58,345 nucleotides of DNA, from positions 1 to 58,345 of IMG/VR virus record IMGVR_UViG_3300003937_000384; one strand, given 5' to 3'. Position 1 is the first letter of the stretch. Every line of letters starts with the position of its first letter. A program made the position numbers and the translations under genes. This DNA is from a virus. Lineage: Duplodnaviria > Caudoviricetes. Below the pieces are notes generated by a model. The model did no database searches, was not told where the DNA came from, and saw nothing but the letters and a program-made list of their open reading frames with translations. Below are positions 1-58,345 of this stretch, in pieces.

Positions 1-156
1 CTACAGGCCAATCGACAGCAGCTTCTCCTTGCCCACGATGCGGTACTTCCAGCGCCCGCTGCGTGCATCGGGCGGGGTGAGGTAGAGGTACAGGCCGCCG
101 CCGTCGGTGATCTTCTGCGACTTGGCGCGCCTGATGGCTGCGTCGGTCAGAGGCAT
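1..156 (-). pseudogene. Truncated P4-type tyrosine integrase (arm-binding N-terminus only)
   Basis: ATG at 156 gives MPLTDAAIRRAK..DGGGLYL..RWKYRIVGKEKLLSIGL, then TAG at 1-3. This is the typical N-terminus of P4/IntA integrases, with a stop where YP normally follows. Confidence 0.75.
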
Positions 157-253
157 TGGGGGTATCGCTTCAGTGGGTGCGGTCGGATACCCCTTGATAT
201 ACCCCCACCGTCTCATGGATTGAAACGGATTGCCCCGGTCTGCTGCGGACAAT

Positions 254-294
254 AAAAAAGCCCGGAAACCCTTGTGATGCGGGGGGGCGGGCTT
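254..294 (-). terminator. Intrinsic terminator downstream of the displaced ssrA 3' fragment
   Basis: AAGCCCG (258-264) / CGGGCTT (288-294) stem; the A-tract at 254-259 is a U-tract on the minus strand. Confidence 0.55.
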
Positions 295-317
295 CTCCGG
301 TCCTTGACGAACCGTTC

Positions 318-336
318 GTTGGTTGAGGTGGGCGGA
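318..336 (-). repeat. att direct repeat (copy of the ssrA 3' end)
   Basis: GTTGGTTGAGGTGGGCGGA matches GTTGGTGGAGGTGGGCGGA at 12806-12824 at 18/19 positions. Confidence 0.88.
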
Positions 337-402
337 GCCATTTGCGCCCATTTGCAACCTATTGAAAGCAAAAGATATTTTTCTTCCAAAAGGTGTAAAT
401 TT

Positions 403-421
403 TGATGCCTCTGATGATACC
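403..421. promoter_or_regulatory. Putative integrase arm-type sites (left end)
   Basis: TGATGCC (403) and TGATACC (415) lie 12 bp apart. The same motif and spacing recur at 12706/12718 near the other end. Confidence 0.5.
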
Positions 422-465
422 CGGCATGGGGCCGAGGTGCAAAGCACAACTGCTTAGGAGCAGTT

Positions 466-1047
466 GTGCGCATTGCATCGGTGATGGTGGTGTTGACCAT
501 TTGGCTTGGAGCGTGTGGTGAGGCCGTGGCGCAGGCCGGTTCAGTTCCGCCCGCCGGAACCAAACAGGGTTGGGAGCGCCAGCATCTGGGCGACCATGTC
601 AGCGAACCCGGCGAGGCTTTACCGGACTTCCTCCGGCGCACCGGGCGAGTGCTTCATGACTACACCCGCCAGAGCGGGAACGAGGCCTGTGGCGCGATTG
701 CCAGCGACGGCCAGCGTTTTTCCCTGCGCCTCTACACAGATGGTGTGCCACACGGCTGTGCCATACGGACCAGCGAGGTGATGGAAGGTTCTGCTTTCAC
801 CGGCGAAACCATCCACAGCCATCCTTGGCAGAAGGTGCTGACGATGACACCGGCCGCCAGGGCGTGGAGCCATTTCTACAAGGACGGCAATGCCGGGGCC
901 CCGACCCTGCGCAACGACGGAGCAGTAGGGTTTAGCAGAGCCGACCGCGCTAACGGAGACGGTTGGCTGATTGCTGGCGGGCAGTTGCTGCATCTGGTCA
1001 ACGGAAAGACCGAGCGCCTTGGCCCGGTCTTCCTCTCCACGGAGTGA
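466..1047 (+). CDS. Exported protein with JAB/MPN-like (DUF4329-like) metal-binding motifs
   Basis: N-terminal signal peptide; NEACGAI ... IHSHP ... FSRAD gives an E / HxH / SxxD pattern. Confidence 0.6.
   Translation: MRIASVMVVLTIWLGACGEAVAQAGSVPPAGTKQGWERQHLGDHVSEPGEALPDFLRRTGRVLHDYTRQSGNEACGAIASDGQRFSLRLYTDGVPHGCAIRTSEVMEGSAFTGETIHSHPWQKVLTMTPAARAWSHFYKDGNAGAPTLRNDGAVGFSRADRANGDGWLIAGGQLLHLVNGKTERLGPVFLSTE
1014..1047 (+). repeat. 34-bp direct repeat, copy 1
   Basis: 31/34 identical to 1203-1236; includes the stop codon of 466..1047. Confidence 0.9.
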
Positions 1048-1061
1048 TGCAGGTCGATGGC

Positions 1062-1089
1062 TTGACAACGCCTTGAGCTGCCTTAGATT
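1062..1089 (+). promoter_or_regulatory. sigma70 promoter driving the solitary CRISPR-repeat RNA
   Basis: TTGACA (1062-1067), 16-nt spacer, TAGATT (1084-1089); predicted start ~1096. Confidence 0.7.
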
Positions 1090-1102
1090 TGGAACGTCGG
1101 CA

Positions 1103-1130
1103 GTTCACTGCCCTATGGGCAGCTTAGAAA
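1103..1130 (+). CRISPR. Solitary type I-F CRISPR repeat unit (not an array)
   Basis: GTTCACTGCCCTATGGGCAGCTTAGAAA, 28 nt. It differs from the canonical I-F repeat GTTCACTGCCGTACAGGCAGCTTAGAAA at only 3 loop positions; the CTGCC/GGCAG stem and CTTAGAAA handle are intact. Confidence 0.88.
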
Positions 1131-1159
1131 AAAGAGAAATTGCTTTGCCCGCCGATACC

Positions 1160-1194
1160 CAAAGCCCTCGCTCACGCGGGGGCTTTGCTTTTTT
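1160..1194 (+). terminator. Intrinsic terminator
   Basis: CAAAGCCCTCGC-tcac-GCGGGGGCTTTG followed by CTTTTTT. Confidence 0.85.
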
Positions 1195-1202
1195 GGCTTG
1201 GC

Positions 1203-1236
1203 GCGGCTTGGCCTGGTCTCCCTCTCCACGGAGTGA
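1203..1236 (+). repeat. 34-bp direct repeat, copy 2
   Basis: 31/34 identical to 1014-1047. Confidence 0.9.
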
Positions 1237-1248
1237 ACCAATGGCCGT

Positions 1249-2988
1249 TTACTGGCATTGGAACTCGAAGGCTGACCAGTCCGATGCGCCCACGGTTTGC
1301 CAGTAGAACGCCGAGCCATTCCCGACCACATCACAGGCGCACTCTGTTGGCCAATTGACTGGTCCGGTGCTTGGGGAACCAAATCCAGGCATTGGAGTCA
1401 GTTTCTGTTTAAGTGCGGCGACGCAGGTCCGGCGCTCTGGCGTCAATGTCTGTTCTTGAGGCCTCGCGAGGCCGCCCGAAAACGTCGCGTCATCGTTGGT
1501 ATTAACGCTCTGCGTGCAGTGAAATTGGTCAGCGAGGAACTGCGACACCGAGCAGAACACGCCCCAGCCGTAAAGCCCACCGTCGCCCCAGGAAATCCAC
1601 GATTTTCCGGTGTAGGTCGGATAGGTTCTTGCCGGAGGCGTGCAGGTGTTGGAGGTGGTAACCCAGCCACTGGATGCCGTGTAGGTGCCACTCCAGCTCT
1701 CTGAGGTGCTCGACACCGGGGACCCGGTCGCGGCCGGGCAGGACCAGGACGTGGTGCGCGTGCCGTTCTCAACGCGGTTGCGTTGTTGCCAGTGCTGACC
1801 TGCCTGCCCAGCCGGGCAACCCACGTTCTGGCTCTCTGCTGGCGAGGCGCGCGTGATTGCAACGCTGGTTGGCGGCGCAGACGTGCATGCGGGAGCACAG
1901 ATACTCGCTGCTGCCGGTAACCAGGCTGACCATGGTCCCGTCAGCGCGATTGGGCTTGCGAACGGGTCGGGGCATGAATACGTCGTAGTGCGGGTGCGGG
2001 TCTGCGGAAAAGAAGTGGCGCCACTGATGGTGAGAGTGCCTGAAGGACAAACGCCCGTTTGCGCCGCGCTTTCGCTCAACGGTAATGGCGCTGAGCAGGC
2101 GGGTGTGATGACGGGAGGGACAATAGGAAGAGTGACGGCGGGTGGCGCCGGTGGTGCGGTTGGAATTGGAGGTTGAGCGGCGATTGGCACGCATAACGCC
2201 AGCGGAGACCAGCAAGCAGGAGCAGCTACCGAATTCCAAATAAACGAACACGTTTGACCCGCAGGTGCCGTTCCTGTGGCTGGAGCCGTGGGAGCCGCTC
2301 CGCAGCCAGGAGATGGAGCAGGTGGAGTAACAGCTACGGGCGGTGGCGCCACCACCGGGGCCGGTGGTGGCGGAGCTGATGTTGGAGGGGGCGGTGGCAG
2401 TGCAACGGGTGTGAGAACTTGCGCAGACAGGCCAGTAGCGCCGCCGTAGTATGTGAACGCGAGCCGTGCTGGATTCCTGCATCGTTGAGTCGCGGCCTGG
2501 ATGTCCAATTGGGTCGGACGATGATTATTGCCGCGATTGAAGACCGATGTGTCGTCTATTTTGAGGTCATACATGCCTCCACTCGCCGCAGCAGCTAGCT
2601 TTAGGCACGCACGCGTTGGAACCGCGTGGTAAACAATCTTCAACCCTGCGTTGGGGCGGCCATCAATAGTGGCAGGCTCAAGAATAACGGGTTGCGCCCA
2701 TCGGCTCGTTAGGCCAACGCCAGAGTTCATTGAAACGGGTGGAACGCGGTCGGCAATAGCCTGAGCGGTTGTCAGTCCCGCATAGGAGCCGAGCGCTCCA
2801 TACGTCATGTCTGCATTGCGAGCGATGGTGTGAATATTCGCTTGTTCTGCGCGAACATCTGCGTTGTTTGCCGATGAATGATAGATAGCGAAAGCCGCAC
2901 CGGAAAGAAGTGTCATAGCACTCGCCGTAAACATCAGCTCGATCAATGAGATGCCACGTTGCGGATGTGGGCGGCTTGATGGCTTCAT
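1249..2988 (-). CDS. Type IV prepilin-like protein: PilS-like pilin domain, Pro-rich linker, Cys-rich adhesin-like C-terminus
   Basis: Class III signal QRG|ISLIEL followed by a hydrophobic helix and a pilin head (..VPTRACLKLA..). Then a long PPPP stretch and repeated CPxG..R..SCP..W..W..C units. Confidence 0.75.
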   Translation of the reverse strand: MKPSSRPHPQRGISLIELMFTASAMTLLSGAAFAIYHSSANNADVRAEQANIHTIARNADMTYGALGSYAGLTTAQAIADRVPPVSMNSGVGLTSRWAQPVILEPATIDGRPNAGLKIVYHAVPTRACLKLAAAASGGMYDLKIDDTSVFNRGNNHRPTQLDIQAATQRCRNPARLAFTYYGGATGLSAQVLTPVALPPPPPTSAPPPPAPVVAPPPVAVTPPAPSPGCGAAPTAPATGTAPAGQTCSFIWNSVAAPACWSPLALCVPIAAQPPIPTAPPAPPAVTLPIVPPVITPACSAPLPLSESAAQTGVCPSGTLTISGATSFPQTRTRTTTYSCPDPFASPIALTGPWSAWLPAAASICAPACTSAPPTSVAITRASPAESQNVGCPAGQAGQHWQQRNRVENGTRTTSWSCPAATGSPVSSTSESWSGTYTASSGWVTTSNTCTPPARTYPTYTGKSWISWGDGGLYGWGVFCSVSQFLADQFHCTQSVNTNDDATFSGGLARPQEQTLTPERRTCVAALKQKLTPMPGFGSPSTGPVNWPTECACDVVGNGSAFYWQTVGASDWSAFEFQCQ

Positions 2989-2990
2989 GG

Positions 2991-3320
2991 TTAGCGCTTC
3001 TTTGCGCGGGATGCTTCTCGCTCGGCTAGATGCATTCGCCCGCGCGTGCGCATCTCATTTCGTTGTTGAACGAAGGCCGGCTTTGAGATCTGCTCTCGAT
3101 ACCCAAGTAGTAGGCCAACAAGCTCAGTCTCATCCAGTGAATCAGCCCCAGCGGCGATGACCGCGCCGCCCAGGAGAATCTTGCGGTGCGCGTCTGCTTT
3201 GCGTTCGCTAGCTCTTGTCTTTGCTTTTGATCTTTGCTCGGCCAGCATCTCCCGTGCTTTCAATTTTGCGAGACGCTCAGTAGCGGCGGTGATTTGTTCT
3301 TGTATAGAGCGTGTTGCCAT
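2991..3320 (-). CDS. Mobilization accessory protein (TraD/MobS-like)
   Basis: MATRSIQEQI..ERKADAHRKILLGGAVIA motif; divergent from the relaxase across oriT. Start moved to the ATG at 3320. Confidence 0.75.
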   Translation of the reverse strand: MATRSIQEQITAATERLAKLKAREMLAEQRSKAKTRASERKADAHRKILLGGAVIAAGADSLDETELVGLLLGYREQISKPAFVQQRNEMRTRGRMHLAEREASRAKKR

Positions 3321-3530
3321 TGTTGAGTTCTCGTAATGTCCTACACCTAATGCAAACAGAAAATCGGCTATTGGCAAGTCATCGACTTGTCATATTGCAA
3401 TTCCCTGTCATCCTGAATTAGAGGGGCACAGGCGAGCGAGAGCGAGCCAGCCCCAGCGGGAAACGCGAGCGAAGCGAGCCCCGGTCTCTTGCTCGAAGCC
3501 GTCACGAATAGTGGCGGCAAGGATCAAAGC

Positions 3531-3563
3531 AAGAGCGCACTTATGGTTTCCCTGCGGGAAACC
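3531..3563 (-). promoter_or_regulatory. oriT, MOBQ type
   Basis: The minus strand reads GGTTTCCC-gca-GGGAAACC-ATAAGTGCG^CTCT: an inverted repeat plus an RSF1010/pSC101-like nic motif. Predicted nick between 3536 and 3535. Confidence 0.85.
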
Positions 3564-3674
3564 GTGCGCCGGGGCTCCGCCCCAGACCCCGGCCCGCTTC
3601 GCAGGCCGCCCCCGATGCTAGCCCCCTCGGGGGCGTCGCCAAAAACAAGAGCAGGAGCAAGGACAAAAATCGAA

Positions 3675-5396
3675 ATGGCCATTTATCACGCCACCGTCAA
3701 AGCCTTTTCGCGCGGCAAGGGTCATTCCTCTACTGCCGCTGCGGCGTATCGTGCGGGCATTGTGATTAATGACGAATTGACCGGTATCAAACACGACTAC
3801 ACAAGGCGCAGTGGCGTTGCCTCGGTTGATATGTTGGCCCCGCAAAATGCCCCCGAATGGGCGCGAGATCCGGTCGCCTGTTTCAATCGCTCGGAAATGG
3901 CCGAGACCCGGCTAAACGCCAGGACGGCGCGAGAGCTTGAAGTTGCTCTGCCTGCAGAACTGAACGAAGCGCAGCGTCGTGCGCTCGCGTGCGACTTGGG
4001 TCAGATGTTGGTTGACCGCTATCAGGTTGCGGTGCTTGTTGCAGTCCATGAGCCCGATAAGAAAGGGGATGAGCGCAATCACCATGTGCATCTCCTTATG
4101 ACGCCTCGTCAGATCGGTCCTGATGGCCTGGGTGAACGTGCATGTGCTGAATTTGATGCGCGTGGTGGCGCAGGACCGGAGGCTATCCGCATTCTTCGTG
4201 AGGCGGTGGCTGACCGTATCAATTCGCATCTGGAACGAGCACAGGTCGCTGAACGTGTTGATCATCGCAGCCTAGCTAAGCAAGCACATGCCGCCGAAGC
4301 TGATGGCTATATCGGGTTCGCAGCCATGCTGGCTCGCGAAGCCACCCAGCACGAGGGTAAGGCAGCAACCGCGATGCGTAGGAGGGGTGAAGATAGCGAG
4401 CGGGCCACGGTAAATAACCAGATCCAAAACGCCAATCGCATTGAACTGCGTGACTACCTGGAACGCTTGGAGCAAGAGGGAAGGGTGATGGCGACGCCAC
4501 GCTCCCATACGCAAGAAGCAGCTCAACGTGAGCGGCTTGCAGCTGTTGGCAAAGAAGAGCGGCAACCGCACCTCGGGCAGGTCGCGCTGGCGCCGCCACG
4601 AGCACGAAAAAGGCCAGCATCAGTAGAGCAGCGAGCTGCACGAGTGGGGTCTGCCGCATCGCGCTTTCCGCCAAGTCTCAAGCCAGTATTGATGAAGGCG
4701 GCTAGGCGTCTTCGTAGCAAGATTGCGAACAAGCAAGCAGACGAGGCCATGGCTCGTTACGACGCTGAAATAGAGCAGCTGGAGATGGAAGCGAGACGGG
4801 TTTGGCTGGAGGATATAGATGCTGCCGTTCGGCAAAGTCTTTCGACGGTCGCCAAGCTCTTTGACATGTCGAGCAGGGCGGGCGCCTACCCCCACAGGGC
4901 GTCATATCGAAACGATATGCGCGAGCTTCACAGTTCATTGAAGCAGGTGGCTCGTGACGCCACTCGATGGGAGCGCAGGCTACAAGCCGAAGTTAAGGCA
5001 AACATTTCACTCACGGAAGCCCAAATGAAATTGGTGACATGGGAGAGGAAAAATCCCAAGCCGTCGCTCTGGAGCGGTAGCAGGCGCGATTGGGCGCAGC
5101 GGCGTCGGAGTGGCGAAGAGCGCATTGAGCGGCGCAGGACGCGGCACGATGCTGCGCGTCTAGCTACAGGCCCGGAAGCACAGGTGAAGTATGCGGCGCA
5201 GGCAGCTACGAGTGTAGAAGCTTTGGATAGGCTCGCAGCATCAATGCTGAAGCGCTATCCAATCACTGCTGATACAGCACAGCCGCACAAATCGCAGTGT
5301 TCTGGAACTACCCCAACGCGCACGCTTACGGAACAACTGAACGATAGCGAGTTGGAGAAAAAGGACCAAAGAAGATGTCGCGGACCTCGCGTCTGA
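3675..5396 (+). CDS. mobA: MobA/MobL-family (MOBQ) relaxase
   Basis: MAIYHATVK, AAAAYR (catalytic Tyr), ARELEVALP, and the HUH triad HE..N-HHVHLL. Start at ATG 3675. Confidence 0.92.
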   Translation: MAIYHATVKAFSRGKGHSSTAAAAYRAGIVINDELTGIKHDYTRRSGVASVDMLAPQNAPEWARDPVACFNRSEMAETRLNARTARELEVALPAELNEAQRRALACDLGQMLVDRYQVAVLVAVHEPDKKGDERNHHVHLLMTPRQIGPDGLGERACAEFDARGGAGPEAIRILREAVADRINSHLERAQVAERVDHRSLAKQAHAAEADGYIGFAAMLAREATQHEGKAATAMRRRGEDSERATVNNQIQNANRIELRDYLERLEQEGRVMATPRSHTQEAAQRERLAAVGKEERQPHLGQVALAPPRARKRPASVEQRAARVGSAASRFPPSLKPVLMKAARRLRSKIANKQADEAMARYDAEIEQLEMEARRVWLEDIDAAVRQSLSTVAKLFDMSSRAGAYPHRASYRNDMRELHSSLKQVARDATRWERRLQAEVKANISLTEAQMKLVTWERKNPKPSLWSGSRRDWAQRRRSGEERIERRRTRHDAARLATGPEAQVKYAAQAATSVEALDRLAASMLKRYPITADTAQPHKSQCSGTTPTRTLTEQLNDSELEKKDQRRCRGPRV

Positions 5397-5402
5397 AGCT
5401 AG

Positions 5403-5439
5403 AAAAACAATGCCCCCGAATATTCTTCGGGGGGCATTG
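5403..5439. terminator. Hairpin terminator after mobA (U-tract on the minus strand)
   Basis: CAATGCCCCCGAA / TTCGGGGGGCATTG, preceded by AAAAA. Confidence 0.7.
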
Positions 5440-5470
5440 ACAGAATTGGCGTTGGCCTCATGCTGTTTTT

Positions 5471-6240
5471 TAGCGGCAGCGCGTTGATAACAGCAACGGC
5501 TGCGAGTAGGTAGAAAGCAGCTCTACACACCCAGGCATCGGCCCCAAGCAACAACATAGCCGACATCGGGAAGAGCGCAACCCCTCGCAACCCAGCTGGA
5601 ACCAATGGCTATCGCACGGAGGTCCGATTAGTTCGCGCCCGGTGACAATCCGGGGCTATCCATCTCCTACGGATAGCGGCCTTAAACCGTGGAGGAATAC
5701 GTCCACATCCGGCAGCATGGCTTCTGCGTCGCGGAGGTTCCAAGGCATGGGTTCCCTAGCTGGCCTTGGATTGTGTGCCCCGTCTCGGGTCGGCCATGTA
5801 TGCGAAGGGCAAGATTGGAGAGCGTCAGGCGACAGCCTGATCACGGGGCAAAGCCCATGGGAGAGACGCCAGTGAATGCTGGTGGCAGGACCCCAGCCCC
5901 GGCGCCATGTCAGGCGTGAACCTGCCGCAGCTGTGTATTGACAGTGATCACAGCGCCGACGATGGTCCTCTGCCTAGGCAAGAGTAGGCCGGCCCGGCAA
6001 AGGTCCCCAGGCTCGCTTATTGCGGGTTGGGGGAGACTTTGCCTCGGTCGGTCGGCGGTTAGAAGCAAAGACCGAGGCAAAACAGCGGGCCCATAGTGTC
6101 CTGAGTCAGCAGGAAGATGTGTCCTGAATCGGGGGCGGAGGTGGCCTTGTCCGTAAAGGAGCACTTGGAGTTCTACAGCAGAAAAACGGAGCGGACCGAA
6201 AATTTCCGGGCGCCGACGAATGTTTTAATGTTCGGTCAAA
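5471..6240 (+). ncRNA. Candidate large structured non-coding RNA (boundaries approximate)
   Basis: No convincing ORF; more than 15 helices including nested multiloops; G-U pairs favour the + strand; upstream TTGACA-16-CATGCT (5437-5464). Confidence 0.55.
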
Positions 6241-6246
6241 GGCACA

Positions 6247-6657
6247 TCAGATTTGACCCCAAGGAAGGAAGAAGCGTGGTCCTACCTTTAGGCCGCGAAT
6301 TCGAGCTTGCCAGTCACTGATCTGTTTTATGAAGCTATCGACGGGATGCGCCGAGTGCTTACATGCTGCTATGGAATTTAGAAGCTCATTGCTAACTTGC
6401 ATCAAGGAAATTCCGGCGCCCTTGTGCTTGAGAAGGAAGAGCTCGGATGCTATCAGGTGAAGTTCTTCACTCTTATCTGAACTGATGATCTGTGTGTTAC
6501 TGGCATCGCCCATGTAGTTGATTGATCGAATAGCTCGAAGTGCCTCGTATTTCAGCGCATTGAACTTTGAGAGCTTGGCCATCAGCAAGCCCGAGTAGTA
6601 TCCAGCGGCCGTGCCGGGAATCAATGCCATCAGGAGGTCGTAGGCGAGGCTTGTCAT
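6247..6657 (-). CDS. Hypothetical protein with N-terminal hydrophobic segment
   Basis: Clean ORF, lower GC than its neighbours, downstream of the XRE gene. Confidence 0.65.
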   Translation of the reverse strand: MTSLAYDLLMALIPGTAAGYYSGLLMAKLSKFNALKYEALRAIRSINYMGDASNTQIISSDKSEELHLIASELFLLKHKGAGISLMQVSNELLNSIAACKHSAHPVDSFIKQISDWQARIRGLKVGPRFFLPWGQI

Positions 6658-6719
6658 TAGGGTCTTCCTTGCTGGCACCTAGGCATAGCGTAGGAAGTCG
6701 CTAGGCCGTTCGGTGCGCG

Positions 6720-7079
6720 TCACTTGCTAGCGGGGGCGAGGCTTTTTAGAAGCGCCAGTGCTTCTTTCTGTTTTCGGGCATCAAGCTGTGTCAGCACCAA
6801 GATTGCCTCCGCAACCACGTCAGAGGCAGCAAGGAAGTAAGCGGCTGGGAGATCCAGAAGCTCCGCGAGCTTCTCAATGGTCTCCAGATCAGGCTTATGA
6901 AGGCCCCTCTCATACCTGCTGATGCGGGGCGCAGTGGTGTTTGGGTCATCCACTCCCATCAATAGTTCCCCTAGCTGGGCCTGAGTCCAGCCCTTGGCTG
7001 CGCGTGCGGCGCGGAGGCGTTGGCCAAGAGCAGTGGTTGTTGGTAACGGCGCGGGCATTCGGGGCAGCAAGAAGGGCAT
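6720..7079 (-). CDS. XRE-family HTH transcriptional regulator
   Basis: LGQRLRAARAAKGWTQAQLG..ISRYERGLHKPD. Confidence 0.88.
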   Translation of the reverse strand: MPFLLPRMPAPLPTTTALGQRLRAARAAKGWTQAQLGELLMGVDDPNTTAPRISRYERGLHKPDLETIEKLAELLDLPAAYFLAASDVVAEAILVLTQLDARKQKEALALLKSLAPASK

Positions 7080-7159
7080 TGACTACCCGAAGTGTGCCCG
7101 CCTAAGCTTAGCCGGTCATTTGCATTGAACGCAAATATTCGTTGGGCGAGGAGGTGGTT

Positions 7160-7639
7160 ATGGATATGAGGTGCTGGGCATTGGTGGGTCTTCTGGCGTT
7201 CACTGCTTCTGCTGACGCTATGCCCAGCCTGTCGTGCCAACTGCAGACTGGCCAGTTCAGGGTGGATGGGGGAGGGCGGCCGAAGGTATCCGCTTTCATT
7301 TGGGCCACGGGTCATGGCTCCGCGATCCCCACCGGCCCCATCCGAACCAGCATCGGCCGCATCGACTCCGTCGAAGGCCGGGACTACAAACGCGCTATCA
7401 AGCTCGATGGAAAGCCGGTTCTGCTGCCTCCCGAAGCGCATAGCGTCATTGGCTTCGGCAAGGTCTATGACTTCAAGGATGCCGTCGCTCTGGTCTATCT
7501 AGGGGAGCGTGAGGAGGACTCCTCTGCGCGGCCTAGTCAGATCGTGATCGTCATCAACAAGGCCGGGTCACTGATTGATAGCGAAGTCCTACCTGGCACT
7601 GCAACGAATCCGGGCAATCACTGCCTACTCATCGACTGA
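7160..7639 (+). CDS. Exported hypothetical protein
   Basis: GAGGAGG RBS; signal peptide ending ..TASADA. Confidence 0.7.
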   Translation: MDMRCWALVGLLAFTASADAMPSLSCQLQTGQFRVDGGGRPKVSAFIWATGHGSAIPTGPIRTSIGRIDSVEGRDYKRAIKLDGKPVLLPPEAHSVIGFGKVYDFKDAVALVYLGEREEDSSARPSQIVIVINKAGSLIDSEVLPGTATNPGNHCLLID

Positions 7640-7649
7640 AGGAACACAC

Positions 7650-7949
7650 ATGAAGAAGCTTTGGACGCTTTCCGCTACTGCGCTGCTGGTTGCTTGCTCG
7701 GGTGGTCCTGGGAGCGGCGATGTTGAGAAAGCCTTGGCCGTGTATTTCAAGGAGGCGACGGGAACGACGATGACGTTTGAGCACTTGAAGGTAGGAGAGT
7801 GCGTGCGTGGGGACAGCCCCGGCTATGCGTGCAGTGTCACCGGAACTGCGCGGTATCAGCTGGGCACTCGCACTGAGCAACAGCAGCTTGTCGGCACTTT
7901 CGTCATCGATAAGGTCGATGGCACTTGGACTGTCGTAGACCGTCGCTGA
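7650..7949 (+). CDS. Lipoprotein
   Basis: MKKLWTLSATALLVA-C lipobox. Confidence 0.75.
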   Translation: MKKLWTLSATALLVACSGGPGSGDVEKALAVYFKEATGTTMTFEHLKVGECVRGDSPGYACSVTGTARYQLGTRTEQQQLVGTFVIDKVDGTWTVVDRR

Positions 7950-7984
7950 CCCAGGTCCTTCCCAACCATCGCTAGGAAGCTCGT

Positions 7985-8521
7985 ATGTGGACCTTGTTCA
8001 AGGTAGTCCGCTGGATCATCACCGGTCTTGCACTTTGGTGGCTGTGCGGTGTGGTGTTCGAAAAGGGCACGACGGCTGAGGGTGCCGTGTTCGGGTTGAT
8101 GCTGTTCGGGCAGCTGGTCTTCTGGCCCCTTGCGCTGCTGTGGGGCTTGCCGTGGCTGTTCCGTCGCCGCGCGCCCAAACTGAAGAAGCATAGGCCTGAA
8201 GAGTTTGAGCCCACTGTTTGCCATGACCATATCGCCTTGGACCTGGGCAGGGACACTATCTGGATCCGGGAGCCCGTGAAGGGCGAGCGCTACCTGCGGC
8301 GGGCTGAAGTGCTCGCCATCCGCACTGGGGAATACAGCTACAAAGGAGTCATCACCCATCGTCTGGAAGTCCAGGTGCGGGACGTTGTTCACCCGCTCTG
8401 GCTGGTTCCTTTCGTGCGCCACTCCGACCGTTGGCTCAAGAGCACAGCTGTCAATGAGACTGAGAGGGATGAATGGTTCGCTAGGATGAAAGCTTGGCTT
8501 ACTGAAACGCGCACCATCTAA
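7985..8521 (+). CDS. Membrane protein (2 N-terminal TM segments)
   Basis: Two hydrophobic stretches followed by a soluble domain. Confidence 0.7.
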   Translation: MWTLFKVVRWIITGLALWWLCGVVFEKGTTAEGAVFGLMLFGQLVFWPLALLWGLPWLFRRRAPKLKKHRPEEFEPTVCHDHIALDLGRDTIWIREPVKGERYLRRAEVLAIRTGEYSYKGVITHRLEVQVRDVVHPLWLVPFVRHSDRWLKSTAVNETERDEWFARMKAWLTETRTI

Positions 8522-8606
8522 GCAGCCCCATTCCAGCGAATGCAGCTAGGCAGGAAAGCAGAGTGGCCCATCCTCCATGCGCGGAATGATGGGCCTATGT
8601 TGCCTC

Positions 8607-8837
8607 TTAGTCTTCGCTTTCCTCAGGCTCCAACTTGCTCAGTTCTCCCAGTCGCAATAAACCGCGCTCGATCATGCTCTGCGCACAAGCAACACAGTAT
8701 CGATCCCAGCCCCGGTCTTTTCGCACCCCTAGTCGAATGTCTCCGCGTTCGATCCTATGTTTACTGTTAGCTTGGCAGTTGTGGGCCTTCTTCGCCCTGT
8801 CTACCATTGTCGAGACGATCAAGGACTTAGTCGCCAT
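8607..8837 (-). CDS. Small Zn-finger-like protein (PARP-type Zn-finger resemblance)
   Basis: RAKKAHNCQANSKHRIERGDIRLG..WDRYCVAC; ATG overlaps the 3' end of the helicase gene. Confidence 0.65.
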   Translation of the reverse strand: MATKSLIVSTMVDRAKKAHNCQANSKHRIERGDIRLGVRKDRGWDRYCVACAQSMIERGLLRLGELSKLEPEESED

Positions 8838-10623
8838 CGAACAGCTTCCTGCAAACGCTTGCTGTAAGGGCATCGAACTGCCCCCGAATGGTGTCCAGTT
8901 CCACCTGTGACATCTCACTTCGTTCCCCTGGCTTCCGGCCGACCAAGGTGTTCGCCGCCTCGTTGAGAGTGGTGACTACCACTACGTAGTTGTCGCGACC
9001 AAGCCGTCTGTGATCCAACTCTCGCCCGCCATGCTTAATTCCTCGCTCATTGAGAATTCGTCCTGCGTGGAGTTGAATAAGCTCGTTAAGAGCGTCTCTG
9101 GCGGCCTGTCGTTTTGCTGCCTTAGGGACAGCGATGGGCTTGAGGGCTTGGGTAGTAGGGTCAAAGTCTGCAGGGATAATTCCGCTCTGCTTCAACAGGC
9201 GAATGGCGTCTTCCTCTTCCTGCTTTAGGAGGTGGATTTCCTGCATTTCCACCTCGGACTGCTCTTTGACCTCGGGCTTCCCATTGGTAGTGTCGCGAGG
9301 CGCATACTCACGGAACTCCGTGGGATCTGCTGGATCCAAGCCTTCAAGAGGAAGAAGCTGGTCAAAGAAGGATTGGTCATCTTCGCTGAACTGCTGGAAG
9401 TCTCCCCACCTGGCGGCAATGTTGCCGCCCGCATGAAAGATCACACTGCCCTGGTTTACAACGTCCCCCGGCGCATCTTGCTTGATTACGCGCATGATTC
9501 GCCCAACGAATTGGACGAATGGAGACAGGTTGGAGAACACGCTAAGGACCGCCGCTACCGACAGGAACGGATGGTCAAAACCTTCGCCAAGTTTTCTCAC
9601 CTGTACGATCACGTCCAGTTGATGATTCGCCAGCCTTTGCATGACTTGGTCATTCTTTTTACTCTCACGGGAATGCACAAAATCGGCCTTCCTTCCCCGT
9701 GCGCGATAAGCCTCCACAATCTGAATGCAATGCTCATAATTCAATGCCGAGGCGATTACCTTTAGGCGTGGCTCCCCTGTCAAGTTACGGAGCCGGTCGA
9801 GCTCCCTGAGGGACGCATCAACAATGGTATTCAGTGTTTCTTCGGACGTTACGATGCTTCTGCGGAAATCCGCGTCCTCCTCACCTAGGCGTCGGACCTC
9901 ATCTAGGGAGACTTCAACCTCCGAATCGCCTGGTCGCCTGACATAGCGTAAGGTCTTCGGATTGAGTTGGATTGCTTTGAGCTGTTTAACATAGCCCGCT
10001 CTGATCGCCTTGAAGATTGGGTATGAGTAAACGACGGGACCGCTCATCATCTGGCCATCAGCTCTAAGAGGCGTGGCGCTGAAGTTCACGACCGAGGCTG
10101 CAGGGAATTTTGCTTTCAGGGCCTCATAGGTTGCTGCAACGCTATGATGGCCCTCGTCGAAAATGATCAGGTCAAAGAAGTCGGCAGGAAGCGTTCGCAA
10201 CCACTTGTTGCCATCGCCGGAAATCTGCTGGATGTTTGTAATGGCAACGTGTGCGGCGTCAAGGTCACTTCGATTTGCATCGGTGCCTCTTATTTCCACT
10301 GGCTCTGGATAATTGGGGCCGTCCATCACATCGCAGCGTGCATAGAATAGCTTCTCGCTACTAAAGTCGAAATCAGCTGCCAGCTGCGTTGCAATCGCAA
10401 CGCCGGGAGCGATGATCAATGCTCGTTTCGATTTATACGCAAATGGAGTGAGCGTTATAGTTCCTGACTTTCCGCATCCCACGGGCAGTACTACGCTAAC
10501 TTCTCTTATGTCCGCACCGTCAGCTACATGCTGTGCTAGCGCCTCATAGGCTCCTTGTTGCGGTTCTCTGACCTTCGGATTTCCAGTAATGCGGGGTGCG
10601 ACATCTTGGAACGGGCTAGACAC
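8827..10623 (-). CDS. SF2 DEAD/DEAH-box helicase (ResIII-like)
   Basis: Q-motif REPQ, Walker A LPVGCGKS, DEGHH, SATP, LGEGFD, and motif VI QFVGRIMR. Confidence 0.9.
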   Translation of the reverse strand: MSSPFQDVAPRITGNPKVREPQQGAYEALAQHVADGADIREVSVVLPVGCGKSGTITLTPFAYKSKRALIIAPGVAIATQLAADFDFSSEKLFYARCDVMDGPNYPEPVEIRGTDANRSDLDAAHVAITNIQQISGDGNKWLRTLPADFFDLIIFDEGHHSVAATYEALKAKFPAASVVNFSATPLRADGQMMSGPVVYSYPIFKAIRAGYVKQLKAIQLNPKTLRYVRRPGDSEVEVSLDEVRRLGEEDADFRRSIVTSEETLNTIVDASLRELDRLRNLTGEPRLKVIASALNYEHCIQIVEAYRARGRKADFVHSRESKKNDQVMQRLANHQLDVIVQVRKLGEGFDHPFLSVAAVLSVFSNLSPFVQFVGRIMRVIKQDAPGDVVNQGSVIFHAGGNIAARWGDFQQFSEDDQSFFDQLLPLEGLDPADPTEFREYAPRDTTNGKPEVKEQSEVEMQEIHLLKQEEEDAIRLLKQSGIIPADFDPTTQALKPIAVPKAAKRQAARDALNELIQLHAGRILNERGIKHGGRELDHRRLGRDNYVVVVTTLNEAANTLVGRKPGERSEMSQVELDTIRGQFDALTASVCRKLFDGD

Positions 10624-11096
10624 GCTTGTTCTCCTGGATACGTATTCTGCTCATGCGAAGTTGGGCGGCGCATTATCTGTGCGCCGTATTGGTCAGCAGC
10701 GGCTGACGTGAGATGTTCATTGCTCGCGCGGGCGTAGATGTCGGCATATTTATTGGTCGTTTTCATCCCGTGCCACAATTATCATCCCGACAGATACATC
10801 TGCCGGGCTTCTTGACGCCTACTGCGAGCTTTTACTTTCCCCCTGAAATTCCCTGGCTGATGCGCCCTTCAGTCATGAGATCCTGCCTCAGGCAACCCAT
10901 CTATTCAATAGTTTGATGTCTGTCACATTTTTGGCGGGGCGCCGCGTGCCTTTCGGCAGGGCCAGACTTGGCAAGACGCGCCGGGACGGGTGGCAAAGCA
11001 GACAGCGAGGCGATAGCAAGAGTCCAGCCCCGAATCTTGGGCACCTGGAGTGGTTGATGGCGTTGCCTAATCATTGTCGCCGCGATCCCCCGGGCG

Positions 11097-12701
11097 CTAC
11101 GACGCCTTCCTCATCCGACTTGCTGGCGTCGTGGAGTGCGCGCTTTTGGCAAGAGCGACCGCTTTTCGTTCACGTGCAGCTGCATTCACCACCCTCCGCT
11201 TCGCTCTGAGTTGCGCTTGCTTGAGAGACTGCGCTGCCTCTCCAGGCTGATAGGCCGGCAGACCTTCGGGAACGGGGAGAAGCGCTACCGCGTCTGCGCG
11301 CGATTGGAGCGTGGGCACATCTACATAGGTTCCGAGCTCGCCGGGCATATGCGCCTTGTGCCCCGTAATGGCAGCGGCAATAGAGCTAAGCACCCCCGCA
11401 TAGAGAAGCCGGGTGCTCGCAGTATGTCGGAACGAGTGGAAGCCCATGCCGGGCTGCATCATGCCCAAGCCAACAAGATAGGCGCGGAACTGATCTCCGA
11501 GGGCGTCCCCGTAGCCTGCCTTCTTATGCCAAGGCAGGTGGGGAAACAGGCGCTCATGGCCCGACTGCGCTACATCTTCGACGTAAGTTAAGAAGCCCGC
11601 CTCCAACAAGCGTGGGTGGAGTGGGATGAAGCGCAAGGAGTTTGCGTTTTTCAGCTTTTGATCCCGCCGCCCCGCACGAATGTGGATTCCCCAAATGCCA
11701 TTCACCTCGGCCACATCGTCGGCATAGAGTTGCCCAAGCTCGTTGACCCGCGCCCCAGTGCCCGCTGCTAGCAGGACTCCCCAGTATCGATCAGGCCGCT
11801 CCTCTGACCAGGGAAGGAACTTCTCCATATCGAAGAGTTGGTTGATTTCCTCAATGCTGAAGGGGCGACGGGGGAGCGTGGCGATTGCGGTGGCCGAGCT
11901 CTGGCGCTTGATTCCATCGAGCGGCGAACGTGTGAGCAGCCCACCGGCTACTTGTGCATTGAGGAAGCTGGCCAGTCGGTCACGATGTTTGCCTAGAGTC
12001 CGATCAGACAGGCCCGCGATAACGAGCCCTTTGGCGCGTTGTTGCTTGACCTTGGCGATGATTTGCGCGGCGCTCAGTTCTTTGTATTCTGCCTTCTTGC
12101 GCGCATTGCTCGGCCAGTCATGAAGCCCATTTAGGAAGGCGCGCACTTGGGTCTCCCCCACTTGCGACATGAGCAGGTCGAGCCCTGCTATTTCGCGGAA
12201 GATGGTGAGCGTGTTTTCACTGTCGAGCAGATTGCCTGGCGATGTCTTAGCGTTCCTAAGGTCTTCCAGGTAGAGACCAACACGCTTTGTCAGGGTGTCC
12301 CCGGCTCCGGGCAGCGGTGAACTTTGGGCAAAGCCTGAGCTCGCGAGTCCCTTGATGGTGTCCAGCAGAGCTTTGGCGTCCTCGCGTCCATTCACCTGTA
12401 GGTCGGTCAATCTCGCGCCGTTAGGCAGCTCAATGTTCCCGGTCCAGCGGTCAATGGTTCCGGCCAACGCTCTCAGCAGGGCGTCCCGATCCTTCTCGGT
12501 CATTGGGCTACGTCTGATGCGGTCGAATGCCTGAGAGAGTGCCACAGCGGCGCTTGCCGCTGTAAGCCGCATCAGATCGATTGAAGCAGGGGGCAGGCGT
12601 CGCACCAGGTAGCGGGAGCCAATAAGAGGCTGTAGATCCGTAGGCACAAAAAAACGGACGTATAGCCCGCTCGGTCGGCGCAGGAAAAATGGCTTTGGCA
12701 C
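11097..12701 (-). CDS. int: Tyrosine integrase with DUF6538-like N-terminus
   Basis: TGARVNE, KLKN, FHSFRH, ITGH and a C-terminal Tyr; N-terminus LYVRFFVPTDLQ. Likely GTG start at 12701. Confidence 0.9.
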   Translation of the reverse strand: MPKPFFLRRPSGLYVRFFVPTDLQPLIGSRYLVRRLPPASIDLMRLTAASAAVALSQAFDRIRRSPMTEKDRDALLRALAGTIDRWTGNIELPNGARLTDLQVNGREDAKALLDTIKGLASSGFAQSSPLPGAGDTLTKRVGLYLEDLRNAKTSPGNLLDSENTLTIFREIAGLDLLMSQVGETQVRAFLNGLHDWPSNARKKAEYKELSAAQIIAKVKQQRAKGLVIAGLSDRTLGKHRDRLASFLNAQVAGGLLTRSPLDGIKRQSSATAIATLPRRPFSIEEINQLFDMEKFLPWSEERPDRYWGVLLAAGTGARVNELGQLYADDVAEVNGIWGIHIRAGRRDQKLKNANSLRFIPLHPRLLEAGFLTYVEDVAQSGHERLFPHLPWHKKAGYGDALGDQFRAYLVGLGMMQPGMGFHSFRHTASTRLLYAGVLSSIAAAITGHKAHMPGELGTYVDVPTLQSRADAVALLPVPEGLPAYQPGEAAQSLKQAQLRAKRRVVNAAARERKAVALAKSAHSTTPASRMRKAS

Positions 12702-12807
12702 GGAGTGATACCTACTTTGATACCTGCAGACAGGCTCAGTTCGTGTATCACTCCGATGCCAAAACCCTTGCAAAATCAGCCACTTAGTGATAGATTTTGC
12801 AAGCAGT

Positions 12808-13161
12808 TGGTGGAGGTGGGCGGAATTGAACCGCCGTCCGAAGGCACTCCATCCCCAGCACTACATGCTTAGCTCACCGTTGGATCTCGTCCCCGAACAG
12901 CACGGTGCGCAAAGCGCATCCGGGAACCAGCCTGTTGTGTTCTAGTGCCGGACTGACAGGCAGCCACCCAGCGCGATTCCATGATAGTGACTCTACACCG
13001 CGAGCATGGACACAAGCGGTTTCGAGGCTTAGGCCTTAAGCGGCCAGAGCGTAGTTGTCGTCGTTGGCAACTAGAGTTTTGCAGCTGGATTTACGAGGAA
13101 AGCTACCCCCTCGGCATGCGCCAGGCGACTTCACAACCCCCGTCGAAACCAATGCACCCCC
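12808..13161 (-). ncRNA. ssrA: tmRNA
   Basis: 5' GGGGGTG pairs with 3' CACCTCC-A-CCA; T-arm present; tag ORF 13036-13068 encodes ANDDNYALAA*. Confidence 0.98.
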
Positions 13162-13358
13162 GGTTTCTTCAAGTATTGCAAGGCTTTTGGGGTCAATGCT
13201 GGCAAAAAGCTGGCACTAACCCTGCCCAACGAGCCGAATAGTACGGCAATCTTCCTGAACAGTCACGCGGCAAGTCATTCCTGTTCATCTTCACTTGCTG
13301 AACAATCGCAGCGTATGCGACGCTCTGGCCGGACGCTTAAGGGGCAAGGAGCTCCGGC

Positions 13359-14192
13359 ATGTCGGTCACGCAATTGCTGGGACCAAGCAGCTACCTGTCT
13401 TACCTTGGTAAGGCGGGTGACGGCTGTGACGCCAACACGCACAAGGCGAGGGTGGAGTTTGAGCCTGGCACGCCAGTCGATGCCTATGTGAAGGTTTATG
13501 ACGAAGGTGACGCGCCCAAGGGTCTCGTCAACGAACTCATCGGCTACGTCTTGGCGAAGCATGCTGACATCGATGTGCCGGTGCGATCCGCGATCATGTT
13601 GTTGTCGAATGCCCAGACGGGCTACCTGCCTGATGGGTTCAGGCCGATGAAGGACGCGAGCGGCAGCGTCGTGGCGTGGTGCGTCGAGGACGTTGGCGGC
13701 AACACTCCAAAGCAGGCCTTTAGATGGAAAGAAGAGCAGGGGCTAGAGGCACTTCGTGATGACCTAAAGAAGTGGCAGAAGCTGGTTGATGTGGTTGCAC
13801 TGGATGCTTGGGTACTCAATGAGGATCGGAATCTCGGAAACCTCGTCCGCATGGCGCCAGGGAAATATGCTGTTATTGATCACGGCCGGGTCTGTACGGG
13901 GAACGCGTGGGCTGTTCCTTTGGATAGAGCTCGGGTGAGTCACACGAATAAGCTGGCTCTCGCCGCTTGGGACTCTCATAACGTCGAGCAGGCCCCTGCG
14001 AAAGTCAGATCCGGAGTTCTCAGCGCATTTGAGGCTCATGCAACCGTTCTCGCCAAGGCGGATCTCGACTTGTTGGAGTGGCTGCCCCGTCTTGTGGAGG
14101 GCCTAGAGGAACAAGACGTGAAGGATTTCCTGCAGCAGCGCGCAACTTCCGTCCCGAAACACTACAAGACAGCATTCCAGGTGCTGCTATGA
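13359..14192 (+). CDS. HipA-like Ser/Thr kinase
   Basis: YVK, NELIGY.LA, catalytic loop NEDRNLGN, IDHG. Confidence 0.82.
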   Translation: MSVTQLLGPSSYLSYLGKAGDGCDANTHKARVEFEPGTPVDAYVKVYDEGDAPKGLVNELIGYVLAKHADIDVPVRSAIMLLSNAQTGYLPDGFRPMKDASGSVVAWCVEDVGGNTPKQAFRWKEEQGLEALRDDLKKWQKLVDVVALDAWVLNEDRNLGNLVRMAPGKYAVIDHGRVCTGNAWAVPLDRARVSHTNKLALAAWDSHNVEQAPAKVRSGVLSAFEAHATVLAKADLDLLEWLPRLVEGLEEQDVKDFLQQRATSVPKHYKTAFQVLL

Positions 14193-15040
14193 ATCTGACA
14201 AGTCTACTCAGGACGTCCAATTCGAGTGCTGGCCAGGCCGTTGAAGGCGTGTGGCAGAACATTCGCTGGCTGCCTGATGCGGCCACAGGTGAAGTATTGA
14301 ACCTTGGCGTCCGGTTCAGGGCAGGCACTGGACAGAGCATAGTGCGCCTGATCGACTCATTCGATAGGGTCAAATGTCTTTATGACGCCAGCGTGGCAAG
14401 CGATGCGGAGTTTCTCGTGAGGGTCGTCGGTGACGCGTTGGCGGCTGGATTCGAGATACCAGCAACTGGCATCTTCCTCAGCGAGGAAAAGTATGCCTCC
14501 GGAACCAACGCCCGTGCAGTTGTCGATGACCTTTTTTTCCGAACCGTTCCGCTGGCCCGCCCGCGCGCGGACGCAGAGCGCGGCGGCAAGGGGCTGAAGA
14601 CGGAGCCGAATGACGCCATCAGAAGTGTCGTCTTTGACGAGCTACGGCGCATCTCAGGACTTCGCGCTGAGTCCATCATCCGCGGGGAGAACCAATTCGA
14701 GGTTAGGGAGCCCGGGAAGACTCACTACCTAGATATTCCACTCCAGTCCAATCGGGCGCTCGGTACGATCGTCTCGGCAAGGTTCGCCAAAAGGAAGGAT
14801 GCCGAGCTAAGGCTCTTGCGCGCAGACAACGATCTGCAGATTGCAAAGCGTGTCTACCAAGGAGATCGGATGCTGATGTACGTGGTTCGACATGATTCAG
14901 GAGCTGCAGCAGCCGAGCGGTTTGATGAGCTGCTGGATGATTTCTCATGGAAATTCAGTAGGGTCGGAGTAGAAATGAAGAGCTACTCTGATCCTCTGCT
15001 GGTTGCCGAAGACGTCGTCACTGATATGTTGGCCGCCTAG
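14189..15040 (+). CDS. DUF3037-like protein
   Basis: IRWLPDAATGEVLNLGV N-terminal motif; ATGA overlap with the kinase stop. Confidence 0.7.
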   Translation: MNLTSLLRTSNSSAGQAVEGVWQNIRWLPDAATGEVLNLGVRFRAGTGQSIVRLIDSFDRVKCLYDASVASDAEFLVRVVGDALAAGFEIPATGIFLSEEKYASGTNARAVVDDLFFRTVPLARPRADAERGGKGLKTEPNDAIRSVVFDELRRISGLRAESIIRGENQFEVREPGKTHYLDIPLQSNRALGTIVSARFAKRKDAELRLLRADNDLQIAKRVYQGDRMLMYVVRHDSGAAAAERFDELLDDFSWKFSRVGVEMKSYSDPLLVAEDVVTDMLAA

Positions 15041-15052
15041 GAGGAGCTCGGT

Positions 15053-15751
15053 TTGGACGGACAGCTAGACAGCGAACCTGATGCACCCACTGAGGACTTG
15101 GGTGAGTTTGGGGGTTCGGGCTGGTATCGACGGACCAGAGCAGATCTCTATGCTGCCGCGACGCACCTATTCGCCTTTCAGCGGGAAAGGGAATGCGAGC
15201 GCTACTTTCTCTTAGCGGCGATCCGTAGGACGCTCTCCCTGGAGATGGCGTTCCGCCAAGCTGTTGACTCGAAGAACGGTCAAATGGCTATGACCATTGT
15301 CAGGTTGAATCTTGATACCTTGGCCAGGACATACGCACTTTACTGGGCCGAGCAGACTCCCGGTCTGACGGCGGAAGAGTTTGCCAGGCGTGTCGCATCG
15401 GGTGTGAGTATCAAGGATATGAAGCTTCGTGGGGCAAAGGAAAAGGCTAGCGATCGATGGCTGATAGATCAGATTAAGCCCTTGGCAGATTGGATCCCGG
15501 ATGTCTATCGACGAACATCGGGTGCCATCCATTTCTCTGAATTTCACATCGCGCAGATGCTCCAGCAGTCCAAAAAAAAGGGTGCGGAAGGGGACGGTTC
15601 CGTCCTCATAAGGCTGGCTCTTGGGCCGACCGATGAAGTGCGAAGCCCGACCCGTTACCGCGAGGTTTCCCAAGCCTTTCTCCACATTACGATGATGTTG
15701 ATCGCACTGCTAAAGCACAGGTGTGAGCTAGCCCATCTTGCCAGGCAGTAA
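15053..15751 (+). CDS. Helical protein with a HEPN-like motif (DUF5677-like)
   Basis: AGGAG RBS with TTG start; YRRTSGAIH (Rx5-6H). Confidence 0.5.
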   Translation: MDGQLDSEPDAPTEDLGEFGGSGWYRRTRADLYAAATHLFAFQRERECERYFLLAAIRRTLSLEMAFRQAVDSKNGQMAMTIVRLNLDTLARTYALYWAEQTPGLTAEEFARRVASGVSIKDMKLRGAKEKASDRWLIDQIKPLADWIPDVYRRTSGAIHFSEFHIAQMLQQSKKKGAEGDGSVLIRLALGPTDEVRSPTRYREVSQAFLHITMMLIALLKHRCELAHLARQ

Positions 15752-16897
15752 GGTCCAGACGGCCGCGGCCTTCGCACCAGCATCGGGGACCATCGACGGG
15801 ATCCACCGGCCGTACTTCTTCGCGGTGATCGTCCAGTCGCGGTGCCCCATCTGCCTCGCGACCCACATGACGTTCTCGCCGGCGCTGAGCGCCTGGGAAG
15901 CGAAGGTGTGGCGCATCTGATACGGGTAGCGATACCTGACCCCAGCCTTGCGCAGTGCGCGCTGCCATTCGCCGGCGCGGATGCTCTGATCCGACCCCCA
16001 CCGCGCATTCGTCCTGGGATCATGGAAGACGAACTCGCCGGCGGTGGCGGTATGGGCACGCTGGGCCTTCAGGGCATCGATCGCTGGTTGCAGCAGCTGC
16101 ACCTCGCGCACGCCGGACTCTGTCTTGGGTGCCTTCATCTTGCCCATGACCCAGGCACGCCGGATCTTGACCGTTCCCTTGCGCCAGTCGATGTCCGACC
16201 AGCAGAGGCCGATCATTTCCGAGGTGCGCAGGCCCGTGGCGAAGTTGAACTGGCAGTAGTTGCGGACCTGGTCCTCGCGGCAGGCGGCCAGGATTGCCTG
16301 GACTTCCTCCGGCGTGAAGGGATCGACCTCTTCGCGCGCATTGGCCTTGGCACGCCGCTTCACCCTGAACCCGTCGAGGGGATTGCTGGGGATCAAGTCG
16401 TCGGCCACGGCCTCATCCAGCGCACCGCGGAGCGGGCCCAGGACGTTGTTGATGCGCTTCGCCGACGTCGACTCGTCGAACGTGGCTACCAGCTCCTTCA
16501 GCGCGATACGGTCGAAGTCACGCAGCGCGATCGCTCCGCAGCGCGGCACCAGGATGTTCTCGACGATGCGCCGGTAGCCGATCAGGCTGCTGTGCTCGAG
16601 CTCGGGCTCTTTCTGCGCCAGCCACCGGGTCAGCACCTGCTCCAGGTTGTCCAGGGCTGCAGGGCGGGTGGCGACCTGACGGGCACGCTTGCTGTTGGGA
16701 AAGTGGGTGGCGTAGTCGAACGTGCCTTTCTCGATCTCGATCTTGATCTGCCCCAGCAGGTTTTCGCAGTACCGCAGATTTCGTGCGGTTGGGGGCAGTT
16801 TCAGCCGTTCGCGACAGCGCTTGCCGCGGTAGTGAAAGGTTATCTCGATGCTGCCTTGTGAAACTGGCCTGACGCCGCTCTGCCTTGGACTACCCAC
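15728..16897 (-). CDS. int: Prophage tyrosine integrase (DUF3596-type arm domain)
   Basis: SIEITFHYRGKRCRERL..FDYATHFPNS; TGLRTSE, PKT, YQMRHT, MGH, KKYG. GTG start at 16897. Confidence 0.93.
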   Translation of the reverse strand: MGSPRQSGVRPVSQGSIEITFHYRGKRCRERLKLPPTARNLRYCENLLGQIKIEIEKGTFDYATHFPNSKRARQVATRPAALDNLEQVLTRWLAQKEPELEHSSLIGYRRIVENILVPRCGAIALRDFDRIALKELVATFDESTSAKRINNVLGPLRGALDEAVADDLIPSNPLDGFRVKRRAKANAREEVDPFTPEEVQAILAACREDQVRNYCQFNFATGLRTSEMIGLCWSDIDWRKGTVKIRRAWVMGKMKAPKTESGVREVQLLQPAIDALKAQRAHTATAGEFVFHDPRTNARWGSDQSIRAGEWQRALRKAGVRYRYPYQMRHTFASQALSAGENVMWVARQMGHRDWTITAKKYGRWIPSMVPDAGAKAAAVWTLLPGKMG

Positions 16898-17118
16898 TCT
16901 TCGTACCCCTCCAAATCGATCAGGTTTCTTCCATCTGGCGCCTTGATGAACACCGCGCCCTCCAGCCAATCGCCGCGCTTGATCTTCGAGTTGACCGCGT
17001 CGACCGTGTAGCCGGTCAGCGCCTCAAACTGCTTGAGCGTGACGAATCGGACCGGGCGCAGGTTCGCGGGGGATGCGGTCCTCGACAATCCTCGTGACGA
17101 GGATCCGTAGCTACTCAT
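16840..17118 (-). CDS. xis: Excisionase
   Basis: FEALTGYTVDAVNSKIKRGDWLEG..KAPDGRNLIDLEGYEEWV; overlaps the int start. Confidence 0.8.
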   Translation of the reverse strand: MSSYGSSSRGLSRTASPANLRPVRFVTLKQFEALTGYTVDAVNSKIKRGDWLEGAVFIKAPDGRNLIDLEGYEEWVVQGRAASGQFHKAASR

Positions 17119-17341
17119 GGGACACCGCCTGCAGGCTCCAGAGGACCGACGGGCGCTCGTCGGGACCGTGGAAGGGCGCGCGCTGCACGCGGCCGGTCTT
17201 GGCCAGTTGGTGCAGGTAGCTGCTGACCCGGTTCGAAGGCAGCTGCAGCTCGGCGGCCAGCTCGCCGGCCAGGCCCGGCCCCTCCTGCAGCAGCTGCAGG
17301 ATCCGGGTAGCGGTGCCGTCAGCAGTGCCTGCATCAGCCAT
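17111..17341 (-). CDS. Small winged-helix protein
   Basis: ILQLL..AGELAAEL..VSSYLHQL..GRV. Confidence 0.65.
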   Translation of the reverse strand: MADAGTADGTATRILQLLQEGPGLAGELAAELQLPSNRVSSYLHQLAKTGRVQRAPFHGPDERPSVLWSLQAVSHE

Positions 17342-17606
17342 GGTCTGCCTCAGCTGCTCCTGGGTGGCCCGGGCACCCGGTACCGCTGTAGTCGAAGCCT
17401 TCGCAGACCGGTCCGAGCGGGATGACCCTACGGCCGTTGGCCAGGTGGTCGGTCAGCACCCGGCGGGCTTCGGCTGCAGTTACCGGCTCTCCGGACGGGC
17501 TGCGCTGGAAGAGCCCTTTCAGCTCGCGGCCGGTCATATTGATCAGCGCGCCGGCGACGTCCAGGTGCAGGTGGTAGCGCACGGGAAGGCGGTCAGAAGT
17601 GTTCAT
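17334..17606 (-). CDS. Phage hypothetical protein
   Basis: MNTSDRL..; coupled overlaps on both sides. Confidence 0.65.
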   Translation of the reverse strand: MNTSDRLPVRYHLHLDVAGALINMTGRELKGLFQRSPSGEPVTAAEARRVLTDHLANGRRVIPLGPVCEGFDYSGTGCPGHPGAAEADHG

Positions 17607-18163
17607 TCGGCGGGCTCCTGGTGTTGGGTGCTGCGCTCGGCAGCGTTCAAAGCGGCGCGCCGCTGGGCGAAGCCGCGGCAGGCGCTGATGGCGTTGCCGT
17701 GCTCGTCGACGGCTTCGTGGCAGAGGAAGGGGCGCTCGCCCGGGGTGGAGCAGTAGCAGGCGTCCTCCGTGGTCGGGAGGCATTGGTTGGCCACGGTGCC
17801 GGCGCGAAACGCACAGCCTCCGCAGAGCGGGCCAGGGTCGATGCCGGCGGCCAGCACGATGCCGTTGAGGGCGCCCAGGATGCAGGGCATGTTGATGCGC
17901 TCGGCCTCGTGCGGCCACACGTGGCCCTGCAGCACCAGCAGGTCCGTGGCCTGCTCGCGGGCGTTGTAGGCGACATGGTTGGCCAGGCCAATGAACTCGC
18001 CGAACAGGTCGGCCATGGCCCGAGTGCCGATCTGCGCGGCCAGGCGTCGCAGCGCCGGTCGGCGGAGATCCATGGGGACCGCTGCGATCGCGCGCAGCTC
18101 ACTGGCCAGATCCGGGTGGATGTTGTGGTCGGTGGCGCGATCGCGCGCTGAGGTGTCAGCCAT
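17603..18163 (-). CDS. Phage Cys-rich hypothetical protein
   Basis: CGGCAFR..C..FLCH..CRG motifs. Confidence 0.65.
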   Translation of the reverse strand: MADTSARDRATDHNIHPDLASELRAIAAVPMDLRRPALRRLAAQIGTRAMADLFGEFIGLANHVAYNAREQATDLLVLQGHVWPHEAERINMPCILGALNGIVLAAGIDPGPLCGGCAFRAGTVANQCLPTTEDACYCSTPGERPFLCHEAVDEHGNAISACRGFAQRRAALNAAERSTQHQEPAE

Positions 18164-18332
18164 TCGGCTTCTCCTTCGCAACGGCGATCATGTGTGTGGA
18201 ACCAATGATCTGAACGTTCTTGACGTACCGATCGCCGGCGCAGATCACCGCATAGTCGTTCACGAGGATCCGCTCCTGCAGGACCTTGCCCGTAGTGGGA
18301 TCAGTGACCGTTACCTTGATGGGGTCAGCCAT
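18156..18332 (-). CDS. Small hypothetical protein (58 aa, below the ORF-track cutoff)
   Basis: MADPIKVTVTDPTTGKVLQER..; fills the gap with overlaps at both ends. Confidence 0.6.
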   Translation of the reverse strand: MADPIKVTVTDPTTGKVLQERILVNDYAVICAGDRYVKNVQIIGSTHMIAVAKEKPNG

Positions 18333-18507
18333 TGGTCGTATCTCCTGGGCCGAAGAAGGCGGCCAAAGCCAGGTAGATCGCCTGGCCTTGGTCGTGGGTC
18401 ATGTCGAGACAGAGGCCGCAGCCAAACAGCTGCAGATCGAAAGCAACTGTGTTCTCGATGGTCAGCTGACCTTCCTCGCCGGTGATGTCGATCGCGACCT
18501 CAGCCAT
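18325..18507 (-). CDS. Phage hypothetical protein
   Basis: Coupled ORF with RBS. Confidence 0.55.
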   Translation of the reverse strand: MAEVAIDITGEEGQLTIENTVAFDLQLFGCGLCLDMTHDQGQAIYLALAAFFGPGDTTNG

Positions 18508-18949
18508 GGTCTGCCTCCTGCGGCAGCAGCTTCTGCTGCTGTACGTGCTCGATCACCGTCTGCCCGCTGGAAAGCAGGATGTGTGACAGGAACGCGGCCT
18601 CGAAGGTCAGCATGCCGATCTCGATTGCCGTGACCTGGCCCTTCACCCAGTCGCGCAGGATCGAGTAGACGGCGACGCCGCCGATCTTGAGCGCCTTGGC
18701 TTCGTGTTCGGCTCGAGTGGCCCGGATCCGGGGGCCGTAAGGGTGCTCGCGCAACCAGGCGGCTGCGTAGCCGCGCGCGCTGGCCTTGAGCTGCACCTGC
18801 CGGCCGCGGTGCTCGAACTGAATGAACAGCTCGCCGGTCTCGTAGTCTTCACCCGTGGCGAAGCGCTGGCAGCCGAAGCTTCGCAACATCTTCTGGATGT
18901 CATTGATCGCGTTGTTGCCGCTGGTGGCGTTCTCGTAGGGGAGGCTCAT
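18500..18949 (-). CDS. Phage hypothetical protein
   Basis: Coupled ORF with host-like codon usage. Confidence 0.7.
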   Translation of the reverse strand: MSLPYENATSGNNAINDIQKMLRSFGCQRFATGEDYETGELFIQFEHRGRQVQLKASARGYAAAWLREHPYGPRIRATRAEHEAKALKIGGVAVYSILRDWVKGQVTAIEIGMLTFEAAFLSHILLSSGQTVIEHVQQQKLLPQEADHG

Positions 18950-19704
18950 GTACCCACCGCCTGACCAAGGGCGTGGTCGGCTTTCGCCAGCGGCGCAGGG
19001 ACGGCAATGTCGCTGGGCAGGCCTGTCGGCTCGGCAGCGCCTGCGGCATCGTCATATGCAAGGACTGCTCGGGCGACGGCGTACAGGCGCCATAGGAAGT
19101 GGAAGGTGTACTGCTGCAGCGAGGATGCGTATTCCCAGGCGTCGGTGATGCGGAAGTCACTGTAGTCGGGGTCGCTCGGCTCGAAGTCCGACATAGCGCC
19201 GATCGCATTGCTCAGGGCATCGTGATCTTCCGAGTCATTCAGCACTTCGAGCTCGAGCTCCTGCCACAGTCGGGCCACCCATTCCGGGGGCGTGTCCGGA
19301 TCCACCAGGTCGTCAGGGTCTACGCGTTCCTCGACGTATTCCTTGAACAGGCGCATCACCAGGTCGCGGAAGAGGCGCGCGCTGAATTCCTTCTTCCCGC
19401 CGTCGTTGGCCACGCACTTCTCGGCCCAGTAGCCATCGTTTACGAACAGGCTGCCGGCCTTTTCATGCTCTGCAGGCGTTGCGCGGAAGAACTCGAACAT
19501 GTCGTGCAGACGCTTGAAAACGGCAGTTCCCATGTCGCCGGAGATCGCCAGGTGTCCGGGCCAGGTGACGATGTCGAAGCCGTAGATGTAGGTTCCGGGC
19601 CGGCGGAACTGCAGGTGCCGGTGCACGCCGTCGTCGACCACGATCCGCAGCTCATGGGTAGCCGTATCGGCGAGGAAGCGGGGGAGGACGTCACTGCGGT
19701 TCAT
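18946..19704 (-). CDS. Phage hypothetical protein
   Basis: 252-aa ORF with GGAG RBS. Confidence 0.75.
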   Translation of the reverse strand: MNRSDVLPRFLADTATHELRIVVDDGVHRHLQFRRPGTYIYGFDIVTWPGHLAISGDMGTAVFKRLHDMFEFFRATPAEHEKAGSLFVNDGYWAEKCVANDGGKKEFSARLFRDLVMRLFKEYVEERVDPDDLVDPDTPPEWVARLWQELELEVLNDSEDHDALSNAIGAMSDFEPSDPDYSDFRITDAWEYASSLQQYTFHFLWRLYAVARAVLAYDDAAGAAEPTGLPSDIAVPAPLAKADHALGQAVGT

Positions 19705-19987
19705 GGGTATCTCCGGACTGTGCGGACGAGGCCTGGGCGGCCTTCAGGGCGGTTTGCCAAGCGGGTATCAGGCTGTCGTCGGCGCCGAGCAGCTGCAGCA
19801 GGCCGGGCCGATGGCCAGCGGTGATGCGGCCGCCGGCGCGCAGAACCAGCAGCACCTGCGACTTCTTCGTGAGAGGCAGCTGGTGGACGTTGATGACCTT
19901 GCCGCCCGCGATCTCAACCAAGTTGCTGAGGTCAGGGCCGGTGGCCAGGTCGCAGCCGAAGGTCGGTGCAGGTTGTTTCGCAGTCAT
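19691..19987 (-). CDS. Phage hypothetical protein
   Basis: Coupled ORF in the leftward operon. Confidence 0.6.
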   Translation of the reverse strand: MTAKQPAPTFGCDLATGPDLSNLVEIAGGKVINVHQLPLTKKSQVLLVLRAGGRITAGHRPGLLQLLGADDSLIPAWQTALKAAQASSAQSGDTHEPQ

Positions 19988-19989
19988 CG

Positions 19990-20247
19990 TCAGCGCCTCT
20001 GGCTCGGCGGCAGCGTAGGGAGCTGCTGGGGTTCGGCAACTGCCGCCGTCAGGTTTCCGGTTTCATGCGCCAGCCGGATTGCATCGAGCTCGACCTTCAC
20101 CGCGCCGATGTAGGTGGTGGCCACGATGGTCGAGGCCTTGGCGCGCTCGATGACCTGGCCCATCTGTTCGGCACTCAGATCGTCGTCGCCCAGGCGTTCG
20201 AGCATGGCGACCAGGTGATCGCGGACGTCACTGACCTTGTTCTTCAT
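19990..20247 (-). CDS. Phage hypothetical protein
   Basis: MKNKVSDVRDHLVAMLERL..; small helical protein next to the HNH gene. Confidence 0.7.
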   Translation of the reverse strand: MKNKVSDVRDHLVAMLERLGDDDLSAEQMGQVIERAKASTIVATTYIGAVKVELDAIRLAHETGNLTAAVAEPQQLPTLPPSQRR

Positions 20248-20950
20248 CTTCTTGCTCCTTGATTCGCCGCCTGACCCGGCGCGTGATGCTGGACTTCAGG
20301 TGGACAAGTTCTTTCAGTTCCGGAGGGAACCGGTTGTGGTAGCTGTTGCGCCGCATGTTCTCGGCGAGGGTCACGGTTTCGAGGCGATCAGCAGTGATCT
20401 CGGTGGCGACCAGCGTCTTCAGGCCGGGCCGGAACACCACGAGGTGTCCCTCCGGTACCGGGCCGTTTGCTGCCTCCCAGACCATCACGTGCACCGGGCG
20501 CCATCGATTGACCGGGAACAGGGCTGGGTCGTCTGTGACCTTGCGCATCAGCACCCTGCGTTTCGGATCCACCTTCTCGGTCCCGATCGGCACGTAGTTG
20601 CGAGCCTCGCTGGCCGGCCGTCCCTTCTTGAACTGGGTTTCCCGCATTCGGCCGGCGTGCCAGCCCGGCCTGCGCAGTCCCTTGTTCGACGGTGTGATGC
20701 CGGGCTTGAAGCGCGAGGCGATCGATCCCGCCTCCTGCGTTCCGTTCCAGAGCGCGGCCAGCGGCTGGGTGTGGAAGTCCTCGGCCTTCTGCAGCCCCAG
20801 CGCCGCGGCCCTTCGATACACCGCCGCCTTGGGCCGCTCGAGGACGTGCGCGATCAGGAAGGCGGGGAACCGCGGCCAGTTGAGCCGCAGCGTCTCGTCC
20901 TCGTCGGCCGTCCAGGGCCGGCGTGCATTGGGGTGTGAGGGGCGCGCCAT
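20228..20950 (-). CDS. HNH endonuclease-family protein
   Basis: HVMVWEAANGPVPEGH..LETVTLAENMRRN; N-terminal WTADED. Confidence 0.75.
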   Translation of the reverse strand: MARPSHPNARRPWTADEDETLRLNWPRFPAFLIAHVLERPKAAVYRRAAALGLQKAEDFHTQPLAALWNGTQEAGSIASRFKPGITPSNKGLRRPGWHAGRMRETQFKKGRPASEARNYVPIGTEKVDPKRRVLMRKVTDDPALFPVNRWRPVHVMVWEAANGPVPEGHLVVFRPGLKTLVATEITADRLETVTLAENMRRNSYHNRFPPELKELVHLKSSITRRVRRRIKEQEDEEQGQ

Positions 20951-20953
20951 GGG

Positions 20954-21670
20954 TCACGGGCTCCACCCGGAACTGTCTGGGGTGTGCATCTGCTGCCGCG
21001 CGCGCTGCCGAACGGCTTCCTTCCGGAAATACTCGCGGTGCTCGATCTTCTGGCCGCGGATGCGGAAGCCCCAGCTGCAGGCGCGCGGTGGCAGCGTCAG
21101 CACCAGCGTCCAGGTGCCTTCAGCCTGCAGATCCTCGGCCAGCGCGATGCGATGCCAGCCCTCAGCACGGCGGAACAGCAGCTGGCCAGCGCCATACCAG
21201 GTCGATGAGTACGGTTCCTCGGCGATCGCGGACGGCACCGCGTCCGGTACAGCCGGCAGCGGCCCGTCGAAGGGGCGGTGTTCGAAGTAGCCGCCGCGCA
21301 GGATCAGGCTGAAGAAGGACCAAGGGTGGTCGTGGAAGACGCCGCCGTGGTCGCTGCTGCGGATGTGGTGCAGGCGCAGGGCCAACCAGGGCCGGGGGTG
21401 GCCACGGTCGTCGACGCCGGCGCGGCCGATACGCAGCAGCCAGAAGCGATCCATGTACGGAGTGCCGTCGGCGTTGACCAGGTGGAAGTAGGGCGTGCGG
21501 GCGCCGCGCCGGATCAGTGCTGTGGCGAGGCGGTCCAGCACGCGACGGCCGACAGTGCGGGGCGGCGCCTGCAGATCCATGTACCTGCCGCAGCGGCCGC
21601 ACGATTCCATATCCGGCCAGTCTCGGGCGCACCCGAACAGGGCACAGATGAAGGCGCGCACCCGGCTCAC
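20954..21670 (-). CDS. Cupin-like phage protein
   Basis: LHHIRSSD..HDHPW..ILRGGYFE..WHRI. Confidence 0.6.
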   Translation of the reverse strand: MSRVRAFICALFGCARDWPDMESCGRCGRYMDLQAPPRTVGRRVLDRLATALIRRGARTPYFHLVNADGTPYMDRFWLLRIGRAGVDDRGHPRPWLALRLHHIRSSDHGGVFHDHPWSFFSLILRGGYFEHRPFDGPLPAVPDAVPSAIAEEPYSSTWYGAGQLLFRRAEGWHRIALAEDLQAEGTWTLVLTLPPRACSWGFRIRGQKIEHREYFRKEAVRQRARQQMHTPDSSGWSP

Positions 21671-21918
21671 GGCTGCTCGCCCTTGTAGGTCGCGACCAGG
21701 CCGCTTGCTGCGGTCAACGTGCCGGCCTCGATCTGGCGCAGGCGGCGGGCACGCTCGGCCCGGCCGCCGCCCGGCGGTGCCCAAGTCGTCCGGTGGCGTG
21801 CCGGCATGCGGCGCACAGGTGCTGCAGGCGCTGCAGGGTAGGACTGCGACTGGCTCAGCAGGCTGGCCAGGAGCATGTTGAGGAATGGGCGGCGGCTGGT
21901 CACGAGGATCGGATACAT
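21667..21918 (-). CDS. Phage hypothetical protein
   Basis: GAGG RBS; coupled to the next gene. Confidence 0.5.
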   Translation of the reverse strand: MYPILVTSRRPFLNMLLASLLSQSQSYPAAPAAPVRRMPARHRTTWAPPGGGRAERARRLRQIEAGTLTAASGLVATYKGEQP

Positions 21919-21925
21919 GAGGACC

Positions 21926-22828
21926 TCAGGCGTAGGTGGTGAGGCGGAAGTGCTCGCGGACCAGGTCGTAGAGGCGACCCACTTCCCCGATCTGCAGTGC
22001 GAAACGGGTATCGAGCTCGGCACGCCGGCCGTCCTCATCACCTTGGTCGAGTTGGTCCAACGCGCCGTCCAGGAAGCGGAGCTTTCGAACGATCAGGTCG
22101 TCGCCGAGGACGAAGGAGAGGTGGTCATCCAGCACCAGGGCGAGCTTGGTGACCTGCTTGCCCGTCTCCAGGTGCAGGTCGACCTCGTCGCAGCGCAGTT
22201 CCTGGTGCTGGCAGCGAACGATTGCGCCGCCCTCGACCGGATCGCGCAGCTCGCACTCCTCGCCCAGGCTGAGGCCTTCGGGCAGGGGCTCGCCGGCAAC
22301 CCAGCTGGTCAGGATCGCCCGTGGCGATACCTCGGCGTTCAGGGGCAGAGCGGGGAAGCTGCCGACCACATTGCGCAGCTGGCTCATGGCGGCCTCGCCG
22401 GTCTTGCGGCTGCTGGTGTCGACGAACACGACGCCGCGCTGGTGGTCCAGGTAGAGATCCGTGCGGGTTGGGCGGACGAAGGCCCGAGGCAGCAGCTCGT
22501 GCAGCAGGTCGTCCTTGATGCGTTTCCGTTCGCGGCCGCCGGGGCGACGCCCTTCCTGCTCTTCGATGTCCTGCAGCTTGAGGTCGAGCAGGTTGTTCAC
22601 CACCGCCGGCGGCAGGATCTTCTCTTCGGCTCCGATGGCCATCCACACGCATCGGCCGACCTCGTGCGACAGCAGCTCCTTCTCTTCGCGGCCGAACGGC
22701 GAAATGAAGCCGACCGAGCACATTTCCAGCGGGCCTACCGGTTTCAGGGCGCTCGCCTGCAGGCCTTCCTGCCAGTCGAACATCTGCAGCTGCGGATAGG
22801 TGAACATCGTGAGATTGCGGAAGAACAT
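21926..22828 (-). CDS. rdgC: Recombination-associated protein RdgC
   Basis: MFFRNL.., EEKILP..V, LLPRAF, GKQVTKLAL. Confidence 0.92.
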   Translation of the reverse strand: MFFRNLTMFTYPQLQMFDWQEGLQASALKPVGPLEMCSVGFISPFGREEKELLSHEVGRCVWMAIGAEEKILPPAVVNNLLDLKLQDIEEQEGRRPGGRERKRIKDDLLHELLPRAFVRPTRTDLYLDHQRGVVFVDTSSRKTGEAAMSQLRNVVGSFPALPLNAEVSPRAILTSWVAGEPLPEGLSLGEECELRDPVEGGAIVRCQHQELRCDEVDLHLETGKQVTKLALVLDDHLSFVLGDDLIVRKLRFLDGALDQLDQGDEDGRRAELDTRFALQIGEVGRLYDLVREHFRLTTYA

Positions 22829-22986
22829 CAGGTGTCTCCGGTCTGTTCAGAAGTGACGCTGCTGCCTTCGGGCAGCTCGGAAAGGCCCAGGGTGTAGAGC
22901 GCGTCGTCGATCGCGGCCTGCTCGGCTTCTGCGATGACGCTGTGCGGTCCAGCCACGCCCGGGATGTGGACGTGGAAGAGCCTCAC
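22828..22986 (-). CDS. Small hypothetical protein
   Basis: GTG start overlapping the upstream stop. Confidence 0.5.
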   Translation of the reverse strand: MRLFHVHIPGVAGPHSVIAEAEQAAIDDALYTLGLSELPEGSSVTSEQTGDT

Positions 22987-23246
22987 GGTCGGCAGGCCTC
23001 TGCTATGCGCTGGAACTTGCGCGCCCAGGTGGCCAGGTCCGGCTTCATCCCCGCGCTCCACGCGATCTGGAAGATCGTGCCGAAGCGGATCCGCAGCTCG
23101 CGCCACTGGTCCGGCGGTGCGATCGACACCGCGCGCTGGTAGCGCTCCACGCGCGCTGCGGGCGTGATCGCCGGCGGCATGCGTTGCACGTCGTGCTGGA
23201 GGATCGCGTCGACGCCGTGGCCCAGCAGGTGCAGGTCTGCCGTCAT
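22983..23246 (-). CDS. Phage hypothetical protein
   Basis: MTADLHL..; ATGA coupling. Confidence 0.6.
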   Translation of the reverse strand: MTADLHLLGHGVDAILQHDVQRMPPAITPAARVERYQRAVSIAPPDQWRELRIRFGTIFQIAWSAGMKPDLATWARKFQRIAEACRP

Positions 23247-23491
23247 GACATGGCCCTCCCGTGCACTACCCAGAACAGCTCGACCAACGCCCGCGGCACT
23301 GAGGGCATTGCCCGCGTCTCGTAGAACGCGGCTTCGATGATCTGTTCGAAGGTGCGGCCATCTGGCGCGCGCGCTGCTTCGCCGTCGACCTTCAGCCGGT
23401 TCGTGAGGTATTCCTTGCTCTGCGGTCCCAGGTTCTCGACCAGGTCGTCGAGGTCGATCTCGGCGTCGATCGTCATGTTCACGATGGTCAT
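23243..23491 (-). CDS. Phage hypothetical protein
   Basis: MTIVNMTID..; ATGA coupling. Confidence 0.6.
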   Translation of the reverse strand: MTIVNMTIDAEIDLDDLVENLGPQSKEYLTNRLKVDGEAARAPDGRTFEQIIEAAFYETRAMPSVPRALVELFWVVHGRAMS

Positions 23492-23616
23492 GACAGCACC
23501 GCCCGGGATCCAAACCCTACCGCCACGCCCAGCAGGAAGCCGGCCGTGCCGCCAATGACCAGCACCCGCCGGAACAGGACCGCGGTGGCCTCGGCGATGA
23601 TCTCTTCCGCACTCAT
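23488..23616 (-). CDS. Small membrane peptide
   Basis: 42 aa with one TM segment; ATGA coupling. Confidence 0.55.
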   Translation of the reverse strand: MSAEEIIAEATAVLFRRVLVIGGTAGFLLGVAVGFGSRAVLS

Positions 23617-23876
23617 GCGGCACCGCCTTTGCCACGCGCGAGGGCGCGTTGGCAGCGAGGGCAGGTCACAGGAAGCGATTCGCAGGCGGTCCAGCCTACG
23701 GAACGGCGGCCTGGCGCTGCCCCGCATAGAGCCTTGCCGGTGGCTTCGACATATCCGCCGTTGCGCCGCACTTGGGTGTACGGGATCGCGTGCAGGTTTG
23801 TGCCCTGTCCGCGCTCGAGGCCGTTTGCACAGCGGCCGGCCAGCTTCGCCACCAGCACTTCAGCAGCGGTGTTCAT
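23613..23876 (-). CDS. Small Zn-binding phage protein
   Basis: H..ALCG..VTCPRC. Confidence 0.6.
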   Translation of the reverse strand: MNTAAEVLVAKLAGRCANGLERGQGTNLHAIPYTQVRRNGGYVEATGKALCGAAPGRRSVGWTACESLPVTCPRCQRALARGKGGAA

Positions 23877-24292
23877 GCGGCACCGCCCTGGGGCATCACG
23901 AAGCGGTAGCCGCGCAGGCGGATGGTCTCGATGGCGTGCTTGTGGCCAGCGGCAGCGAGCTTGCGGCGCACTCGCGATACCAGCACCTGCAGGACGTTGG
24001 ACTCCCGCGAGGGTGGCTTGCTGTCCGGGTACATCGCGGCATGCAGCGTGTCGACTTCCACGAGGCGATCGGGCGCACCGACCAGGACCTGCATCACCAC
24101 GGCCTCGGTGCGGCTGAGCTTGATGCTGCTGCCGGCGATCAGCAGGCGCTGCCCCATCATGACGGGCGCGGTATGGCTGGCGGCCTCGCCGCAGCTGCTG
24201 CAGAGATCCTTGTCGATCCAGGAGCAGCCGCCGCGGCAGGCCTGCAGCTCGGTGCAGCCGCAGATGCGGCAGCGGCGTTCGGTGAAGGCCAT
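23873..24292 (-). CDS. Cys-rich domain fused to an OmpR-type winged-helix DNA-binding domain
   Basis: CRICGC..C..GCSW..LCSSC followed by LSRTE..SNVLQVLVSRVRRKL..IETIRLRGYRF. Confidence 0.8.
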   Translation of the reverse strand: MAFTERRCRICGCTELQACRGGCSWIDKDLCSSCGEAASHTAPVMMGQRLLIAGSSIKLSRTEAVVMQVLVGAPDRLVEVDTLHAAMYPDSKPPSRESNVLQVLVSRVRRKLAAAGHKHAIETIRLRGYRFVMPQGGAA

Positions 24293-24792
24293 CAGTGCAC
24301 CTCCACGAAAGCCAGGTCATAGATGACGCACCGCGCCCGGGCCACCACAGGGGAGGTGGCTTCCGTCGACAGGGGGACGACGGTATTGGCCCGGGCGCAG
24401 GCGTCGGGGGAAACGGAATAGGTACCGCCGGCAACGGCGTCGACGGCATCGAGCGCGAGCTGCCAGCGGTAGGGGGAAAAGTCCTTGGCCAGCGCAGCGG
24501 AGACGCCGGCGGCGCAGTCCGGCACGCGGCCGGCATCGTTGAAGCCGTTGAGCACTGCCTGCGCGATGGTGGTGCGCAGGCCCCAATCGTTCTCGCTGGC
24601 CAGGGTGTAGACCTCCAGCGCCGCGCAGATGCGCGGGCTGGTGATCACCAGCGCGGCTGGTGCCCGGACGGTCTGGCCGGGGTCGTCTGTTGAAGGGGAC
24701 GAAGTGGAGAAGGTGGCGCCAATGCCGGTGGCAGTGGCGATGCCAAGTGCCAGGTACAGCGACGAAGACAGTGCAGACATGTGCTCAACCAT
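24292..24792 (-). CDS. Membrane-anchored protein resembling a degenerate SleB/Hydrolase_2 domain
   Basis: N-terminal hydrophobic segment; CAALEVYTLASE..IAQAVLN pattern. Confidence 0.45.
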   Translation of the reverse strand: MVEHMSALSSSLYLALGIATATGIGATFSTSSPSTDDPGQTVRAPAALVITSPRICAALEVYTLASENDWGLRTTIAQAVLNGFNDAGRVPDCAAGVSAALAKDFSPYRWQLALDAVDAVAGGTYSVSPDACARANTVVPLSTEATSPVVARARCVIYDLAFVEVH

Positions 24793-24809
24793 CCGTGCTT
24801 GGGATGTTG

Positions 24810-24853
24810 AGCACTCTAGTGCTTAATTATTCATTGTCAAGCACTTTAATGCC
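24810..24853 (-). promoter_or_regulatory. pL promoter with OL operators
   Basis: Minus strand TTGACA-16-TAGAGT, overlapped by AGCACTCTAGTGCT (24810-24823) and AGCACTTTAATGCC (24840-24853). Confidence 0.75.
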
Positions 24854-25434
24854 TACGGCAGCGGAGGCGGCATTGCGCGTGGCCACATTCCGCGCTCAAT
24901 CAGGGCTGCGCGTGCAGACTGAAGCAGTTGATCTGGGTCGTGGGCAGGTGACGACTCCCACGCCTCTTCAGCGATACGCATCAACTCGAAGCAGATCTCT
25001 CGTTGGGTGAAATCGAGCGCCATTTCCCGGTTCTGTGGTGAGTCCCAAAAGCGGGCCACGGCCTGCCGCCAAGCGCCTTCACTCGCGCCCATCGTCGGGG
25101 GGACATTGGCGTTTCCGCCGAGCCAGTTTCCAAAGAGGGTGGGCTGCCAATCTGCTGCCCGAGTAGCAAACCACTCTGCTACGACCGCTTCCTGGGTCGA
25201 TAGCATGACCTTGGCATGGATGCGGCGTTCGTCTCCGAAGCGGCTCCGTAGAGTTCCATTGCCTGGAGCCCCGGGAATCCAGTCCCAGGACGTCCCTTGT
25301 TCAATGAACTTGGCGCAGTCGCGCGCGATTTCCATGACCTGGTAGTAAACGGGATTCTTGTCTACTCGGACCACAATCGTTCCAGTCCGTTCATACACGG
25401 ACCGGCAGTAGCACTGTGTCCCGAGAAGCCCCAT
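24853..25434 (-). CDS. Immunity-region accessory protein
   Basis: ORF starts 3 nt after the cI stop; start codon uncertain. Confidence 0.6.
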   Translation of the reverse strand: MGLLGTQCYCRSVYERTGTIVVRVDKNPVYYQVMEIARDCAKFIEQGTSWDWIPGAPGNGTLRSRFGDERRIHAKVMLSTQEAVVAEWFATRAADWQPTLFGNWLGGNANVPPTMGASEGAWRQAVARFWDSPQNREMALDFTQREICFELMRIAEEAWESSPAHDPDQLLQSARAALIERGMWPRAMPPPLP

Positions 25435-25437
25435 GAG

Positions 25438-25821
25438 TTAGCCGGCTGTACGTAGCCGCGCGTCAGCGGCACCAGTTGAACGATTCATTGCGGACATTAG
25501 GCGTTCCACAGTTTCGCGGTCGCCAGGCTCCAGCTGCAGAAAGGTTCCCAGCAAGCTGGATGCAGACTCCAGGAGGACCGGATCTGCCGGGAAGTCGGGT
25601 AGCAGGAGCGCCCACGGCGCTATCGAATACGCGCCCGCAATTGCATCAATGGTACGGACTGTCGGGTTCTTGAAATGGCCTCGGCCGTAGGTCATCAGGT
25701 CGCCGATCGCGCGCTGCGAGACTCCCGCGCGTTGAGCAAGCGACGCTTGGGAATCCCCCCGCGCTTGCATGAACCGGCGAACGTTGTCCGCAATCGTGAC
25801 CACAGTGTCTGCTTTTGCCAT
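25438..25821 (-). CDS. CI-like repressor (XRE HTH, no peptidase domain)
   Basis: SQASLAQRAGVSQRAI..NPTVRTIDAIA; divergent from cro. Confidence 0.8.
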   Translation of the reverse strand: MAKADTVVTIADNVRRFMQARGDSQASLAQRAGVSQRAIGDLMTYGRGHFKNPTVRTIDAIAGAYSIAPWALLLPDFPADPVLLESASSLLGTFLQLEPGDRETVERLMSAMNRSTGAADARLRTAG

Positions 25822-25845
25822 TCGTTCAGCGTAAGCACCGAGGCG

Positions 25846-25882
25846 GGCATTTCGGTGCTTGCCGGATAAGCATTCTAGTGCT
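25846..25882. promoter_or_regulatory. OR operators between cI and cro
   Basis: GGCATTTCGGTGCT (25846-25859) and AGCATTCTAGTGCT (25869-25882) match the OL palindrome. Confidence 0.72.
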
Positions 25883-25894
25883 ACAAAGTCGGAC

Positions 25895-26215
25895 ATGGAC
25901 GCCGATACCCTCTTGCATCAAACCGTGGTGCGCCTACGTGCGCATGAAGGGAAGTACGCCGAGATCGCCCGGCAGAACCCGGACATCGGCTATTCGTGGC
26001 TGACGAAGCTGGCGCACGGGCAGATCACGAACCCGACGATCGCCAGCCTGCAGCAGCTGATCGACGCGCTGAACGCCTTCGAAGGCCTGGAGCGGGGCGG
26101 CCTGGCCGAAGTGGTGGCGCAGGCGGATCCGGTTATGGATCCGGTTCTGGAACTGCGCGCCGAACCGAGCGGCGACGTGGACGCCGGCCGCATCGTCCCG
26201 CTGGAGACAGCCTGA
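25895..26215 (+). CDS. Cro-like HTH protein
   Basis: YAEIARQ..IGYSWLTKLAHGQITNPTIASLQ. Confidence 0.78.
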   Translation: MDADTLLHQTVVRLRAHEGKYAEIARQNPDIGYSWLTKLAHGQITNPTIASLQQLIDALNAFEGLERGGLAEVVAQADPVMDPVLELRAEPSGDVDAGRIVPLETA

Positions 26216-26505
26216 TGGCTGCGCGGAACCTTGCCAATCCTCAAGATGGGGAGCTCAACGGGTATCACGCTCTCGTTGGGCGGGTCGTCTTGGCCGACTG
26301 GGTGGACTCCCATCGGATGGATGGGTGGCACCGCGGCGACGCGGATGCCTCGCCGATGGCCTGCCGGTCGGCAGGTCTGCTAGTCGCCGCGTCGGAAGAG
26401 GCGGTGGTTGTGGCAGGCAGCTGGTCGACGGAAGAGGAACCTCAGCGCTGCGGCGCGATGACGATTCCAACCAAGGCCCTCATTGCGCTGAGGGCCTTGG
26501 AATGA
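26215..26505 (+). CDS. Phage hypothetical protein
   Basis: TGATG coupling; WVDSH..GW..CRSAGLL..MTIP. Confidence 0.65.
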   Translation: MAARNLANPQDGELNGYHALVGRVVLADWVDSHRMDGWHRGDADASPMACRSAGLLVAASEEAVVVAGSWSTEEEPQRCGAMTIPTKALIALRALE

Positions 26506-26511
26506 CGCTGA

Positions 26512-26652
26512 TTACTTCTTCTTCGGCTTGTTCGGGGCCTGGGTCAGTGCGGATGCCGCGACCGACTTCACTGCCTTCGACGATTTCGGATCACTCAACA
26601 GCTTGGATGCGGTCGATGCGACTTTCTTGCCGGTCTTTTCGTTCTGTGCCAT
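26512..26652 (-). CDS. Small basic protein (46 aa)
   Basis: MAQNEKTGKKVASTASKLLSDPKSSKAVKSVAASALTQ; AAGGA RBS. Confidence 0.65.
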   Translation of the reverse strand: MAQNEKTGKKVASTASKLLSDPKSSKAVKSVAASALTQAPNKPKKK

Positions 26653-26730
26653 TTCGACGTTCCTTGAACGGTGCGGTGGATTCCGCACGGTCAATGGTAG
26701 CCATTGCTGGGCGCATGCAGGGAGGGGGCC

Positions 26731-27165
26731 ATGGCCGCTGAGACGAGGCCTGTCCGCCGGTGGGGCCGGCTTCTTCCCGACCAGCTCAATCCCCGGGTCT
26801 GGGTACGCAACTGGCTGACGAAGCCAACGAAGGCCGAAAGCACCGCAGCTGAGCAGCGGTACCAGGCGGCCCTTGCTGGAATTCGCAGCCAAGCGTTGCG
26901 TGACGCTGCCAGCAGGGCCCGTGCCTTGGATGAAATCGGCGTTTCTCAGCAGCGATTTGACCAGGCGCTTGCCGCCGCGCGCGATTGCGCTACCGCTGAA
27001 GCAATGCTTGCGGGGCAACTTCGAGAGCTACTTGCTCGAATGCGGCAGCGTAACGAGGCGTCGTACCCGTCCCCAGAGGCCCATCCTGACGCCAGCGCAG
27101 CTCCAGTGCGGCCTGAGCGCGATCCCGGGTCCGTTGGTCGCTCACTTCCAGGAGAAGAGGGATGA
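26731..27165 (+). CDS. Phage hypothetical protein
   Basis: GGAGG RBS; 3' part overlaps an antisense ORF. Confidence 0.5.
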   Translation: MAAETRPVRRWGRLLPDQLNPRVWVRNWLTKPTKAESTAAEQRYQAALAGIRSQALRDAASRARALDEIGVSQQRFDQALAAARDCATAEAMLAGQLRELLARMRQRNEASYPSPEAHPDASAAPVRPERDPGSVGRSLPGEEG

Positions 27166-27355
27166 CGGCTTCCATCGCCGCCGCACGCCCGCGCGCGCTG
27201 TCCAAGAGGGAGACAAGTCCCTCGATCGCACTTGCGTGGTCGGCTTGGATCCGCTCCAGATCGTGGATTCGAATGTTCAGCGCCTCGCGCTGCCTTTCCT
27301 GTTCTCCCAATAACTCGTGCAGCTGGTCAATGCGGACCTCGGCTGACAAAGCCAT
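26990..27355 (-). CDS. Coiled-coil hypothetical protein (antisense moron)
   Basis: GGAG RBS; heptad-rich. Confidence 0.5.
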   Translation of the reverse strand: MALSAEVRIDQLHELLGEQERQREALNIRIHDLERIQADHASAIEGLVSLLDSARGRAAAMEAVIPLLLEVSDQRTRDRAQAALELRWRQDGPLGTGTTPRYAAAFEQVALEVAPQALLQR

Positions 27356-27421
27356 GGCGCTTCTCCGGTTGGTGGCTGGTGGTGTGGAAATCCCAGCCTA
27401 CCAGCCGGAGGGCGCCGCCTC

Positions 27422-27730
27422 TTGGAGGAAATGCTGATGGCCCGTCGACACCTCAGCAACCCTCGAGAAGGGGAGAGCCAGGGCCACGGACGTGAGATCC
27501 GCGAGCTGCGCGCGTTGCGCAACCAGGTCCGGGACCTGCAGCGCCAGGTCGATGACCTCACAGCCTGGCGTGCCCAGCGGGAGGCGTCAGCCCGGATAGC
27601 TGCGGCGACGTTGGCGGCGATTGAGGCAGCCCCTTCCAGGGCGTCGAGGGAAGTCCGGCCGGCCGGACTTTTGGCGCGTGTCGCTTCGGCGATGCGCGCG
27701 CTGTTTGCGCAGGGAGGTCGCAATGAATAG
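27422..27730 (+). CDS. Coiled-coil phage protein
   Basis: EIRELRALRNQVRDLQRQVDDL. Confidence 0.6.
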   Translation: MEEMLMARRHLSNPREGESQGHGREIRELRALRNQVRDLQRQVDDLTAWRAQREASARIAAATLAAIEAAPSRASREVRPAGLLARVASAMRALFAQGGRNE

Positions 27731-27885
27731 CGGGCACCAGAAGCGCGGTCGGGCAAGCACACTGCCACCCACCACGCCTACCGTCATGACTGCAGCGCTT
27801 CAGCGCATTGGTGCGCTGGAGCGCCAAGTGCGCGCGCTGCGGGAATCCGCAGCGCGCGGAACCGTCGAAAAACGGGATCAGCCGA

Positions 27886-28281
27886 TTACATGCCCATGCC
27901 AGGAGACTGGTCCTCATCTTCCCGGTCGCGCGCTGCTTGGGCCTCACGCCGCTGAACCTCATGGGCAGCCCGTTGGCGCTGCAATTCCACCGCCGCATTC
28001 TGACGGGTCCGCTCCCGATCGTCCTTCGCCGCTTGAACCTTCTTCTCGACATCCTCAAGTCGCGCAATCACTCGGTCGAGGGCGGCGCGCTTGCTGGCGG
28101 CGACGTTTTTTGTTCGCGCTGTTTGGATGGTCGCCTGAACGTAGGAAAGGAGAACCGATGGTTCGTGATGACTGCCAATAAGCAGCTGAACGAGGGTCTC
28201 CGTCGCCATCAGCTCGTTTTCGAGCGCAGCGATTTTATCGTCGTACTTCGCAAGGCGTTGCTCAAGCTCACTAGGGGTCAT
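27886..28281 (-). CDS. Coiled-coil hypothetical protein (antisense moron)
   Basis: AGGAG RBS before MTPSELEQRL.. Confidence 0.6.
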   Translation of the reverse strand: MTPSELEQRLAKYDDKIAALENELMATETLVQLLIGSHHEPSVLLSYVQATIQTARTKNVAASKRAALDRVIARLEDVEKKVQAAKDDRERTRQNAAVELQRQRAAHEVQRREAQAARDREDEDQSPGMGM

Positions 28282-28389
28282 GCCTTTCTCCTTGGTTGGT
28301 AACGCAAAGCGATTCTGCCATTCGTTCATAAATTTGTCCGCGCGTAAATTGCACCCCTCGCGCGGATCCTCCAACACCCGAGGACTCCC

Positions 28390-28917
28390 ATGCCCTGGAT
28401 CGATGAAACCTGGCTGCAGGACGCACTGGCGGCCCTGAAGGCCACGTGCGATGTCGACGCACACACCCGCAACGCGATGATCCAATTCCTTCTGGACAAC
28501 GGCTTCTGGGACCAGGAGAAGCTGAAGGACTGGACCAGCGCTGTAGCCAAGTTCAACAGCTGCCTCAACCCGAACAAGGCCGAGTTCTTCAAGATCGGCG
28601 AGCTGTGGGCGCTGATGCGCCGCTTCGGCCGCCACCAGCTCTTCCTGGCCATGGCCGCAGATCTCGGCTACGAGGTCCGCCCGATCCCCACCGAGCACCG
28701 CCGGCAGGAGCTGATGCAGCAGCTGCTAGACGTCCAGGCGCAGTGTGCAGCCGCCGTGGAGCGCGCCGCCAGCCAGCTGGAACGCCTCAACACGCCCGCG
28801 CCGGAGCCGCGCCCAGGTGCCATCCATGGACAGGGTCGCGCGCAGTTCAGCACCAGCCCGAGCGATTGGAGCGCGCCCACCAGGGGCAACGCCGTCCAAA
28901 GCGTGGGCTGCCCGTAA
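28390..28917 (+). CDS. Phage regulatory protein (CII position)
   Basis: GAGGA RBS; position upstream of the replication genes; ..CLNPNK..F. Confidence 0.55.
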   Translation: MPWIDETWLQDALAALKATCDVDAHTRNAMIQFLLDNGFWDQEKLKDWTSAVAKFNSCLNPNKAEFFKIGELWALMRRFGRHQLFLAMAADLGYEVRPIPTEHRRQELMQQLLDVQAQCAAAVERAASQLERLNTPAPEPRPGAIHGQGRAQFSTSPSDWSAPTRGNAVQSVGCP

Positions 28918-28934
28918 CGGGATAGGCCTGCGCA

Positions 28935-29981
28935 ATGAGCAACAAAATCACGGAGCTCTGCTGGCCACTGCAGATGCCACCGCCCGCAAAGGCGGTGCTG
29001 ATGGCGATCGCGTGGCACGCAGACGACTTCGGCATGGCCTTCCCGGGCTTCACCACGCTGATCGAGAAGACCTGCCTGAGCAAGACAGCACTGCTCAGCG
29101 CGATTGCGTGGTTGGAAGACAACCAGGTGCTGACCATTCGCCGCGGCGGCAGTGATGCCGGCGGCACCAAGTACAGCAACCGATACAGCCTCAACCTCAG
29201 CCGTCTGGACAAGAACGCATTCGCATCGAAGCCGCGGCGAGCGTCCAAACCGGTTCGCCAGACGGACCGGTCCGAGAGCGACGAGGGTGTTGACCGGTCC
29301 GGCACGCACACCGGTACGGATGCCGAACCGGTCCGCGACACGGACGGGTTTGGAGAGATTGGTGGCGCCGACCGGTACGCCGGAAGTACCGGTGCGCAAG
29401 AACGACCGGTACGTCTCGCGAACTCGACAGGTACGTCTGGCGGACCTGACCGGTCCGTCTCGCGTACTCAACCGGTCCGCGAGACGGACCCTAAAGGTCA
29501 TGAAAGGTCAGTAAAGGTCATTGAATCGTCAAACGCGCAGGTGCGCGACGACGAAGCGGTGGTGCCGCAGCTCAGTGCCGACGAGGTCAATCGCGAGCTG
29601 ATGGGCATCCCCCGTTTGCCGCCGGGTCTGGACCCGCAGGTCCTGGCCAGGTTCGTGCGGCACCGCCGCGTGCTGGGGAAGCCGATGACGATCAGCAGCT
29701 GGTTGGAGCTGCAGCCGCGCTTCCGCCAGCTCACGGCCGACGGCCACGACCTCAACCGCTCCCTGCGCCAGACGATGGCTGCAGGCCTGGCACTGCCCGT
29801 AACACCGAAACCCGAGGGGACCGACCATGCCAACAATTCAGGCTCTGCTGCCGAACGAGTCCGACGTCGAGCAGAAGAAGACGAGCTCCGTGACGCCGCT
29901 GCAGAGGCAGACGCCGCCGCCGGCACAGCAGGCGCCCTTGACGGCCCGGGCTACGCGAACGCTGTGGGTGCGCATGGCTGA
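28935..29981 (+). CDS. Replication initiator (lambda O-like, N-terminal HTH)
   Basis: KAVLMAIAWHADDFG.AFPG..L..KTCLS; internal iterons. Confidence 0.8.
   Translation: MSNKITELCWPLQMPPPAKAVLMAIAWHADDFGMAFPGFTTLIEKTCLSKTALLSAIAWLEDNQVLTIRRGGSDAGGTKYSNRYSLNLSRLDKNAFASKPRRASKPVRQTDRSESDEGVDRSGTHTGTDAEPVRDTDGFGEIGGADRYAGSTGAQERPVRLANSTGTSGGPDRSVSRTQPVRETDPKGHERSVKVIESSNAQVRDDEAVVPQLSADEVNRELMGIPRLPPGLDPQVLARFVRHRRVLGKPMTISSWLELQPRFRQLTADGHDLNRSLRQTMAAGLALPVTPKPEGTDHANNSGSAAERVRRRAEEDELRDAAAEADAAAGTAGALDGPGYANAVGAHG
29247..29480. repeat. Iteron cluster, putative phage ori
   Basis: About 10 copies of ACCGGTnCG inside the initiator gene. Confidence 0.7.
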
Positions 29982-30528
29982 GATCTACGGCTACCGCTGG
30001 ACCAGCGCCTACGGTGAGGATCCCAGCGGCGGCGCTGCCGCGACGTGGGCGAAGGGGCTTGCCGGTCTCACCGGCGAGCAGCTGGCAGCAGGCCTGGGCT
30101 CCAGCATAGCCTCGGCCGATCCGTGGCCACCGACCCTGCCGGAGTTCCGGCTGCGCTGCCTGGGTGTGCCAAGCTTCGCCGCTGTCCGCAACGACACCGG
30201 CCGCCGGGACGGCTTTACGCGCCTGGTGTGGCAGTACCTGGACGGCCATCGCTACCGCACATCGAGTGCCGACAAGAGCGATCGCCTGTTGCGGGAGGCG
30301 TACGACCAGGCGCGCGAATACGTGATGCGCGGCGGTAGCCTGCCGGAAGAGCCGGTGGCGGTCATCGGCCAGGCTGCTGTGGCCACGCCGGTACCGGCCA
30401 GCCCTGAAGCACTCCGCCGTGCTGAGCGCGAGATCGCGGAGATCTTCGGCAAGGGATCTGCAGAGCCAGGCAACGACGACCATCCGCCGGCGACGGGCAA
30501 GATGGCAGCGGCAGGGCTGGATCGATGA
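29827..30528 (+). CDS. Replication protein (P-like / helicase-loader position)
   Basis: LWVRMAEIYGYRWTSAYG..WPPTLPEF; GAGGGG RBS. Alternative start at 29974. Confidence 0.65.
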   Translation: MPTIQALLPNESDVEQKKTSSVTPLQRQTPPPAQQAPLTARATRTLWVRMAEIYGYRWTSAYGEDPSGGAAATWAKGLAGLTGEQLAAGLGSSIASADPWPPTLPEFRLRCLGVPSFAAVRNDTGRRDGFTRLVWQYLDGHRYRTSSADKSDRLLREAYDQAREYVMRGGSLPEEPVAVIGQAAVATPVPASPEALRRAEREIAEIFGKGSAEPGNDDHPPATGKMAAAGLDR

Positions 30529-31064
30529 TCGACCAGGAGCAACTGCGCAGCTACCACCGGTCGCAGGTGCTGTACGCCCTGCAGCAGGCCAGCGAGCCGA
30601 TGACGGCCTCCGAAGTGCACGAGGGCATGACTACCCTGGCGCTGGCCATGGGCCACCCCAGGGAATGCGCGGCGATCACCCCAGCCGCCGTGGCCGGGAT
30701 TCTGCGCGGCATGCTCGGCGAGCAGCTGGTCACCCAGGGCGAAGACAGGGCCAATCGCCGTTATGGGCGTGCCGAACCGACCTGGTCGGCCGCAGCAGGC
30801 CAGGCGCGGGTCCTGCAGCCGGCGGCCCCGGGCAGGAGCACGGCAGCATCTGCTGCCGCGTCACCGATGGCGGGGCAGGGTGCGCAGTTCCGCCAGATCA
30901 CCATTGATCAGCGCCTAGCATTCCTGCAGGCCGAGTGCGCCACGCTCCTGGCGGACGTGACAAAGGAACATGCGGCGTTCGAGCTCCGGGTTCGAAACCA
31001 GCTGGAGGCGTTCGAAGCGCGCGCTGCACGGCTGCTCGGCTTGCCGCAGGACGGTGGCCAATGA
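30525..31064 (+). CDS. Phage hypothetical (winged-helix-like) protein
   Basis: ATGA coupling at both ends. Confidence 0.65.
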   Translation: MIDQEQLRSYHRSQVLYALQQASEPMTASEVHEGMTTLALAMGHPRECAAITPAAVAGILRGMLGEQLVTQGEDRANRRYGRAEPTWSAAAGQARVLQPAAPGRSTAASAAASPMAGQGAQFRQITIDQRLAFLQAECATLLADVTKEHAAFELRVRNQLEAFEARAARLLGLPQDGGQ

Positions 31065-31492
31065 GCAACCGCGGGCTCCGATACAACCGGATTGAGGACA
31101 TGCCGCAGGGCATGCAGCAGCTGGTGCACAAGGCTGGCCAGGCTGCACCTACGCGGGGGCCGGCCGAACACCAGGTGCGTGCACCGATGGAGAAGCGGCC
31201 GAAGTACGGCAACGTGATCACCACCGTGGACGGGATCCGCTTCGACTCCAAGCGCGAGGCGCGCTACTACGAGCAGCTGAAACTGCGGCAGCAGGCCGGC
31301 GAGGTGCATTTCTGGCTGCGTCAGGTGCCGATCCACCTGCCCGGCGGGACCAGGTACGTCCTGGACTTCCTGGTGTTCCTGCGCGATGGGAATGTCGACT
31401 TCGTGGACGTGAAGGGGCGGGAGACGAAGGAGTTCCGCATCAAGAAGCGCGAGGTCGAGCACCACTATCCGATCAAGGTGCTGCTGGCATGA
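31061..31492 (+). CDS. DUF1064-family nuclease-like protein
   Basis: KYGN..VDGIRFDSKREA..Y..DF..DVKG. Confidence 0.85.
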   Translation: MSNRGLRYNRIEDMPQGMQQLVHKAGQAAPTRGPAEHQVRAPMEKRPKYGNVITTVDGIRFDSKREARYYEQLKLRQQAGEVHFWLRQVPIHLPGGTRYVLDFLVFLRDGNVDFVDVKGRETKEFRIKKREVEHHYPIKVLLA

Positions 31493-32445
31493 GCGGTTGG
31501 AGACCCAGCGGCCGCGGAATCGGTACTAGCGTCGACCTCAGTGCGGTGGCCACCACCGACCTGCTGCGCGAGATCGAAGTGGCGTTCCTCAAGGGGAAGA
31601 AGATCCCGTCCTGCGCCAACTGCAACGGCAAGGCGAGGGTGTGCTGGCCTGGCCGCGAGTCGCAGCTGGTGCAGTTCCAATGCCGACATTGTGGGCCCCG
31701 GGGAGCCATCTTCGACAGCAGCGCGCCAGTCCAGTGCGGCCGCTGCGGTTCCACCCCGACCGGCCTATACCCGCGCGGCGCGCAGATGCAGTGCTGCAGC
31801 TGTGGGGCATCCTCAGCTGTGTTCGTTGGCCAGGATCCTGCCGGTGCTCTGGCGGCGGCGCTGGATGCCTGGTGCCGCCGTACACCGGTTCTTCCATCGG
31901 CGGCGGCCGACAGTGCAAGCCTGCGGCGCCGTGGCGCCGCCCCGGATGGCTTCGACGATGAAGGGAAGGGCGATGTGCTGGAGCTGCTGTCGCGCCTACT
32001 GGTCGGTGGGAGCTACCGCATGCCAGTGGAGGGGCGCAGCACCTTGGCGCCGCTGGGCAGCAGCGACATCGCCGGCGCGGTCGGCTACATGCGCAACCCG
32101 CTGGAAAAGCACACCGCGCTCGCCGTAGCGACGAGGATGGGCCCCGCTGCGATCGCAAGGCTCTCCCTCGCGGCCTATCGTCAGGTGTCCAAGGACGTGC
32201 GCGCAATGCGACCGCGGCCGCTGGATCTCGGCAAGCCGGCCGATCGGTGGCGCCTTCGCCTGGTGATCTACGACGCAGCCCACGAACTGGTGTGGCCGGA
32301 GCGGCGCCAGCCGTTCGCTGGCCTGGCCAAGTCCGCAAAGATGCGCAAGGGCAACTACATCAAGGCCCACAAGTGCGCCAGCGCTGTCCTGCAGGAAGCG
32401 CTTCACGGTGGCAGGCTGGGCTTCCGTAAGGCGTTGTGGCGCTAG
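31489..32445 (+). CDS. Zn-ribbon protein at the late-regulator (Q-like) position
   Basis: Four CxxC pairs; last early gene before the late region. Confidence 0.5.
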   Translation: MSGWRPSGRGIGTSVDLSAVATTDLLREIEVAFLKGKKIPSCANCNGKARVCWPGRESQLVQFQCRHCGPRGAIFDSSAPVQCGRCGSTPTGLYPRGAQMQCCSCGASSAVFVGQDPAGALAAALDAWCRRTPVLPSAAADSASLRRRGAAPDGFDDEGKGDVLELLSRLLVGGSYRMPVEGRSTLAPLGSSDIAGAVGYMRNPLEKHTALAVATRMGPAAIARLSLAAYRQVSKDVRAMRPRPLDLGKPADRWRLRLVIYDAAHELVWPERRQPFAGLAKSAKMRKGNYIKAHKCASAVLQEALHGGRLGFRKALWR

Positions 32446-32939
32446 TGACGGAGGGTCAAGGAGTCTTCAAATATTTTGGGAATGAATCGCGTACTTGCGT
32501 CCGCGCGGTCTCTTGCTGCCCGGTAGTCAGCGGTGTGCTGTCGGTATTGCTCGCCCTCTGATGACTGCATGTTGGTCCTGGCAAGAGCCATGGGCGTAAG
32601 CGTCGAAATGACTTGCTCATCAAGCTTTTGAACGACTTCATTTCCGAAGACCCAACGCATTTCATGCTTCAGCATGCTGATCTCGATCAGTGCGTGATCC
32701 ATCTCTTTCTGCCTACCGACCATTGCTGTCTGAACTAGTTCGCGAAAGCGGCTGTAGATCTTGTATCGGCGGTCGAACAGATCCGCAATCAGCTTGTTGC
32801 GCGCTGTTTCAGCTTGCTGGACCGCAGTACGCCACTGCCGCCAAGCAATGCCGCCAACTGCAATTGCGACGAGGGTCTGGGCGCATGCCGTGAAAAATTT
32901 GATTTGTAGTTCCGTCAGTCCTGCCACAGTCTCGATCAT
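32442..32939 (-). CDS. Moron: membrane-anchored hypothetical protein
   Basis: GGAGGG RBS, one TM segment, low GC. Confidence 0.7.
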   Translation of the reverse strand: MIETVAGLTELQIKFFTACAQTLVAIAVGGIAWRQWRTAVQQAETARNKLIADLFDRRYKIYSRFRELVQTAMVGRQKEMDHALIEISMLKHEMRWVFGNEVVQKLDEQVISTLTPMALARTNMQSSEGEQYRQHTADYRAARDRADASTRFIPKIFEDSLTLRH

Positions 32940-33036
32940 TGCGACACCCTCCCTGTATTGGCCTGGATTATTGCATTTGTTAAGGTTTGTTAGGGGCAAG
33001 GATCGTCCGAGCCACAGAGCGAGATGGAGAAGTTAG

Positions 33037-33480
33037 ATGGGTCTGTTTTCTAAACCGCAGCTTCGCACCGAAGTGCTGAGAGCTGCAGATGGTCTGGTCA
33101 GGCTAATGGTGGACACGAGCGCCGAAGCTGAGCCGCTGGGTACTGCTGCTGCAGGCGTTCAACCTTCGGATATCCTGAATGATCCAAAGGGAAAAGAGCT
33201 TGCCGACTTCGTCCAGAATTCACTCCAAGCAGGGGTCAACAACTACCACCGCCTGACCGTGTATCTGCCGTACGTCCACAGTCATTGGGGCGACGAAGCG
33301 GTAGACGTGATCAATGAGCTTTTCCGTAGATTCAATGGTTTGTGGGTTGCGCTTGTGTTCTTGCCTGGCTCGACTGGATCTGAGCGTGACGAGAGAATCA
33401 AGACGCTTCTCGGTGCAGACGACCCGAATGGCGGGAAGCTGTGGGCGCTCAATAATGAGCTGGTTCGGTTGATGCCATAA
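33037..33480 (+). CDS. Moron: hypothetical protein
   Basis: GGAG RBS; divergent from the previous gene. Confidence 0.65.
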   Translation: MGLFSKPQLRTEVLRAADGLVRLMVDTSAEAEPLGTAAAGVQPSDILNDPKGKELADFVQNSLQAGVNNYHRLTVYLPYVHSHWGDEAVDVINELFRRFNGLWVALVFLPGSTGSERDERIKTLLGADDPNGGKLWALNNELVRLMP

Positions 33481-33504
33481 CGTTCACTTAGCTGACCTCA
33501 CTTG

Positions 33505-33538
33505 TTCCTCATGAGGAAGATTTTTTCCTCATGAGGAA
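33505..33538. promoter_or_regulatory. Tandem perfect palindromes upstream of the late region
   Basis: TTCCTCATGAGGAA at 33505-33518 and 33525-33538. Confidence 0.6.
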
Positions 33539-33610
33539 CCGCAGTTGCTTCGGGAACCGAAAGTAGGTTTGAATTCCTACAGTGGGCGTTCTTATGGGCG
33601 CCTCAATTCA

Positions 33611-33668
33611 AAGGCCGTTGATTGACCAGGACGTGGGAGTCCGCTGGTCGATCAGCGGCCTTCTTGTT
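33611..33668 (+). terminator. Long hairpin before the tRNA (tR'-like)
   Basis: AAGGCCGTTGATTGACCAG / CTGGTCGATCAGCGGCCTT followed by CTTGTT. Confidence 0.5.
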
Positions 33669-33745
33669 TGCGGGGTAGAGCAGTCCGGCAGCTCGCGTGG
33701 CTCATAACCACGAGGTCGGTGGTTCGAATCCACCTCCCGCTACCA
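33669..33745 (+). tRNA. tRNA-Met (CAT), initiator-like
   Basis: Cloverleaf; anticodon loop CTCATAA; GGTTCGAATCC; encoded CCA; unpaired 1:72 and A11:U24. Confidence 0.92.
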
Positions 33746-33877
33746 AACGGCCGGTAGTCATGGCCACCACTCAAGCCAGCACATAGGCCGTCGTGAGACG
33801 CGCCGCTGGTGTCCGCGCGACCTTGCAACCGCGGTAGTGGTGGGCCATGCCGGCCTCCTTTCATTGGGGGAACCGCG

Positions 33878-34132
33878 GTGAGCATCAAAGAGCAGATCAC
33901 AACGGACCTGGCGGTCGCAGGTTCGAAGATCGGAGCGGTCGTGAGCGTCACCGCCGCGACGTACTCGCCGGGCTACACCCTGAGCGACTGGGCCCTGATC
34001 GGCACAATCATCTTCACCACGGTGCAGACGTTCACCGTAATGGTGAAGAACTGGGGCGACTGGTCTGCCTGGTGGACCGCGCGGATGGGCAATGCCAAGC
34101 GATTCTGGGCGTGGATCCGCCGCCGTGGCTGA
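33878..34132 (+). CDS. Holin
   Basis: Small TM protein immediately before the endolysin; basic C-terminus. Confidence 0.7.
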   Translation: MSIKEQITTDLAVAGSKIGAVVSVTAATYSPGYTLSDWALIGTIIFTTVQTFTVMVKNWGDWSAWWTARMGNAKRFWAWIRRRG

Positions 34133-34667
34133 CACCAAGCTCAGCACCAAGCAACGCGTCGGTTTCGCCGCCGCGCCGCTGGCGTTGATTGGCGCGCTCG
34201 TCGCTGCCCTGGGCACGAACGACTCGGCGCACGAAGGGCGCCGCTATACGCCGTACTACGACTCGGCCGGCATCCTGACCGTCTGCGCCGGCATCACGGG
34301 CCCGGCGGTGGTGAAGGGTAAGCGCTACACCGACGAAGAATGCACCAGGCTGGAGACGGCCTACGTGCGCACCATGCTCGGCCACATGGGGCAGTGCGTT
34401 CGCGGCGAGTTCGAATTCCACGAGATCAAGGCTTGGGGCCACTTCGCCTACAACATCGGCACGCCGGCCTTCTGTGCCAGCACCGCGGCGAAGCGGCTCA
34501 ACGCCGGCGAGCGCCAGGCCGCATGCACCGAAATGTGGAAGTGGCGGCTCGTCAGGATCGATGGTGTGAAGCGCGATTGCGCGCTGCCGCAGTGGCGTTC
34601 GAAGTGCGGCGGCATCATCGATCGCCGGCAGTGGGAAATGGCCACCTGCCAAGGCCGCCTGCAGTGA
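34125..34667 (+). CDS. SAR endolysin, GH24 lysozyme
   Basis: Ala/Gly-rich N-terminal TM; E-x8-D-x5-T triad (EGRRYTPYYDSAGILT). Confidence 0.9.
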   Translation: MADTKLSTKQRVGFAAAPLALIGALVAALGTNDSAHEGRRYTPYYDSAGILTVCAGITGPAVVKGKRYTDEECTRLETAYVRTMLGHMGQCVRGEFEFHEIKAWGHFAYNIGTPAFCASTAAKRLNAGERQAACTEMWKWRLVRIDGVKRDCALPQWRSKCGGIIDRRQWEMATCQGRLQ

Positions 34668-35038
34668 TCACCAGGTCGGCGATCAGTGCCTGGTGGGCAG
34701 CCTGGAAGTGGGTGGCCATCCTGGCCGGTCTGCTGGCCATGTCGCTCTGGCTCAACGTCAGGCAGTACGGCGATCGCCGTGAGGCTGCAGCTGCAGCTCG
34801 CGCCGCCACCCTCGAAGACACGCTGGAGGTGACGGCGGGGATCGCACGCCAGGCTCAGACCGACAGCGCCCAGCTGCTGCAGCGGCTCGAGGGGATCGCT
34901 GCACGCGGCGAGCGGACGAGGACCATCTACCGAGCAGCAGCTGCAGCGCAGCCGCTGCCAGCCAACTGCGCCCCGGGTCAGGCCCGGGTCGACGCCATCA
35001 ACCAGGCCCTCGGGCCGACCAGCAGGACCGCGAAGTGA
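34664..35038 (+). CDS. i-spanin (Rz-like)
   Basis: N-terminal TM followed by an Ala-rich helical region. Confidence 0.65.
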   Translation: MITRSAISAWWAAWKWVAILAGLLAMSLWLNVRQYGDRREAAAAARAATLEDTLEVTAGIARQAQTDSAQLLQRLEGIAARGERTRTIYRAAAAAQPLPANCAPGQARVDAINQALGPTSRTAK

Positions 35039-35364
35039 CCCAGAAGCCCTCGATCGGACGGATCGTCCACTACACCCTGAGCGACACCGACGCGCTGCGG
35101 ATCAATGCGCGCCGGACCGACGGTCCGTCCATCCAGGAGCGGCTGCTCGACAGCACCTGGCCAGTAGGTGCACAGGCCCACGTCGGCAACCGGGCAGCCG
35201 CCGGCGACGTGCTGCCCGCCCTGGTCGTGGTGGTCCAGCCGAACGGCCAGGTCAACGCCCAGGTGTTCCTCGACGGCAATGACGTGCTGTGGGTCACCAG
35301 CCGTGACGAGGCCAGTGAGGAATCCGGCAGCCACCCCGGCCGCTGGCACTGGCCGCAGCGCTGA
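35035..35364 (+). CDS. Phage hypothetical protein
   Basis: KPSIGRIVHY..VNAQVFLDG..GRWHWP. Confidence 0.75.
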   Translation: MTQKPSIGRIVHYTLSDTDALRINARRTDGPSIQERLLDSTWPVGAQAHVGNRAAAGDVLPALVVVVQPNGQVNAQVFLDGNDVLWVTSRDEASEESGSHPGRWHWPQR

Positions 35365-35368
35365 CGCC

Positions 35369-35665
35369 ATGAAGCTGCGCCAGGCTCTCCCGATCGCGGC
35401 ACTGATCCTGCTGGTGGGCTGCACGCAGCACCTGCAGCGTGTGCCGGCGCAGTGCGACGCGATGTGCTTCCGCCCGTGCGTCGACGCCGGCGAAGACACC
35501 GGCGTGCGTGTGACGGCCGATCCGGCAGCCGCTGACGCCTGGGACAACATCGGCGGGGACGTGGTCGGCCAGCTGGCCGATAAGCTCCGCACCTGCGACG
35601 TGCGACGGAAGGCCTGCGAGCAGTGCCTGCGCCGGATCGACGCCAAGAACGTAATCCAGCTTTGA
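35369..35665 (+). CDS. Lipoprotein, o-spanin candidate
   Basis: LLVG-C lipobox; Cys-rich. Confidence 0.6.
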   Translation: MKLRQALPIAALILLVGCTQHLQRVPAQCDAMCFRPCVDAGEDTGVRVTADPAAADAWDNIGGDVVGQLADKLRTCDVRRKACEQCLRRIDAKNVIQL

Positions 35666-35694
35666 GCGCCATCCCGACGCCATAGGAGAGCAAC

Positions 35695-35979
35695 ATGCAG
35701 AACCAGCAGGCCAGCACAACCCCACTGGCGGAGCCGCAGACCCCGATCGAATCCGCCGTGAAGGACCTGGCACGGGTTCAGCAGGATGTGCACATCGCGG
35801 TTGAGCAGCTGGCGCGCCGCCTCGCACCGGTACTGGCGGAGACCAAGCCCGACGCTTCTGCCTCCAAGGGGCGCGCCGTCGGCGCATCGCCGCTTCTCGA
35901 AGACCTGTTCCAGCAGCGGGACGCAGCCGCGGCCATCCTGGACGTCGTCAACATGCTGCACGCTCAGCTGACCCTGTGA
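35695..35979 (+). CDS. Phage hypothetical protein
   Basis: AGGAG RBS. Confidence 0.65.
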   Translation: MQNQQASTTPLAEPQTPIESAVKDLARVQQDVHIAVEQLARRLAPVLAETKPDASASKGRAVGASPLLEDLFQQRDAAAAILDVVNMLHAQLTL

Positions 35980-36380
35980 GCCGGACGCCCGCCAGCTTCA
36001 GCCTCACGGTCGTGCGCGGCGCCACCTGGGAGGACGACTTCACCTACACCAACCCGGATGGGAGCCCGTTCGACCTGACCGGCTACCAGGCGCGGATGCA
36101 GGTGCGGACGCTGGCGGGCCAGTTCGGGCTGACCGAGACCGACACCCTGGTCATGGAGCTCAGTACCGCGGCCGGCTCGCTGTTCATCGCCGATCCGTTG
36201 GACGGGGTGGTCTCGATCACCGTGCCAGCGGTGGCCACCGAGGTGCTGAACCCGGCGAACGCGCGCAAGGTGAAGCACTGCTACAGCCTGGAGCTGTTCA
36301 AGCCGGCGGGCGCGGATCCGGAGTACGTGATCCCGCTGGTGGCCGGCAAGGTCACTGTCCAGGGCGAGACGACACGCTGA
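35976..36380 (+). CDS. Virion-associated Ig-like/adaptor protein
   Basis: RGATW..PFDLTGYQARMQVR motif common in fibre-associated phage proteins. Confidence 0.6.
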   Translation: MSRTPASFSLTVVRGATWEDDFTYTNPDGSPFDLTGYQARMQVRTLAGQFGLTETDTLVMELSTAAGSLFIADPLDGVVSITVPAVATEVLNPANARKVKHCYSLELFKPAGADPEYVIPLVAGKVTVQGETTR

Positions 36381-36928
36381 TGCCTGTGATCCGAGCCAGC
36401 GAGGGAGCAGCACGCGTGATCGTGGTTGAGCGCCGCGGCGCCGTCGCCATACGAGATCCGCGCACGCCGGTCGTCACCACAGCCCGACCGACCCAGGTCG
36501 AGGCAATCCAGGCAGACACGCGGACGGTTGAGGTTGCAGCGCGCGGCGCGCAGGGCCCTGCAGGTCCGGCCGGCCGTGATGGAACGTCACCGGAAGCGAC
36601 GTACCCGGTCGGAGAGCCAATCCATGGTCACCGCGTGGTCCGCCTGGACAACGGCAAGGCCTACCACCCAGACACGGCGGTGCTGGAGCACGCGCAGGCC
36701 TGTATCGGCCTCGCGTTGCAGTCGGCGACCACTGGCGACGTCACGGTGCGCCTGGCCGGCACGGTCGAGGAAGGCAGCTGGTCCTGGCTAGGCGGCGCGG
36801 TGTGGTGTGGCCCCGACGGTGCACTGACGCAGAGCCCAAGCGCCTCTGGCTGGCTGCTGTGTGTGGGCCGAGCCCTCAACGCCACCACATTGATGATCGA
36901 CTTCGACACCCCCATCGCACGGATCTGA
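36380..36928 (+). CDS. Virion fibre/decoration protein
   Basis: Short collagen-like GAQGPAGPAG; C-terminus GALT..P..VGRA. Confidence 0.6.
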   Translation: MPVIRASEGAARVIVVERRGAVAIRDPRTPVVTTARPTQVEAIQADTRTVEVAARGAQGPAGPAGRDGTSPEATYPVGEPIHGHRVVRLDNGKAYHPDTAVLEHAQACIGLALQSATTGDVTVRLAGTVEEGSWSWLGGAVWCGPDGALTQSPSASGWLLCVGRALNATTLMIDFDTPIARI

Positions 36929-36932
36929 ACCC

Positions 36933-37457
36933 ATGGCCGACAAGACCCTCCAGCTCAAGCAGAACATCCCCACCGAGGTCGAGGCCACGGTAGTCTCGTC
37001 CGGCGCTTCGAGCGCCGGCAAGATCCCGGCCCTAGGCCCTGATGGCCGGTTTGACCCGAGCACTATGCCCGCTGGCATCGGTGCAGATACGAAGGTGCTT
37101 CCGGCCACCGAGATCCTGGCCGCCGGCGACTTTGTGAACATCTACGTCAATGCCACCACACCCAGCGTGCGCAAAGCGGACGCGAGCGCGGCCAGCGCTG
37201 GCAAGAAGGCTCATGGGTTCGTGCGCGAAGGAGTTGCACAAGGCGCGAATGCGACGGTGTACTTCGAAGGGCCGAACAGCTCCCTCTCCGGACTGACTGC
37301 AGGGCTCACCTATGTGCTGAGCCACACGACCCCCGGCGGCGTCCTGGCGCTGTCGGCGGGCACGGCCACTGCAGGGCACATTCTCCAGGAGGTGGGGGTG
37401 GCCACTGCGGCAGGCGAGATCAATGTTGAGCTCGGCCAGCCGGTGATGCGCGGCTGA
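36933..37457 (+). CDS. Virion fibre/decoration protein
   Basis: GLTAGLTYVLS..PG..QEVGVA; similar to the preceding gene. Confidence 0.6.
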   Translation: MADKTLQLKQNIPTEVEATVVSSGASSAGKIPALGPDGRFDPSTMPAGIGADTKVLPATEILAAGDFVNIYVNATTPSVRKADASAASAGKKAHGFVREGVAQGANATVYFEGPNSSLSGLTAGLTYVLSHTTPGGVLALSAGTATAGHILQEVGVATAAGEINVELGQPVMRG

Positions 37458-37458
37458 T

Positions 37459-37665
37459 ATGGCGGCGCGGCGTCCACTGGTCCTCGATGCGAGCAACCGT
37501 ATCGGGGAATTGCCTGCCGCCGACAGTCTGGTCGGCATGCCGGTTTACTTGCGCATTGGCTTGCGTAATGGCGCAACTGCCTCGCTGCCGCTGTCAACGG
37601 ACTACAGGCTTGCCATCGGTCTGCAGGCCGGCGGCACGGCCACTATCCAGGCGACGCTGACGTGA
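37459..37665 (+). CDS. Small virion-associated protein
   Basis: RRPLVLD..IGEL..DSL resembles the N-terminus of the next gene. Confidence 0.55.
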   Translation: MAARRPLVLDASNRIGELPAADSLVGMPVYLRIGLRNGATASLPLSTDYRLAIGLQAGGTATIQATLT

Positions 37666-38729
37666 CTGTGCGGATCCCGATTATCTTCAATCCCGCAACT
37701 GGCCGCCTGGAAGAACTGGGGTTGGCCGATAGCATTGCTGGAACGGAGATCGAGGGGCTGATGGGGCGTAACCGCTTCATCAACGGGGACATGCGCATCT
37801 GGCAGCGTGGTGTCAGTTTTAGCGCGAGCGGTGCCGTTGGGAAGGTGTTCTGCGCCGATCGGTGGTTCGTGGAGCGAAGTACGAGCACGATGGCAGTCGC
37901 GCGGCAGGACACTACGGTCAGTGACAGGGCCATCATTGGGCCTGTCGCGAACTACATGCGCGTGAGCGTGGCAGCCAGCGCTGGTGCAGGCCACTACGCC
38001 CTGTTGGCGCAAGACGTGGAAGATGTGCTCACGTTCGCTGGACAAACTGTAGTTGTGTCGGGATGGTTCCGTGCGCAGTCCAGCATGAACATCAGCCTGG
38101 AGGCTATCCAAGTCACCAACGGTGGCAGCGGCAACCCTTCCTTCAGCAGTGCCTCACAGCGGGTAACTACCTCATGGCAGTACCTGTCCTTTGTCGTTCC
38201 GATCGCTGCGTTCAATCAGGCAATTATCCCTGGCTCACGACTGCGTCTACGGTTCTGGATGTCAGGCGGATCTGACTGGGCCAGCTCGACCAATGTAGGA
38301 ACGCAGAATGGTTATTTTGACTACGCTCTTGTCCAGACCGAGCAAGGTGTAGTCGCTTCTCCATTTGAACGCCGTCTCGATGCTATCGAAATGCTGATGT
38401 GCCAGCGCTTCTACGAAAAGACTCTCGACGTAGATGTGCTGCCGACCACTTCGAACTACTTCGGTCGCGTTGCATTCGGTTCGCCTGTCATTGGCGGGAA
38501 CATGACGTTCCTATCGGTTCCATTCAAGGTGACAAAGCGCGGTGCACCTGCAGTCACAGTGTGGAGCGCCACGCCAACACCCGCTGCGGGATTTGTTGGC
38601 CAGGACGATGGGTCGACGGTTCCCGTGTCAGTGCAGAATGTGGGTTCCAACGGCGCACAGATCTCGTGGAGCAATACGCCGGGTCGCTGGGGTGGCTTCT
38701 TCCAGATGACCTCAGACGCGGAGTTCTGA
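37662..38729 (+). CDS. Tail fibre / receptor-binding protein
   Basis: RNRFINGDMRIWQRG..DRW..VQTEQG..PFERR..EMLMCQRFYE..DAEF pattern. Confidence 0.75.
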   Translation: MTVRIPIIFNPATGRLEELGLADSIAGTEIEGLMGRNRFINGDMRIWQRGVSFSASGAVGKVFCADRWFVERSTSTMAVARQDTTVSDRAIIGPVANYMRVSVAASAGAGHYALLAQDVEDVLTFAGQTVVVSGWFRAQSSMNISLEAIQVTNGGSGNPSFSSASQRVTTSWQYLSFVVPIAAFNQAIIPGSRLRLRFWMSGGSDWASSTNVGTQNGYFDYALVQTEQGVVASPFERRLDAIEMLMCQRFYEKTLDVDVLPTTSNYFGRVAFGSPVIGGNMTFLSVPFKVTKRGAPAVTVWSATPTPAAGFVGQDDGSTVPVSVQNVGSNGAQISWSNTPGRWGGFFQMTSDAEF

Positions 38730-38730
38730 A

Positions 38731-39210
38731 GTGTTTCAGCTGACCGAGCGCCCCGAGATCATCAAGTGTCTGGAGACTGGCGCTTTCTTCCACACGCTGA
38801 GCGATACCTGGATTGGGCAGGCCTATCGCGACTGGCTCGAAGCTGGCAATACGCCGCAGCCGTGCCCACCTCCATACGAGCTGTACTCCAAAGAGCACTT
38901 TCAAGCGATCCGCGCGGCCGCGTGGGAGTGGATGACGGTAGAGGTGAGGGCGCGCCGCTACGACAACATCGAAACCTGTTGCAGCTACTACAACAGCGGC
39001 GTGGAGCGGTACCGACTGGAGGCTCGGGCGATGGTTGCCTGGCGCGATGCTGTGAATCTGAGACTTGAACAGCTGGTGCTGGCCCCTCCGGCTGGCATTG
39101 AGACCTGGGACCAGGTTTGCCCGCTGCTGCCACAACCCGCCCAGTTCAATTGGCCGTCCAGCGTTGAGCTCCCGCTCGGGGTAGGTGACGGCCCCGCAAT
39201 TCGACTTTGA
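38731..39210 (+). CDS. Tail-fibre-associated chaperone-like protein
   Basis: YRDWLEAGNTP..RRYDNI..SY..EARAMVAWRDAV. Confidence 0.6.
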   Translation: MFQLTERPEIIKCLETGAFFHTLSDTWIGQAYRDWLEAGNTPQPCPPPYELYSKEHFQAIRAAAWEWMTVEVRARRYDNIETCCSYYNSGVERYRLEARAMVAWRDAVNLRLEQLVLAPPAGIETWDQVCPLLPQPAQFNWPSSVELPLGVGDGPAIRL

Positions 39211-39234
39211 TCCAGTCTGAGAGGAACCCAGCCA

Positions 39235-39843
39235 GTGGCCGGAAAGATTGACCCGGCGACGGGCCTGCAGGACCAGCAACGGCGGTTCGCGGACGAGTAC
39301 CTGGTCGACTTCAATGGAACCGCCGCCTACATGCGTGCCGGCTACAAGGCCACCGGCGCAGCAGCTAGCGCCGCGGCCGCGAGGCTGCTGGCCAACACCA
39401 AGGTGCAGGCCTACCTGGCCAGCAGGAAGGAAGAGCTGCTGCTGTCGCAGCGGGTCGACCAGGAAGCGGTGCTGGCCCGGTTGGCGTTCATGGCCCTGGG
39501 TGACATCCGCACCTTGTTCGACCAGCACGGCAACCTGAAGCCGATGAGCGAGCTCACTGTGGAAGAGGCCAGCCTGGTCCAAGGCGTGGAGGTGTTCGAA
39601 GAGTGGGAGGGGCGAGGCGACGAGCGTCGCGCAGTCGGCCTTACCAAGAAGATCAAGCTGGTCAGCCGGCTCGATGCGGTGAAGACCCTGGGCACGCACT
39701 TCGGCATGTTCGCCAAGAAGGTCGAGCACACCGGCAAGAACGGAGGCCCGATCGAGAGCCAGACGCGGATCCTGGGCGATGTGATGGATCTGATCGACGG
39801 TTCTGATACCGGCCCCGGCCCAGCGACGTCGCGGAGCAAGTAG
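39235..39843 (+). CDS. terS: Terminase small subunit
   Basis: QRRFADEYLVDFNGTAAYMRAGY. Confidence 0.9.
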   Translation: MAGKIDPATGLQDQQRRFADEYLVDFNGTAAYMRAGYKATGAAASAAAARLLANTKVQAYLASRKEELLLSQRVDQEAVLARLAFMALGDIRTLFDQHGNLKPMSELTVEEASLVQGVEVFEEWEGRGDERRAVGLTKKIKLVSRLDAVKTLGTHFGMFAKKVEHTGKNGGPIESQTRILGDVMDLIDGSDTGPGPATSRSK

Positions 39844-39846
39844 GCC

Positions 39847-41400
39847 GTGGAGGAACTGAGCGACCAGGACGCCAGCCGAATCATCGAGAAGCTGGGCGAT
39901 CGGTGGTGGCGGCTGAACAACCTGTACTACATCACCGACAAGTTCGGTCGACGGGTGCAGTTCAAGCTGAACGAGGTGCAGGCGGACCTCGATGACAACC
40001 TGCACACGTTGAACCTGGCGCTGAAGTCGCGCCAGCACGGCATCACGACCTGGGCCTGCATCCGCGCCCTGGACATGGCGCTGTTCAAGAAGAACACCAA
40101 GGCAGGTGTGGTCGCCCATACCGCCGGCGATGCCGCCAAGTTCTTCCGCAGCAAGGTGCTGTACGCATACGACAACCTGCCGGACTGGCTGAAGAAGATC
40201 CGGCCGGCGGTCCGGCGCGACATGCGCGACGGCGTCCTGGAACTGGCCAACGGCTCCAGCATCGAGGTGTCGGTTTCCCACCGCGGCGGCACGCTGACCT
40301 TCCTGCACATCTCCGAGTACGGCCCGATGTGCGCCATGTATCCGGAGCGGGCAGGGGAGGTGGCTTCCGGCGCACTGAACGCGATCGCCTCCGGCAACAT
40401 CGTGGTGATCGAGTCGACTGCCTATGGCGCCGCCGGCGACTTCTACGAGCGCTGCCAGACGGCGATCGAGCTGGACCGACAGATCCGCGCCGGCACCGCC
40501 AAGCTGACGGCGATGGATTACCGCTTCCACTTCTATCCGTGGTTCCGGGATCCGATCAACGAGCTCGATCCGGACGGCGTCAAGCTCACGGCCGAGGACG
40601 AGGCCTACTTCGCCAAGGTCGAGGCGGAGATGAACTACATGCTGCGGCCTGAGCAGAAGGCCTGGTACGTCAAGAAGGCGGCCGAGCAGCGCGACAAGAT
40701 GAAGCGGGAGCACCCCAGCACGCCGGAAGAGGCCTTCCAGGCGAGCACTGAAGGTGCGTACTACGGCAAGGAAATGGCCGCCGCCGACAGCAGCGGGCGG
40801 ATCACTGATCTCCCGATCAACCCGCAGGTGCCGATCCACACCTTCTGGGACATCGGGCGCAGCGATGCGACGAGCATCTGGTTCATGCAGGAGAACGGCC
40901 CCTGGCTGGACTTCGTCGACTTCTACGAGAACTCCGGCTTCGGCGTGGCGCACTACGCCAAGGTGCTGAAGGAGCGGGGCTACTTGTACGGCAAGCACTA
41001 CTGGCCGCACGACGGCGCCAATGAGGACTGGTCCGCCAACGAGAACCGAGTGCAGGTCGCCGGCAAGCTGGGGGTCAAGCCTATTGTCGTAGTGCCCCGG
41101 ATCAACGACATCACCGAGGGCATCGACATGGTCCGCAACATGCTGCCGCGCTGCCGGTTTGACAGGATCCGTTGTGGTCCGCCGAAGGCGGGCGAGGGCC
41201 GCGGCGGGCTGGAGGCGCTGCGCCGCTACACCAAGGTCTGGAACGACAAAACGGAGACGTACTCCGACCTCCCATTCCACAACTGGGCCAGCAACCCCTG
41301 CGACGCGATCCGGCAGGCGGCTCAGGGCTACGTCAGCAGCAGCGGCCGCCGTGTCGGCGAGTCGCGCGGCATGGCCAACGACAACTGGAGAACCGCATGA
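39847..41400 (+). CDS. terL: Terminase large subunit
   Basis: LKSRQHGITT, LHISEYG, IESTA, WDIG nuclease motif. Confidence 0.92.
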   Translation: MEELSDQDASRIIEKLGDRWWRLNNLYYITDKFGRRVQFKLNEVQADLDDNLHTLNLALKSRQHGITTWACIRALDMALFKKNTKAGVVAHTAGDAAKFFRSKVLYAYDNLPDWLKKIRPAVRRDMRDGVLELANGSSIEVSVSHRGGTLTFLHISEYGPMCAMYPERAGEVASGALNAIASGNIVVIESTAYGAAGDFYERCQTAIELDRQIRAGTAKLTAMDYRFHFYPWFRDPINELDPDGVKLTAEDEAYFAKVEAEMNYMLRPEQKAWYVKKAAEQRDKMKREHPSTPEEAFQASTEGAYYGKEMAAADSSGRITDLPINPQVPIHTFWDIGRSDATSIWFMQENGPWLDFVDFYENSGFGVAHYAKVLKERGYLYGKHYWPHDGANEDWSANENRVQVAGKLGVKPIVVVPRINDITEGIDMVRNMLPRCRFDRIRCGPPKAGEGRGGLEALRRYTKVWNDKTETYSDLPFHNWASNPCDAIRQAAQGYVSSSGRRVGESRGMANDNWRTA

Positions 41401-41675
41401 ACGTTTCCCCGCGCGAGCGGAATAGGCCCACCACGGTCGAGCTGGTCGACCTGCTGTCGATGCTGGTGGCCGCAGCAGATGAAGGGCAACTGGTAAGCGT
41501 TGCTTTCATGTTGCGATCGCCGGAAGGCGACACGATGGTCGACTACCGTGGCAGCCACGAGCTGAGCGAGCTCACCGCTCGTACCGTCCTGCAGCGCATT
41601 GCCCAGGACATTGCCAACACGCATCCGGCGATCGCCGCGCAGATCCAGGCGGATCTCGGCAGGAAGGCGAACTGA
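41397..41675 (+). CDS. Phage hypothetical protein
   Basis: ATGA coupling. Confidence 0.6.
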   Translation: MNVSPRERNRPTTVELVDLLSMLVAAADEGQLVSVAFMLRSPEGDTMVDYRGSHELSELTARTVLQRIAQDIANTHPAIAAQIQADLGRKAN

Positions 41676-41676
41676 C

Positions 41677-41865
41677 GTGGAAGAGCGTGATGTCGAGCAG
41701 CTGGCCATCCACCTGCAGCAGGCCCGCGCGTATGCGCGGTATCTGCCAGGCGGCGAGAACCACGGCAGCCTGGTCGAGGACCACGTCCTGACACCGGACC
41801 AGGCAGCAGCGGCGGTAGTGGAAGAGCTGAATGCAGCGCTGGAGCTTCTGGGAGCAGAGGCATGA
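41677..41865 (+). CDS. Phage hypothetical protein
   Basis: GTG start; coupled. Confidence 0.55.
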   Translation: MEERDVEQLAIHLQQARAYARYLPGGENHGSLVEDHVLTPDQAAAAVVEELNAALELLGAEA

Positions 41866-42335
41866 GCGCCGAGGTCGAGCTCGCCCCGGATGGCTTCGTG
41901 TGGTGTGGCAAGAAGGGAGATCTCACCCTCTACCTGACCCACATCGTGCGCGATGGCGACGACGACGCGGCTCTCTACATCCGCAACGAGAACCGCCGCG
42001 TCGAGGGAATGAACCCGGTGACTGGCATGATCGCCTACGGCAGCCCGGCTTACGTGGTGCCGTTCCGCGACTTCTGGATCTTCCGGCCGGAAGACAAGGA
42101 CCGCGGTCGGCACCACCACATCGGCGACATGGTCGCCCGCCTGCAGAACGCCTCGGTCGCGCTCTACGGCCTGGACGTGCCGGCCTACCGCCACCGCATC
42201 CACGACGCCATCCTCGAATTCTGCGAGGACGTGAAGAACCTGCGGCCGCCGGCGGAGCAGACCCGGGAGCAGTGGCTCGGCGAGATGGCCCGAATGGGGA
42301 TCCAGATCAAGATCAACGGGCAGAAGGTGAACTGA
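41862..42335 (+). CDS. Phage hypothetical protein
   Basis: Coupled ORF with strong codon bias. Confidence 0.7.
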   Translation: MSAEVELAPDGFVWCGKKGDLTLYLTHIVRDGDDDAALYIRNENRRVEGMNPVTGMIAYGSPAYVVPFRDFWIFRPEDKDRGRHHHIGDMVARLQNASVALYGLDVPAYRHRIHDAILEFCEDVKNLRPPAEQTREQWLGEMARMGIQIKINGQKVN

Positions 42336-44506
42336 TGCAGACGATCGAGAACTTGCGCAGCGAGCCGGCCTACGACCCCGGCGCTGCTGACGTGGCCACC
42401 GCGGCGCCGCCGGACGTGGAAGGCCACCCGCTGGACAGCCTGGAGAATCGCCGCCTCCACGCGAAGCTGCTGGACTACTGGTACACCGCCCTCGATGCGT
42501 TCTACGACAACCGCATCGAGCAGATGCTCGACTACGACTTCTATGACCACATCCAGTGGTCGCAGGAAGACCGCGCTGTCCTGGCAGCCCGGCACCAGGC
42601 GCCGCTGACCTACAACAAGATCAAGATGGCCATCGACTGGGTCATCGGCACGGAGCGACGCACCCGAATCGATGGCGTGGTGCACCCCCGCGCCGAGGAC
42701 GACGTCGACATTGCAGCGGTGAAGTCGGAGCTGATGAAGTACCTCAGCGACACCAACCGCGTGCCCTGGGCGCGAAGCCAGGCCTTCAAGGACGCTGCGA
42801 TCGCCGGGTGCGGCTGGACAGAGGAATCGATCCGGACCGATCGCGCGGACGAGCCGGTGATGGTTGGCCACATTCCCTGGCGGCAGATGCGGCGGGATCC
42901 GGTCAGCCGGGCGCTGGATCTGAGCGACTGTCGCTTCCTGGTGCGGGAGAAGTTTGCCGATCTGGACTATTCCGAGGCGATGTTCCCCGATCGCATCGAG
43001 CTCGTGAACCGGGCGGCCCAGGATCACTACGACGGCGACAACGGCGCCTTCGACGAAGAGCTGGACCTGCCCCAGGTCTTCCGCCGTTACGACAGCCGCG
43101 GCCATACCGTGACCGGCCGGCGCATCACCGGCAGGGCCTCTCTGGATAGCCGGTGTCGCCTGCGAGTCCGTCTGATCGAGTGCTGGTTCAAACGCCCGGT
43201 CGCGCACAAGCGCCTTTGGGGCGGCGAGTTCCGGGGCGATCGCTTCGACCCGAACAACCCCGAGCACCAGGCAGCGTTGGCAGCGATGAAGAGCCAGGCC
43301 GCGCCGGTCTACTCGCTGTCCGATGCCGTGGTTGAGGAAATGTGGTGTGCGATCTTCACCGAGGGCGGCCTGCTGCAGCTCAAACGCAGCCCGTTCCGCC
43401 ACGGGCGGTTCCCCTACACCCCGTACTGGTGCTATCGGCGCAACCGCGATGGCATGGAGTACGGCCTGGTCCGCGGCGTGCGCGACTCGCAGGAAGACCT
43501 GAATAAGCGCATGAGCAAGCTGCTCTGGGCGCTGAGCACCAACCAGCTGTTCTACGAGGAAGGCGCCATCGATGAGGATCGCGTCGACGAAGTGAAGCGC
43601 GAGATCGCCAAGCCCAATGGTGCCATCCCCCTGAAGAATGGCGGTTTGGCTAGGATCAAGGTGGAGCGCAACCTCGATGTGGCCGAGGCTCAGATCAAGC
43701 TGCTGGAGCTGGACGCGGCGCACATCCATGACGGCTCCGGTGTGAATCGCGAACTGCTGGGACGTGAAACCAACGCGGCCAGCGGCCGGGCGATCTTGGC
43801 CAAGCAGCAGGAAGGTGCCGTGAGCACCGCGGAGCTGTTCGACAACTACCGCCTGGGCATCCAGCTCAGCGGCGAAAAGCAGCTGTCGCTCACCGAGCAG
43901 TTCATGACCGAGGAACGGCAGTTCCGCATCGTTGGCGAGCGCAAGGGCCTGGACTGGCGCGTGATCAACCAGCTGCGCCTGGACACGCTCAACAACGTCT
44001 GGGTCGTCGACAACGACATCAGTCGCAACCAGGCCGACTTCATTGTCGACCAGCAGGACTTCCGCGAATCGATGCGTCAGGCCTTCGCCGAGCAGTTCTT
44101 CGACATGCTGGGCAAGCTGCCACCGGAGATGTCCATCCAGCTGCTGGATCTGGCCTTCGACATGATCGACATGCCGGGCAAGGACGAGGTGGTGCAGCGC
44201 ATCCGCAAGATCACCGGCCAGTCGGACAACGACCAGGACGTCGACAGCCCCGAGGCGCAGGCGCGTCAGCAGCAGGAAGCCCAGGACCGCGAGGTCGCCC
44301 TGCGCGAGCGCATGGCCAAAGTCGGACTGGACGAGGCCAAGCGCGAAGAGATCATGGCCAAGGCCAAGGCTTTGCAGATCAAGACCAAGGGTGACGCGCT
44401 CAACGTTGCCGAGCTGATCGAGATCCTGCTCCCCCTCGCTCCGGCGGCCGACCGCCTCCTGAGCACCCAACAGACCCCCGAGGAAACCGCTCATGCAGCA
44501 GCCTGA
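42335..44506 (+). CDS. Portal protein (P22-like)
   Basis: DYDFYDHIQW..PLTYNKI..YGLVRGVRDSQEDLNKRMSK..ASGRAI..Q. Confidence 0.88.
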   Translation: MQTIENLRSEPAYDPGAADVATAAPPDVEGHPLDSLENRRLHAKLLDYWYTALDAFYDNRIEQMLDYDFYDHIQWSQEDRAVLAARHQAPLTYNKIKMAIDWVIGTERRTRIDGVVHPRAEDDVDIAAVKSELMKYLSDTNRVPWARSQAFKDAAIAGCGWTEESIRTDRADEPVMVGHIPWRQMRRDPVSRALDLSDCRFLVREKFADLDYSEAMFPDRIELVNRAAQDHYDGDNGAFDEELDLPQVFRRYDSRGHTVTGRRITGRASLDSRCRLRVRLIECWFKRPVAHKRLWGGEFRGDRFDPNNPEHQAALAAMKSQAAPVYSLSDAVVEEMWCAIFTEGGLLQLKRSPFRHGRFPYTPYWCYRRNRDGMEYGLVRGVRDSQEDLNKRMSKLLWALSTNQLFYEEGAIDEDRVDEVKREIAKPNGAIPLKNGGLARIKVERNLDVAEAQIKLLELDAAHIHDGSGVNRELLGRETNAASGRAILAKQQEGAVSTAELFDNYRLGIQLSGEKQLSLTEQFMTEERQFRIVGERKGLDWRVINQLRLDTLNNVWVVDNDISRNQADFIVDQQDFRESMRQAFAEQFFDMLGKLPPEMSIQLLDLAFDMIDMPGKDEVVQRIRKITGQSDNDQDVDSPEAQARQQQEAQDREVALRERMAKVGLDEAKREEIMAKAKALQIKTKGDALNVAELIEILLPLAPAADRLLSTQQTPEETAHAAA

Positions 44507-45488
44507 CAACGCGGGCCAGCATTCGCTGGCCGCGAACGAACTGGAAATGACCGAGGGCGAGCGCGCCGCGCTGGCCAGCGCTGACGGTGCCACCCCTGGC
44601 GATGCCGCCGCAGGAACCGGCACCACCGATGCGCCGGCAGCCGACACCGCAACCGCCGCGCCGGCCGCCGAAGGCTCAGCTGTTCCAGCAGCAGCCACTC
44701 CAGCGGACGGTGCAGCGCAGCCTGACGCAGCGGCCGCCGCTGCCGTGGCAGCTGCTGCAGAAGGGACGGCCTCTGCGCCGCCGGCAGCGTCCGAGCCGCC
44801 ACCGGCCACGCCCTTCGTGCCGACCTATGCAGCCGATGAGCGCGACTACGGCAAGGAAATCGGCGAGATCAACGGCAAGCTGCAGGCCCTGAAGGAGAAG
44901 TACAAGGCCGGTGACGTCGAGGATGAGGTGTACGAGCAGCAGTACGAGGATCTGCGCGACGAGCGCAGCCGCGTCGAGCGCGCCCAGGACATTGCCACCC
45001 TGCAGCAGCAGCTCAGCCAGCAGAATGCCGACCAGTCCTGGGCGTACCTGCAGCGCCAGTTCCTCTCCCGCCCGGAAAATGCCGCGATCGCCGCGAGCCC
45101 GATGCGCTTCGCTGCGTGGGAGCAGGCGATGCAGTCGGTGGTTAACGAAGCCGCAGCCGCTGGCCGCCAGCTCACCGACTGGGACATTCTGGCCGGCGCG
45201 CGCGATCTGCTGGTGACCGAGGGCCTGCTGCAGGCTTCCGCTGCCGCGACCGCCCCGCCGGTGGCGCAGGCACCGGCAAAGCCGGATCGTAGCGCGCCGC
45301 TGGGCGATGTGCCGGCCACACTGAGCACGGTACCTGCAGCCGCTGACCCGACCTCCCGATCGACCGCTGACGCTGCGGCTGGAATGGACAACATCGAGGA
45401 CATCGAGTCGTTCCTGGCCGGGAAGTCGGAGAGCGAGCGCGATCGCATCCTGCGTGATGTGCCGGGCTCCTTCGTGGCGGACAACTGA
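44493..45488 (+). CDS. Scaffolding protein
   Basis: Acidic, Ala-rich coiled-coil protein between portal and capsid. Confidence 0.65.
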   Translation: MQQPDNAGQHSLAANELEMTEGERAALASADGATPGDAAAGTGTTDAPAADTATAAPAAEGSAVPAAATPADGAAQPDAAAAAAVAAAAEGTASAPPAASEPPPATPFVPTYAADERDYGKEIGEINGKLQALKEKYKAGDVEDEVYEQQYEDLRDERSRVERAQDIATLQQQLSQQNADQSWAYLQRQFLSRPENAAIAASPMRFAAWEQAMQSVVNEAAAAGRQLTDWDILAGARDLLVTEGLLQASAAATAPPVAQAPAKPDRSAPLGDVPATLSTVPAAADPTSRSTADAAAGMDNIEDIESFLAGKSESERDRILRDVPGSFVADN

Positions 45489-45493
45489 GCCCC

Positions 45494-45709
45494 ATGCCCA
45501 AGCTGCACACCACCCTGGAGCCTGGCGACGTGGTCCTGATCCCGTCGGGGTCAGGCGCGTCGATCACCTTCACCGAGAAGAGCGGCAAGCGCTCGCGGGT
45601 GATCATCGAATCCAACACCCCGGTGACCATCACCCGAGCCGGTGAGCAGCAACCTACTGGCGGCGCACTTCAGCGCGTAGCGCGCCGGCCTACGCCCACA
45701 ACGGGCTGA
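45494..45709 (+). CDS. Small phage protein
   Basis: LEPGD..ITFTEKSGKRSRV. Confidence 0.6.
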   Translation: MPKLHTTLEPGDVVLIPSGSGASITFTEKSGKRSRVIIESNTPVTITRAGEQQPTGGALQRVARRPTPTTG

Positions 45710-45786
45710 ACATCCTCAAAACCTGCGCAGTAGTGCGGGTCAACGACAGAGGCGCAGAAGTGCCGTGATCTCCCTGGAGAAGCAAC

Positions 45787-46896
45787 ATGGCACAGACGAT
45801 CGTGGGTCTGAACGACCCCAAGGCCCGGAAGCTGTGGTCTGCGGACCTCATGGTTTCGGTATCCAAACAGTCCTACTGGACGCGCAAGATGATGGGCAAG
45901 GGCTCGGAGACCTCGATGCCGGTCATGCTGCAGACCGACCTGGAACAGGAAGCGGGCGACACCATCAGCTACGACCTGTCCGTGCAGCTGTCCGGTGGCG
46001 TCATCGAAGGCGACCAGAAGGCCGAGGGAAAGGGCGAGAAGCTCGACTTCTTCACCGACAAGGTCTTCATCGACCAGGCCCGAAAGCCGGTCAGCTGCGG
46101 CGGCCGCATGAGCCGCAAGCGCACCGTCCACGACCTGCGCAAGGTCGGCCGCAACCGCCTGACCGAATTCTGGGCGCGCTTCTACGACGAGCTCTTCTTC
46201 ATGTACGGCTCGGGCGCCCGCGGCATCAACGAGGACTACAACGTCCCGCTGAACTATGCCGGTCGCGCAGGCAACCCGTTCGAGACGCCGGACAGCTCGC
46301 ACATCCTGTTCGGCGACGGCGCCAGCAAGGCATCGCTGACCGCGGCCGGCAAGATGAGCCGTGTCCTCATCGAGCGCGCCAACACCAAGGCCGCTTCGCA
46401 GGGTGGCGGTTCGACCCAGGTGGCCGAGATCCAGCCGATCACCATTGCCGGCGGCGAGCACTTCGTCACCGTCATGCACCCGTTCCAGGCGCATGACCTG
46501 AAGACCTCCACGGATCCGGGCAACTGGCTGGACATCCAGAAGGCGGCTGCAGCTGCCGAAGGTGCCAGCAACCCGATCTTCAAGGACAACCTGGGCATGA
46601 TCGGCAACACGATCCTGCACAAGCACAAGTCCGTGGTGCGCTTCGGGGACTACGGCGCCGGTGGCAACGTTGCAGCGGCTCGCGCGCTGTACCTGGGCCG
46701 CCAGGCCCTGGTGCTGGCCTTCGGCTCGCCGGGCAACGGCCTGCGCTTCGACTGGTCCGAGGTTCCGCTCGACCACGGCAACGACATCGAGATCTGCGCC
46801 GGCGCCATCTTCGGCATCAAGAAGACGCGCTTCAACGGCAAGGACTTCGGCACGATCGCCCTGGATACCGCCGCGGCCGATCCGAACCCGCAGTAA
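45787..46896 (+). CDS. Major capsid protein (N4-gp56/DUF4043 type)
   Basis: DLEQEAGDTISYDL..EG..EKL..IDQAR..MSRKRTVHDLR..GIKKTRF..DFG. Confidence 0.88.
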   Translation: MAQTIVGLNDPKARKLWSADLMVSVSKQSYWTRKMMGKGSETSMPVMLQTDLEQEAGDTISYDLSVQLSGGVIEGDQKAEGKGEKLDFFTDKVFIDQARKPVSCGGRMSRKRTVHDLRKVGRNRLTEFWARFYDELFFMYGSGARGINEDYNVPLNYAGRAGNPFETPDSSHILFGDGASKASLTAAGKMSRVLIERANTKAASQGGGSTQVAEIQPITIAGGEHFVTVMHPFQAHDLKTSTDPGNWLDIQKAAAAAEGASNPIFKDNLGMIGNTILHKHKSVVRFGDYGAGGNVAAARALYLGRQALVLAFGSPGNGLRFDWSEVPLDHGNDIEICAGAIFGIKKTRFNGKDFGTIALDTAAADPNPQ

Positions 46897-46905
46897 GCCT
46901 CACAC

Positions 46906-46933
46906 CAAGAGCCCCGGCATGCCGGGGCTCTTG
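46906..46933 (+). terminator. Hairpin after the capsid gene
   Basis: Perfect palindrome CAAGAGCCCCGGCATGCCGGGGCTCTTG; weak U-tract. Confidence 0.55.
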
Positions 46934-46967
46934 CGTTCAGAACCTACATCCTTCGCAGGAGAAATCC

Positions 46968-47414
46968 ATGTCCACGAAACTCGCAATTGGCCGCAACAGC
47001 GGCGCATCGTCGCCGGCCGCCGGCCTGCTGGTGGTCAACGACTACAGCTGGCCGGTTGAAGCCGGTGCGGATGGCGATCTGGTGCTGATCGGCGAGCTGC
47101 CGGCCAACCACAAGCTGCACAGCCAGGGCTCGGGCCTGTTCGCCAAGCTGGACGCCGGCGGCAAGCTGGCCGCGCAGAACGTCACCATCTTCATCCCCGA
47201 CGCGATCGACGGCGCCTCTGCGGCCGACAATACCGTCATTGCGCCGACCGCAGTGGTTGCCGATACCGCGGCCTTCATCCCGGTGTCCTTGCACCTGATC
47301 GCCGAGGCCCTGGGCTCCAAGCCGGTGAACCGCCCGGTGTACGTGAAGCTCAATACCGCCCCCGGTGCTCAGCAGGGCGAGCTGATCCTGCGCCTGGCTG
47401 CCTTCCCGGCCTGA
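46968..47414 (+). CDS. Capsid decoration-like protein
   Basis: Directly after the major capsid gene; AGGAG RBS. Confidence 0.55.
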   Translation: MSTKLAIGRNSGASSPAAGLLVVNDYSWPVEAGADGDLVLIGELPANHKLHSQGSGLFAKLDAGGKLAAQNVTIFIPDAIDGASAADNTVIAPTAVVADTAAFIPVSLHLIAEALGSKPVNRPVYVKLNTAPGAQQGELILRLAAFPA

Positions 47415-47467
47415 GCCCTCAACCGTAGCGGGGCTGCGGCTGCAGCCCCGCCTACCAGGAGCATCCC

Positions 47468-48028
47468 ATGCTGATTGCATGCAAGTTCAAGCGCCCCAAG
47501 GCGCCTGTTGAGCTCGACGGCAACGTGTACTTCTTCGTGCCGATCGATCCCGCCAATGCCGATTCGGAGCACGTCGCCGACGTCGAGAACTCCGACCACA
47601 TCCAGCGGCTGCTGGGTATCCCGGAGGCCTACTACATCGCCCGGGCCCAGAGCCTGCAGACCGCCACCAAGCCGGTACTGCCGGTCGCCCCCATTGCAGA
47701 GCAGGACCCGCCGCCGCCGGCTGGCAGCAGCACCGGTGCCGGTACCGACGTCGGACGCTCGGACATCACCACCGGCACCGACACCGACACCGGCAACAAC
47801 GAGCCGCCCGCCGGCGCCAACCTGGCTGCCACGCTGCCGCCGGAGATCGTTGAGGCCGCGGCACAACTGAACGGCCTGAGCTGGCAGAAGCTGAAGGCCG
47901 AGTTGGCCAAGGGGGGCATCGCCAAGGTCGTGATCAAGGCTGCCCTCGATCTGGAGCTGGCCAAGCCGGAGCCCGACCAGCGCGGCACCACCCTGAAGGT
48001 GCTGAGCCAGGCGCTCGAGGAAGCCTGA
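47468..48028 (+). CDS. Phage hypothetical protein
   Basis: AGGAG RBS. Confidence 0.7.
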   Translation: MLIACKFKRPKAPVELDGNVYFFVPIDPANADSEHVADVENSDHIQRLLGIPEAYYIARAQSLQTATKPVLPVAPIAEQDPPPPAGSSTGAGTDVGRSDITTGTDTDTGNNEPPAGANLAATLPPEIVEAAAQLNGLSWQKLKAELAKGGIAKVVIKAALDLELAKPEPDQRGTTLKVLSQALEEA

Positions 48029-48029
48029 C

Positions 48030-48710
48030 GTGGAGGCGCGCACCCTCAGCCAGTTGATCGAGGAATGCCGGGAAGAGCTCGACGACGACGTGGCTCCCTA
48101 CCTGTGGAGTGACGCCGCGCTGACCCGGCACCTCAACGAAGCTGTGGAAGAGGCGTGCATTCGGGCGCGGCTGCTCGTGGAGAGCGGCCGCCCCGATATT
48201 TGCCACATCAACCTGGAGCCGGGCCGGGCCGATTACCTGCTTCATCCGACCGTGTACGTGGTCCGGCGCGCGGTGCTGGCCAGCAACCTGTCCGACCCGC
48301 TCTGCAGGATCACCAGCGCCGCCCTGGACGGACGGCACCACCACTGGCGCACCGAGGCAGGGCGCCCGGAATACCTGGTCCGCGATCGACAGGCGCGCGA
48401 GGTGTCGGTGAGCCCGGTGCCTGCGGAAGTCGATGTCCTGCAGCTCACGCTCTGGCGCGTGCCGGAGGCCGCCGAGGCGATGGAAGACAGCGAGGACGAG
48501 CCCGTGATCGATGCCATCCACCACCGGAAGCTGGTGCACTGGGCCTGCTGGCGGGCCCTGAACAAGCGCGATTCAGAGCAGCGCAGCACCGCGGACGCCG
48601 ACCGACACCTCGCACTGTTCGAGAGCTACTTCGGCGAGCGGCCCACCGCGCGCGCGCTGCAGCAGCTGTCGATCGACCCTGCCACCGGCACCCAACCCAT
48701 GTGGTTCTGA
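48030..48710 (+). CDS. Head-tail adaptor-like protein
   Basis: PYLWSD..L..LNEA..HRKLVHWA. Confidence 0.65.
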   Translation: MEARTLSQLIEECREELDDDVAPYLWSDAALTRHLNEAVEEACIRARLLVESGRPDICHINLEPGRADYLLHPTVYVVRRAVLASNLSDPLCRITSAALDGRHHHWRTEAGRPEYLVRDRQAREVSVSPVPAEVDVLQLTLWRVPEAAEAMEDSEDEPVIDAIHHRKLVHWACWRALNKRDSEQRSTADADRHLALFESYFGERPTARALQQLSIDPATGTQPMWF

Positions 48711-48711
48711 C

Positions 48712-50025
48712 ATGCCCGTTCGCGATGAAGATCTCCGCCCAGCAGGCCCCTGGCCCCTGGGCATCAATAACGTGGCCGGAGAAGGGGCGCTGCCGACGGA
48801 TGAGAACGGGATCCCGCGCGCGCTGCGTGAGGCGAACAACGTTGACCTGGACGCCGCCGGTCGGCCGCAACGCCGGCGCGGGCATCAGCGTTTCCGGTCT
48901 GGCGCGCTGACCCATTCGCTGTGGAGCCATGAGCACCTGCAGTACGGGCTCTTTGTCGACGGCGGACAGCTTCATGCCCTGCATGAGGATGAGCGGGCGG
49001 AAGCGCTGGGCATCGACGTAGGCCTGGATCCGCTGAGCTACGCACTGATCGGCGATCGCGTCTTCTTCAACAACAGCACTTCCTGCGGGGTGCTCGACAT
49101 CGACCTGCAGGGGTATTCCTGGTCGCCTGAACACCCCGCGGGCCAGCCGGTACTGGTACCGTCCGCCGCAAGTGCGCTGGCGCCGGGGCAGTACCAGGTG
49201 GCGGTGACCTTCATGGATCGGCTTGGCCGCGAGTCGGGCAGTACGCTGGCCGCGGTGATCGACATTGCCGAGGGCGGCGGGTTCGAGCTGAGGGACATTC
49301 CGCTGCCGGTGGCGCCGGATACGACTTCGGTCGCGGTGTACGTCTCCGGGCCGAACGACCAGGTGCTGCGGCAGTACGTCATCCTGCCGGCCGGCACCCG
49401 CTCGGCGCCGGTGCTGTCTGCCGGCGAGGGCAGGGCGCTGACCACTCAGTTCCTTCGCCCGCTGCCGCCGGGCCACATCGTGCGCGGTGCGCACGGCCGG
49501 CAGTTCGTCGCCTGTGGCCAAGAGGTGCTGTGGTCGGAGGCACTGCGCTACGGCATGTTCCGACCATCAGCCAACCGCATGCGTTTCAATGCGCCGATCG
49601 ACTTGATGGAGCCCATTGGCGATGGGTTGCCGGATGGAGCCGGACTCTTCGTTGCCGCCGGCGCGCGCACCTATTGGTATGCCGGTGCCGATCCCAAGGA
49701 CTTCAGCCAGGTAGTGGCGCGCGGCAGCGGCGCGGTTCCAGGCTCAGCCATGGTCGTCAACGGTGACGTGATCGGGTTGCAGTCCGCCGCGCCGGTGCTG
49801 ATCTGGCTCGCTCGCGACGGCTACTTCTGCATCGGTCTGCCGGGCGGTCAGGTGCAGGTGCTGAAGAAGGGGGAGGCGGTCATCGATGACGCCGACCATG
49901 CCGCGCTGCTGCTCCGCCAGCAGGACGGACTCAGCCAGCTCGTCGCCGCGCTGCGCGCACCGCAAGGCCAGTCGCTGGCGGTCACTGATCGAGCCGTCGC
50001 CCACGTCATCCACCGGGACCCCTGA
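48712..50025 (+). CDS. Tail structural protein
   Basis: GINN..ANNVDLD..G..RRRG; follows the adaptor. Confidence 0.6.
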   Translation: MPVRDEDLRPAGPWPLGINNVAGEGALPTDENGIPRALREANNVDLDAAGRPQRRRGHQRFRSGALTHSLWSHEHLQYGLFVDGGQLHALHEDERAEALGIDVGLDPLSYALIGDRVFFNNSTSCGVLDIDLQGYSWSPEHPAGQPVLVPSAASALAPGQYQVAVTFMDRLGRESGSTLAAVIDIAEGGGFELRDIPLPVAPDTTSVAVYVSGPNDQVLRQYVILPAGTRSAPVLSAGEGRALTTQFLRPLPPGHIVRGAHGRQFVACGQEVLWSEALRYGMFRPSANRMRFNAPIDLMEPIGDGLPDGAGLFVAAGARTYWYAGADPKDFSQVVARGSGAVPGSAMVVNGDVIGLQSAAPVLIWLARDGYFCIGLPGGQVQVLKKGEAVIDDADHAALLLRQQDGLSQLVAALRAPQGQSLAVTDRAVAHVIHRDP

Positions 50026-50028
50026 CCC

Positions 50029-50202
50029 ATGACCTTGTTGGCCAAACCGGACGACGTGAAGCGTCGCCTGGAGATCTGCCGCGCCTGTCCGAACGCCGAG
50101 CGCGTAGGACGTCGCCTTTTTCTGCGCTGCGGCCTCTGCAGCTGCCCCCTGGCAAGCAAGACCCGATTCCAAGGGGCCTCCTGCCCCGCGGGCAAATGGT
50201 AA
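50029..50202 (+). CDS. Small Cys-rich protein (DUF6171-like, 57 aa, not in the ORF track)
   Basis: RRLEICRACP..CGLCSC..KTR..SCPAGKW. Confidence 0.7.
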   Translation: MTLLAKPDDVKRRLEICRACPNAERVGRRLFLRCGLCSCPLASKTRFQGASCPAGKW

Positions 50203-50221
50203 CCACCGAAGGAGCAAATCG

Positions 50222-50854
50222 ATGAACGTCATGAAGGCCCTGCAGTCCCTGGGCGCGGTGGGGCGCGATGCAATTCGCGCGATCCGCCAGCACAAGCACG
50301 AACTGTGCGAATCGGGCATCTACATTCCCGGCGCGCGCGTCAGCATCGGCGGCATCTTCCGCCATGCACACGGACCTGCAGGTGGCGAGTTCGGCCCGTG
50401 GCAGGTTGACCCGAACCGCCTGGTCAACGAAGGCCTGAACTATCTGTTGAACGCCGGCATGGGTGGCAGCAGTCAGCAGACCGCTTTCTACCTGGCCCCC
50501 TTCACGGGAAATGTCACCCCGGCAGCCGACTGGAAGGGCAGCACGTTCAAGGACGTGGCCACCGAATTCACAAGCTACGCCCCGGCGACCCGACTGCCTT
50601 GGACCACGACCCCGTCCACTGCGGAAGCCATTGGCAATACGGCGGCATTGGCGGCAGCGACCTTGACCTATGCCGCGGGCGGTCCCTACAACCTGTACGG
50701 AATTGGGCTGCTGACCGGTTCGGCGAAGGGCGCAACCGCGAACATCCTGATCGCAGCGACCCGGTTCGCGACTCCGCGCACCAACCAGCTCGCTGGCGAC
50801 AAGCTGGCGATCGAGTACGTGCTCTCTGCCAAGGACGGGGGTGACGTCTCGTAA
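50222..50854 (+). CDS. Virion structural protein
   Basis: AAGGAG RBS; NRLVNEGLNYLL. Confidence 0.65.
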   Translation: MNVMKALQSLGAVGRDAIRAIRQHKHELCESGIYIPGARVSIGGIFRHAHGPAGGEFGPWQVDPNRLVNEGLNYLLNAGMGGSSQQTAFYLAPFTGNVTPAADWKGSTFKDVATEFTSYAPATRLPWTTTPSTAEAIGNTAALAAATLTYAAGGPYNLYGIGLLTGSAKGATANILIAATRFATPRTNQLAGDKLAIEYVLSAKDGGDVS

Positions 50855-52755
50855 TGAGCGGCGGGCGCTACACCGGCTGGACGCCGATCGTGGTAGTCGG
50901 TGACCGGACAGCCGCTTCACTGCATGTGCCGGCGGCTCGGAAGCTGCTGGGCTACGTCGTGCAGGAGGCGGCACGGAACGGACTCGGGACCGCCAGTGCG
51001 CGGCAGGAGGCCGATGACGGAACCGTCGTAGTGGCCGAGAAGATCGGTGAACTGACGCGATTGACGATCGTCACGCCGGAGCCTGAGCCGCCGCTCGAGC
51101 CCCTTGATCCCATGGGCGGATTCATCCTGTGGCCTCGCTGGAACGTGCACACCGGCAACCCGGCGGACCGTGGTTCCCTGGTGGATCCTGCCGGGGAGAA
51201 TCCAGCGGCCTGGCTTGAGTTCACCGGTAGAAGCCTCGTGACGCGCTACTGGAGGCGATGGGACGTCGTCGACAACATCAATGGGGCTCGCTACGAGAGC
51301 TATAACCAGCCGCACCTGTATCCCTCCGGCCTGTACTACTTCGGCAACGTCGACTGGAAGGACGGTAAGGATGTGGCTCTGTCGTTCTACGGATATGGGG
51401 CTCGCTACCTTCGGGAGCTGTCGCTCAGCGACGCCGGCGCGCGCTGGATCTTCCAGCAGGGGCAAATCCTCTTCGATCGCGTTGCCTATGCGGACGCGAT
51501 GGTCGAGGCGCCACCCGACTATCTGTCCTGGCGGGTGACATCTGGCTGTCTTCGTAGAGGAGCTGCCGGCCATCAAGAGTTGCTGGTGACCTTCACACAC
51601 TACCTGAACAACCAGCCGACGACGGCTCAATCCGCGTTTGTGGCGTTCAGAGTCAATCGGAATGAGGGAACACCCGAGAAGGGCGATTGGGAGGTCGTGC
51701 AAGGAAGCCATCGCCTCCTGGGCATGACGCCTGGCCGGATCAACCCAGAGGGCGGAACGTCGGCCGACGGCTTCGCGGACTCGGCGCTGCCCTGGTTCTT
51801 CAATGCAGACGGGACCAAGGCGGTTCGGACCGTGAGTAGCGAGCCGACCTTGGCATTCGGCTTGGTGGAGACGATGACGCAGGAGGTGGACATCTCCGAC
51901 GGTGCCATCGACCACAAGCTGACCCAAGCCGAATATCTGATCGGGAACTACACCAACGTGCTTGGGGCCTTTGCGCTCGTGGCGCCAACGCGTGGCTTGG
52001 TGGCCTCGGACTACGCCGGCGTAGAGCGCAAGGATGCCTATCTGGCACTTCGCCTTAGCCAAGGTCAGGTAGCTACCGAGGCAACAGGGTACCGCGGCAC
52101 CTTGCGCGTGCTTGCCGTGCTGGAATTTGACGGCGGGGAGATCCCCCTGATCGATCGGGATTTCACCGTCGGCAATGATCGCCAGGACTATCACCAACTT
52201 GCTTGCATGGATCTGCGCCACAACTTGTTCTGTGGCTGGCGCATCCAAGGCTCCAATGGGGCCCACACCATTCAGCCGTTTGCGTACATGGGCGGCCGCT
52301 TGGTGTATGGCGCAGTCGAGCCGGTTAACTGGGATCCGACCAGTGGACAGCCGGCACCGTTCCTGGGGCTGGATACCAGGCCGCCAGGATTCGTCATCGA
52401 CGGCCTGGTGTTCGGTGCTTACTGGACTGGCGCGGCCGGATCGGGATGGGGGCCGCGCAGAGGCGACCAGCAGGGCGTGATCTGGCGCAAACACCCACGC
52501 GAGGGTCTGATTTTCTTCTCGGCCGCTTCCGGTCTCAGAACGGCAATGGTGCAACGACAGGGCATCAGGGACTTCCTCGGCTTCGATTGGAGTGGGGGAT
52601 GGAACTACTGCAAGGGCCGCTACTGCGTGTCGATCCCCGGGCCCTACACCGGCACGCTCAACTACCTGACGGGCTACGAGCTCGGCGCGGTCACTGGCGT
52701 CACAGCGGACGACCGTCGCTTCTATCCGCTGGCGGCACTGCCGAAACCTATATAG
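50854..52755 (+). CDS. Large tail-associated protein
   Basis: 633-aa ORF with TAATG coupling. Confidence 0.65.
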   Translation: MSGGRYTGWTPIVVVGDRTAASLHVPAARKLLGYVVQEAARNGLGTASARQEADDGTVVVAEKIGELTRLTIVTPEPEPPLEPLDPMGGFILWPRWNVHTGNPADRGSLVDPAGENPAAWLEFTGRSLVTRYWRRWDVVDNINGARYESYNQPHLYPSGLYYFGNVDWKDGKDVALSFYGYGARYLRELSLSDAGARWIFQQGQILFDRVAYADAMVEAPPDYLSWRVTSGCLRRGAAGHQELLVTFTHYLNNQPTTAQSAFVAFRVNRNEGTPEKGDWEVVQGSHRLLGMTPGRINPEGGTSADGFADSALPWFFNADGTKAVRTVSSEPTLAFGLVETMTQEVDISDGAIDHKLTQAEYLIGNYTNVLGAFALVAPTRGLVASDYAGVERKDAYLALRLSQGQVATEATGYRGTLRVLAVLEFDGGEIPLIDRDFTVGNDRQDYHQLACMDLRHNLFCGWRIQGSNGAHTIQPFAYMGGRLVYGAVEPVNWDPTSGQPAPFLGLDTRPPGFVIDGLVFGAYWTGAAGSGWGPRRGDQQGVIWRKHPREGLIFFSAASGLRTAMVQRQGIRDFLGFDWSGGWNYCKGRYCVSIPGPYTGTLNYLTGYELGAVTGVTADDRRFYPLAALPKPI

Positions 52756-52763
52756 GAGCCTTC

Positions 52764-53237
52764 ATGGCGGTCATCACTTCCACCGGGTTCGAAGCATCCC
52801 TGCTTGGGCCCATGTCCTTTGACGCGATCTTCCGGAACGGCTGCATCGAGATTCGCTCTGGCATCCAGCCCGCACGCGCCGACTTGCCACCCACCGGTGA
52901 GCTGCTGGCTCGCATCACCCGCGATGGTGGCCAATGGCAGGCAGGCGCCTCGGCCAACGGGCTTCACTTCGTTCGCAATGGGCGTTACGTCTACAAGGAT
53001 CCGGTGGAGCGCTGGCTCCTACGAGGCATCGCCAACGGCCTGGCCGGATGGTTCCGACTCGTCGGCAACGAGCCGGATCCCGGACAGATGTCCTTCACGG
53101 CACCGCGCATTGATGGCGCGATCGGATTGGATGACGGATCTGCCGGCGACTTCCAGATGCGGCTTCCGACGCTTGCAGTGACTGCCGACACCAGCATCGA
53201 GCTGGGTGATTGGTGGTACGCGATTCCCCCCCTCTGA
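52764..53237 (+). CDS. Virion structural protein (paralogue A)
   Basis: IEIRSGIQPARAD..GWFRL..RIDG. Confidence 0.65.
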   Translation: MAVITSTGFEASLLGPMSFDAIFRNGCIEIRSGIQPARADLPPTGELLARITRDGGQWQAGASANGLHFVRNGRYVYKDPVERWLLRGIANGLAGWFRLVGNEPDPGQMSFTAPRIDGAIGLDDGSAGDFQMRLPTLAVTADTSIELGDWWYAIPPL

Positions 53238-53253
53238 ATCAGGACGACGAATC

Positions 53254-53724
53254 ATGACGATCTCAATTCCTCTTGCTCAGGCGCTGCTGCAGCAGGTCAA
53301 GAGTGCCCTCGATGGTGGCTTCATCTATATCTACGCCGGTCCGGTGCCGGCAACGGCCGACGCCGCCCTGGACATGAGCGGTGCACACACCCAGGTAGCC
53401 AAGCTGGAGGCATCCGGCCAGGGCCTGACCTTCGCCGCTCCGGTAGGCAATGTTCTGCCGAAAAGTCCCTCGGAGGAATGGCAGGGCCTGATCGCGTTCG
53501 AAGGCGCCAATGCGGCCGCTCCGAACCTCTCACCTTCGTTCTATCGATTCTGTGCCAACGGCGATGATGGCCGGGGTGCGACGACCGGCATTCGCTTGCA
53601 GGGGACTGCCGGTGGCCCTGCGTCAAACGCGGCGGTGCTCTTCAGCTCCGACACCGTGGTAGCCAACGGCAGCAACAGCACCGGCATCAGCATCTTCAAT
53701 GTGGTCGCCGACCAGGCCAGCTGA
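53254..53724 (+). CDS. Virion structural protein (paralogue B)
   Basis: IYIYAGPVPATAD..SFYRF..RLQG. Confidence 0.65.
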   Translation: MTISIPLAQALLQQVKSALDGGFIYIYAGPVPATADAALDMSGAHTQVAKLEASGQGLTFAAPVGNVLPKSPSEEWQGLIAFEGANAAAPNLSPSFYRFCANGDDGRGATTGIRLQGTAGGPASNAAVLFSSDTVVANGSNSTGISIFNVVADQAS

Positions 53725-53725
53725 C

Positions 53726-54463
53726 ATGTTGTCCAAGCCGCCGATTGCGACATTCATTCCCCCGAGGCCGGCGAGGGAGGCGCTACCGTACCGGGCGCCG
53801 TATACGGTCTGCGGGGCGGAGCCCGCCAAGGGCTACTGGCGGCAGTCCTGCAGCGAAGGGACGATGGCCGTGCCGAAGGACGGGGCGGTGCAGCTGCCGC
53901 AGAACGCGGTGATTCTGGGCTACGAGCAGTCGGGCGGCGGCAACTACGTCCGATACCAGGTTTGCCGCAGCGTGTTCGTCCAGACGGCCCCCCCAGGGCC
54001 TATCACGTGCACCAGCTACCCGGAGCAGAAGGCGCAACCTGCGTCGCCCAGGATTCCGGGACGCTTCGAGTATGCGGACGTGTTTGCGTGGGACGCCGGA
54101 GCGCGAAGCGACGCCGAGCTCGACGGAGACCTGGCCATGAGGTTGACCATGAATCGAACGGTTGGCGTTGTGGTGGGCCTCTGCACCGATCGGGACCGGC
54201 TGGAAGATCCCGCAGCGATCCTCCATGGGCTCTATTTCCATCAGAGCCAGGGCGGGTCGATGCAGGCCTGTGCAATCGAATCGGGTGCGAAGGTCACCGA
54301 AGTCAGGTCATACACCGCTTCCGATGCCTGGGAGGTCCGCAGGGTGGGCGGGGTGATCGAGTACATGTGCAATGGCGTCGTCTTCTATCGATCGCAGAAA
54401 CGCAGCCATGGCCAGGTGCTGGTCGGCTGCGCCGTCTTCGCCACGGGAGACGTCATCGAATGA
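53726..54463 (+). CDS. Tail-associated protein
   Basis: Coupled ORF. Confidence 0.6.
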   Translation: MLSKPPIATFIPPRPAREALPYRAPYTVCGAEPAKGYWRQSCSEGTMAVPKDGAVQLPQNAVILGYEQSGGGNYVRYQVCRSVFVQTAPPGPITCTSYPEQKAQPASPRIPGRFEYADVFAWDAGARSDAELDGDLAMRLTMNRTVGVVVGLCTDRDRLEDPAAILHGLYFHQSQGGSMQACAIESGAKVTEVRSYTASDAWEVRRVGGVIEYMCNGVVFYRSQKRSHGQVLVGCAVFATGDVIE

Positions 54464-55941
54464 CCATCGAGTTTGTGCCTCTGGACTTCGTATCGGTCCA
54501 AGGAACCGCGCGCAGCACGGTGATGCTTCGTGCGCGGGGCGTTGGTCCTGGTCTCGCGGGTAACGGTTCTGCCCAACTCAAGCTCGGCAGTGCTGGTGTC
54601 GCGCACGTTCGCTTCGGAGGTGGTGTCGATCCTGTTGTGCCAGCGCACGGCAGTGCGGCGCTGCTGCTGCGCGCTGAGGGCGTGGGATCCACTCACCTTG
54701 CGGGGGAGGGCGGCGTCTCGATCGAGCTCCGAGCCGCCGGCTTCCAGGCCACTCCTGGTCACGGCGGTGGCGCAGCGAAGCTGGCGCTGAACGCGCGTGG
54801 ACGCCAGCTCACGGGGCCGATGGCATTCGCCGGGCTGGAGGCGAATCCCCGCATGATCTCCGCTTTCGGCGGATTGTGGTTTGTCAGCCCGCGTGCGGCG
54901 ATCGCGGTGAGCCAGGTTCCATCAACACTGCCGACCCATGTTCTGAGCGAAGCAATCACTGTGGCTGCAGGACGCCGTAGCAGCCAGTCGAGCAAGAGCT
55001 CGGTCTCCGACGCGTTGAGCCTTGAGGAAGCAGCGGCGATCGTTTATCAGCTGCTGGTGGACGAAGGGGTCATGTTCGCACCTGCGCTGAAGGCGACGGT
55101 CTCAAAGCTGGAGCGCGTACTGGATAGGCTTCTGCTGCTTGGCGCCTGCCAGTCCTACGCCGACGCAGTCAATGCGATTGCCGGCGGCCTATGGTTCGGC
55201 GCCTTGACGGAAGCCCTGAAGTCCGAACGTGTGGTGGAAAGCCTGATCACCTCGGAGGTTGTCGGGACCCTGCAGAGGGCGGCCGATCGCCTGGCCGAGT
55301 CCATGTTGATTAATGCCGACACATTCGGATCTGGCACTGGCGTGGTGCTGGTCAACGAGCGCGCGCTGATTGCAACCGGTGAGGTCAGCGTAGCAGAGGC
55401 CTTGCAGCATCTGGGCGACAGCATTGGATTCGTGACGCGCCTTGCGCTGGATACCGGCGAGTACGTGGCATGGGTGCTGAACACAGAGAACCGCGCGCTG
55501 AGCCGGTACACGGACTATCCGTTCAACAGCTTCGCCAAGATCGGTGGCAGATACTACGGTGCGGCAGCCAACGGTCTGCATCGACTCGAAGGCAATGACG
55601 ACGATGGTGAACCGATTGCCGCTCGAATCAGGCTGGGGCTTTCTGCCTTGGGGACTCGCCGGCTCAAGCGCGTCCCAGAGGCTTTCGTCGGGTACACCAG
55701 TGATGGTGTCTTGCTTCTGCACGTGATCACGGTGAACGAGGAATCCGGTCAGAAAGAGGCCGCTATCTACAAGATCCTGGAACGCCCTGCGACCAGTACA
55801 CGCGAGACGCGCTGGAAGCTGGGGAAGGGGATCAAAGCGGTCGACTTCGATTTCATCATCGAGAACGTGGACGGCGCCGACTTCGATCTCGCGGCGATCG
55901 ATTTCAGGCCGATCTATCTCGAACGAAGGACGAGGGGGTAG
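54460..55941 (+). CDS. Tail-associated protein
   Basis: ATGA coupling; C-terminus WVLNT..SRYTDYPFNSF. Confidence 0.65.
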   Translation: MTIEFVPLDFVSVQGTARSTVMLRARGVGPGLAGNGSAQLKLGSAGVAHVRFGGGVDPVVPAHGSAALLLRAEGVGSTHLAGEGGVSIELRAAGFQATPGHGGGAAKLALNARGRQLTGPMAFAGLEANPRMISAFGGLWFVSPRAAIAVSQVPSTLPTHVLSEAITVAAGRRSSQSSKSSVSDALSLEEAAAIVYQLLVDEGVMFAPALKATVSKLERVLDRLLLLGACQSYADAVNAIAGGLWFGALTEALKSERVVESLITSEVVGTLQRAADRLAESMLINADTFGSGTGVVLVNERALIATGEVSVAEALQHLGDSIGFVTRLALDTGEYVAWVLNTENRALSRYTDYPFNSFAKIGGRYYGAAANGLHRLEGNDDDGEPIAARIRLGLSALGTRRLKRVPEAFVGYTSDGVLLLHVITVNEESGQKEAAIYKILERPATSTRETRWKLGKGIKAVDFDFIIENVDGADFDLAAIDFRPIYLERRTRG

Positions 55942-55943
55942 CT

Positions 55944-56279
55944 GTGGCAGGTCCTTGCTTCTGGCGTGACCTAAAGGGAGTAGTTCAGGAATGTGGCGAA
56001 GGCCCTGAGCCACAGACTCTCGAGTTCTACTTCAGAAATGGCTTCTTCTACGACTACCACAATCCCGATTTCATTGATGGAGCTATTGGGTTTCAGTGGG
56101 GGGGCGACTTCGAACTACGCATTGGCCCGCCGACCGGTCCAATGGTTGTGCCGATGGTTTTCGAAGCGGAGCAAGAGCGCTATGCCCCCGGGGAGAGCAT
56201 TGCCGGCGATGAGATTCCGGGCGTAGCCGTCCAGGGTAGCAATCAGTGGAACGTCCTCATTTTCATTCAGTGGACTTGA
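55944..56279 (+). CDS. Hypothetical protein (lower-GC insert)
   Basis: GTG start with GAGGGGG RBS. Confidence 0.55.
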   Translation: MAGPCFWRDLKGVVQECGEGPEPQTLEFYFRNGFFYDYHNPDFIDGAIGFQWGGDFELRIGPPTGPMVVPMVFEAEQERYAPGESIAGDEIPGVAVQGSNQWNVLIFIQWT

Positions 56280-56292
56280 TCGGAGAAACAAC

Positions 56293-58182
56293 ATGGCAAC
56301 TACCTGGTGTCCCGACCTATCGGCAGACGCTGCGATCACGCTCGTGGGCAGTGCCCACGACAAGTTCATGGATCTGGGGGCGCAAACGTACAGCCTGGCA
56401 ATAGCCAACCTCGAAGGGCTCAACAGCGTTCGGCTGGATCCAGTCGACTTCAACGTCGATTTTCGCTTCGCCGATCCCCAGGCAACCTTCCAGCGGCCGC
56501 GTCGTCCTGACCTGGATGAGGGTGCGCTGGAGTTTCGCGCACCAGATCTGCCACTGCCCAGCGCCCCGGGATTCACTGCCTCAGCGATCTCAATCAGCGA
56601 AGCGCCGGAGCTCGATGCTCAACCGCCTACGCTGGCTTTCGGGGCGAAGCCGACCACACCGAATGTGGCCGAACCGGTGCTGCCCGTGGATCCGGCGGAG
56701 ATCGTGCTGCCGCTGGAACCGACCTATGTACTGCCCCAGGTGCCGACGTTTGAGACGCTGAACCTGCCCGACGTCCCGAACATCTCGCTGCCTGAGTTCG
56801 ATGCGGAGAAGCCAATCTTCATCGAGCCGCCGTTCAATGACACCTGGCAGTTTGAGGCTACGCCGTATGTCGGCACGCTGGTGGAAACGCTCACAGCCAC
56901 GCTGAAGCCGATGATCATCGGTAGCCAGGCGCTGCCCAAGATCATTGAGGATGCGATCTTCCAGCGAGCCCGAAGCCGCATCGAGCTCGACACACAGCGG
57001 AACGTTGAGCAGGCTGTTTCGGAGTTCGGCGCTCGTGGCTTCGCTGAACCGCAGGGCATGCTGGCCGGTCGGATCCTTGAGATCCGCCAGACAGGTCAAG
57101 GGGCCGTCGCCGAGGCGTCCCGGGATACCGCGATCAAGCAGTTCGAAGAATCGCTGGCCAACCAGCGCATGGCGATTGCGCAGGGGGCCGCCCTCGAGGG
57201 GACGCTGGCACAGCTGCACACCGAAGAGCAGAAGGTGATGCTCCAGGCGGCTACGTTCCAGCGCGAGACCGTCATCGCAGTTCTGAACGCCCGGATCTCG
57301 GTGTTCAATGCCCGCCTGCAGGCCTACCAGACCGACGCCCAGGTGCTGCGTGATCGCATCCAGGCGGAGCTGGCCAAGGTCGAGGTGTTTCGGGCTCAGA
57401 TCGAAGGGGAACGGGCACGCGGCGAGATCAACGAGCAGCGTGTGCGCCTCTATGAGTCGCAGCTGCGTGGCGTTACCACTCTGGCCGACTTCTACCGCAC
57501 CCGTGTCGAGGCGGTGAAGGTCCAGGCCGACATCAACCGGTTCGGCATCGACAAGTACCGGGCCCAGGTCGATGCCTACGAGGCGCGCTGGCGCGCCCAC
57601 GTCGCCGAGTGGCAGGGCTACACGGCGAGCGTTGAGGGTGAGGGAAAGCGAGCGGATCTGTACCGCACGCTCGTCGATGCCAACGCCAAGCGCGTCGATG
57701 CCTGGGCAGCCAGCAACAACATGCAGTTTGAGGCTGAGCGCCTGCGCATGGCCCAGCATGGTGTGAACCTCGACGTGTGGCGCGCCGGCATCACTCGCTG
57801 GGATGCCACCCTGAGTAGCGAGCGCGCGCGCCTGGCAGCTGTCGGTCAGGCGTTCGACGCGAAGGCGCGAATCTACAGCGCCGACGCCGGGGTAGAACAG
57901 ACAGCCTCGGCCGCCGCCGATCGCAGTTTCGAGCTCGGCTTGGCACGGGAGAGAGCTTCCGTTGAGGCACAGCTGCAACACGCCCAGATGCGGATCCAAC
58001 AGATGCTCGGCCTGCTATCCCAGTCGGGCGAGATCCAGCGCGCGAAAGCGCAGATCTCCAGCCAGTTGGCCGCAAGCACGATGAGTGCCGTCAATTACGG
58101 GGCCAGCGTCTCCAGTGGCCGCAGCAAATCCAGTTCTTGCTCGCAGAACTTCAGCTTCCAAGGCGAGATCGCGGACGCCTGA
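56293..58182 (+). CDS. Virion protein, Pro-rich then coiled-coil (internal/ejection or tail protein)
   Basis: 629-aa ORF with GGAG RBS. Confidence 0.65.
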   Translation: MATTWCPDLSADAAITLVGSAHDKFMDLGAQTYSLAIANLEGLNSVRLDPVDFNVDFRFADPQATFQRPRRPDLDEGALEFRAPDLPLPSAPGFTASAISISEAPELDAQPPTLAFGAKPTTPNVAEPVLPVDPAEIVLPLEPTYVLPQVPTFETLNLPDVPNISLPEFDAEKPIFIEPPFNDTWQFEATPYVGTLVETLTATLKPMIIGSQALPKIIEDAIFQRARSRIELDTQRNVEQAVSEFGARGFAEPQGMLAGRILEIRQTGQGAVAEASRDTAIKQFEESLANQRMAIAQGAALEGTLAQLHTEEQKVMLQAATFQRETVIAVLNARISVFNARLQAYQTDAQVLRDRIQAELAKVEVFRAQIEGERARGEINEQRVRLYESQLRGVTTLADFYRTRVEAVKVQADINRFGIDKYRAQVDAYEARWRAHVAEWQGYTASVEGEGKRADLYRTLVDANAKRVDAWAASNNMQFEAERLRMAQHGVNLDVWRAGITRWDATLSSERARLAAVGQAFDAKARIYSADAGVEQTASAAADRSFELGLARERASVEAQLQHAQMRIQQMLGLLSQSGEIQRAKAQISSQLAASTMSAVNYGASVSSGRSKSSSCSQNFSFQGEIADA

Positions 58183-58210
58183 TCCGCCTCAACTTCATAA
58201 GGGGAATCGC

Positions 58211-58345
58211 ATGGCCATCAACGATCGAGACGAACTGAACCCCGTCGGCGCCGCGCCCGGGCAGCCCCGCATTGCCGCCCGACCGAGTCCCGGCACGGCC
58301 TTCGGCTCGGCGCTGCGCAGCGGTGTCGCCGGCACAGCCACGATG
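58211..58345 (+). CDS. Partial CDS running off the window end
   Basis: AAGGGG RBS; MAINDRDELNP.. Confidence 0.6.
   Translation, partial: MAINDRDELNPVGAAPGQPRIAARPSPGTAFGSALRSGVAGTATM

What the first reader, a model, noticed from the sequence alone, without database searches (positions are those of the whole stretch)
1048..1202. Self-contained solitary type I-F CRISPR repeat transcription unit on a mobilizable island: candidate RNA anti-CRISPR or crRNA mimic
Seen: a TTGACA-16-TAGATT promoter, then ~7 nt, then one 28-nt I-F repeat (1103-1130), then ~29-32 nt of unique sequence (AAAGAGAAATTGCTTTGCCCGCCGATACC...), then a strong terminator hairpin. There is no second repeat and no cas gene in the window. 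Known: Cas6f/Csy4 cuts at the 3' base of the CTGCC/GGCAG stem, leaving an 8-nt handle (here CTTAGAAA); I-F spacers are ~32 nt; solitary repeat units on mobile elements can act as RNA anti-CRISPRs (Racrs). Inference: cleavage would release handle + spacer-length segment + terminator hairpin, the geometry of a mature crRNA with the terminator replacing the 3' repeat. The RNA could either soak up host Csy subunits or guide host Cascade to a target such as a cas promoter or a rival element. The three deviations from the canonical repeat all fall in the loop and turn the G.A loop closure into C-G. The 5' GTCGGC (1096-1101) can also pair with GCCGAT (1151-1156).
Basis: partly seen in the sequence, partly recalled or inferred. 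Interest (0 to 1): 0.9.

Follow-up and report, generated by a model that had tools for sequence, protein, structure and literature searches.

The report
Solitary CRISPR repeat on mobile island
A single type I-F CRISPR repeat, with a promoter-like site before it and a terminator after it, sits as an inserted cassette on a mobilizable island of Stenotrophomonas; it is most likely an RNA decoy for CRISPR proteins, which is a known kind of RNA anti-CRISPR.

Summary
Window 1103-1130 is a complete type I-F repeat. A promoter-like site (1062-1089) precedes it and a strong terminator (1160-1187) follows. There is no second repeat and no cas gene in the window.

The repeat lies on a 12.5-kb mobilizable island (337-12805) inserted in the tmRNA gene of a Stenotrophomonas. 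The 189-bp cassette is a discrete insertion, because a homologous island in another species has the empty site.

The loop is not a deviation. The same 28 bases are the repeat of a real I-F array found in a metagenome.

Diverged copies of the cassette sit on a second family of mobilizable islands. There the I-F-type hairpin directly abuts I-E-type repeat hairpins, with no spacers.

The supposed spacer varies from 20 to 31 nt and has a 2-nt indel at its seed end. Its 3' part belongs to a terminator module that also occurs without any repeat. No target was found.

The crRNA-guide reading is therefore poorly supported. A repeat-mimic decoy (Racr-like) fits best.

Weak points:
- No proof of expression.
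- The promoter is not conserved in relatives.
- The carrier genomes lack cas genes.
- The 5' leader is much shorter than in RacrIF1.

Verdict: a new member of a known kind. The mixed-type hairpin clusters in relatives are the more novel lead.

The parts
318..336 (.). attL: copy of the 3' end of the tmRNA gene; left border of the island
   Evidence: 19-nt direct repeat with 12806-12824, 95% identical. The tmRNA gene is at 12808-13161 on the - strand.
337..12805 (.). 12.5-kb integrative mobilizable island that carries the cassette
   Evidence: att repeats. MobA/MobL relaxase 3489-5396 (E 4.5e-44), TraD-like 2991-3377, ResIII helicase 8827-10623, integrase 11097-12773.
466..1047 (+). Upstream ORF, 193 aa, function unknown; its last 34 nt are duplicated after the cassette
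   Evidence: No Pfam or NCBIfam family. PHROG 16374, function unknown. Atlas features nearest DUF4329 clusters, a lead only. Homologues without a cassette exist in G065 and in S. geniculata.
1014..1047 (.). First copy of the 34-nt direct repeat that flanks the cassette
   Evidence: the repeat finder family D1, 91% identical copies 189 nt apart.
1048..1202 (+). The inserted cassette: promoter-like site, I-F repeat, tail, terminator
   Evidence: Absent as a block, together with one copy of the 34-nt repeat, from the homologous island of G065. Present at 93% identity in G025 and nearly identical in two IMG/VR contigs.
1062..1089 (+). Promoter-like site TTGACA-16-TAGATT
   Evidence: The criterion is not met in the closest homologue, where the -10 reads TAGATC, nor in L011, L059, L064 or L068.
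1103..1130 (+). Type I-F CRISPR repeat. Stem 1108-1113 pairs with 1117-1122, loop 1114-1116. Expected Cas6f cut after 1122 (inferred). 8-nt handle 1123-1130.
   Evidence: Rfam CRISPR-DR4, 33.8 bits. Identical to the repeat of the I-F array in L060, which lies beside Csy3, Csy4 and Cas1. Consensus hairpin.
1131..1159 (+).
   Evidence: Length 29, 31 or about 20-23 nt in homologues. 1150-1159 are part of a terminator module found without a repeat in G073. No target found.
1160..1196 (+). Intrinsic terminator hairpin and T run
   Evidence: The same hairpin is 34 of 34 identical in a Xanthomonas citri plasmid. It is the most conserved part among homologues.
1203..1236 (.). Second copy of the 34-nt direct repeat
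   Evidence: Only one copy is present at the empty site of G065.
1249..2988 (-). Convergent downstream ORF with a PilS N-terminal domain
   Evidence: Pfam PF08805, E 4.2e-12.
12808..13161 (-). tmRNA gene, the integration site of the island
   Evidence: Rfam RF00023, 196 bits.

Best explanation
The cassette at 1048-1202 encodes a small RNA, or the 3' end of the ORF 466-1047 transcript, whose only specific feature is a faithful copy of a type I-F CRISPR repeat hairpin. I read it as a repeat-mimic RNA anti-CRISPR (Racr-like) carried by a mobilizable island.

Proposed mechanism: in a cell that has a I-F system, Cas6f would bind the hairpin, cut after 1122 and stay on the 5' product. The 3' product (handle, tail, terminator) could at most load other Csy subunits onto a non-targeting RNA. 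Either way Cas proteins are drawn away from real crRNAs while the island establishes itself.

Shown here: the repeat identity, the solitary state, the mobile-element context, the cassette-like insertion, and homologous cassettes in which I-F-type and I-E-type repeat hairpins are strung together without spacers.

Inferred, not shown: transcription, Cas6f binding and cleavage, and any effect on interference.
For: 1. Repeat identity. All 23 non-loop positions equal the Rfam I-F consensus. The whole 28-mer is identical to the repeat of a real array with 32-nt spacers beside Csy3, Csy4 and Cas1 (L060).

2. Solitary, no cas genes, on a mobilizable island. This is the published definition of SRU/Racr candidates (PMC10651486, passages and section 9).

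3. Discrete insertion. G065 has the empty site and G025 has the cassette.

4. Homologous cassettes on a second island family. Cassettes with an F-type unit, a tail and the same terminator lie on islands with MobA/MobL and a DUF6538 integrase. They occur in 3 more of 147 Stenotrophomonas species genomes (G028, G109, G123) and in 7 of 11 metagenome loci.

5. Units abut without spacers. In those relatives the F-type unit follows E-type repeat units at a gap of 3 nt or less. There are 2 to 8 hairpin units per transcript, or three tandem E+F modules. The E-type unit matches multi-copy I-E-type arrays in PLSDB: 20 records, 176 places, 18 records with at least 80% coverage, 84-93.5% identity.

6. The F-type hairpin is kept. 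48 of 48 cells pair in 8 distinct units, with U-A/C-G and G-C/A-U/G-U exchanges. A second natural I-F repeat class with the CCGCC stem exists beside Csy3, Csy4 and Cas1 (L067).

7. I-F systems occur in the genus. Cas6f was found in 12 of 147 species genomes, or 11 of 146 without the unpublished G131.
Against: - No cas genes in carriers. 0 of 4 carrier genomes (G025, G028, G109, G123), and the window, hold Cas1 or Csy3. None of the four is among the 12 Cas6f genomes, and the window has no Csy4.
- Native repeats differ. Stenotrophomonas I-F repeats differ from the SRU at 5 of 28 positions.
- Arrays of the SRU's own repeat class sit beside a divergent Cas6f, about 22% identical to the Stenotrophomonas one. 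That class was found only as solitary units in the four carriers, never as arrays, in the 147 genus genomes. In a 401-genome family sample it gave 1 match, with a mismatch.
- The promoter criterion fails in 5 of 5 homologous loci.
[quoted passage not shown] Here the predicted start leaves only about 26 nt upstream of the cut.
- Covariation is not significant: 54 of 500 shuffles reach the observed score.
- Short-range conservation is uninformative. There are 0 changes in the 28 nt between island variants that differ by about 4%, where about one change would be expected.
- 0 of 195 spacers from Stenotrophomonas I-F arrays hit the window or related loci.
Confidence: 0.5

Rival explanations
1. crRNA-like guide or regulator (Cracr/CreA-like). 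Cas6f cuts after 1122. The product with the 5' handle, the tail as a short spacer and the terminator in place of the 3' repeat loads host Csy proteins. It then represses a cas or toxin promoter, or targets a rival element.
For: - The handle region is fairly well kept across units, with 4 of its 8 positions (1124, 1125, 1128, 1129) invariant.
- Viral I-F Cracr RNAs have short pseudo-spacers, mostly 17-21 nt (preprint 10.1101/2024.10.29.618823, section 11). That is close to the 20-23 nt tails of the relatives.
- Such RNAs occur on phages and plasmids (same preprint, section 7).
Against: - There is only one repeat, whereas Cracr and CreA RNAs have a pseudo-repeat on both sides.
- The tail is 29-31 nt here, with a 2-nt indel at the PAM-proximal end between near-identical islands.
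- The PAM-proximal part is the most variable part and the distal part the most conserved.
- The distal 10 nt belong to a terminator module found without a repeat.
- No prefix of 9 nt or more with a CC PAM was found for 10 tails in 11 Stenotrophomonas I-F loci (130 kb). The best was 7-8 nt, while 200 shuffles reached 7-10.
- No protospacer in the window, phages or plasmids. The one 9-mer in L060 lies inside an ORF without a PAM.
- In relatives, E-type and F-type units abut with no room for a spacer.
Confidence: 0.12
2. A relic without function: a piece of a I-F array picked up by recombination and carried along with a terminator, not yet decayed.
For: - Carriers lack cas genes.
- The promoter is not conserved.
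- There is no significant covariation and no excess conservation at short range.
- G073 keeps the tail and terminator without a repeat.
- No expression evidence: RNA-library contigs cover the region but cannot show transcription.
Against: - The repeat is intact at all 28 positions.
- The F-type unit keeps a perfect hairpin in 8 distinct, diverged versions, and positions 1-6 are invariant.
- The cassette has spread between two unrelated island families and has been multiplied in tandem.
- A relic of an array would be expected to carry spacer remains and further repeats of the same type, not abutting repeats of two different types.
Confidence: 0.2
3. A structured RNA element with a function unrelated to Cas proteins. 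Examples: a 3' stabiliser or processing site of the upstream mRNA, or a regulatory sRNA of the island.
For: - It lies directly after an ORF on the same strand. In relatives it lies after a small basic ORF.
- The strong terminator is the best conserved part.
- RNA-library contigs run from the ORF into the cassette (weak, since contigs do not show single transcripts).
Against: This does not explain why the hairpin is letter for letter a I-F repeat, including its unpaired 5' and 3' flanks. It also does not explain why relatives combine it with units that match I-E-type arrays.
Confidence: 0.13

Closest known systems
RacrIF1 and other Racr candidates (solitary repeat units on phages and plasmids; Camara-Wilpert et al. 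2023, PMC10651486)
   Same: [quoted passage not shown] It is of type I-F, with the stem-loop that Cas6f needs intact.
   Different: - It is on an integrative mobilizable island, not a phage.
- The predicted start leaves about 26 nt upstream of the cut, against the 70-76 nt that carry the Cas7f filament in RacrIF1.
- Carrier genomes lack cas genes, whereas about 90% of SRU-carrying viruses in that study infect CRISPR-bearing hosts (section 9).
[quoted passage not shown]
- That study scanned IMG/VR and GTDB proviruses, so this unit may already be in its supplementary lists, which I could not open.
Viral crRNA-like regulators (Cracr) and host CreA/CreR (preprint 10.1101/2024.10.29.618823)
   Same: Repeat-derived small RNAs on mobile elements that act against CRISPR-Cas. 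They can be multiplexed in one transcript.
   Different: - Cracr RNAs have two pseudo-repeats around a pseudo-spacer that matches a cas or creT promoter. Arrays always address one subtype (section 7).
- Here there is one repeat, no match was found, and relatives mix two repeat types without spacers.
Genuine type I-F CRISPR arrays of the csy3-csy4-cas1 lineage (metagenome loci L060, L067)
   Same: The repeat sequence: identical to L060, and the F-type units of relatives are near the L058/L067 class. Both have a 6-bp stem with a 3-nt loop.
   Different: Those are arrays of 17 or more repeats (L060; 45 in L067) with 32-nt spacers next to cas genes. The window has one repeat, no spacer and no cas gene.

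Membership tests
Racr / solitary repeat unit (RNA anti-CRISPR) | Sequence and hairpin mimic a CRISPR repeat of a defined subtype | tested here: met
   Rfam CRISPR-DR4, 33.8 bits, 23 of 23 non-loop positions. Identical to the repeat of the I-F array in L060.
Racr / solitary repeat unit (RNA anti-CRISPR) | Solitary: no further repeat nearby and no cas genes | tested here: met
   One match in 58 kb at up to 3 mismatches. Cas1, Csy3 and Csy4 absent from the window.
Racr / solitary repeat unit (RNA anti-CRISPR) | Encoded on a mobile genetic element | tested here: met
   Island 337-12805 with att repeats, integrase and MobA/MobL relaxase. The cassette is itself an insertion.
Racr / solitary repeat unit (RNA anti-CRISPR) | Expressed as a small RNA from a nearby promoter | tested here: inconclusive
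   Promoter-like site in the window but in 0 of 5 homologous loci. Contigs of RNA libraries cover the region but cannot show transcription.
Racr / solitary repeat unit (RNA anti-CRISPR) | Bound and processed by the cognate Cas6 and inhibits interference | not testable with these tools
   Needs Cas6f binding and cleavage assays and interference assays.
Racr / solitary repeat unit (RNA anti-CRISPR) | Hosts carry the matching CRISPR-Cas subtype | tested here: inconclusive
   Cas6f in 12 of 147 genus genomes, but in 0 of 4 carriers. Native repeats differ at 5 of 28 positions.
Cracr / CreA / CreR crRNA-like regulators | Pseudo-spacer flanked by two repeat-like hairpins | tested here: not met
   No second repeat. 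The downstream hairpin is a terminator that also occurs on its own elsewhere.
Cracr / CreA / CreR crRNA-like regulators | At least 9 PAM-proximal matches to a cas or toxin promoter | tested here: not met
   10 tails against 11 Stenotrophomonas I-F loci: the best prefix was 7-8 nt, no better than shuffles. Hosts outside the genus were not tested, apart from a scan of the window and L003 tails for shared 9-mers or longer in the four metagenome array loci L058, L060, L061 and L067, which gave only chance matches.
CRISPR array or mini-array | Two or more repeats separated by spacers | tested here: not met

The most novel reading that the evidence does not exclude
The window's unit is the one-hairpin member of a family of mobile promoter-to-terminator RNA cassettes on Stenotrophomonas-type mobilizable islands. 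These cassettes string together copies of repeats from different CRISPR types (I-E/IV-A-type and I-F-type) with no spacers. That would be a multi-type RNA decoy array that disarms several Cas6-dependent systems at once when the island enters a new cell. Published Racr candidates are solitary by definition, and published Cracr arrays address a single subtype. Three literature searches found no description of such mixed clusters.
Probability: 0.4. Interest if true: 0.75.

Novelty: new member of a known kind. Interest (0 to 1): 0.55.

Why it matters
RNA anti-CRISPRs were described in 2023, mainly on phages. This case would place one on an integrative mobilizable island and show that it travels as a small cassette between island families. 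Its relatives point to decoys that combine hairpins of two CRISPR types in one transcript. That would be a compact way for a mobile element to pass recipients with different CRISPR systems, and a natural template for multi-system CRISPR inhibitors. It also offers a test of whether a bare Cas6f hairpin with a very short leader is enough to inhibit I-F immunity.

Tried and rejected
1. Duplex energies in 7 loci are no better than 1000 shuffled tails each (P 0.08-0.54). Dropped.

2. Protospacer searches. Nothing in the window beyond an 11-mer. In phages only 17-nt chance matches. In plasmids only 18-21-nt chance matches. The first plasmid search matched only the terminator, and the first phage search found nothing.

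3. Cas-promoter targeting: no support. The 9-mer in L060 is inside an ORF.

4. Spacers of Stenotrophomonas I-F arrays against the island: 0 of 195 hit. Only the array parts held in the fetched loci were used.

5. RNA evidence. I laid four RNA-library runs of 24 listed. All are assembled contigs. One run has a single 12.7-kb contig at depth 140, which may be DNA. In one run a contig ends at 1194 and the next starts at 1198. In another run of the same study the break is at 1147-1150. One run has no cover over 780-1224. None of this shows or excludes a transcript.

6. Exact repeat in collections. In viral contigs only the same two contigs appear.

7. Family-level pattern search: 1 of 401 genomes, with a mismatch, not followed up.

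8. Covariance model R1 in the genus. 75 of 147 genomes had a match at E <= 0.01. Of the eight best non-training hits that I read, only G123 holds the unit. G073 holds the tail and terminator only. The rest are REP-like hairpins or unrelated stretches before a terminator. Lower hits were not read.

9. Rfam gave no CRISPR-DR hit for the E-type units, nor for the F-type unit of L011. The small GTTCCCT/AGGGA hairpin unit matched no array in PLSDB. I therefore call only the full E-type and F-type units CRISPR-like.

10. Function of neighbours. The small basic ORF and the island ORFs have no informative family. The ORF 466-1047 has only a language-model lead to DUF4329.

11. A literature search for Csy4 loop tolerance found nothing usable. 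What I say about Cas6f recognition of the stem and of G20 is recalled, not checked.

Supplements of PMC10651486, which may list this very unit, were not requested because supplements are closed.
Full report
WHAT IS THERE

The window is an IMG/VR provirus record of 58,345 bases.
- A promoter-like TTGACA-16-TAGATT at 1062-1089.
- A 28-nt repeat at 1103-1130. It is unique in the window at up to 3 mismatches, and no shuffle gave a match.
- 29 nt of other sequence.
- A 12-pair terminator hairpin at 1160-1187 with a T run.

Rfam's I-F repeat family CRISPR-DR4 aligns to 1103-1130 end to end at 33.8 bits (E 1.2e-4, gathering score 35). All 23 non-loop positions equal the consensus. Six-frame searches of the window find no Cas1, Csy3 or Csy4. 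Pfam on 30 ORFs finds no cas gene.

CONTEXT

A tmRNA gene lies at 12808-13161 on the minus strand. Its 3' end is repeated at 318-336. Between the two copies lie the following:
- an integrase (11097-12773);
- a ResIII helicase;
- an HTH protein;
- a MobA/MobL relaxase (3489-5396);
- a TraD-like protein;
- a PilS_N-domain ORF (1249-2988, minus strand);
- an unknown ORF (466-1047).

This is a 12.5-kb integrative mobilizable island. To its left a second integrase begins (1-447). To the right of the tmRNA gene lies a P22-like prophage, which is probably why the record was called a provirus.

The host genus is Stenotrophomonas. The only homologue of ORF 466-1047 in the species-genome collection is in S. 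geniculata. A genome of that genus, G025, holds the cassette region at 93% identity.

THE CASSETTE IS AN INSERTION

A 34-nt direct repeat (1014-1047 and 1203-1236) brackets the unit. The homologous island of G065 has the ORF end followed directly by the sequence that follows 1236 in the window. It has one copy of the 34-mer and nothing in between. So 189 bp, made up of the cassette and one repeat copy, were inserted between two convergent genes.

THE LOOP IS NOT A DEVIATION

A degenerate pattern scan of metagenome contigs returned 11 loci.

One of them, L060 (42% G+C), is a true array. It has at least 17 exact copies of the window's 28-mer and 32-nt spacers, and it is preceded by Csy3, Csy4 and Cas1.

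Three others (L058, L061, L067) are arrays of a sister repeat class with a CCGCC/GGCGG stem. L067 lies beside Csy3, Csy4 and Cas1, and L058 beside a I-F Cas2-3. The Cas6f proteins of L060 and L067 are 33% identical to each other and about 22% identical to a Stenotrophomonas Cas6f.

Native Stenotrophomonas arrays were examined in 10 of 10 loci downstream of cas6f; I cite the nine that are not from the unpublished G131. They use a repeat that differs from the window's at 5 of 28 positions but shares the CTGCC/GGCAG stem.

RELATIVES

A DNA search of 147 Stenotrophomonas species genomes found 8 with a match:
- G025 matched at full length.
- G028 and G109 matched exactly from the first base of the repeat to the terminator, at 77% and 74% identity.
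- G065 matched the ORF end only.
- The other four matched the terminator region only.

A covariance model built on these added G123. Its many weaker hits were REP-like hairpins or unrelated stretches before terminators where I looked.

In G028 and G109 the F-type unit is the last of about eight closely packed hairpin units. Four of them look like I-E repeats. In G123 and in metagenome locus L059 one E-type unit precedes the F-type unit. L064 has a single F-type unit, like the window, and a promoter region visibly homologous to the window's. L065, L066 and L068 have three tandem modules of E-type unit, F-type unit and a 36-44-nt linker.

The gap between the E-type and F-type units is 3 nt or less.

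The E-type unit of L011 matches multi-copy arrays in PLSDB records of Escherichia, Salmonella, Edwardsiella, Ralstonia and others. There are 20 records and 176 places, 18 records have at least 80% coverage, and identity is 84-93.5%. Rfam, however, gave no CRISPR-DR hit for the E-type units. The F-type units of L068 reach only 20-23.6 bits. The small GTTCCCT/AGGGA hairpin matched no array.

All these cassettes lie on integrative elements. G028, G109 and L059 have a MobA/MobL relaxase with a DUF6538-type integrase, next to dnaX in G028. G123 and L068 have integrases. No cas gene was seen. The cassette therefore occurs on at least two unrelated island families.

IS THE TAIL A SPACER?

The evidence says no:
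- Its length is 29 nt in the window, 31 nt in L002, L003 and G025, and about 20-23 nt in L010, L011, L031 and L059.
- The 2-nt indel between near-identical islands lies at positions 3-4 of the supposed spacer, where a I-F seed would be (also seen in three RNA-library runs).
- Across classes the repeat-proximal part is the most variable and the distal part the most conserved.
- The distal 10 nt, with the terminator and some 20 nt beyond, occur in G073 without any repeat (query 171-233 at 92%; read). The terminator alone is 34 of 34 identical in a Xanthomonas citri plasmid.
- No target was found in the window, in phages or in plasmids.
- For 10 tails searched against 11 Stenotrophomonas I-F loci, requiring a CC PAM, the best prefix was 7-8 nt. 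200 shuffled tails reached 7-10 nt.

HOW IT MOST LIKELY WORKS

The published Racr, RacrIF1, is a solitary I-F repeat on a prophage. Cas6f binds and cuts it. The 70-76-nt product upstream of the cut carries Cas6f and a Cas7f filament. The stem-loop is essential and the handle dispensable, and a product with only the 5' handle does not inhibit (PMC10651486, passages read; section 9).

The window's unit shares the defining sequence features, so I read it as a Racr-like decoy. One difference matters. From the predicted start, only about 26 nt lie upstream of the cut. That is enough for Cas6f, which I recall stays on its product, but not for a Cas7f filament. A filament could form only if transcripts also come from ORF 466-1047.

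In the multi-unit relatives, 30-200 nt precede the F-type unit. Strings of abutting repeat hairpins of two types make sense as decoys. They make no sense as guides.

The alternative class is viral crRNA-like regulators, whose pseudo-spacers of mostly 17-21 nt match cas or creT promoters. They need two pseudo-repeats, and their arrays address a single subtype (preprint 10.1101/2024.10.29.618823: abstract and sections 7, 9, 10 and 11). Those features were tested here and not met.

WHAT SPEAKS AGAINST THE DECOY READING

- None of the four carrier genomes has Cas1, Csy3 or Cas6f. With Cas6f in 12 of 147 genus genomes, 0 of 4 is what chance would give, so this neither supports nor refutes.
- The repeat class of the cassette belongs to a I-F lineage not seen as arrays in the genus or in a 401-genome family sample.
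- The promoter criterion is met only in the window. It fails in G025, where the -10 reads TAGATC, and in L011, L059, L064 and L068. The terminator criterion is met in G025, L059 and L068, but not in L011 or L064.
- The hairpin pairs in 48 of 48 cells of 8 distinct units, but 54 of 500 shuffles reach the covariation score.
- Between island variants about 4% apart, the repeat has 0 changes where about one is expected.
- RNA-library contigs cover the cassette but cannot show transcription.
- 0 of 195 genus I-F spacers match the island.

COMPARISON AND NOVELTY

As a solitary I-F repeat on a mobile element, this is a new member of a known kind. The Racr study scanned IMG/VR and GTDB proviruses with SRUFinder. 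This unit may therefore already be in its supplementary lists, which I could not open.

What I did not find in print are clusters that join repeat mimics of different CRISPR types without spacers. That study's search excluded units associated with other repeats. The searches were: listings and abstracts only, apart from the two papers read.

VERDICT

My confidence in the decoy reading is 0.5. Interest is 0.55.

Noticed in passing
L010 1340-1590 and L011 1290-1585 (genomes G028, G109); L031 (G123); L059; L065, L066, L068: Clusters of 2 to 8 closely packed hairpin units that copy I-E-type and I-F-type CRISPR repeats without spacers. In L065, L066 and L068 they form three tandem E+F modules. They lie on integrative mobilizable elements without cas genes.
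   Followed up: partly
L010 1111-1287, L011 1058-1234, L031 1680-1799 (-), L064 1437-1625 (-): A small, very basic ORF of 39-62 aa (start MDxATRRAAxxAADKLLKAAGYD...) lies directly upstream of the hairpin cluster in four loci. It has no Pfam or PHROG family. It could be a co-transcribed partner of the RNA.
   Followed up: partly
L033 (G073:C18, about 62251-62330, - strand): The tail and terminator of the cassette occur without any repeat unit, overlapping the stop codon of a convergent ORF. This genome does have Cas6f.
   Followed up: partly
L060 1-3400; L067 365-5883: I-F loci with gene order csy3-csy4-cas1-array, repeats with a 6-bp stem and 3-nt loop, and a divergent Cas6f (51-55 bits on the Csy4 model, against about 200 bits for Stenotrophomonas Cas6f).
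   Followed up: partly
window 1-447 and 318-336: A second integrase gene (Arm-DNA-bind_3 domain) starts left of the att copy. This indicates tandem islands at the tmRNA gene.
   Followed up: no
window 15728-58345: P22-like prophage: integrase 15728-16969, portal 41831-44506, capsid 45787-46896, and a tRNA gene at 33669-33742.
   Followed up: no
window 1249-2988 (-): ORF with a PilS_N domain. Strains differ by 9-nt insertions near 1629-1636. A 125-nt stretch (2969-3093) is replaced by 155 other letters in four runs.
   Followed up: no
window 466-1047: Unknown ORF. It matches PHROG 16374 (function unknown), and its language-model features are nearest to DUF4329/JAB-like clusters (0.93). This is a lead only.
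   Followed up: partly
L010 700-1000, L011 700-950, L059 about 5690-5760: A conserved G+C-rich stretch with long hairpins upstream of the small basic ORF. It has no Rfam hit. It could be an oriT or a structured RNA.
   Followed up: no
L032, L034, L038 (genomes G125, G130, G113): REP/SMAG-like hairpins repeated before terminators. They score 34-45 bits with the cassette model and are false positives.
   Followed up: yes
L068 7514-12529: A TIR-domain protein and a 1165-aa helicase with a PLD domain lie just downstream of the triple hairpin module. Together they look like a defence gene pair on the same integrative element.
   Followed up: no

Follow-up and report, generated by a model that had tools for sequence, protein, structure and literature searches.

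What lies between the relaxase gene and the next gene on this mobile element? Within the window, by which we mean the whole 58,345-nt stretch of DNA that was analysed (IMG/VR record IMGVR_UViG_3300003937_000384), the relaxase open reading frame (ORF) ends at 5396 and the next one, of 143 aa on the minus strand, ends at 6247. The original prediction had read positions 5471..6240 as a gap holding a densely folded, candidate new large non-coding RNA, carried by an integrative mobilizable element. The gap is indeed present between these two ORFs, and so is the carrier: PilS-like, TraD-like and MobA/MobL relaxase genes are followed by the large RNA and an integrase, and the island adjoins tmRNA. 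The module is also present in a 7.2-kb island without a relaxase, and no rep gene was recognised among the island proteins scanned. Conservation, covariation, a plus-strand bias, an upstream promoter, the lack of a coding signal and the lack of an Rfam match all support the candidate and are consistent with a large RNA of several domains, new and carried by an integrative mobilizable element. Read from its sequence, the gap gene is likely an ORF-less, intricately folded RNA of ~650 bases with a likely short antisense regulator. The plus-strand features are as follows.

5437..5464, plus strand: large-RNA promoter (-35 TTGACA at 5437-5442, 16-nt spacer, -10 CATGCT at 5459-5464)
5472..6090, plus strand: conserved body of the large structured RNA, ~620 nt, the span over which homologues align
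5476..5526, plus strand: 5' stem-loops P1 (5476-5487/5493-5503) and P2 (5506-5511/5520-5526), from comparative folds
5529..5545, plus strand: block CCCAGGC-AUC-GGCCCC, single-stranded or paired at long range, inside the sense/antisense overlap
5799..5958, plus strand: most conserved core, the basis of model R1, with five hairpins or helices and a pseudoknot
6000..6079, plus strand: 3' domain with a long hairpin (6000-6016/6022-6039) and a terminal hairpin (6040-6049/6070-6079), from comparative folds

By alignment, window positions 5437-~6090 are a conserved non-coding module. Over 5471-6085, two close relatives have identities of 95.6% and 98.1%, which drop to 86.4% and 87.3% over 6086-6246, and alignments to distant relatives end at ~6085-6100. 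The proposed 3' limit of 6240 was thus too generous, as the conserved part stops at ~6090; the 3' end of the large RNA itself is not defined and could reach ~6125.

Fifteen copies were found, five near-identical and ten across four further lineages, all of them in mobile islands of Xanthomonadaceae (Stenotrophomonas and relatives). Identity to the window is 94-96% for three copies (L002, L005 and L016), of which L002, from S. geniculata ATCC 19374, reaches 96%; L121/G635 has the same core, L011/G142 is 77% identical and L012/G265 ~70%. The L060 group (L060, L122, L124 and L126) is matched by R1 at 67-86 bits, and type B copies (L061, L062, L123 and L125) resemble the others in their promoter, 5' blocks and core signature. 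Type A elements span ~620-700 nt and type B elements ~900 nt. The RNA region retains ~70% nucleotide identity where the relaxase retains 35% amino-acid identity and is unalignable as DNA; on this comparison, it is conserved far more strongly than the neighbouring proteins.

The family is narrow. It occurs in 8 of 147 Stenotrophomonas species genomes and in a few other Xanthomonadaceae, and no real match was seen among 380 sampled genomes of other Gammaproteobacteria. BLAST of phages and plasmids with the window sequence as query matched nothing, R1 recovered only G001 from a 151-genome sample of the order, and BLAST within the genera of G265 (22 genomes) and G142 (89 genomes) gave no further copies, three matches of 22-48 nt being taken as chance. 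G331 (30 nt) and 15 of 18 short matches (21-39 nt) were also taken as chance, with R1 at no more than 22.9 bits, and three extra matches from a class-level pattern search lacked every other family motif. The 21-mer AAAGCCCAnGnGAGAGACGCC was present at eight loci in metagenome contigs, one of them a homologue (L016) and seven with the motif alone, and among viral contigs in the L005 contig only; the signature pattern hit 40 loci in viral contigs, one of which was real. We also considered the RNA as a fixed companion of the relaxase. This pairing was rejected because 40 loci beside related relaxases, followed for up to 9 kb downstream (two ended by contig ends), do not carry the module signature. 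At 29 loci near relaxases of ~50% identity, which are too short for the purpose, R1 gave no match.

The claim that the gap is non-coding, and that it holds no decayed protein gene, was supported by translation in all six frames, each of which contains 2-9 stops in each of five homologues. No Pfam family scored above threshold in 12 stop-to-stop frames (best E 0.037 and 0.07) and none was found in four ORFs. No 3-base periodicity is seen in the invariant blocks, and indel lengths are not divisible by three.

Known RNA families were searched with the 4227 models of Rfam 15, presumably including GOLLD, ROOL, HEARO, OLE, raiA and group I/II introns, and a match was defined by a covariance score at or above the gathering score of the family. 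Over the whole window only tmRNA and one tRNA were detected, both outside the gap; positions 5300-6400 yielded one chance-level match at E<=10 (mir-4488, 19.4 bits against a threshold of 71), and seven relatives yielded only one chance-level match at E<=1. As a positive control, RNAI (RF00106) was found in ColE1 at 645-749(-) with 73.8 bits. The large RNA was therefore as unrecognisable to Rfam, in the window and in seven relatives, as it had been on first inspection, and a literature search outside subscription journals and preprint supplements met no description of it.

ROOL and GOLLD provide the closest frame for such an RNA, and the original prediction had assigned it to their size class. 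That assignment holds for a length of several hundred nucleotides, the many helices and the absence of an ORF, and stops short of a family match. Likeness extends to conserved junctions and to carriage on mobile DNA (compare bioRxiv 10.1101/2024.12.08.627333). Unlike ROOL and GOLLD, the large RNA matches no Rfam family and has Xanthomonadaceae as hosts; it is carried by integrative mobilizable islands, not by phages, and has a predicted cis-antisense partner.

Compensatory base changes were assessed in homologue alignments. The 5-sequence consensus fold of the plus strand has an energy of -208.06 and a covariation term of -8.24, with 45/175 pairs changed on both sides, versus -172.84, +4.8 and 32/181 for the minus strand. 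In this plus-strand fold 94.0% of cells are paired, and its 45 double-sided pairs compare with 15.8±3.1 in shuffles (0/500) and with 4-10 when partners are slid. For a 9-sequence anchored alignment the corresponding values are 62/173, 40.4±3.4 (0/500) and 19-29. Compensatory changes thus exceed both kinds of control, of which the shuffles ignore relatedness and the slid partners keep it. These figures stand on ~6 independent lineages and lean towards structure, because each fold was derived from the alignment used to assess it, or from one that overlaps it, and A9 had been fitted to the model.

Fourteen individual helices had been proposed, and ten recur in comparative folds of the homologues, most of them with compensatory changes. 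Two recur exactly (5638-5642/5650-5654 and 5930-5935/5949-5954). The others recur with adjusted ends: 5476-5486/5494-5503 as 5476-5487/5493-5503, 5655-5661/5671-5677 as 5655-5663/5669-5677, 5689-5693/5702-5706 as 5689-5695/5700-5706, 5739-5746/5763-5770 as 5739-5750/5760-5770, 5882-5889/5921-5928 as 5884-5889/5921-5926, the hairpin at 5825-5840 as 5825-5830/5835-5840, the long hairpin within 5996-6043 as 6000-6016/6022-6039, and the helix closing a multiloop, 5712-5721/5793-5803, as 5715-5722/5792-5799. Three are unsupported. Two of these, 5722-5727/5731-5736 and 5779-5782/5786-5789, give way to a covarying alternative, 5727-5738/5777-5787, and the third, 6194-6200/6231-6237, drawn as the 3' closure, falls outside the conserved part. 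The second closing helix, 5955-5960/6051-6056, is ambiguous, as the 5-sequence fold pairs 5955-5958/5995-5998 and the 9-sequence fold 5988-5994/6050-6056.

At the 5' end, the sequences of P1 and P2 vary between lineages while the hairpins persist; of the 11 mismatches between the window and L002 in 5471-6085, two are in the P1 loop (5487 and 5491). The CCCAGGC of the block at 5529..5545 is invariant. A long-range helix of CCCAGGC with ..UGGG, present in the first global fold, was discarded, as it shows no covariation and is partly contradicted by the covarying helix 5858-5861/5892-5895. At the 3' end there is a perfect 12-nt inverted repeat (6038-6049/6070-6081), and the terminal stem is, by eye, rebuilt with other letters in L012 and the L060 group.

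The core contains the conserved blocks GCGAAGGGC, AAAGCCCA, GAGAGACGCC and GCGUGAAC. Here 5858-5861/5892-5895 crosses 5885-5889/5921-5925, and 3/4 pairs covary in one of the crossing helices and 4/5 in the other, so that covariation argues for a pseudoknot within the core. With the pseudoknot included, 98.3% of cells are paired and 18/40 pairs are changed on both sides, versus 9.1±1.6 in shuffles (0/500) and 0-7 with slid partners, in rows that include four sequences absent from the construction of R1. The R1 structure itself, over nine sequences of which four are outside the model, gives 96.2% paired cells and 14/42 double-sided changes versus 8.0±1.4. R1 scores 146-194 bits on its own source sequences and 67-86 bits on the four outside it. 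Its outer helix, 5801-5809/5921-5929, was abandoned, as it is 87% paired with no covariation and its place is taken by the pseudoknot strand.

Strand-specificity had been argued from G-U pairs, which would be A-C on the opposite strand, and this argument proved sound. The pairs of the 5-sequence fold contain 98 G-U and 12 A-C cells, a count with a built-in bias, since this fold comes from the plus strand; the four sequences outside the core model contain 18 and 2. In the core, 48/367 cells are G-U (tallied over the 9-sequence pair table), and four pairs are G-U in 8-9 of nine sequences or in 5/5. Judged by these cells, the folded strand is the plus strand. Folding energy, also proposed as a check, was less informative. 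The minimum free energy (MFE) z-scores of the whole region are -3.19 (plus) and -2.68 (minus), with 20 shuffles each; those of the 3' half are -2.51 and -3.12, and those of the 5' half -0.98 and -0.94. The region thus beats shuffles weakly and shows no preference for the plus strand; the z-scores, being weak and not strand-specific, are therefore unused as support.

Overall, sequence comparison shows a plus-strand element of ~25-30 helices, many rebuilt by compensatory changes, with ~10 invariant unpaired blocks and a pseudoknotted core. Within the full model, helices that span long distances are not reliable; one of them is contradicted, and full-length folds of 9-10 sequences lose several helices through misalignment. 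That this is a real, selected, structured element of the plus strand is very probable, and it likely acts as a transcript rather than as DNA.

The TTGACA-16-CATGCT promoter noted at 5437-5464 exists and has a counterpart upstream of every copy. TTGACAG is invariant in the 5-sequence alignment, and [TC]TGAC[AG]-N16-[TC]AnnnT occupies the corresponding position (348-482 nt 5' of the core) in 14/14 sequences searched by regular expression; with L060 read by eye (CTGACA-16-TACTTT), the motif is kept in 15/15 copies. A consensus promoter scanner did not call it, because the second hexamer scores 3/6. The predicted start of the large RNA is near 5471-5473.

The 5' end of the module carries a second set of signals on the opposite strand, a convergent promoter and a terminator that are new relative to the original prediction.

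5580->5553, minus strand: convergent promoter (-35 TTGCGC at 5580->5575, 16-nt spacer, -10 TATGTT at 5558->5553)
5403..5433, minus strand: intrinsic terminator called by a scanner, a hairpin (5433->5413) followed by CATTGTTTTT
5403..5546, minus strand: predicted antisense RNA of ~140 nt, bounded by this promoter and terminator

The motif TTG...-N16-[TC]AnnnT is found at +77 to +81 from the predicted plus-strand start in 14/15 sequences, with a spacer of 16 nt in every match; the L125 version is degenerate (TTCCCA-16-TACGCT), and an extended -10 'TGn' was read in 8/11 lineages. The invariant positions A5553, T5557, A5558 and GCAAC 5577-5581 coincide exactly with key positions of this promoter, letters that could alternatively be conserved for the fold of the large RNA itself. 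The promoter scanner likewise did not call it. The antisense start is predicted near 5546. The terminator, with eight pairs (six G-C) and the tail CATTGTTTTT according to the scanner, overlaps or abuts the plus-strand promoter, and inspection by eye showed each lineage read to have a GC-rich hairpin here, with an A-run 5' of it on the plus strand; this hairpin encloses the -35 box in L012, in the L060 group and in type B. It is predicted to form the antisense 3' end and also to insulate the module from upstream genes.

The minus-strand promoter and terminator therefore predict an antisense RNA of ~140 nt whose complement comprises the large-RNA promoter and the 5'-terminal ~75 nt of the large RNA; P1 and P2 are its predicted target. 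This RNA folds as three stem-loops (MFE -56.0, z -3.32, 0/200 shuffles as good). On these sequence signals, the existence of an antisense partner is somewhat favoured.

How might these parts work together? We lean towards a self-contained non-coding RNA locus, an accessory module of small integrative mobilizable islands that provides an antisense-dosed effector RNA. The conserved signals suggest that a sigma-70-type promoter (5437-5464) would drive rightward transcription from ~5472 and that the convergent promoter (5580-5553) would fire leftward from ~5546, its transcript stopping at the hairpin and T-run (5433-5403). The resulting ~140-nt, three-stem-loop antisense RNA, complementary to P1, P2 and the CCCAGGC..GGCCCC block, would meet the nascent 5' stem-loops, probably loop to loop, and this contact would divert folding of the large RNA or mark it for decay. 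The amount of correctly folded large RNA might thereby track island dosage. The folded molecule would be the effector, acting as RNA and in some lineages perhaps with a small basic protein encoded downstream. Our choice is that its job would be for the island (maintenance or replication-type control of the excised form) and not for the host.

Other explanations place the function elsewhere or deny it. That this region is what remains of a protein gene, or is neutrally evolving spacer, and that its structure is an artefact of GC-rich sequence and relatedness, is hardly credible: MFE z-scores are weak and alike on both strands and shuffles do not preserve relatedness, as this view would have it, but slid partners, which keep relatedness, give 0-10 covarying pairs versus 18-45 observed, and the model structure also fits sequences that were held out. 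The same view has to accommodate ~70% nucleotide identity beside a relaxase of 35% amino-acid identity, the stops in all frames with no Pfam match, and the lack of 3-base periodicity with indels that are not multiples of three. Alternatively, the fold could work as ssDNA once the island has been transferred by conjugation or has replicated as a rolling circle, in the role of a single-strand origin, a primosome site or a promoter. This would suit a mobilizable island with a MobA/MobL relaxase and strand-specific folding, and G-T pairs are tolerated in DNA. The ssoA-type single-strand origins and Frpo ssDNA promoters are likewise strand-specific folds, of DNA or RNA, on transferable elements. 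However, known single-strand origins measure ~150-300 nt, and an element that spans ~620 nt, forms 25-30 helices and a pseudoknot and keeps its unpaired blocks invariant goes far beyond them. Unlike them, the element is much larger, branched and pseudoknotted, its G-U cells are frequent and conserved (48/367 in the core), and both promoters are of the ordinary duplex type, linear -35/N16/-10 and not formed by hairpin stems; the module also resides in the relaxase-less island, and we regard this possibility as very improbable. Slightly less improbable is that the RNA is mainly a long structured mRNA leader for the small basic protein, in one version a hok/sok-like type I toxin-antitoxin locus whose antisense RNA controls translation or stability. 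Type I systems do set a short antisense RNA against a long folded one, and a same-strand small ORF (40-67 aa, Lys/Arg-rich, carrying the motif RRAAxxAAxKLL; its ribosome-site region is conserved) lies 3' of the RNA in L060, L124/L128, L061/L132, L123/L130 and L125/L131. Yet this ORF is absent from 5/11 lineages (the window type, L011, L122, L126 and L062) while the RNA is conserved, the ORF-less window type still showing 95.6-98.1% identity versus 86-87% in the flank, and in L012 it precedes the RNA, upstream of the RNA promoter. Where present downstream, it lies at the far 3' side, 600-900 nt away from the antisense target, and its product is hydrophilic and basic rather than hydrophobic, unlike most type I toxins.

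The function proposed by another reading is replication: the module would be a Rep-less, RNA-primed origin of the excised island, similar to ColE1 or to the MRB origins of Vibrionaceae, with the long RNA forming a persistent hybrid near its 3' end and being processed into a primer, and the antisense RNA regulating copy number and incompatibility. We consider this unlikely, at a level well above the preceding alternatives. Like RNA II/RNA I of ColE1, the module would pair a long structured sense RNA with a ~100-140-nt three-stem-loop RNA, ended by an intrinsic terminator and transcribed from its own promoter over the 5' end, a layout found here by prediction. The carrier is mobilizable in both cases, and a small protein gene lies 3' of the RNA in five lineages. 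MRB (marine RNA-based) plasmid origins are ORF-less segments of 488-700 bp in which A- and T-runs flank an inverted repeat, and are transcribed on both strands into an RNA I of ~70 nt (~68 nt) and a 250-500-nt RNA II (PMC3035462). The module, also an ORF-less stretch (~700-900 bp), has such a repeat with A- and T-runs, predicted short and long RNAs from opposite strands, a restriction to one family and related copies that differ in small stretches; MRB origins are experimentally shown plasmid origins, whereas our module is predicted from sequence. An RNA-primed origin would also agree with 5' stem-loops that vary between lineages around a constant core, with G-runs near the 3' end in the L060 group, type B and the window (6139-6149), with the absence of a recognised rep gene among scanned island proteins and with the presence of the module in the 7.2-kb island without a relaxase. 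The module is, however, chromosomal and integrated rather than plasmid-borne. Four family queries against 72,556 plasmid records matched a single record, NZ_CP023158.1, and none from Vibrionaceae; that record was set aside as evidence of a plasmid origin, as it contains only short, broken ORFs and two frameshifted integrases, and the remaining copies are in chromosomal contigs of up to 5 Mb. RNAI (RF00106), found in ColE1, has no match in the window or in seven relatives, blastn of seven family members against ColE1 gave a best E of 0.082 over 13-23 nt, and R1 scored at most 6.6 bits on ColE1. The small protein is not Rop-like: two of the six small basic proteins were scanned for a Rop/Rom helper and had no Pfam family at E<=0.1. 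Set against the ColE1 layout, the terminator lies upstream of the sense promoter rather than a short way inside the sense RNA. Finally, the invariant junction blocks and the pseudoknot seem beyond the needs of a primer, and 40 islands with related relaxases are without the module.

Few large, intricately folded bacterial RNAs lack an assigned function, and new biology has followed from every class of them discovered. The large RNA would be a Proteobacterial class that lives on integrative mobilizable islands; a pseudoknot and many invariant junctions are a hallmark of RNAs that bind or catalyse something, and the apparent built-in antisense regulator offers a direct experimental handle. The narrow family limits its reach, yet makes it tractable. 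There is a small chance that Rep-less RNA-primed origins arose independently once more in this module, which would make it their third family, next to ColE1 and the MRB plasmids of Vibrionaceae, and the first on integrative islands. If so, it would have a ~650-nt pseudoknotted primer and a ~140-nt antisense copy-number regulator, a chromosomal island could behave as a facultative plasmid once excised, and priming by the large RNA would explain how the excised island multiplies without any rep gene. If it does not prime, it would be a new ornate RNA with the adjacent small basic protein as a possible partner.

Sequencing runs containing the stretch comprise 18 rows, eight of them recorded as RNA. 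In two RNA-seq contig sets the whole 1.9 kb lies in single contigs (2.4 and 12.7 kb), which could reflect DNA or read-through, and two raw-read runs under the same species label yielded no reads.

Downstream of the conserved body, three further features were recorded.

6091..6246, strand unassigned: less conserved tail, 86-87% identity among close relatives, with an 11-nt indel
6176-6194: tail motif CAGCAGAAAAACGGAGCGG, common to some relatives
6196-6209: tail palindrome CCGAAAATTTCCGG, common to some relatives

The large RNA may end within this tail, which may also contain a terminator for the convergent 143-aa gene; a terminator scanner called none on the plus strand within 6091..6246. Both CAGCAGAAAAACGGAGCGG and CCGAAAATTTCCGG were noticed by eye in L011, L124, L126 and L005.

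The window record is filed in IMG/VR as a 'provirus', yet its first 12.8 kb are an integrative mobilizable island. Integrase, relaxase, TraD-like and PilS-N genes all lie in this left part, which bears out the proposal that the RNA is carried by such an element. The features of the island and its border are as follows:

1249-2988 (-), PilS-N-domain protein
2991-3377 (-), TraD-like protein
3489/3675-5396 (+), MobA/MobL relaxase (E = 4.5e-44)
between the relaxase end (5396) and the 143-aa ORF (6247), gap holding the RNA, which is on the + strand
6247-6678 (-), 143-aa ORF without a family, convergent on the RNA
6720-7079 (-), HTH regulator
8827-10623 (-), ResIII/helicase protein
11097-12773 (-), tyrosine integrase, adjoining the tmRNA gene
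12808-13161, tmRNA gene, next to the integrase

The nearest relative with a name is a Stenotrophomonas geniculata ATCC 19374 contig (locus L002). Another integrase-like ORF, truncated and with an Arm-DNA-binding domain, is present at 1-447 (-) and suggests tandem islands at the tmRNA site.

No convincing ORF was found in the gap, where each of the six frames contains 2-9 stops in each of five homologues, and neither the four ORFs nor the twelve stop-to-stop frames of the gap belong to a Pfam family (best E values 0.037 and 0.07, both far below threshold). Rfam searches gave no match for the gap at gathering scores or at E<=10, and none for seven relatives at E<=1, while the positive control, RNAI in ColE1, was detected at 73.8 bits. 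A literature search, with most subscription journals outside its scope, found no description of this RNA. We rate the large RNA as a new RNA class. What it resembles in kind, ornate RNAs carried by mobile DNA and RNA modules under antisense control, is already known.

Single-sequence folding is not persuasive as support for the RNA. Minimum free energy z-scores for 5471-6240 were -3.19 on the + strand and -2.68 on the - strand (20 shuffles each), with -2.51 and -3.12 for the 3' half and -0.98 and -0.94 for the 5' half. The whole region and the 3' half are modestly better than shuffles, whereas the 5' half comes close to folding no better than they do. The argument therefore depends on comparing homologues. 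For five sequences from three lineages, RNAalifold put the + strand consensus energy at -208.06 kcal/mol, with -8.24 as the covariation term and double-sided changes at 45 of 175 pairs; the corresponding minus-strand values were -172.84, +4.8 and 32 of 181. In the + strand structure 94.0% of cells are paired, and the 45 double-changed pairs compare with 15.8±3.1 over 500 shuffles, which ignore relatedness and never reached that number, and with 4-10 after sliding the partners by 1-3 columns. Across all the alignments used, only ~6 lineages are independent.

The most conserved 160 nt (5799-5958) were built into a covariance model, R1, which then served to make predictions. In the L060 group, four sequences held out of the build align at 67-86 bits and obey the model; their non-Watson-Crick cells comprise 18 G-U and 2 A-C, in agreement with the strand bias originally noted. 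Across nine sequences, 96.2% of R1 cells pair and 14 of 42 pairs show double-sided changes (8.0±1.4 in shuffles). Two covarying helices cross to form a pseudoknot, 5858-5861/5892-5895 (3/4 pairs covary) and 5885-5889/5921-5925 (4/5). With the pseudoknot included, 98.3% of core cells pair and 18 of 40 pairs covary, compared with 9.1±1.6 in shuffles (0/500 as high) and 0-7 with slid partners; these structures derive from the same or overlapping alignments, and the nine-sequence alignment A9 was fitted to the model. An anchor-guided full-length alignment of nine sequences is noisier and also beats its controls (62/173 pairs versus 40.4±3.4 in shuffles and 19-29 slid). Of the 14 helices first proposed, ten recur in homologues, three fail to and one is ambiguous. 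In the global fold the long-range helices proved unreliable, and one is contradicted by the comparative data. In the hairpin at 5655-5677, the loop of L005, a viral-collection contig (7511-7519 approx.), is close to the reverse complement of the window loop at 5662-5670 (ATCTCCTAC versus GTAGGACGC), which looks like a hairpin-loop inversion; the 3' arm in L005 has two A-to-G changes, with pairing kept as U-G.

In total, 15 loci carry the RNA. Copies in L002, L005 and the metagenome contig L016 are 94-96% identical to the window, and L121/G635 has the same core. More distant copies are L011/G142 (77% identical) and L012/G265 (~70%, with an adjacent relaxase only 35% identical in amino acids). 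The L060 group consists of L060 itself (Xanthomonas citri pv. malvacearum; located by BLAST from L011, 67 bits with R1) and three Stenotrophomonas relatives, L122, L124 and L126. A longer form, type B (L061, L062, L123 and L125), shares the promoter, 5' blocks and core signature with the window and is missed by R1. The signature, AGCC-N3-5-GAGAGACGC-N45-70-GTGAA, matches 8 of the 147 species genomes searched within the genus, and each of the eight is a family member; the reversed pattern gave no match. Among 380 other genomes sampled from the class there were three matches, none with any other family motif, and one of 40 loci in the viral collection was real. BLAST with two queries identified five carriers in a 400-genome family sample (G001, G142, G265, G384 and G345); all these counts come from genome samples, and absence holds for the genomes searched.

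The gap taken to hold the RNA as far as 6240 is real, but the conserved part ends near 6085-6100, where alignment to distant relatives stops. Among close relatives, identity falls from 95.6-98.1% over 5471-6085 to 86-87% over 6086-6246, with an 11-nt indel. The scanner called no + strand terminator, and the RNA may end within the less conserved tail, where the convergent 143-aa gene probably has its terminator. Two elements of the tail (6176-6209), the motif CAGCAGAAAAACGGAGCGG and an A/T palindrome, CCGAAAATTTCCGG, recur in some distant relatives (L011, L124 and L126), 100-150 nt beyond the last conserved hairpin; they might serve as a protein site or as a terminator common to these copies.

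The promoter proposed at 5437-5464, TTGACA-N16-CATGCT, has a weak second hexamer and was not called by the scanner. Its counterpart, [TC]TGAC[AG]-N16-[TC]AnnnT, occurs 348-482 nt upstream of the core in 14/14 sequences scanned, and by eye in L060, which upholds the proposal. In every lineage, a GC-rich hairpin with a preceding A-run lies just upstream of the -35 box or is wrapped around it. Read on the minus strand, this hairpin is a canonical terminator (scanner call at 5433-5413, tail CATTGTTTTT), which raised the question of what is terminated. A scan of the minus strand located TTG...-N16-TAnnnT in 14 of 15 sequences (L125 is degenerate) at a constant position, +77 to +81 relative to the predicted + start, with a 16-nt spacer in every match and, by eye, an extended -10 'TGn' in 8/11 lineages. 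The predicted window promoter consists of TTGCGC (5580->5575) and TATGTT (5558->5553). Positions A5553, T5557, A5558 and GCAAC 5577-5581, invariant within an apparently unpaired stretch, are exactly its key positions. The predicted antisense RNA would run from ~5546 to ~5403 (~140 nt); it folds into three stem-loops (z -3.32; 0/200 shuffles as good) and is complementary to the first ~75 nt of the large RNA, comprising stem-loops P1 and P2 and the invariant CCCAGGC..GGCCCC block. The few differences among near-identical copies cluster in the first hairpin (5481 G/T, in L121 and two RNA-library contigs; 5487 A/T; 5491 C/G), a pattern to be expected were the loop to determine sense/antisense specificity, although the numbers are small.

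Judged from sequence, the locus would most likely be a stand-alone pair of genes, for a large structured effector RNA and for its cis-antisense regulator, and we lean towards the view that this antisense-controlled RNA serves the island. The layout is that of antisense-dosed systems, the nearest analogies being ColE1 RNA II/RNA I and the MRB origins of Vibrionaceae. According to their description (PMC3035462), MRB origins are ORF-less, span 488-700 bp, have an inverted repeat bordered by A- and T-runs, and yield an RNA I of ~70 nt along with a longer RNA II. ColE1 membership itself is excluded, because an RNAI match, similarity to ColE1 and a Rop domain are all missing. An RNA-primed replication origin working like ColE1 or MRB is unlikely: four queries against 72,556 plasmid records gave only one dubious record, and the invariant junctions and pseudoknot seem more elaborate than a primer would require. 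For these reasons the effector RNA is preferred. That the RNA is the leader of a small-protein mRNA or belongs to a type I-like system seems improbable, an ssDNA element more improbable still, and a lack of any function scarcely credible.

L175 (NZ_CP023158.1), 26.4 kb in length and recorded as a complete circular plasmid, lacks a replicon type and any ORF >447 aa; it has two frameshifted integrases and pieces of autotransporter and metabolic genes. Either the assembly is poor or the record captures an excised island in circular form.

A Lys/Arg-rich basic protein of 40-67 aa with the motif RRAAxxAAxKLL and no Pfam family is encoded beside the RNA in 6/11 lineages, downstream in five and upstream in L012. 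Its ORFs lie at 7234-7437 in L012, 2916-3104 in L060, ~8374 in L128 and ~8590 in L132, with others in L130 and L131; the window type, L011, L122, L126 and L062 lack it. The protein is a candidate RNA partner. The ribosome-site region of these ORFs is conserved.

In 11 of the 14 loci examined, a MobA/MobL relaxase gene lies upstream of the RNA and is read in the same direction, separated from it by 0-3.5 kb of variable cargo; in nine loci an integrase homologue is convergent on the RNA 0.4-5.3 kb downstream. Related relaxases are present in 57 of the 400 family genomes. Because the signature is absent from 40 loci with related relaxases (up to 9 kb downstream scanned in each), the RNA is an accessory of these islands, not a fixture. 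It can also travel without a relaxase: the L011 copy lies ~225 nt short of the end of an island of 7.2 kb (7609-14828) that has, at its borders, a direct repeat of 18 nt from the tRNA-Asp 3' end. Besides the RNA, this relaxase-free island has an integrase, an HTH regulator, a transglutaminase-like protein, an RHS-like small ORF (labelled by eye) and a membrane protein; the same transglutaminase-like and RHS-like pair is downstream of the RNA in L012. In two close relatives an insertion of 1.9 kb falls exactly between relaxase stop and terminator hairpin (L005 5342-7240; L002 5680-7513; window 5340-5389) and encodes proteins of 303 aa and 163 aa (the latter with a Gly-run), neither with a Pfam family. 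The junction ahead of the RNA module looks like a hot spot for cargo insertion.
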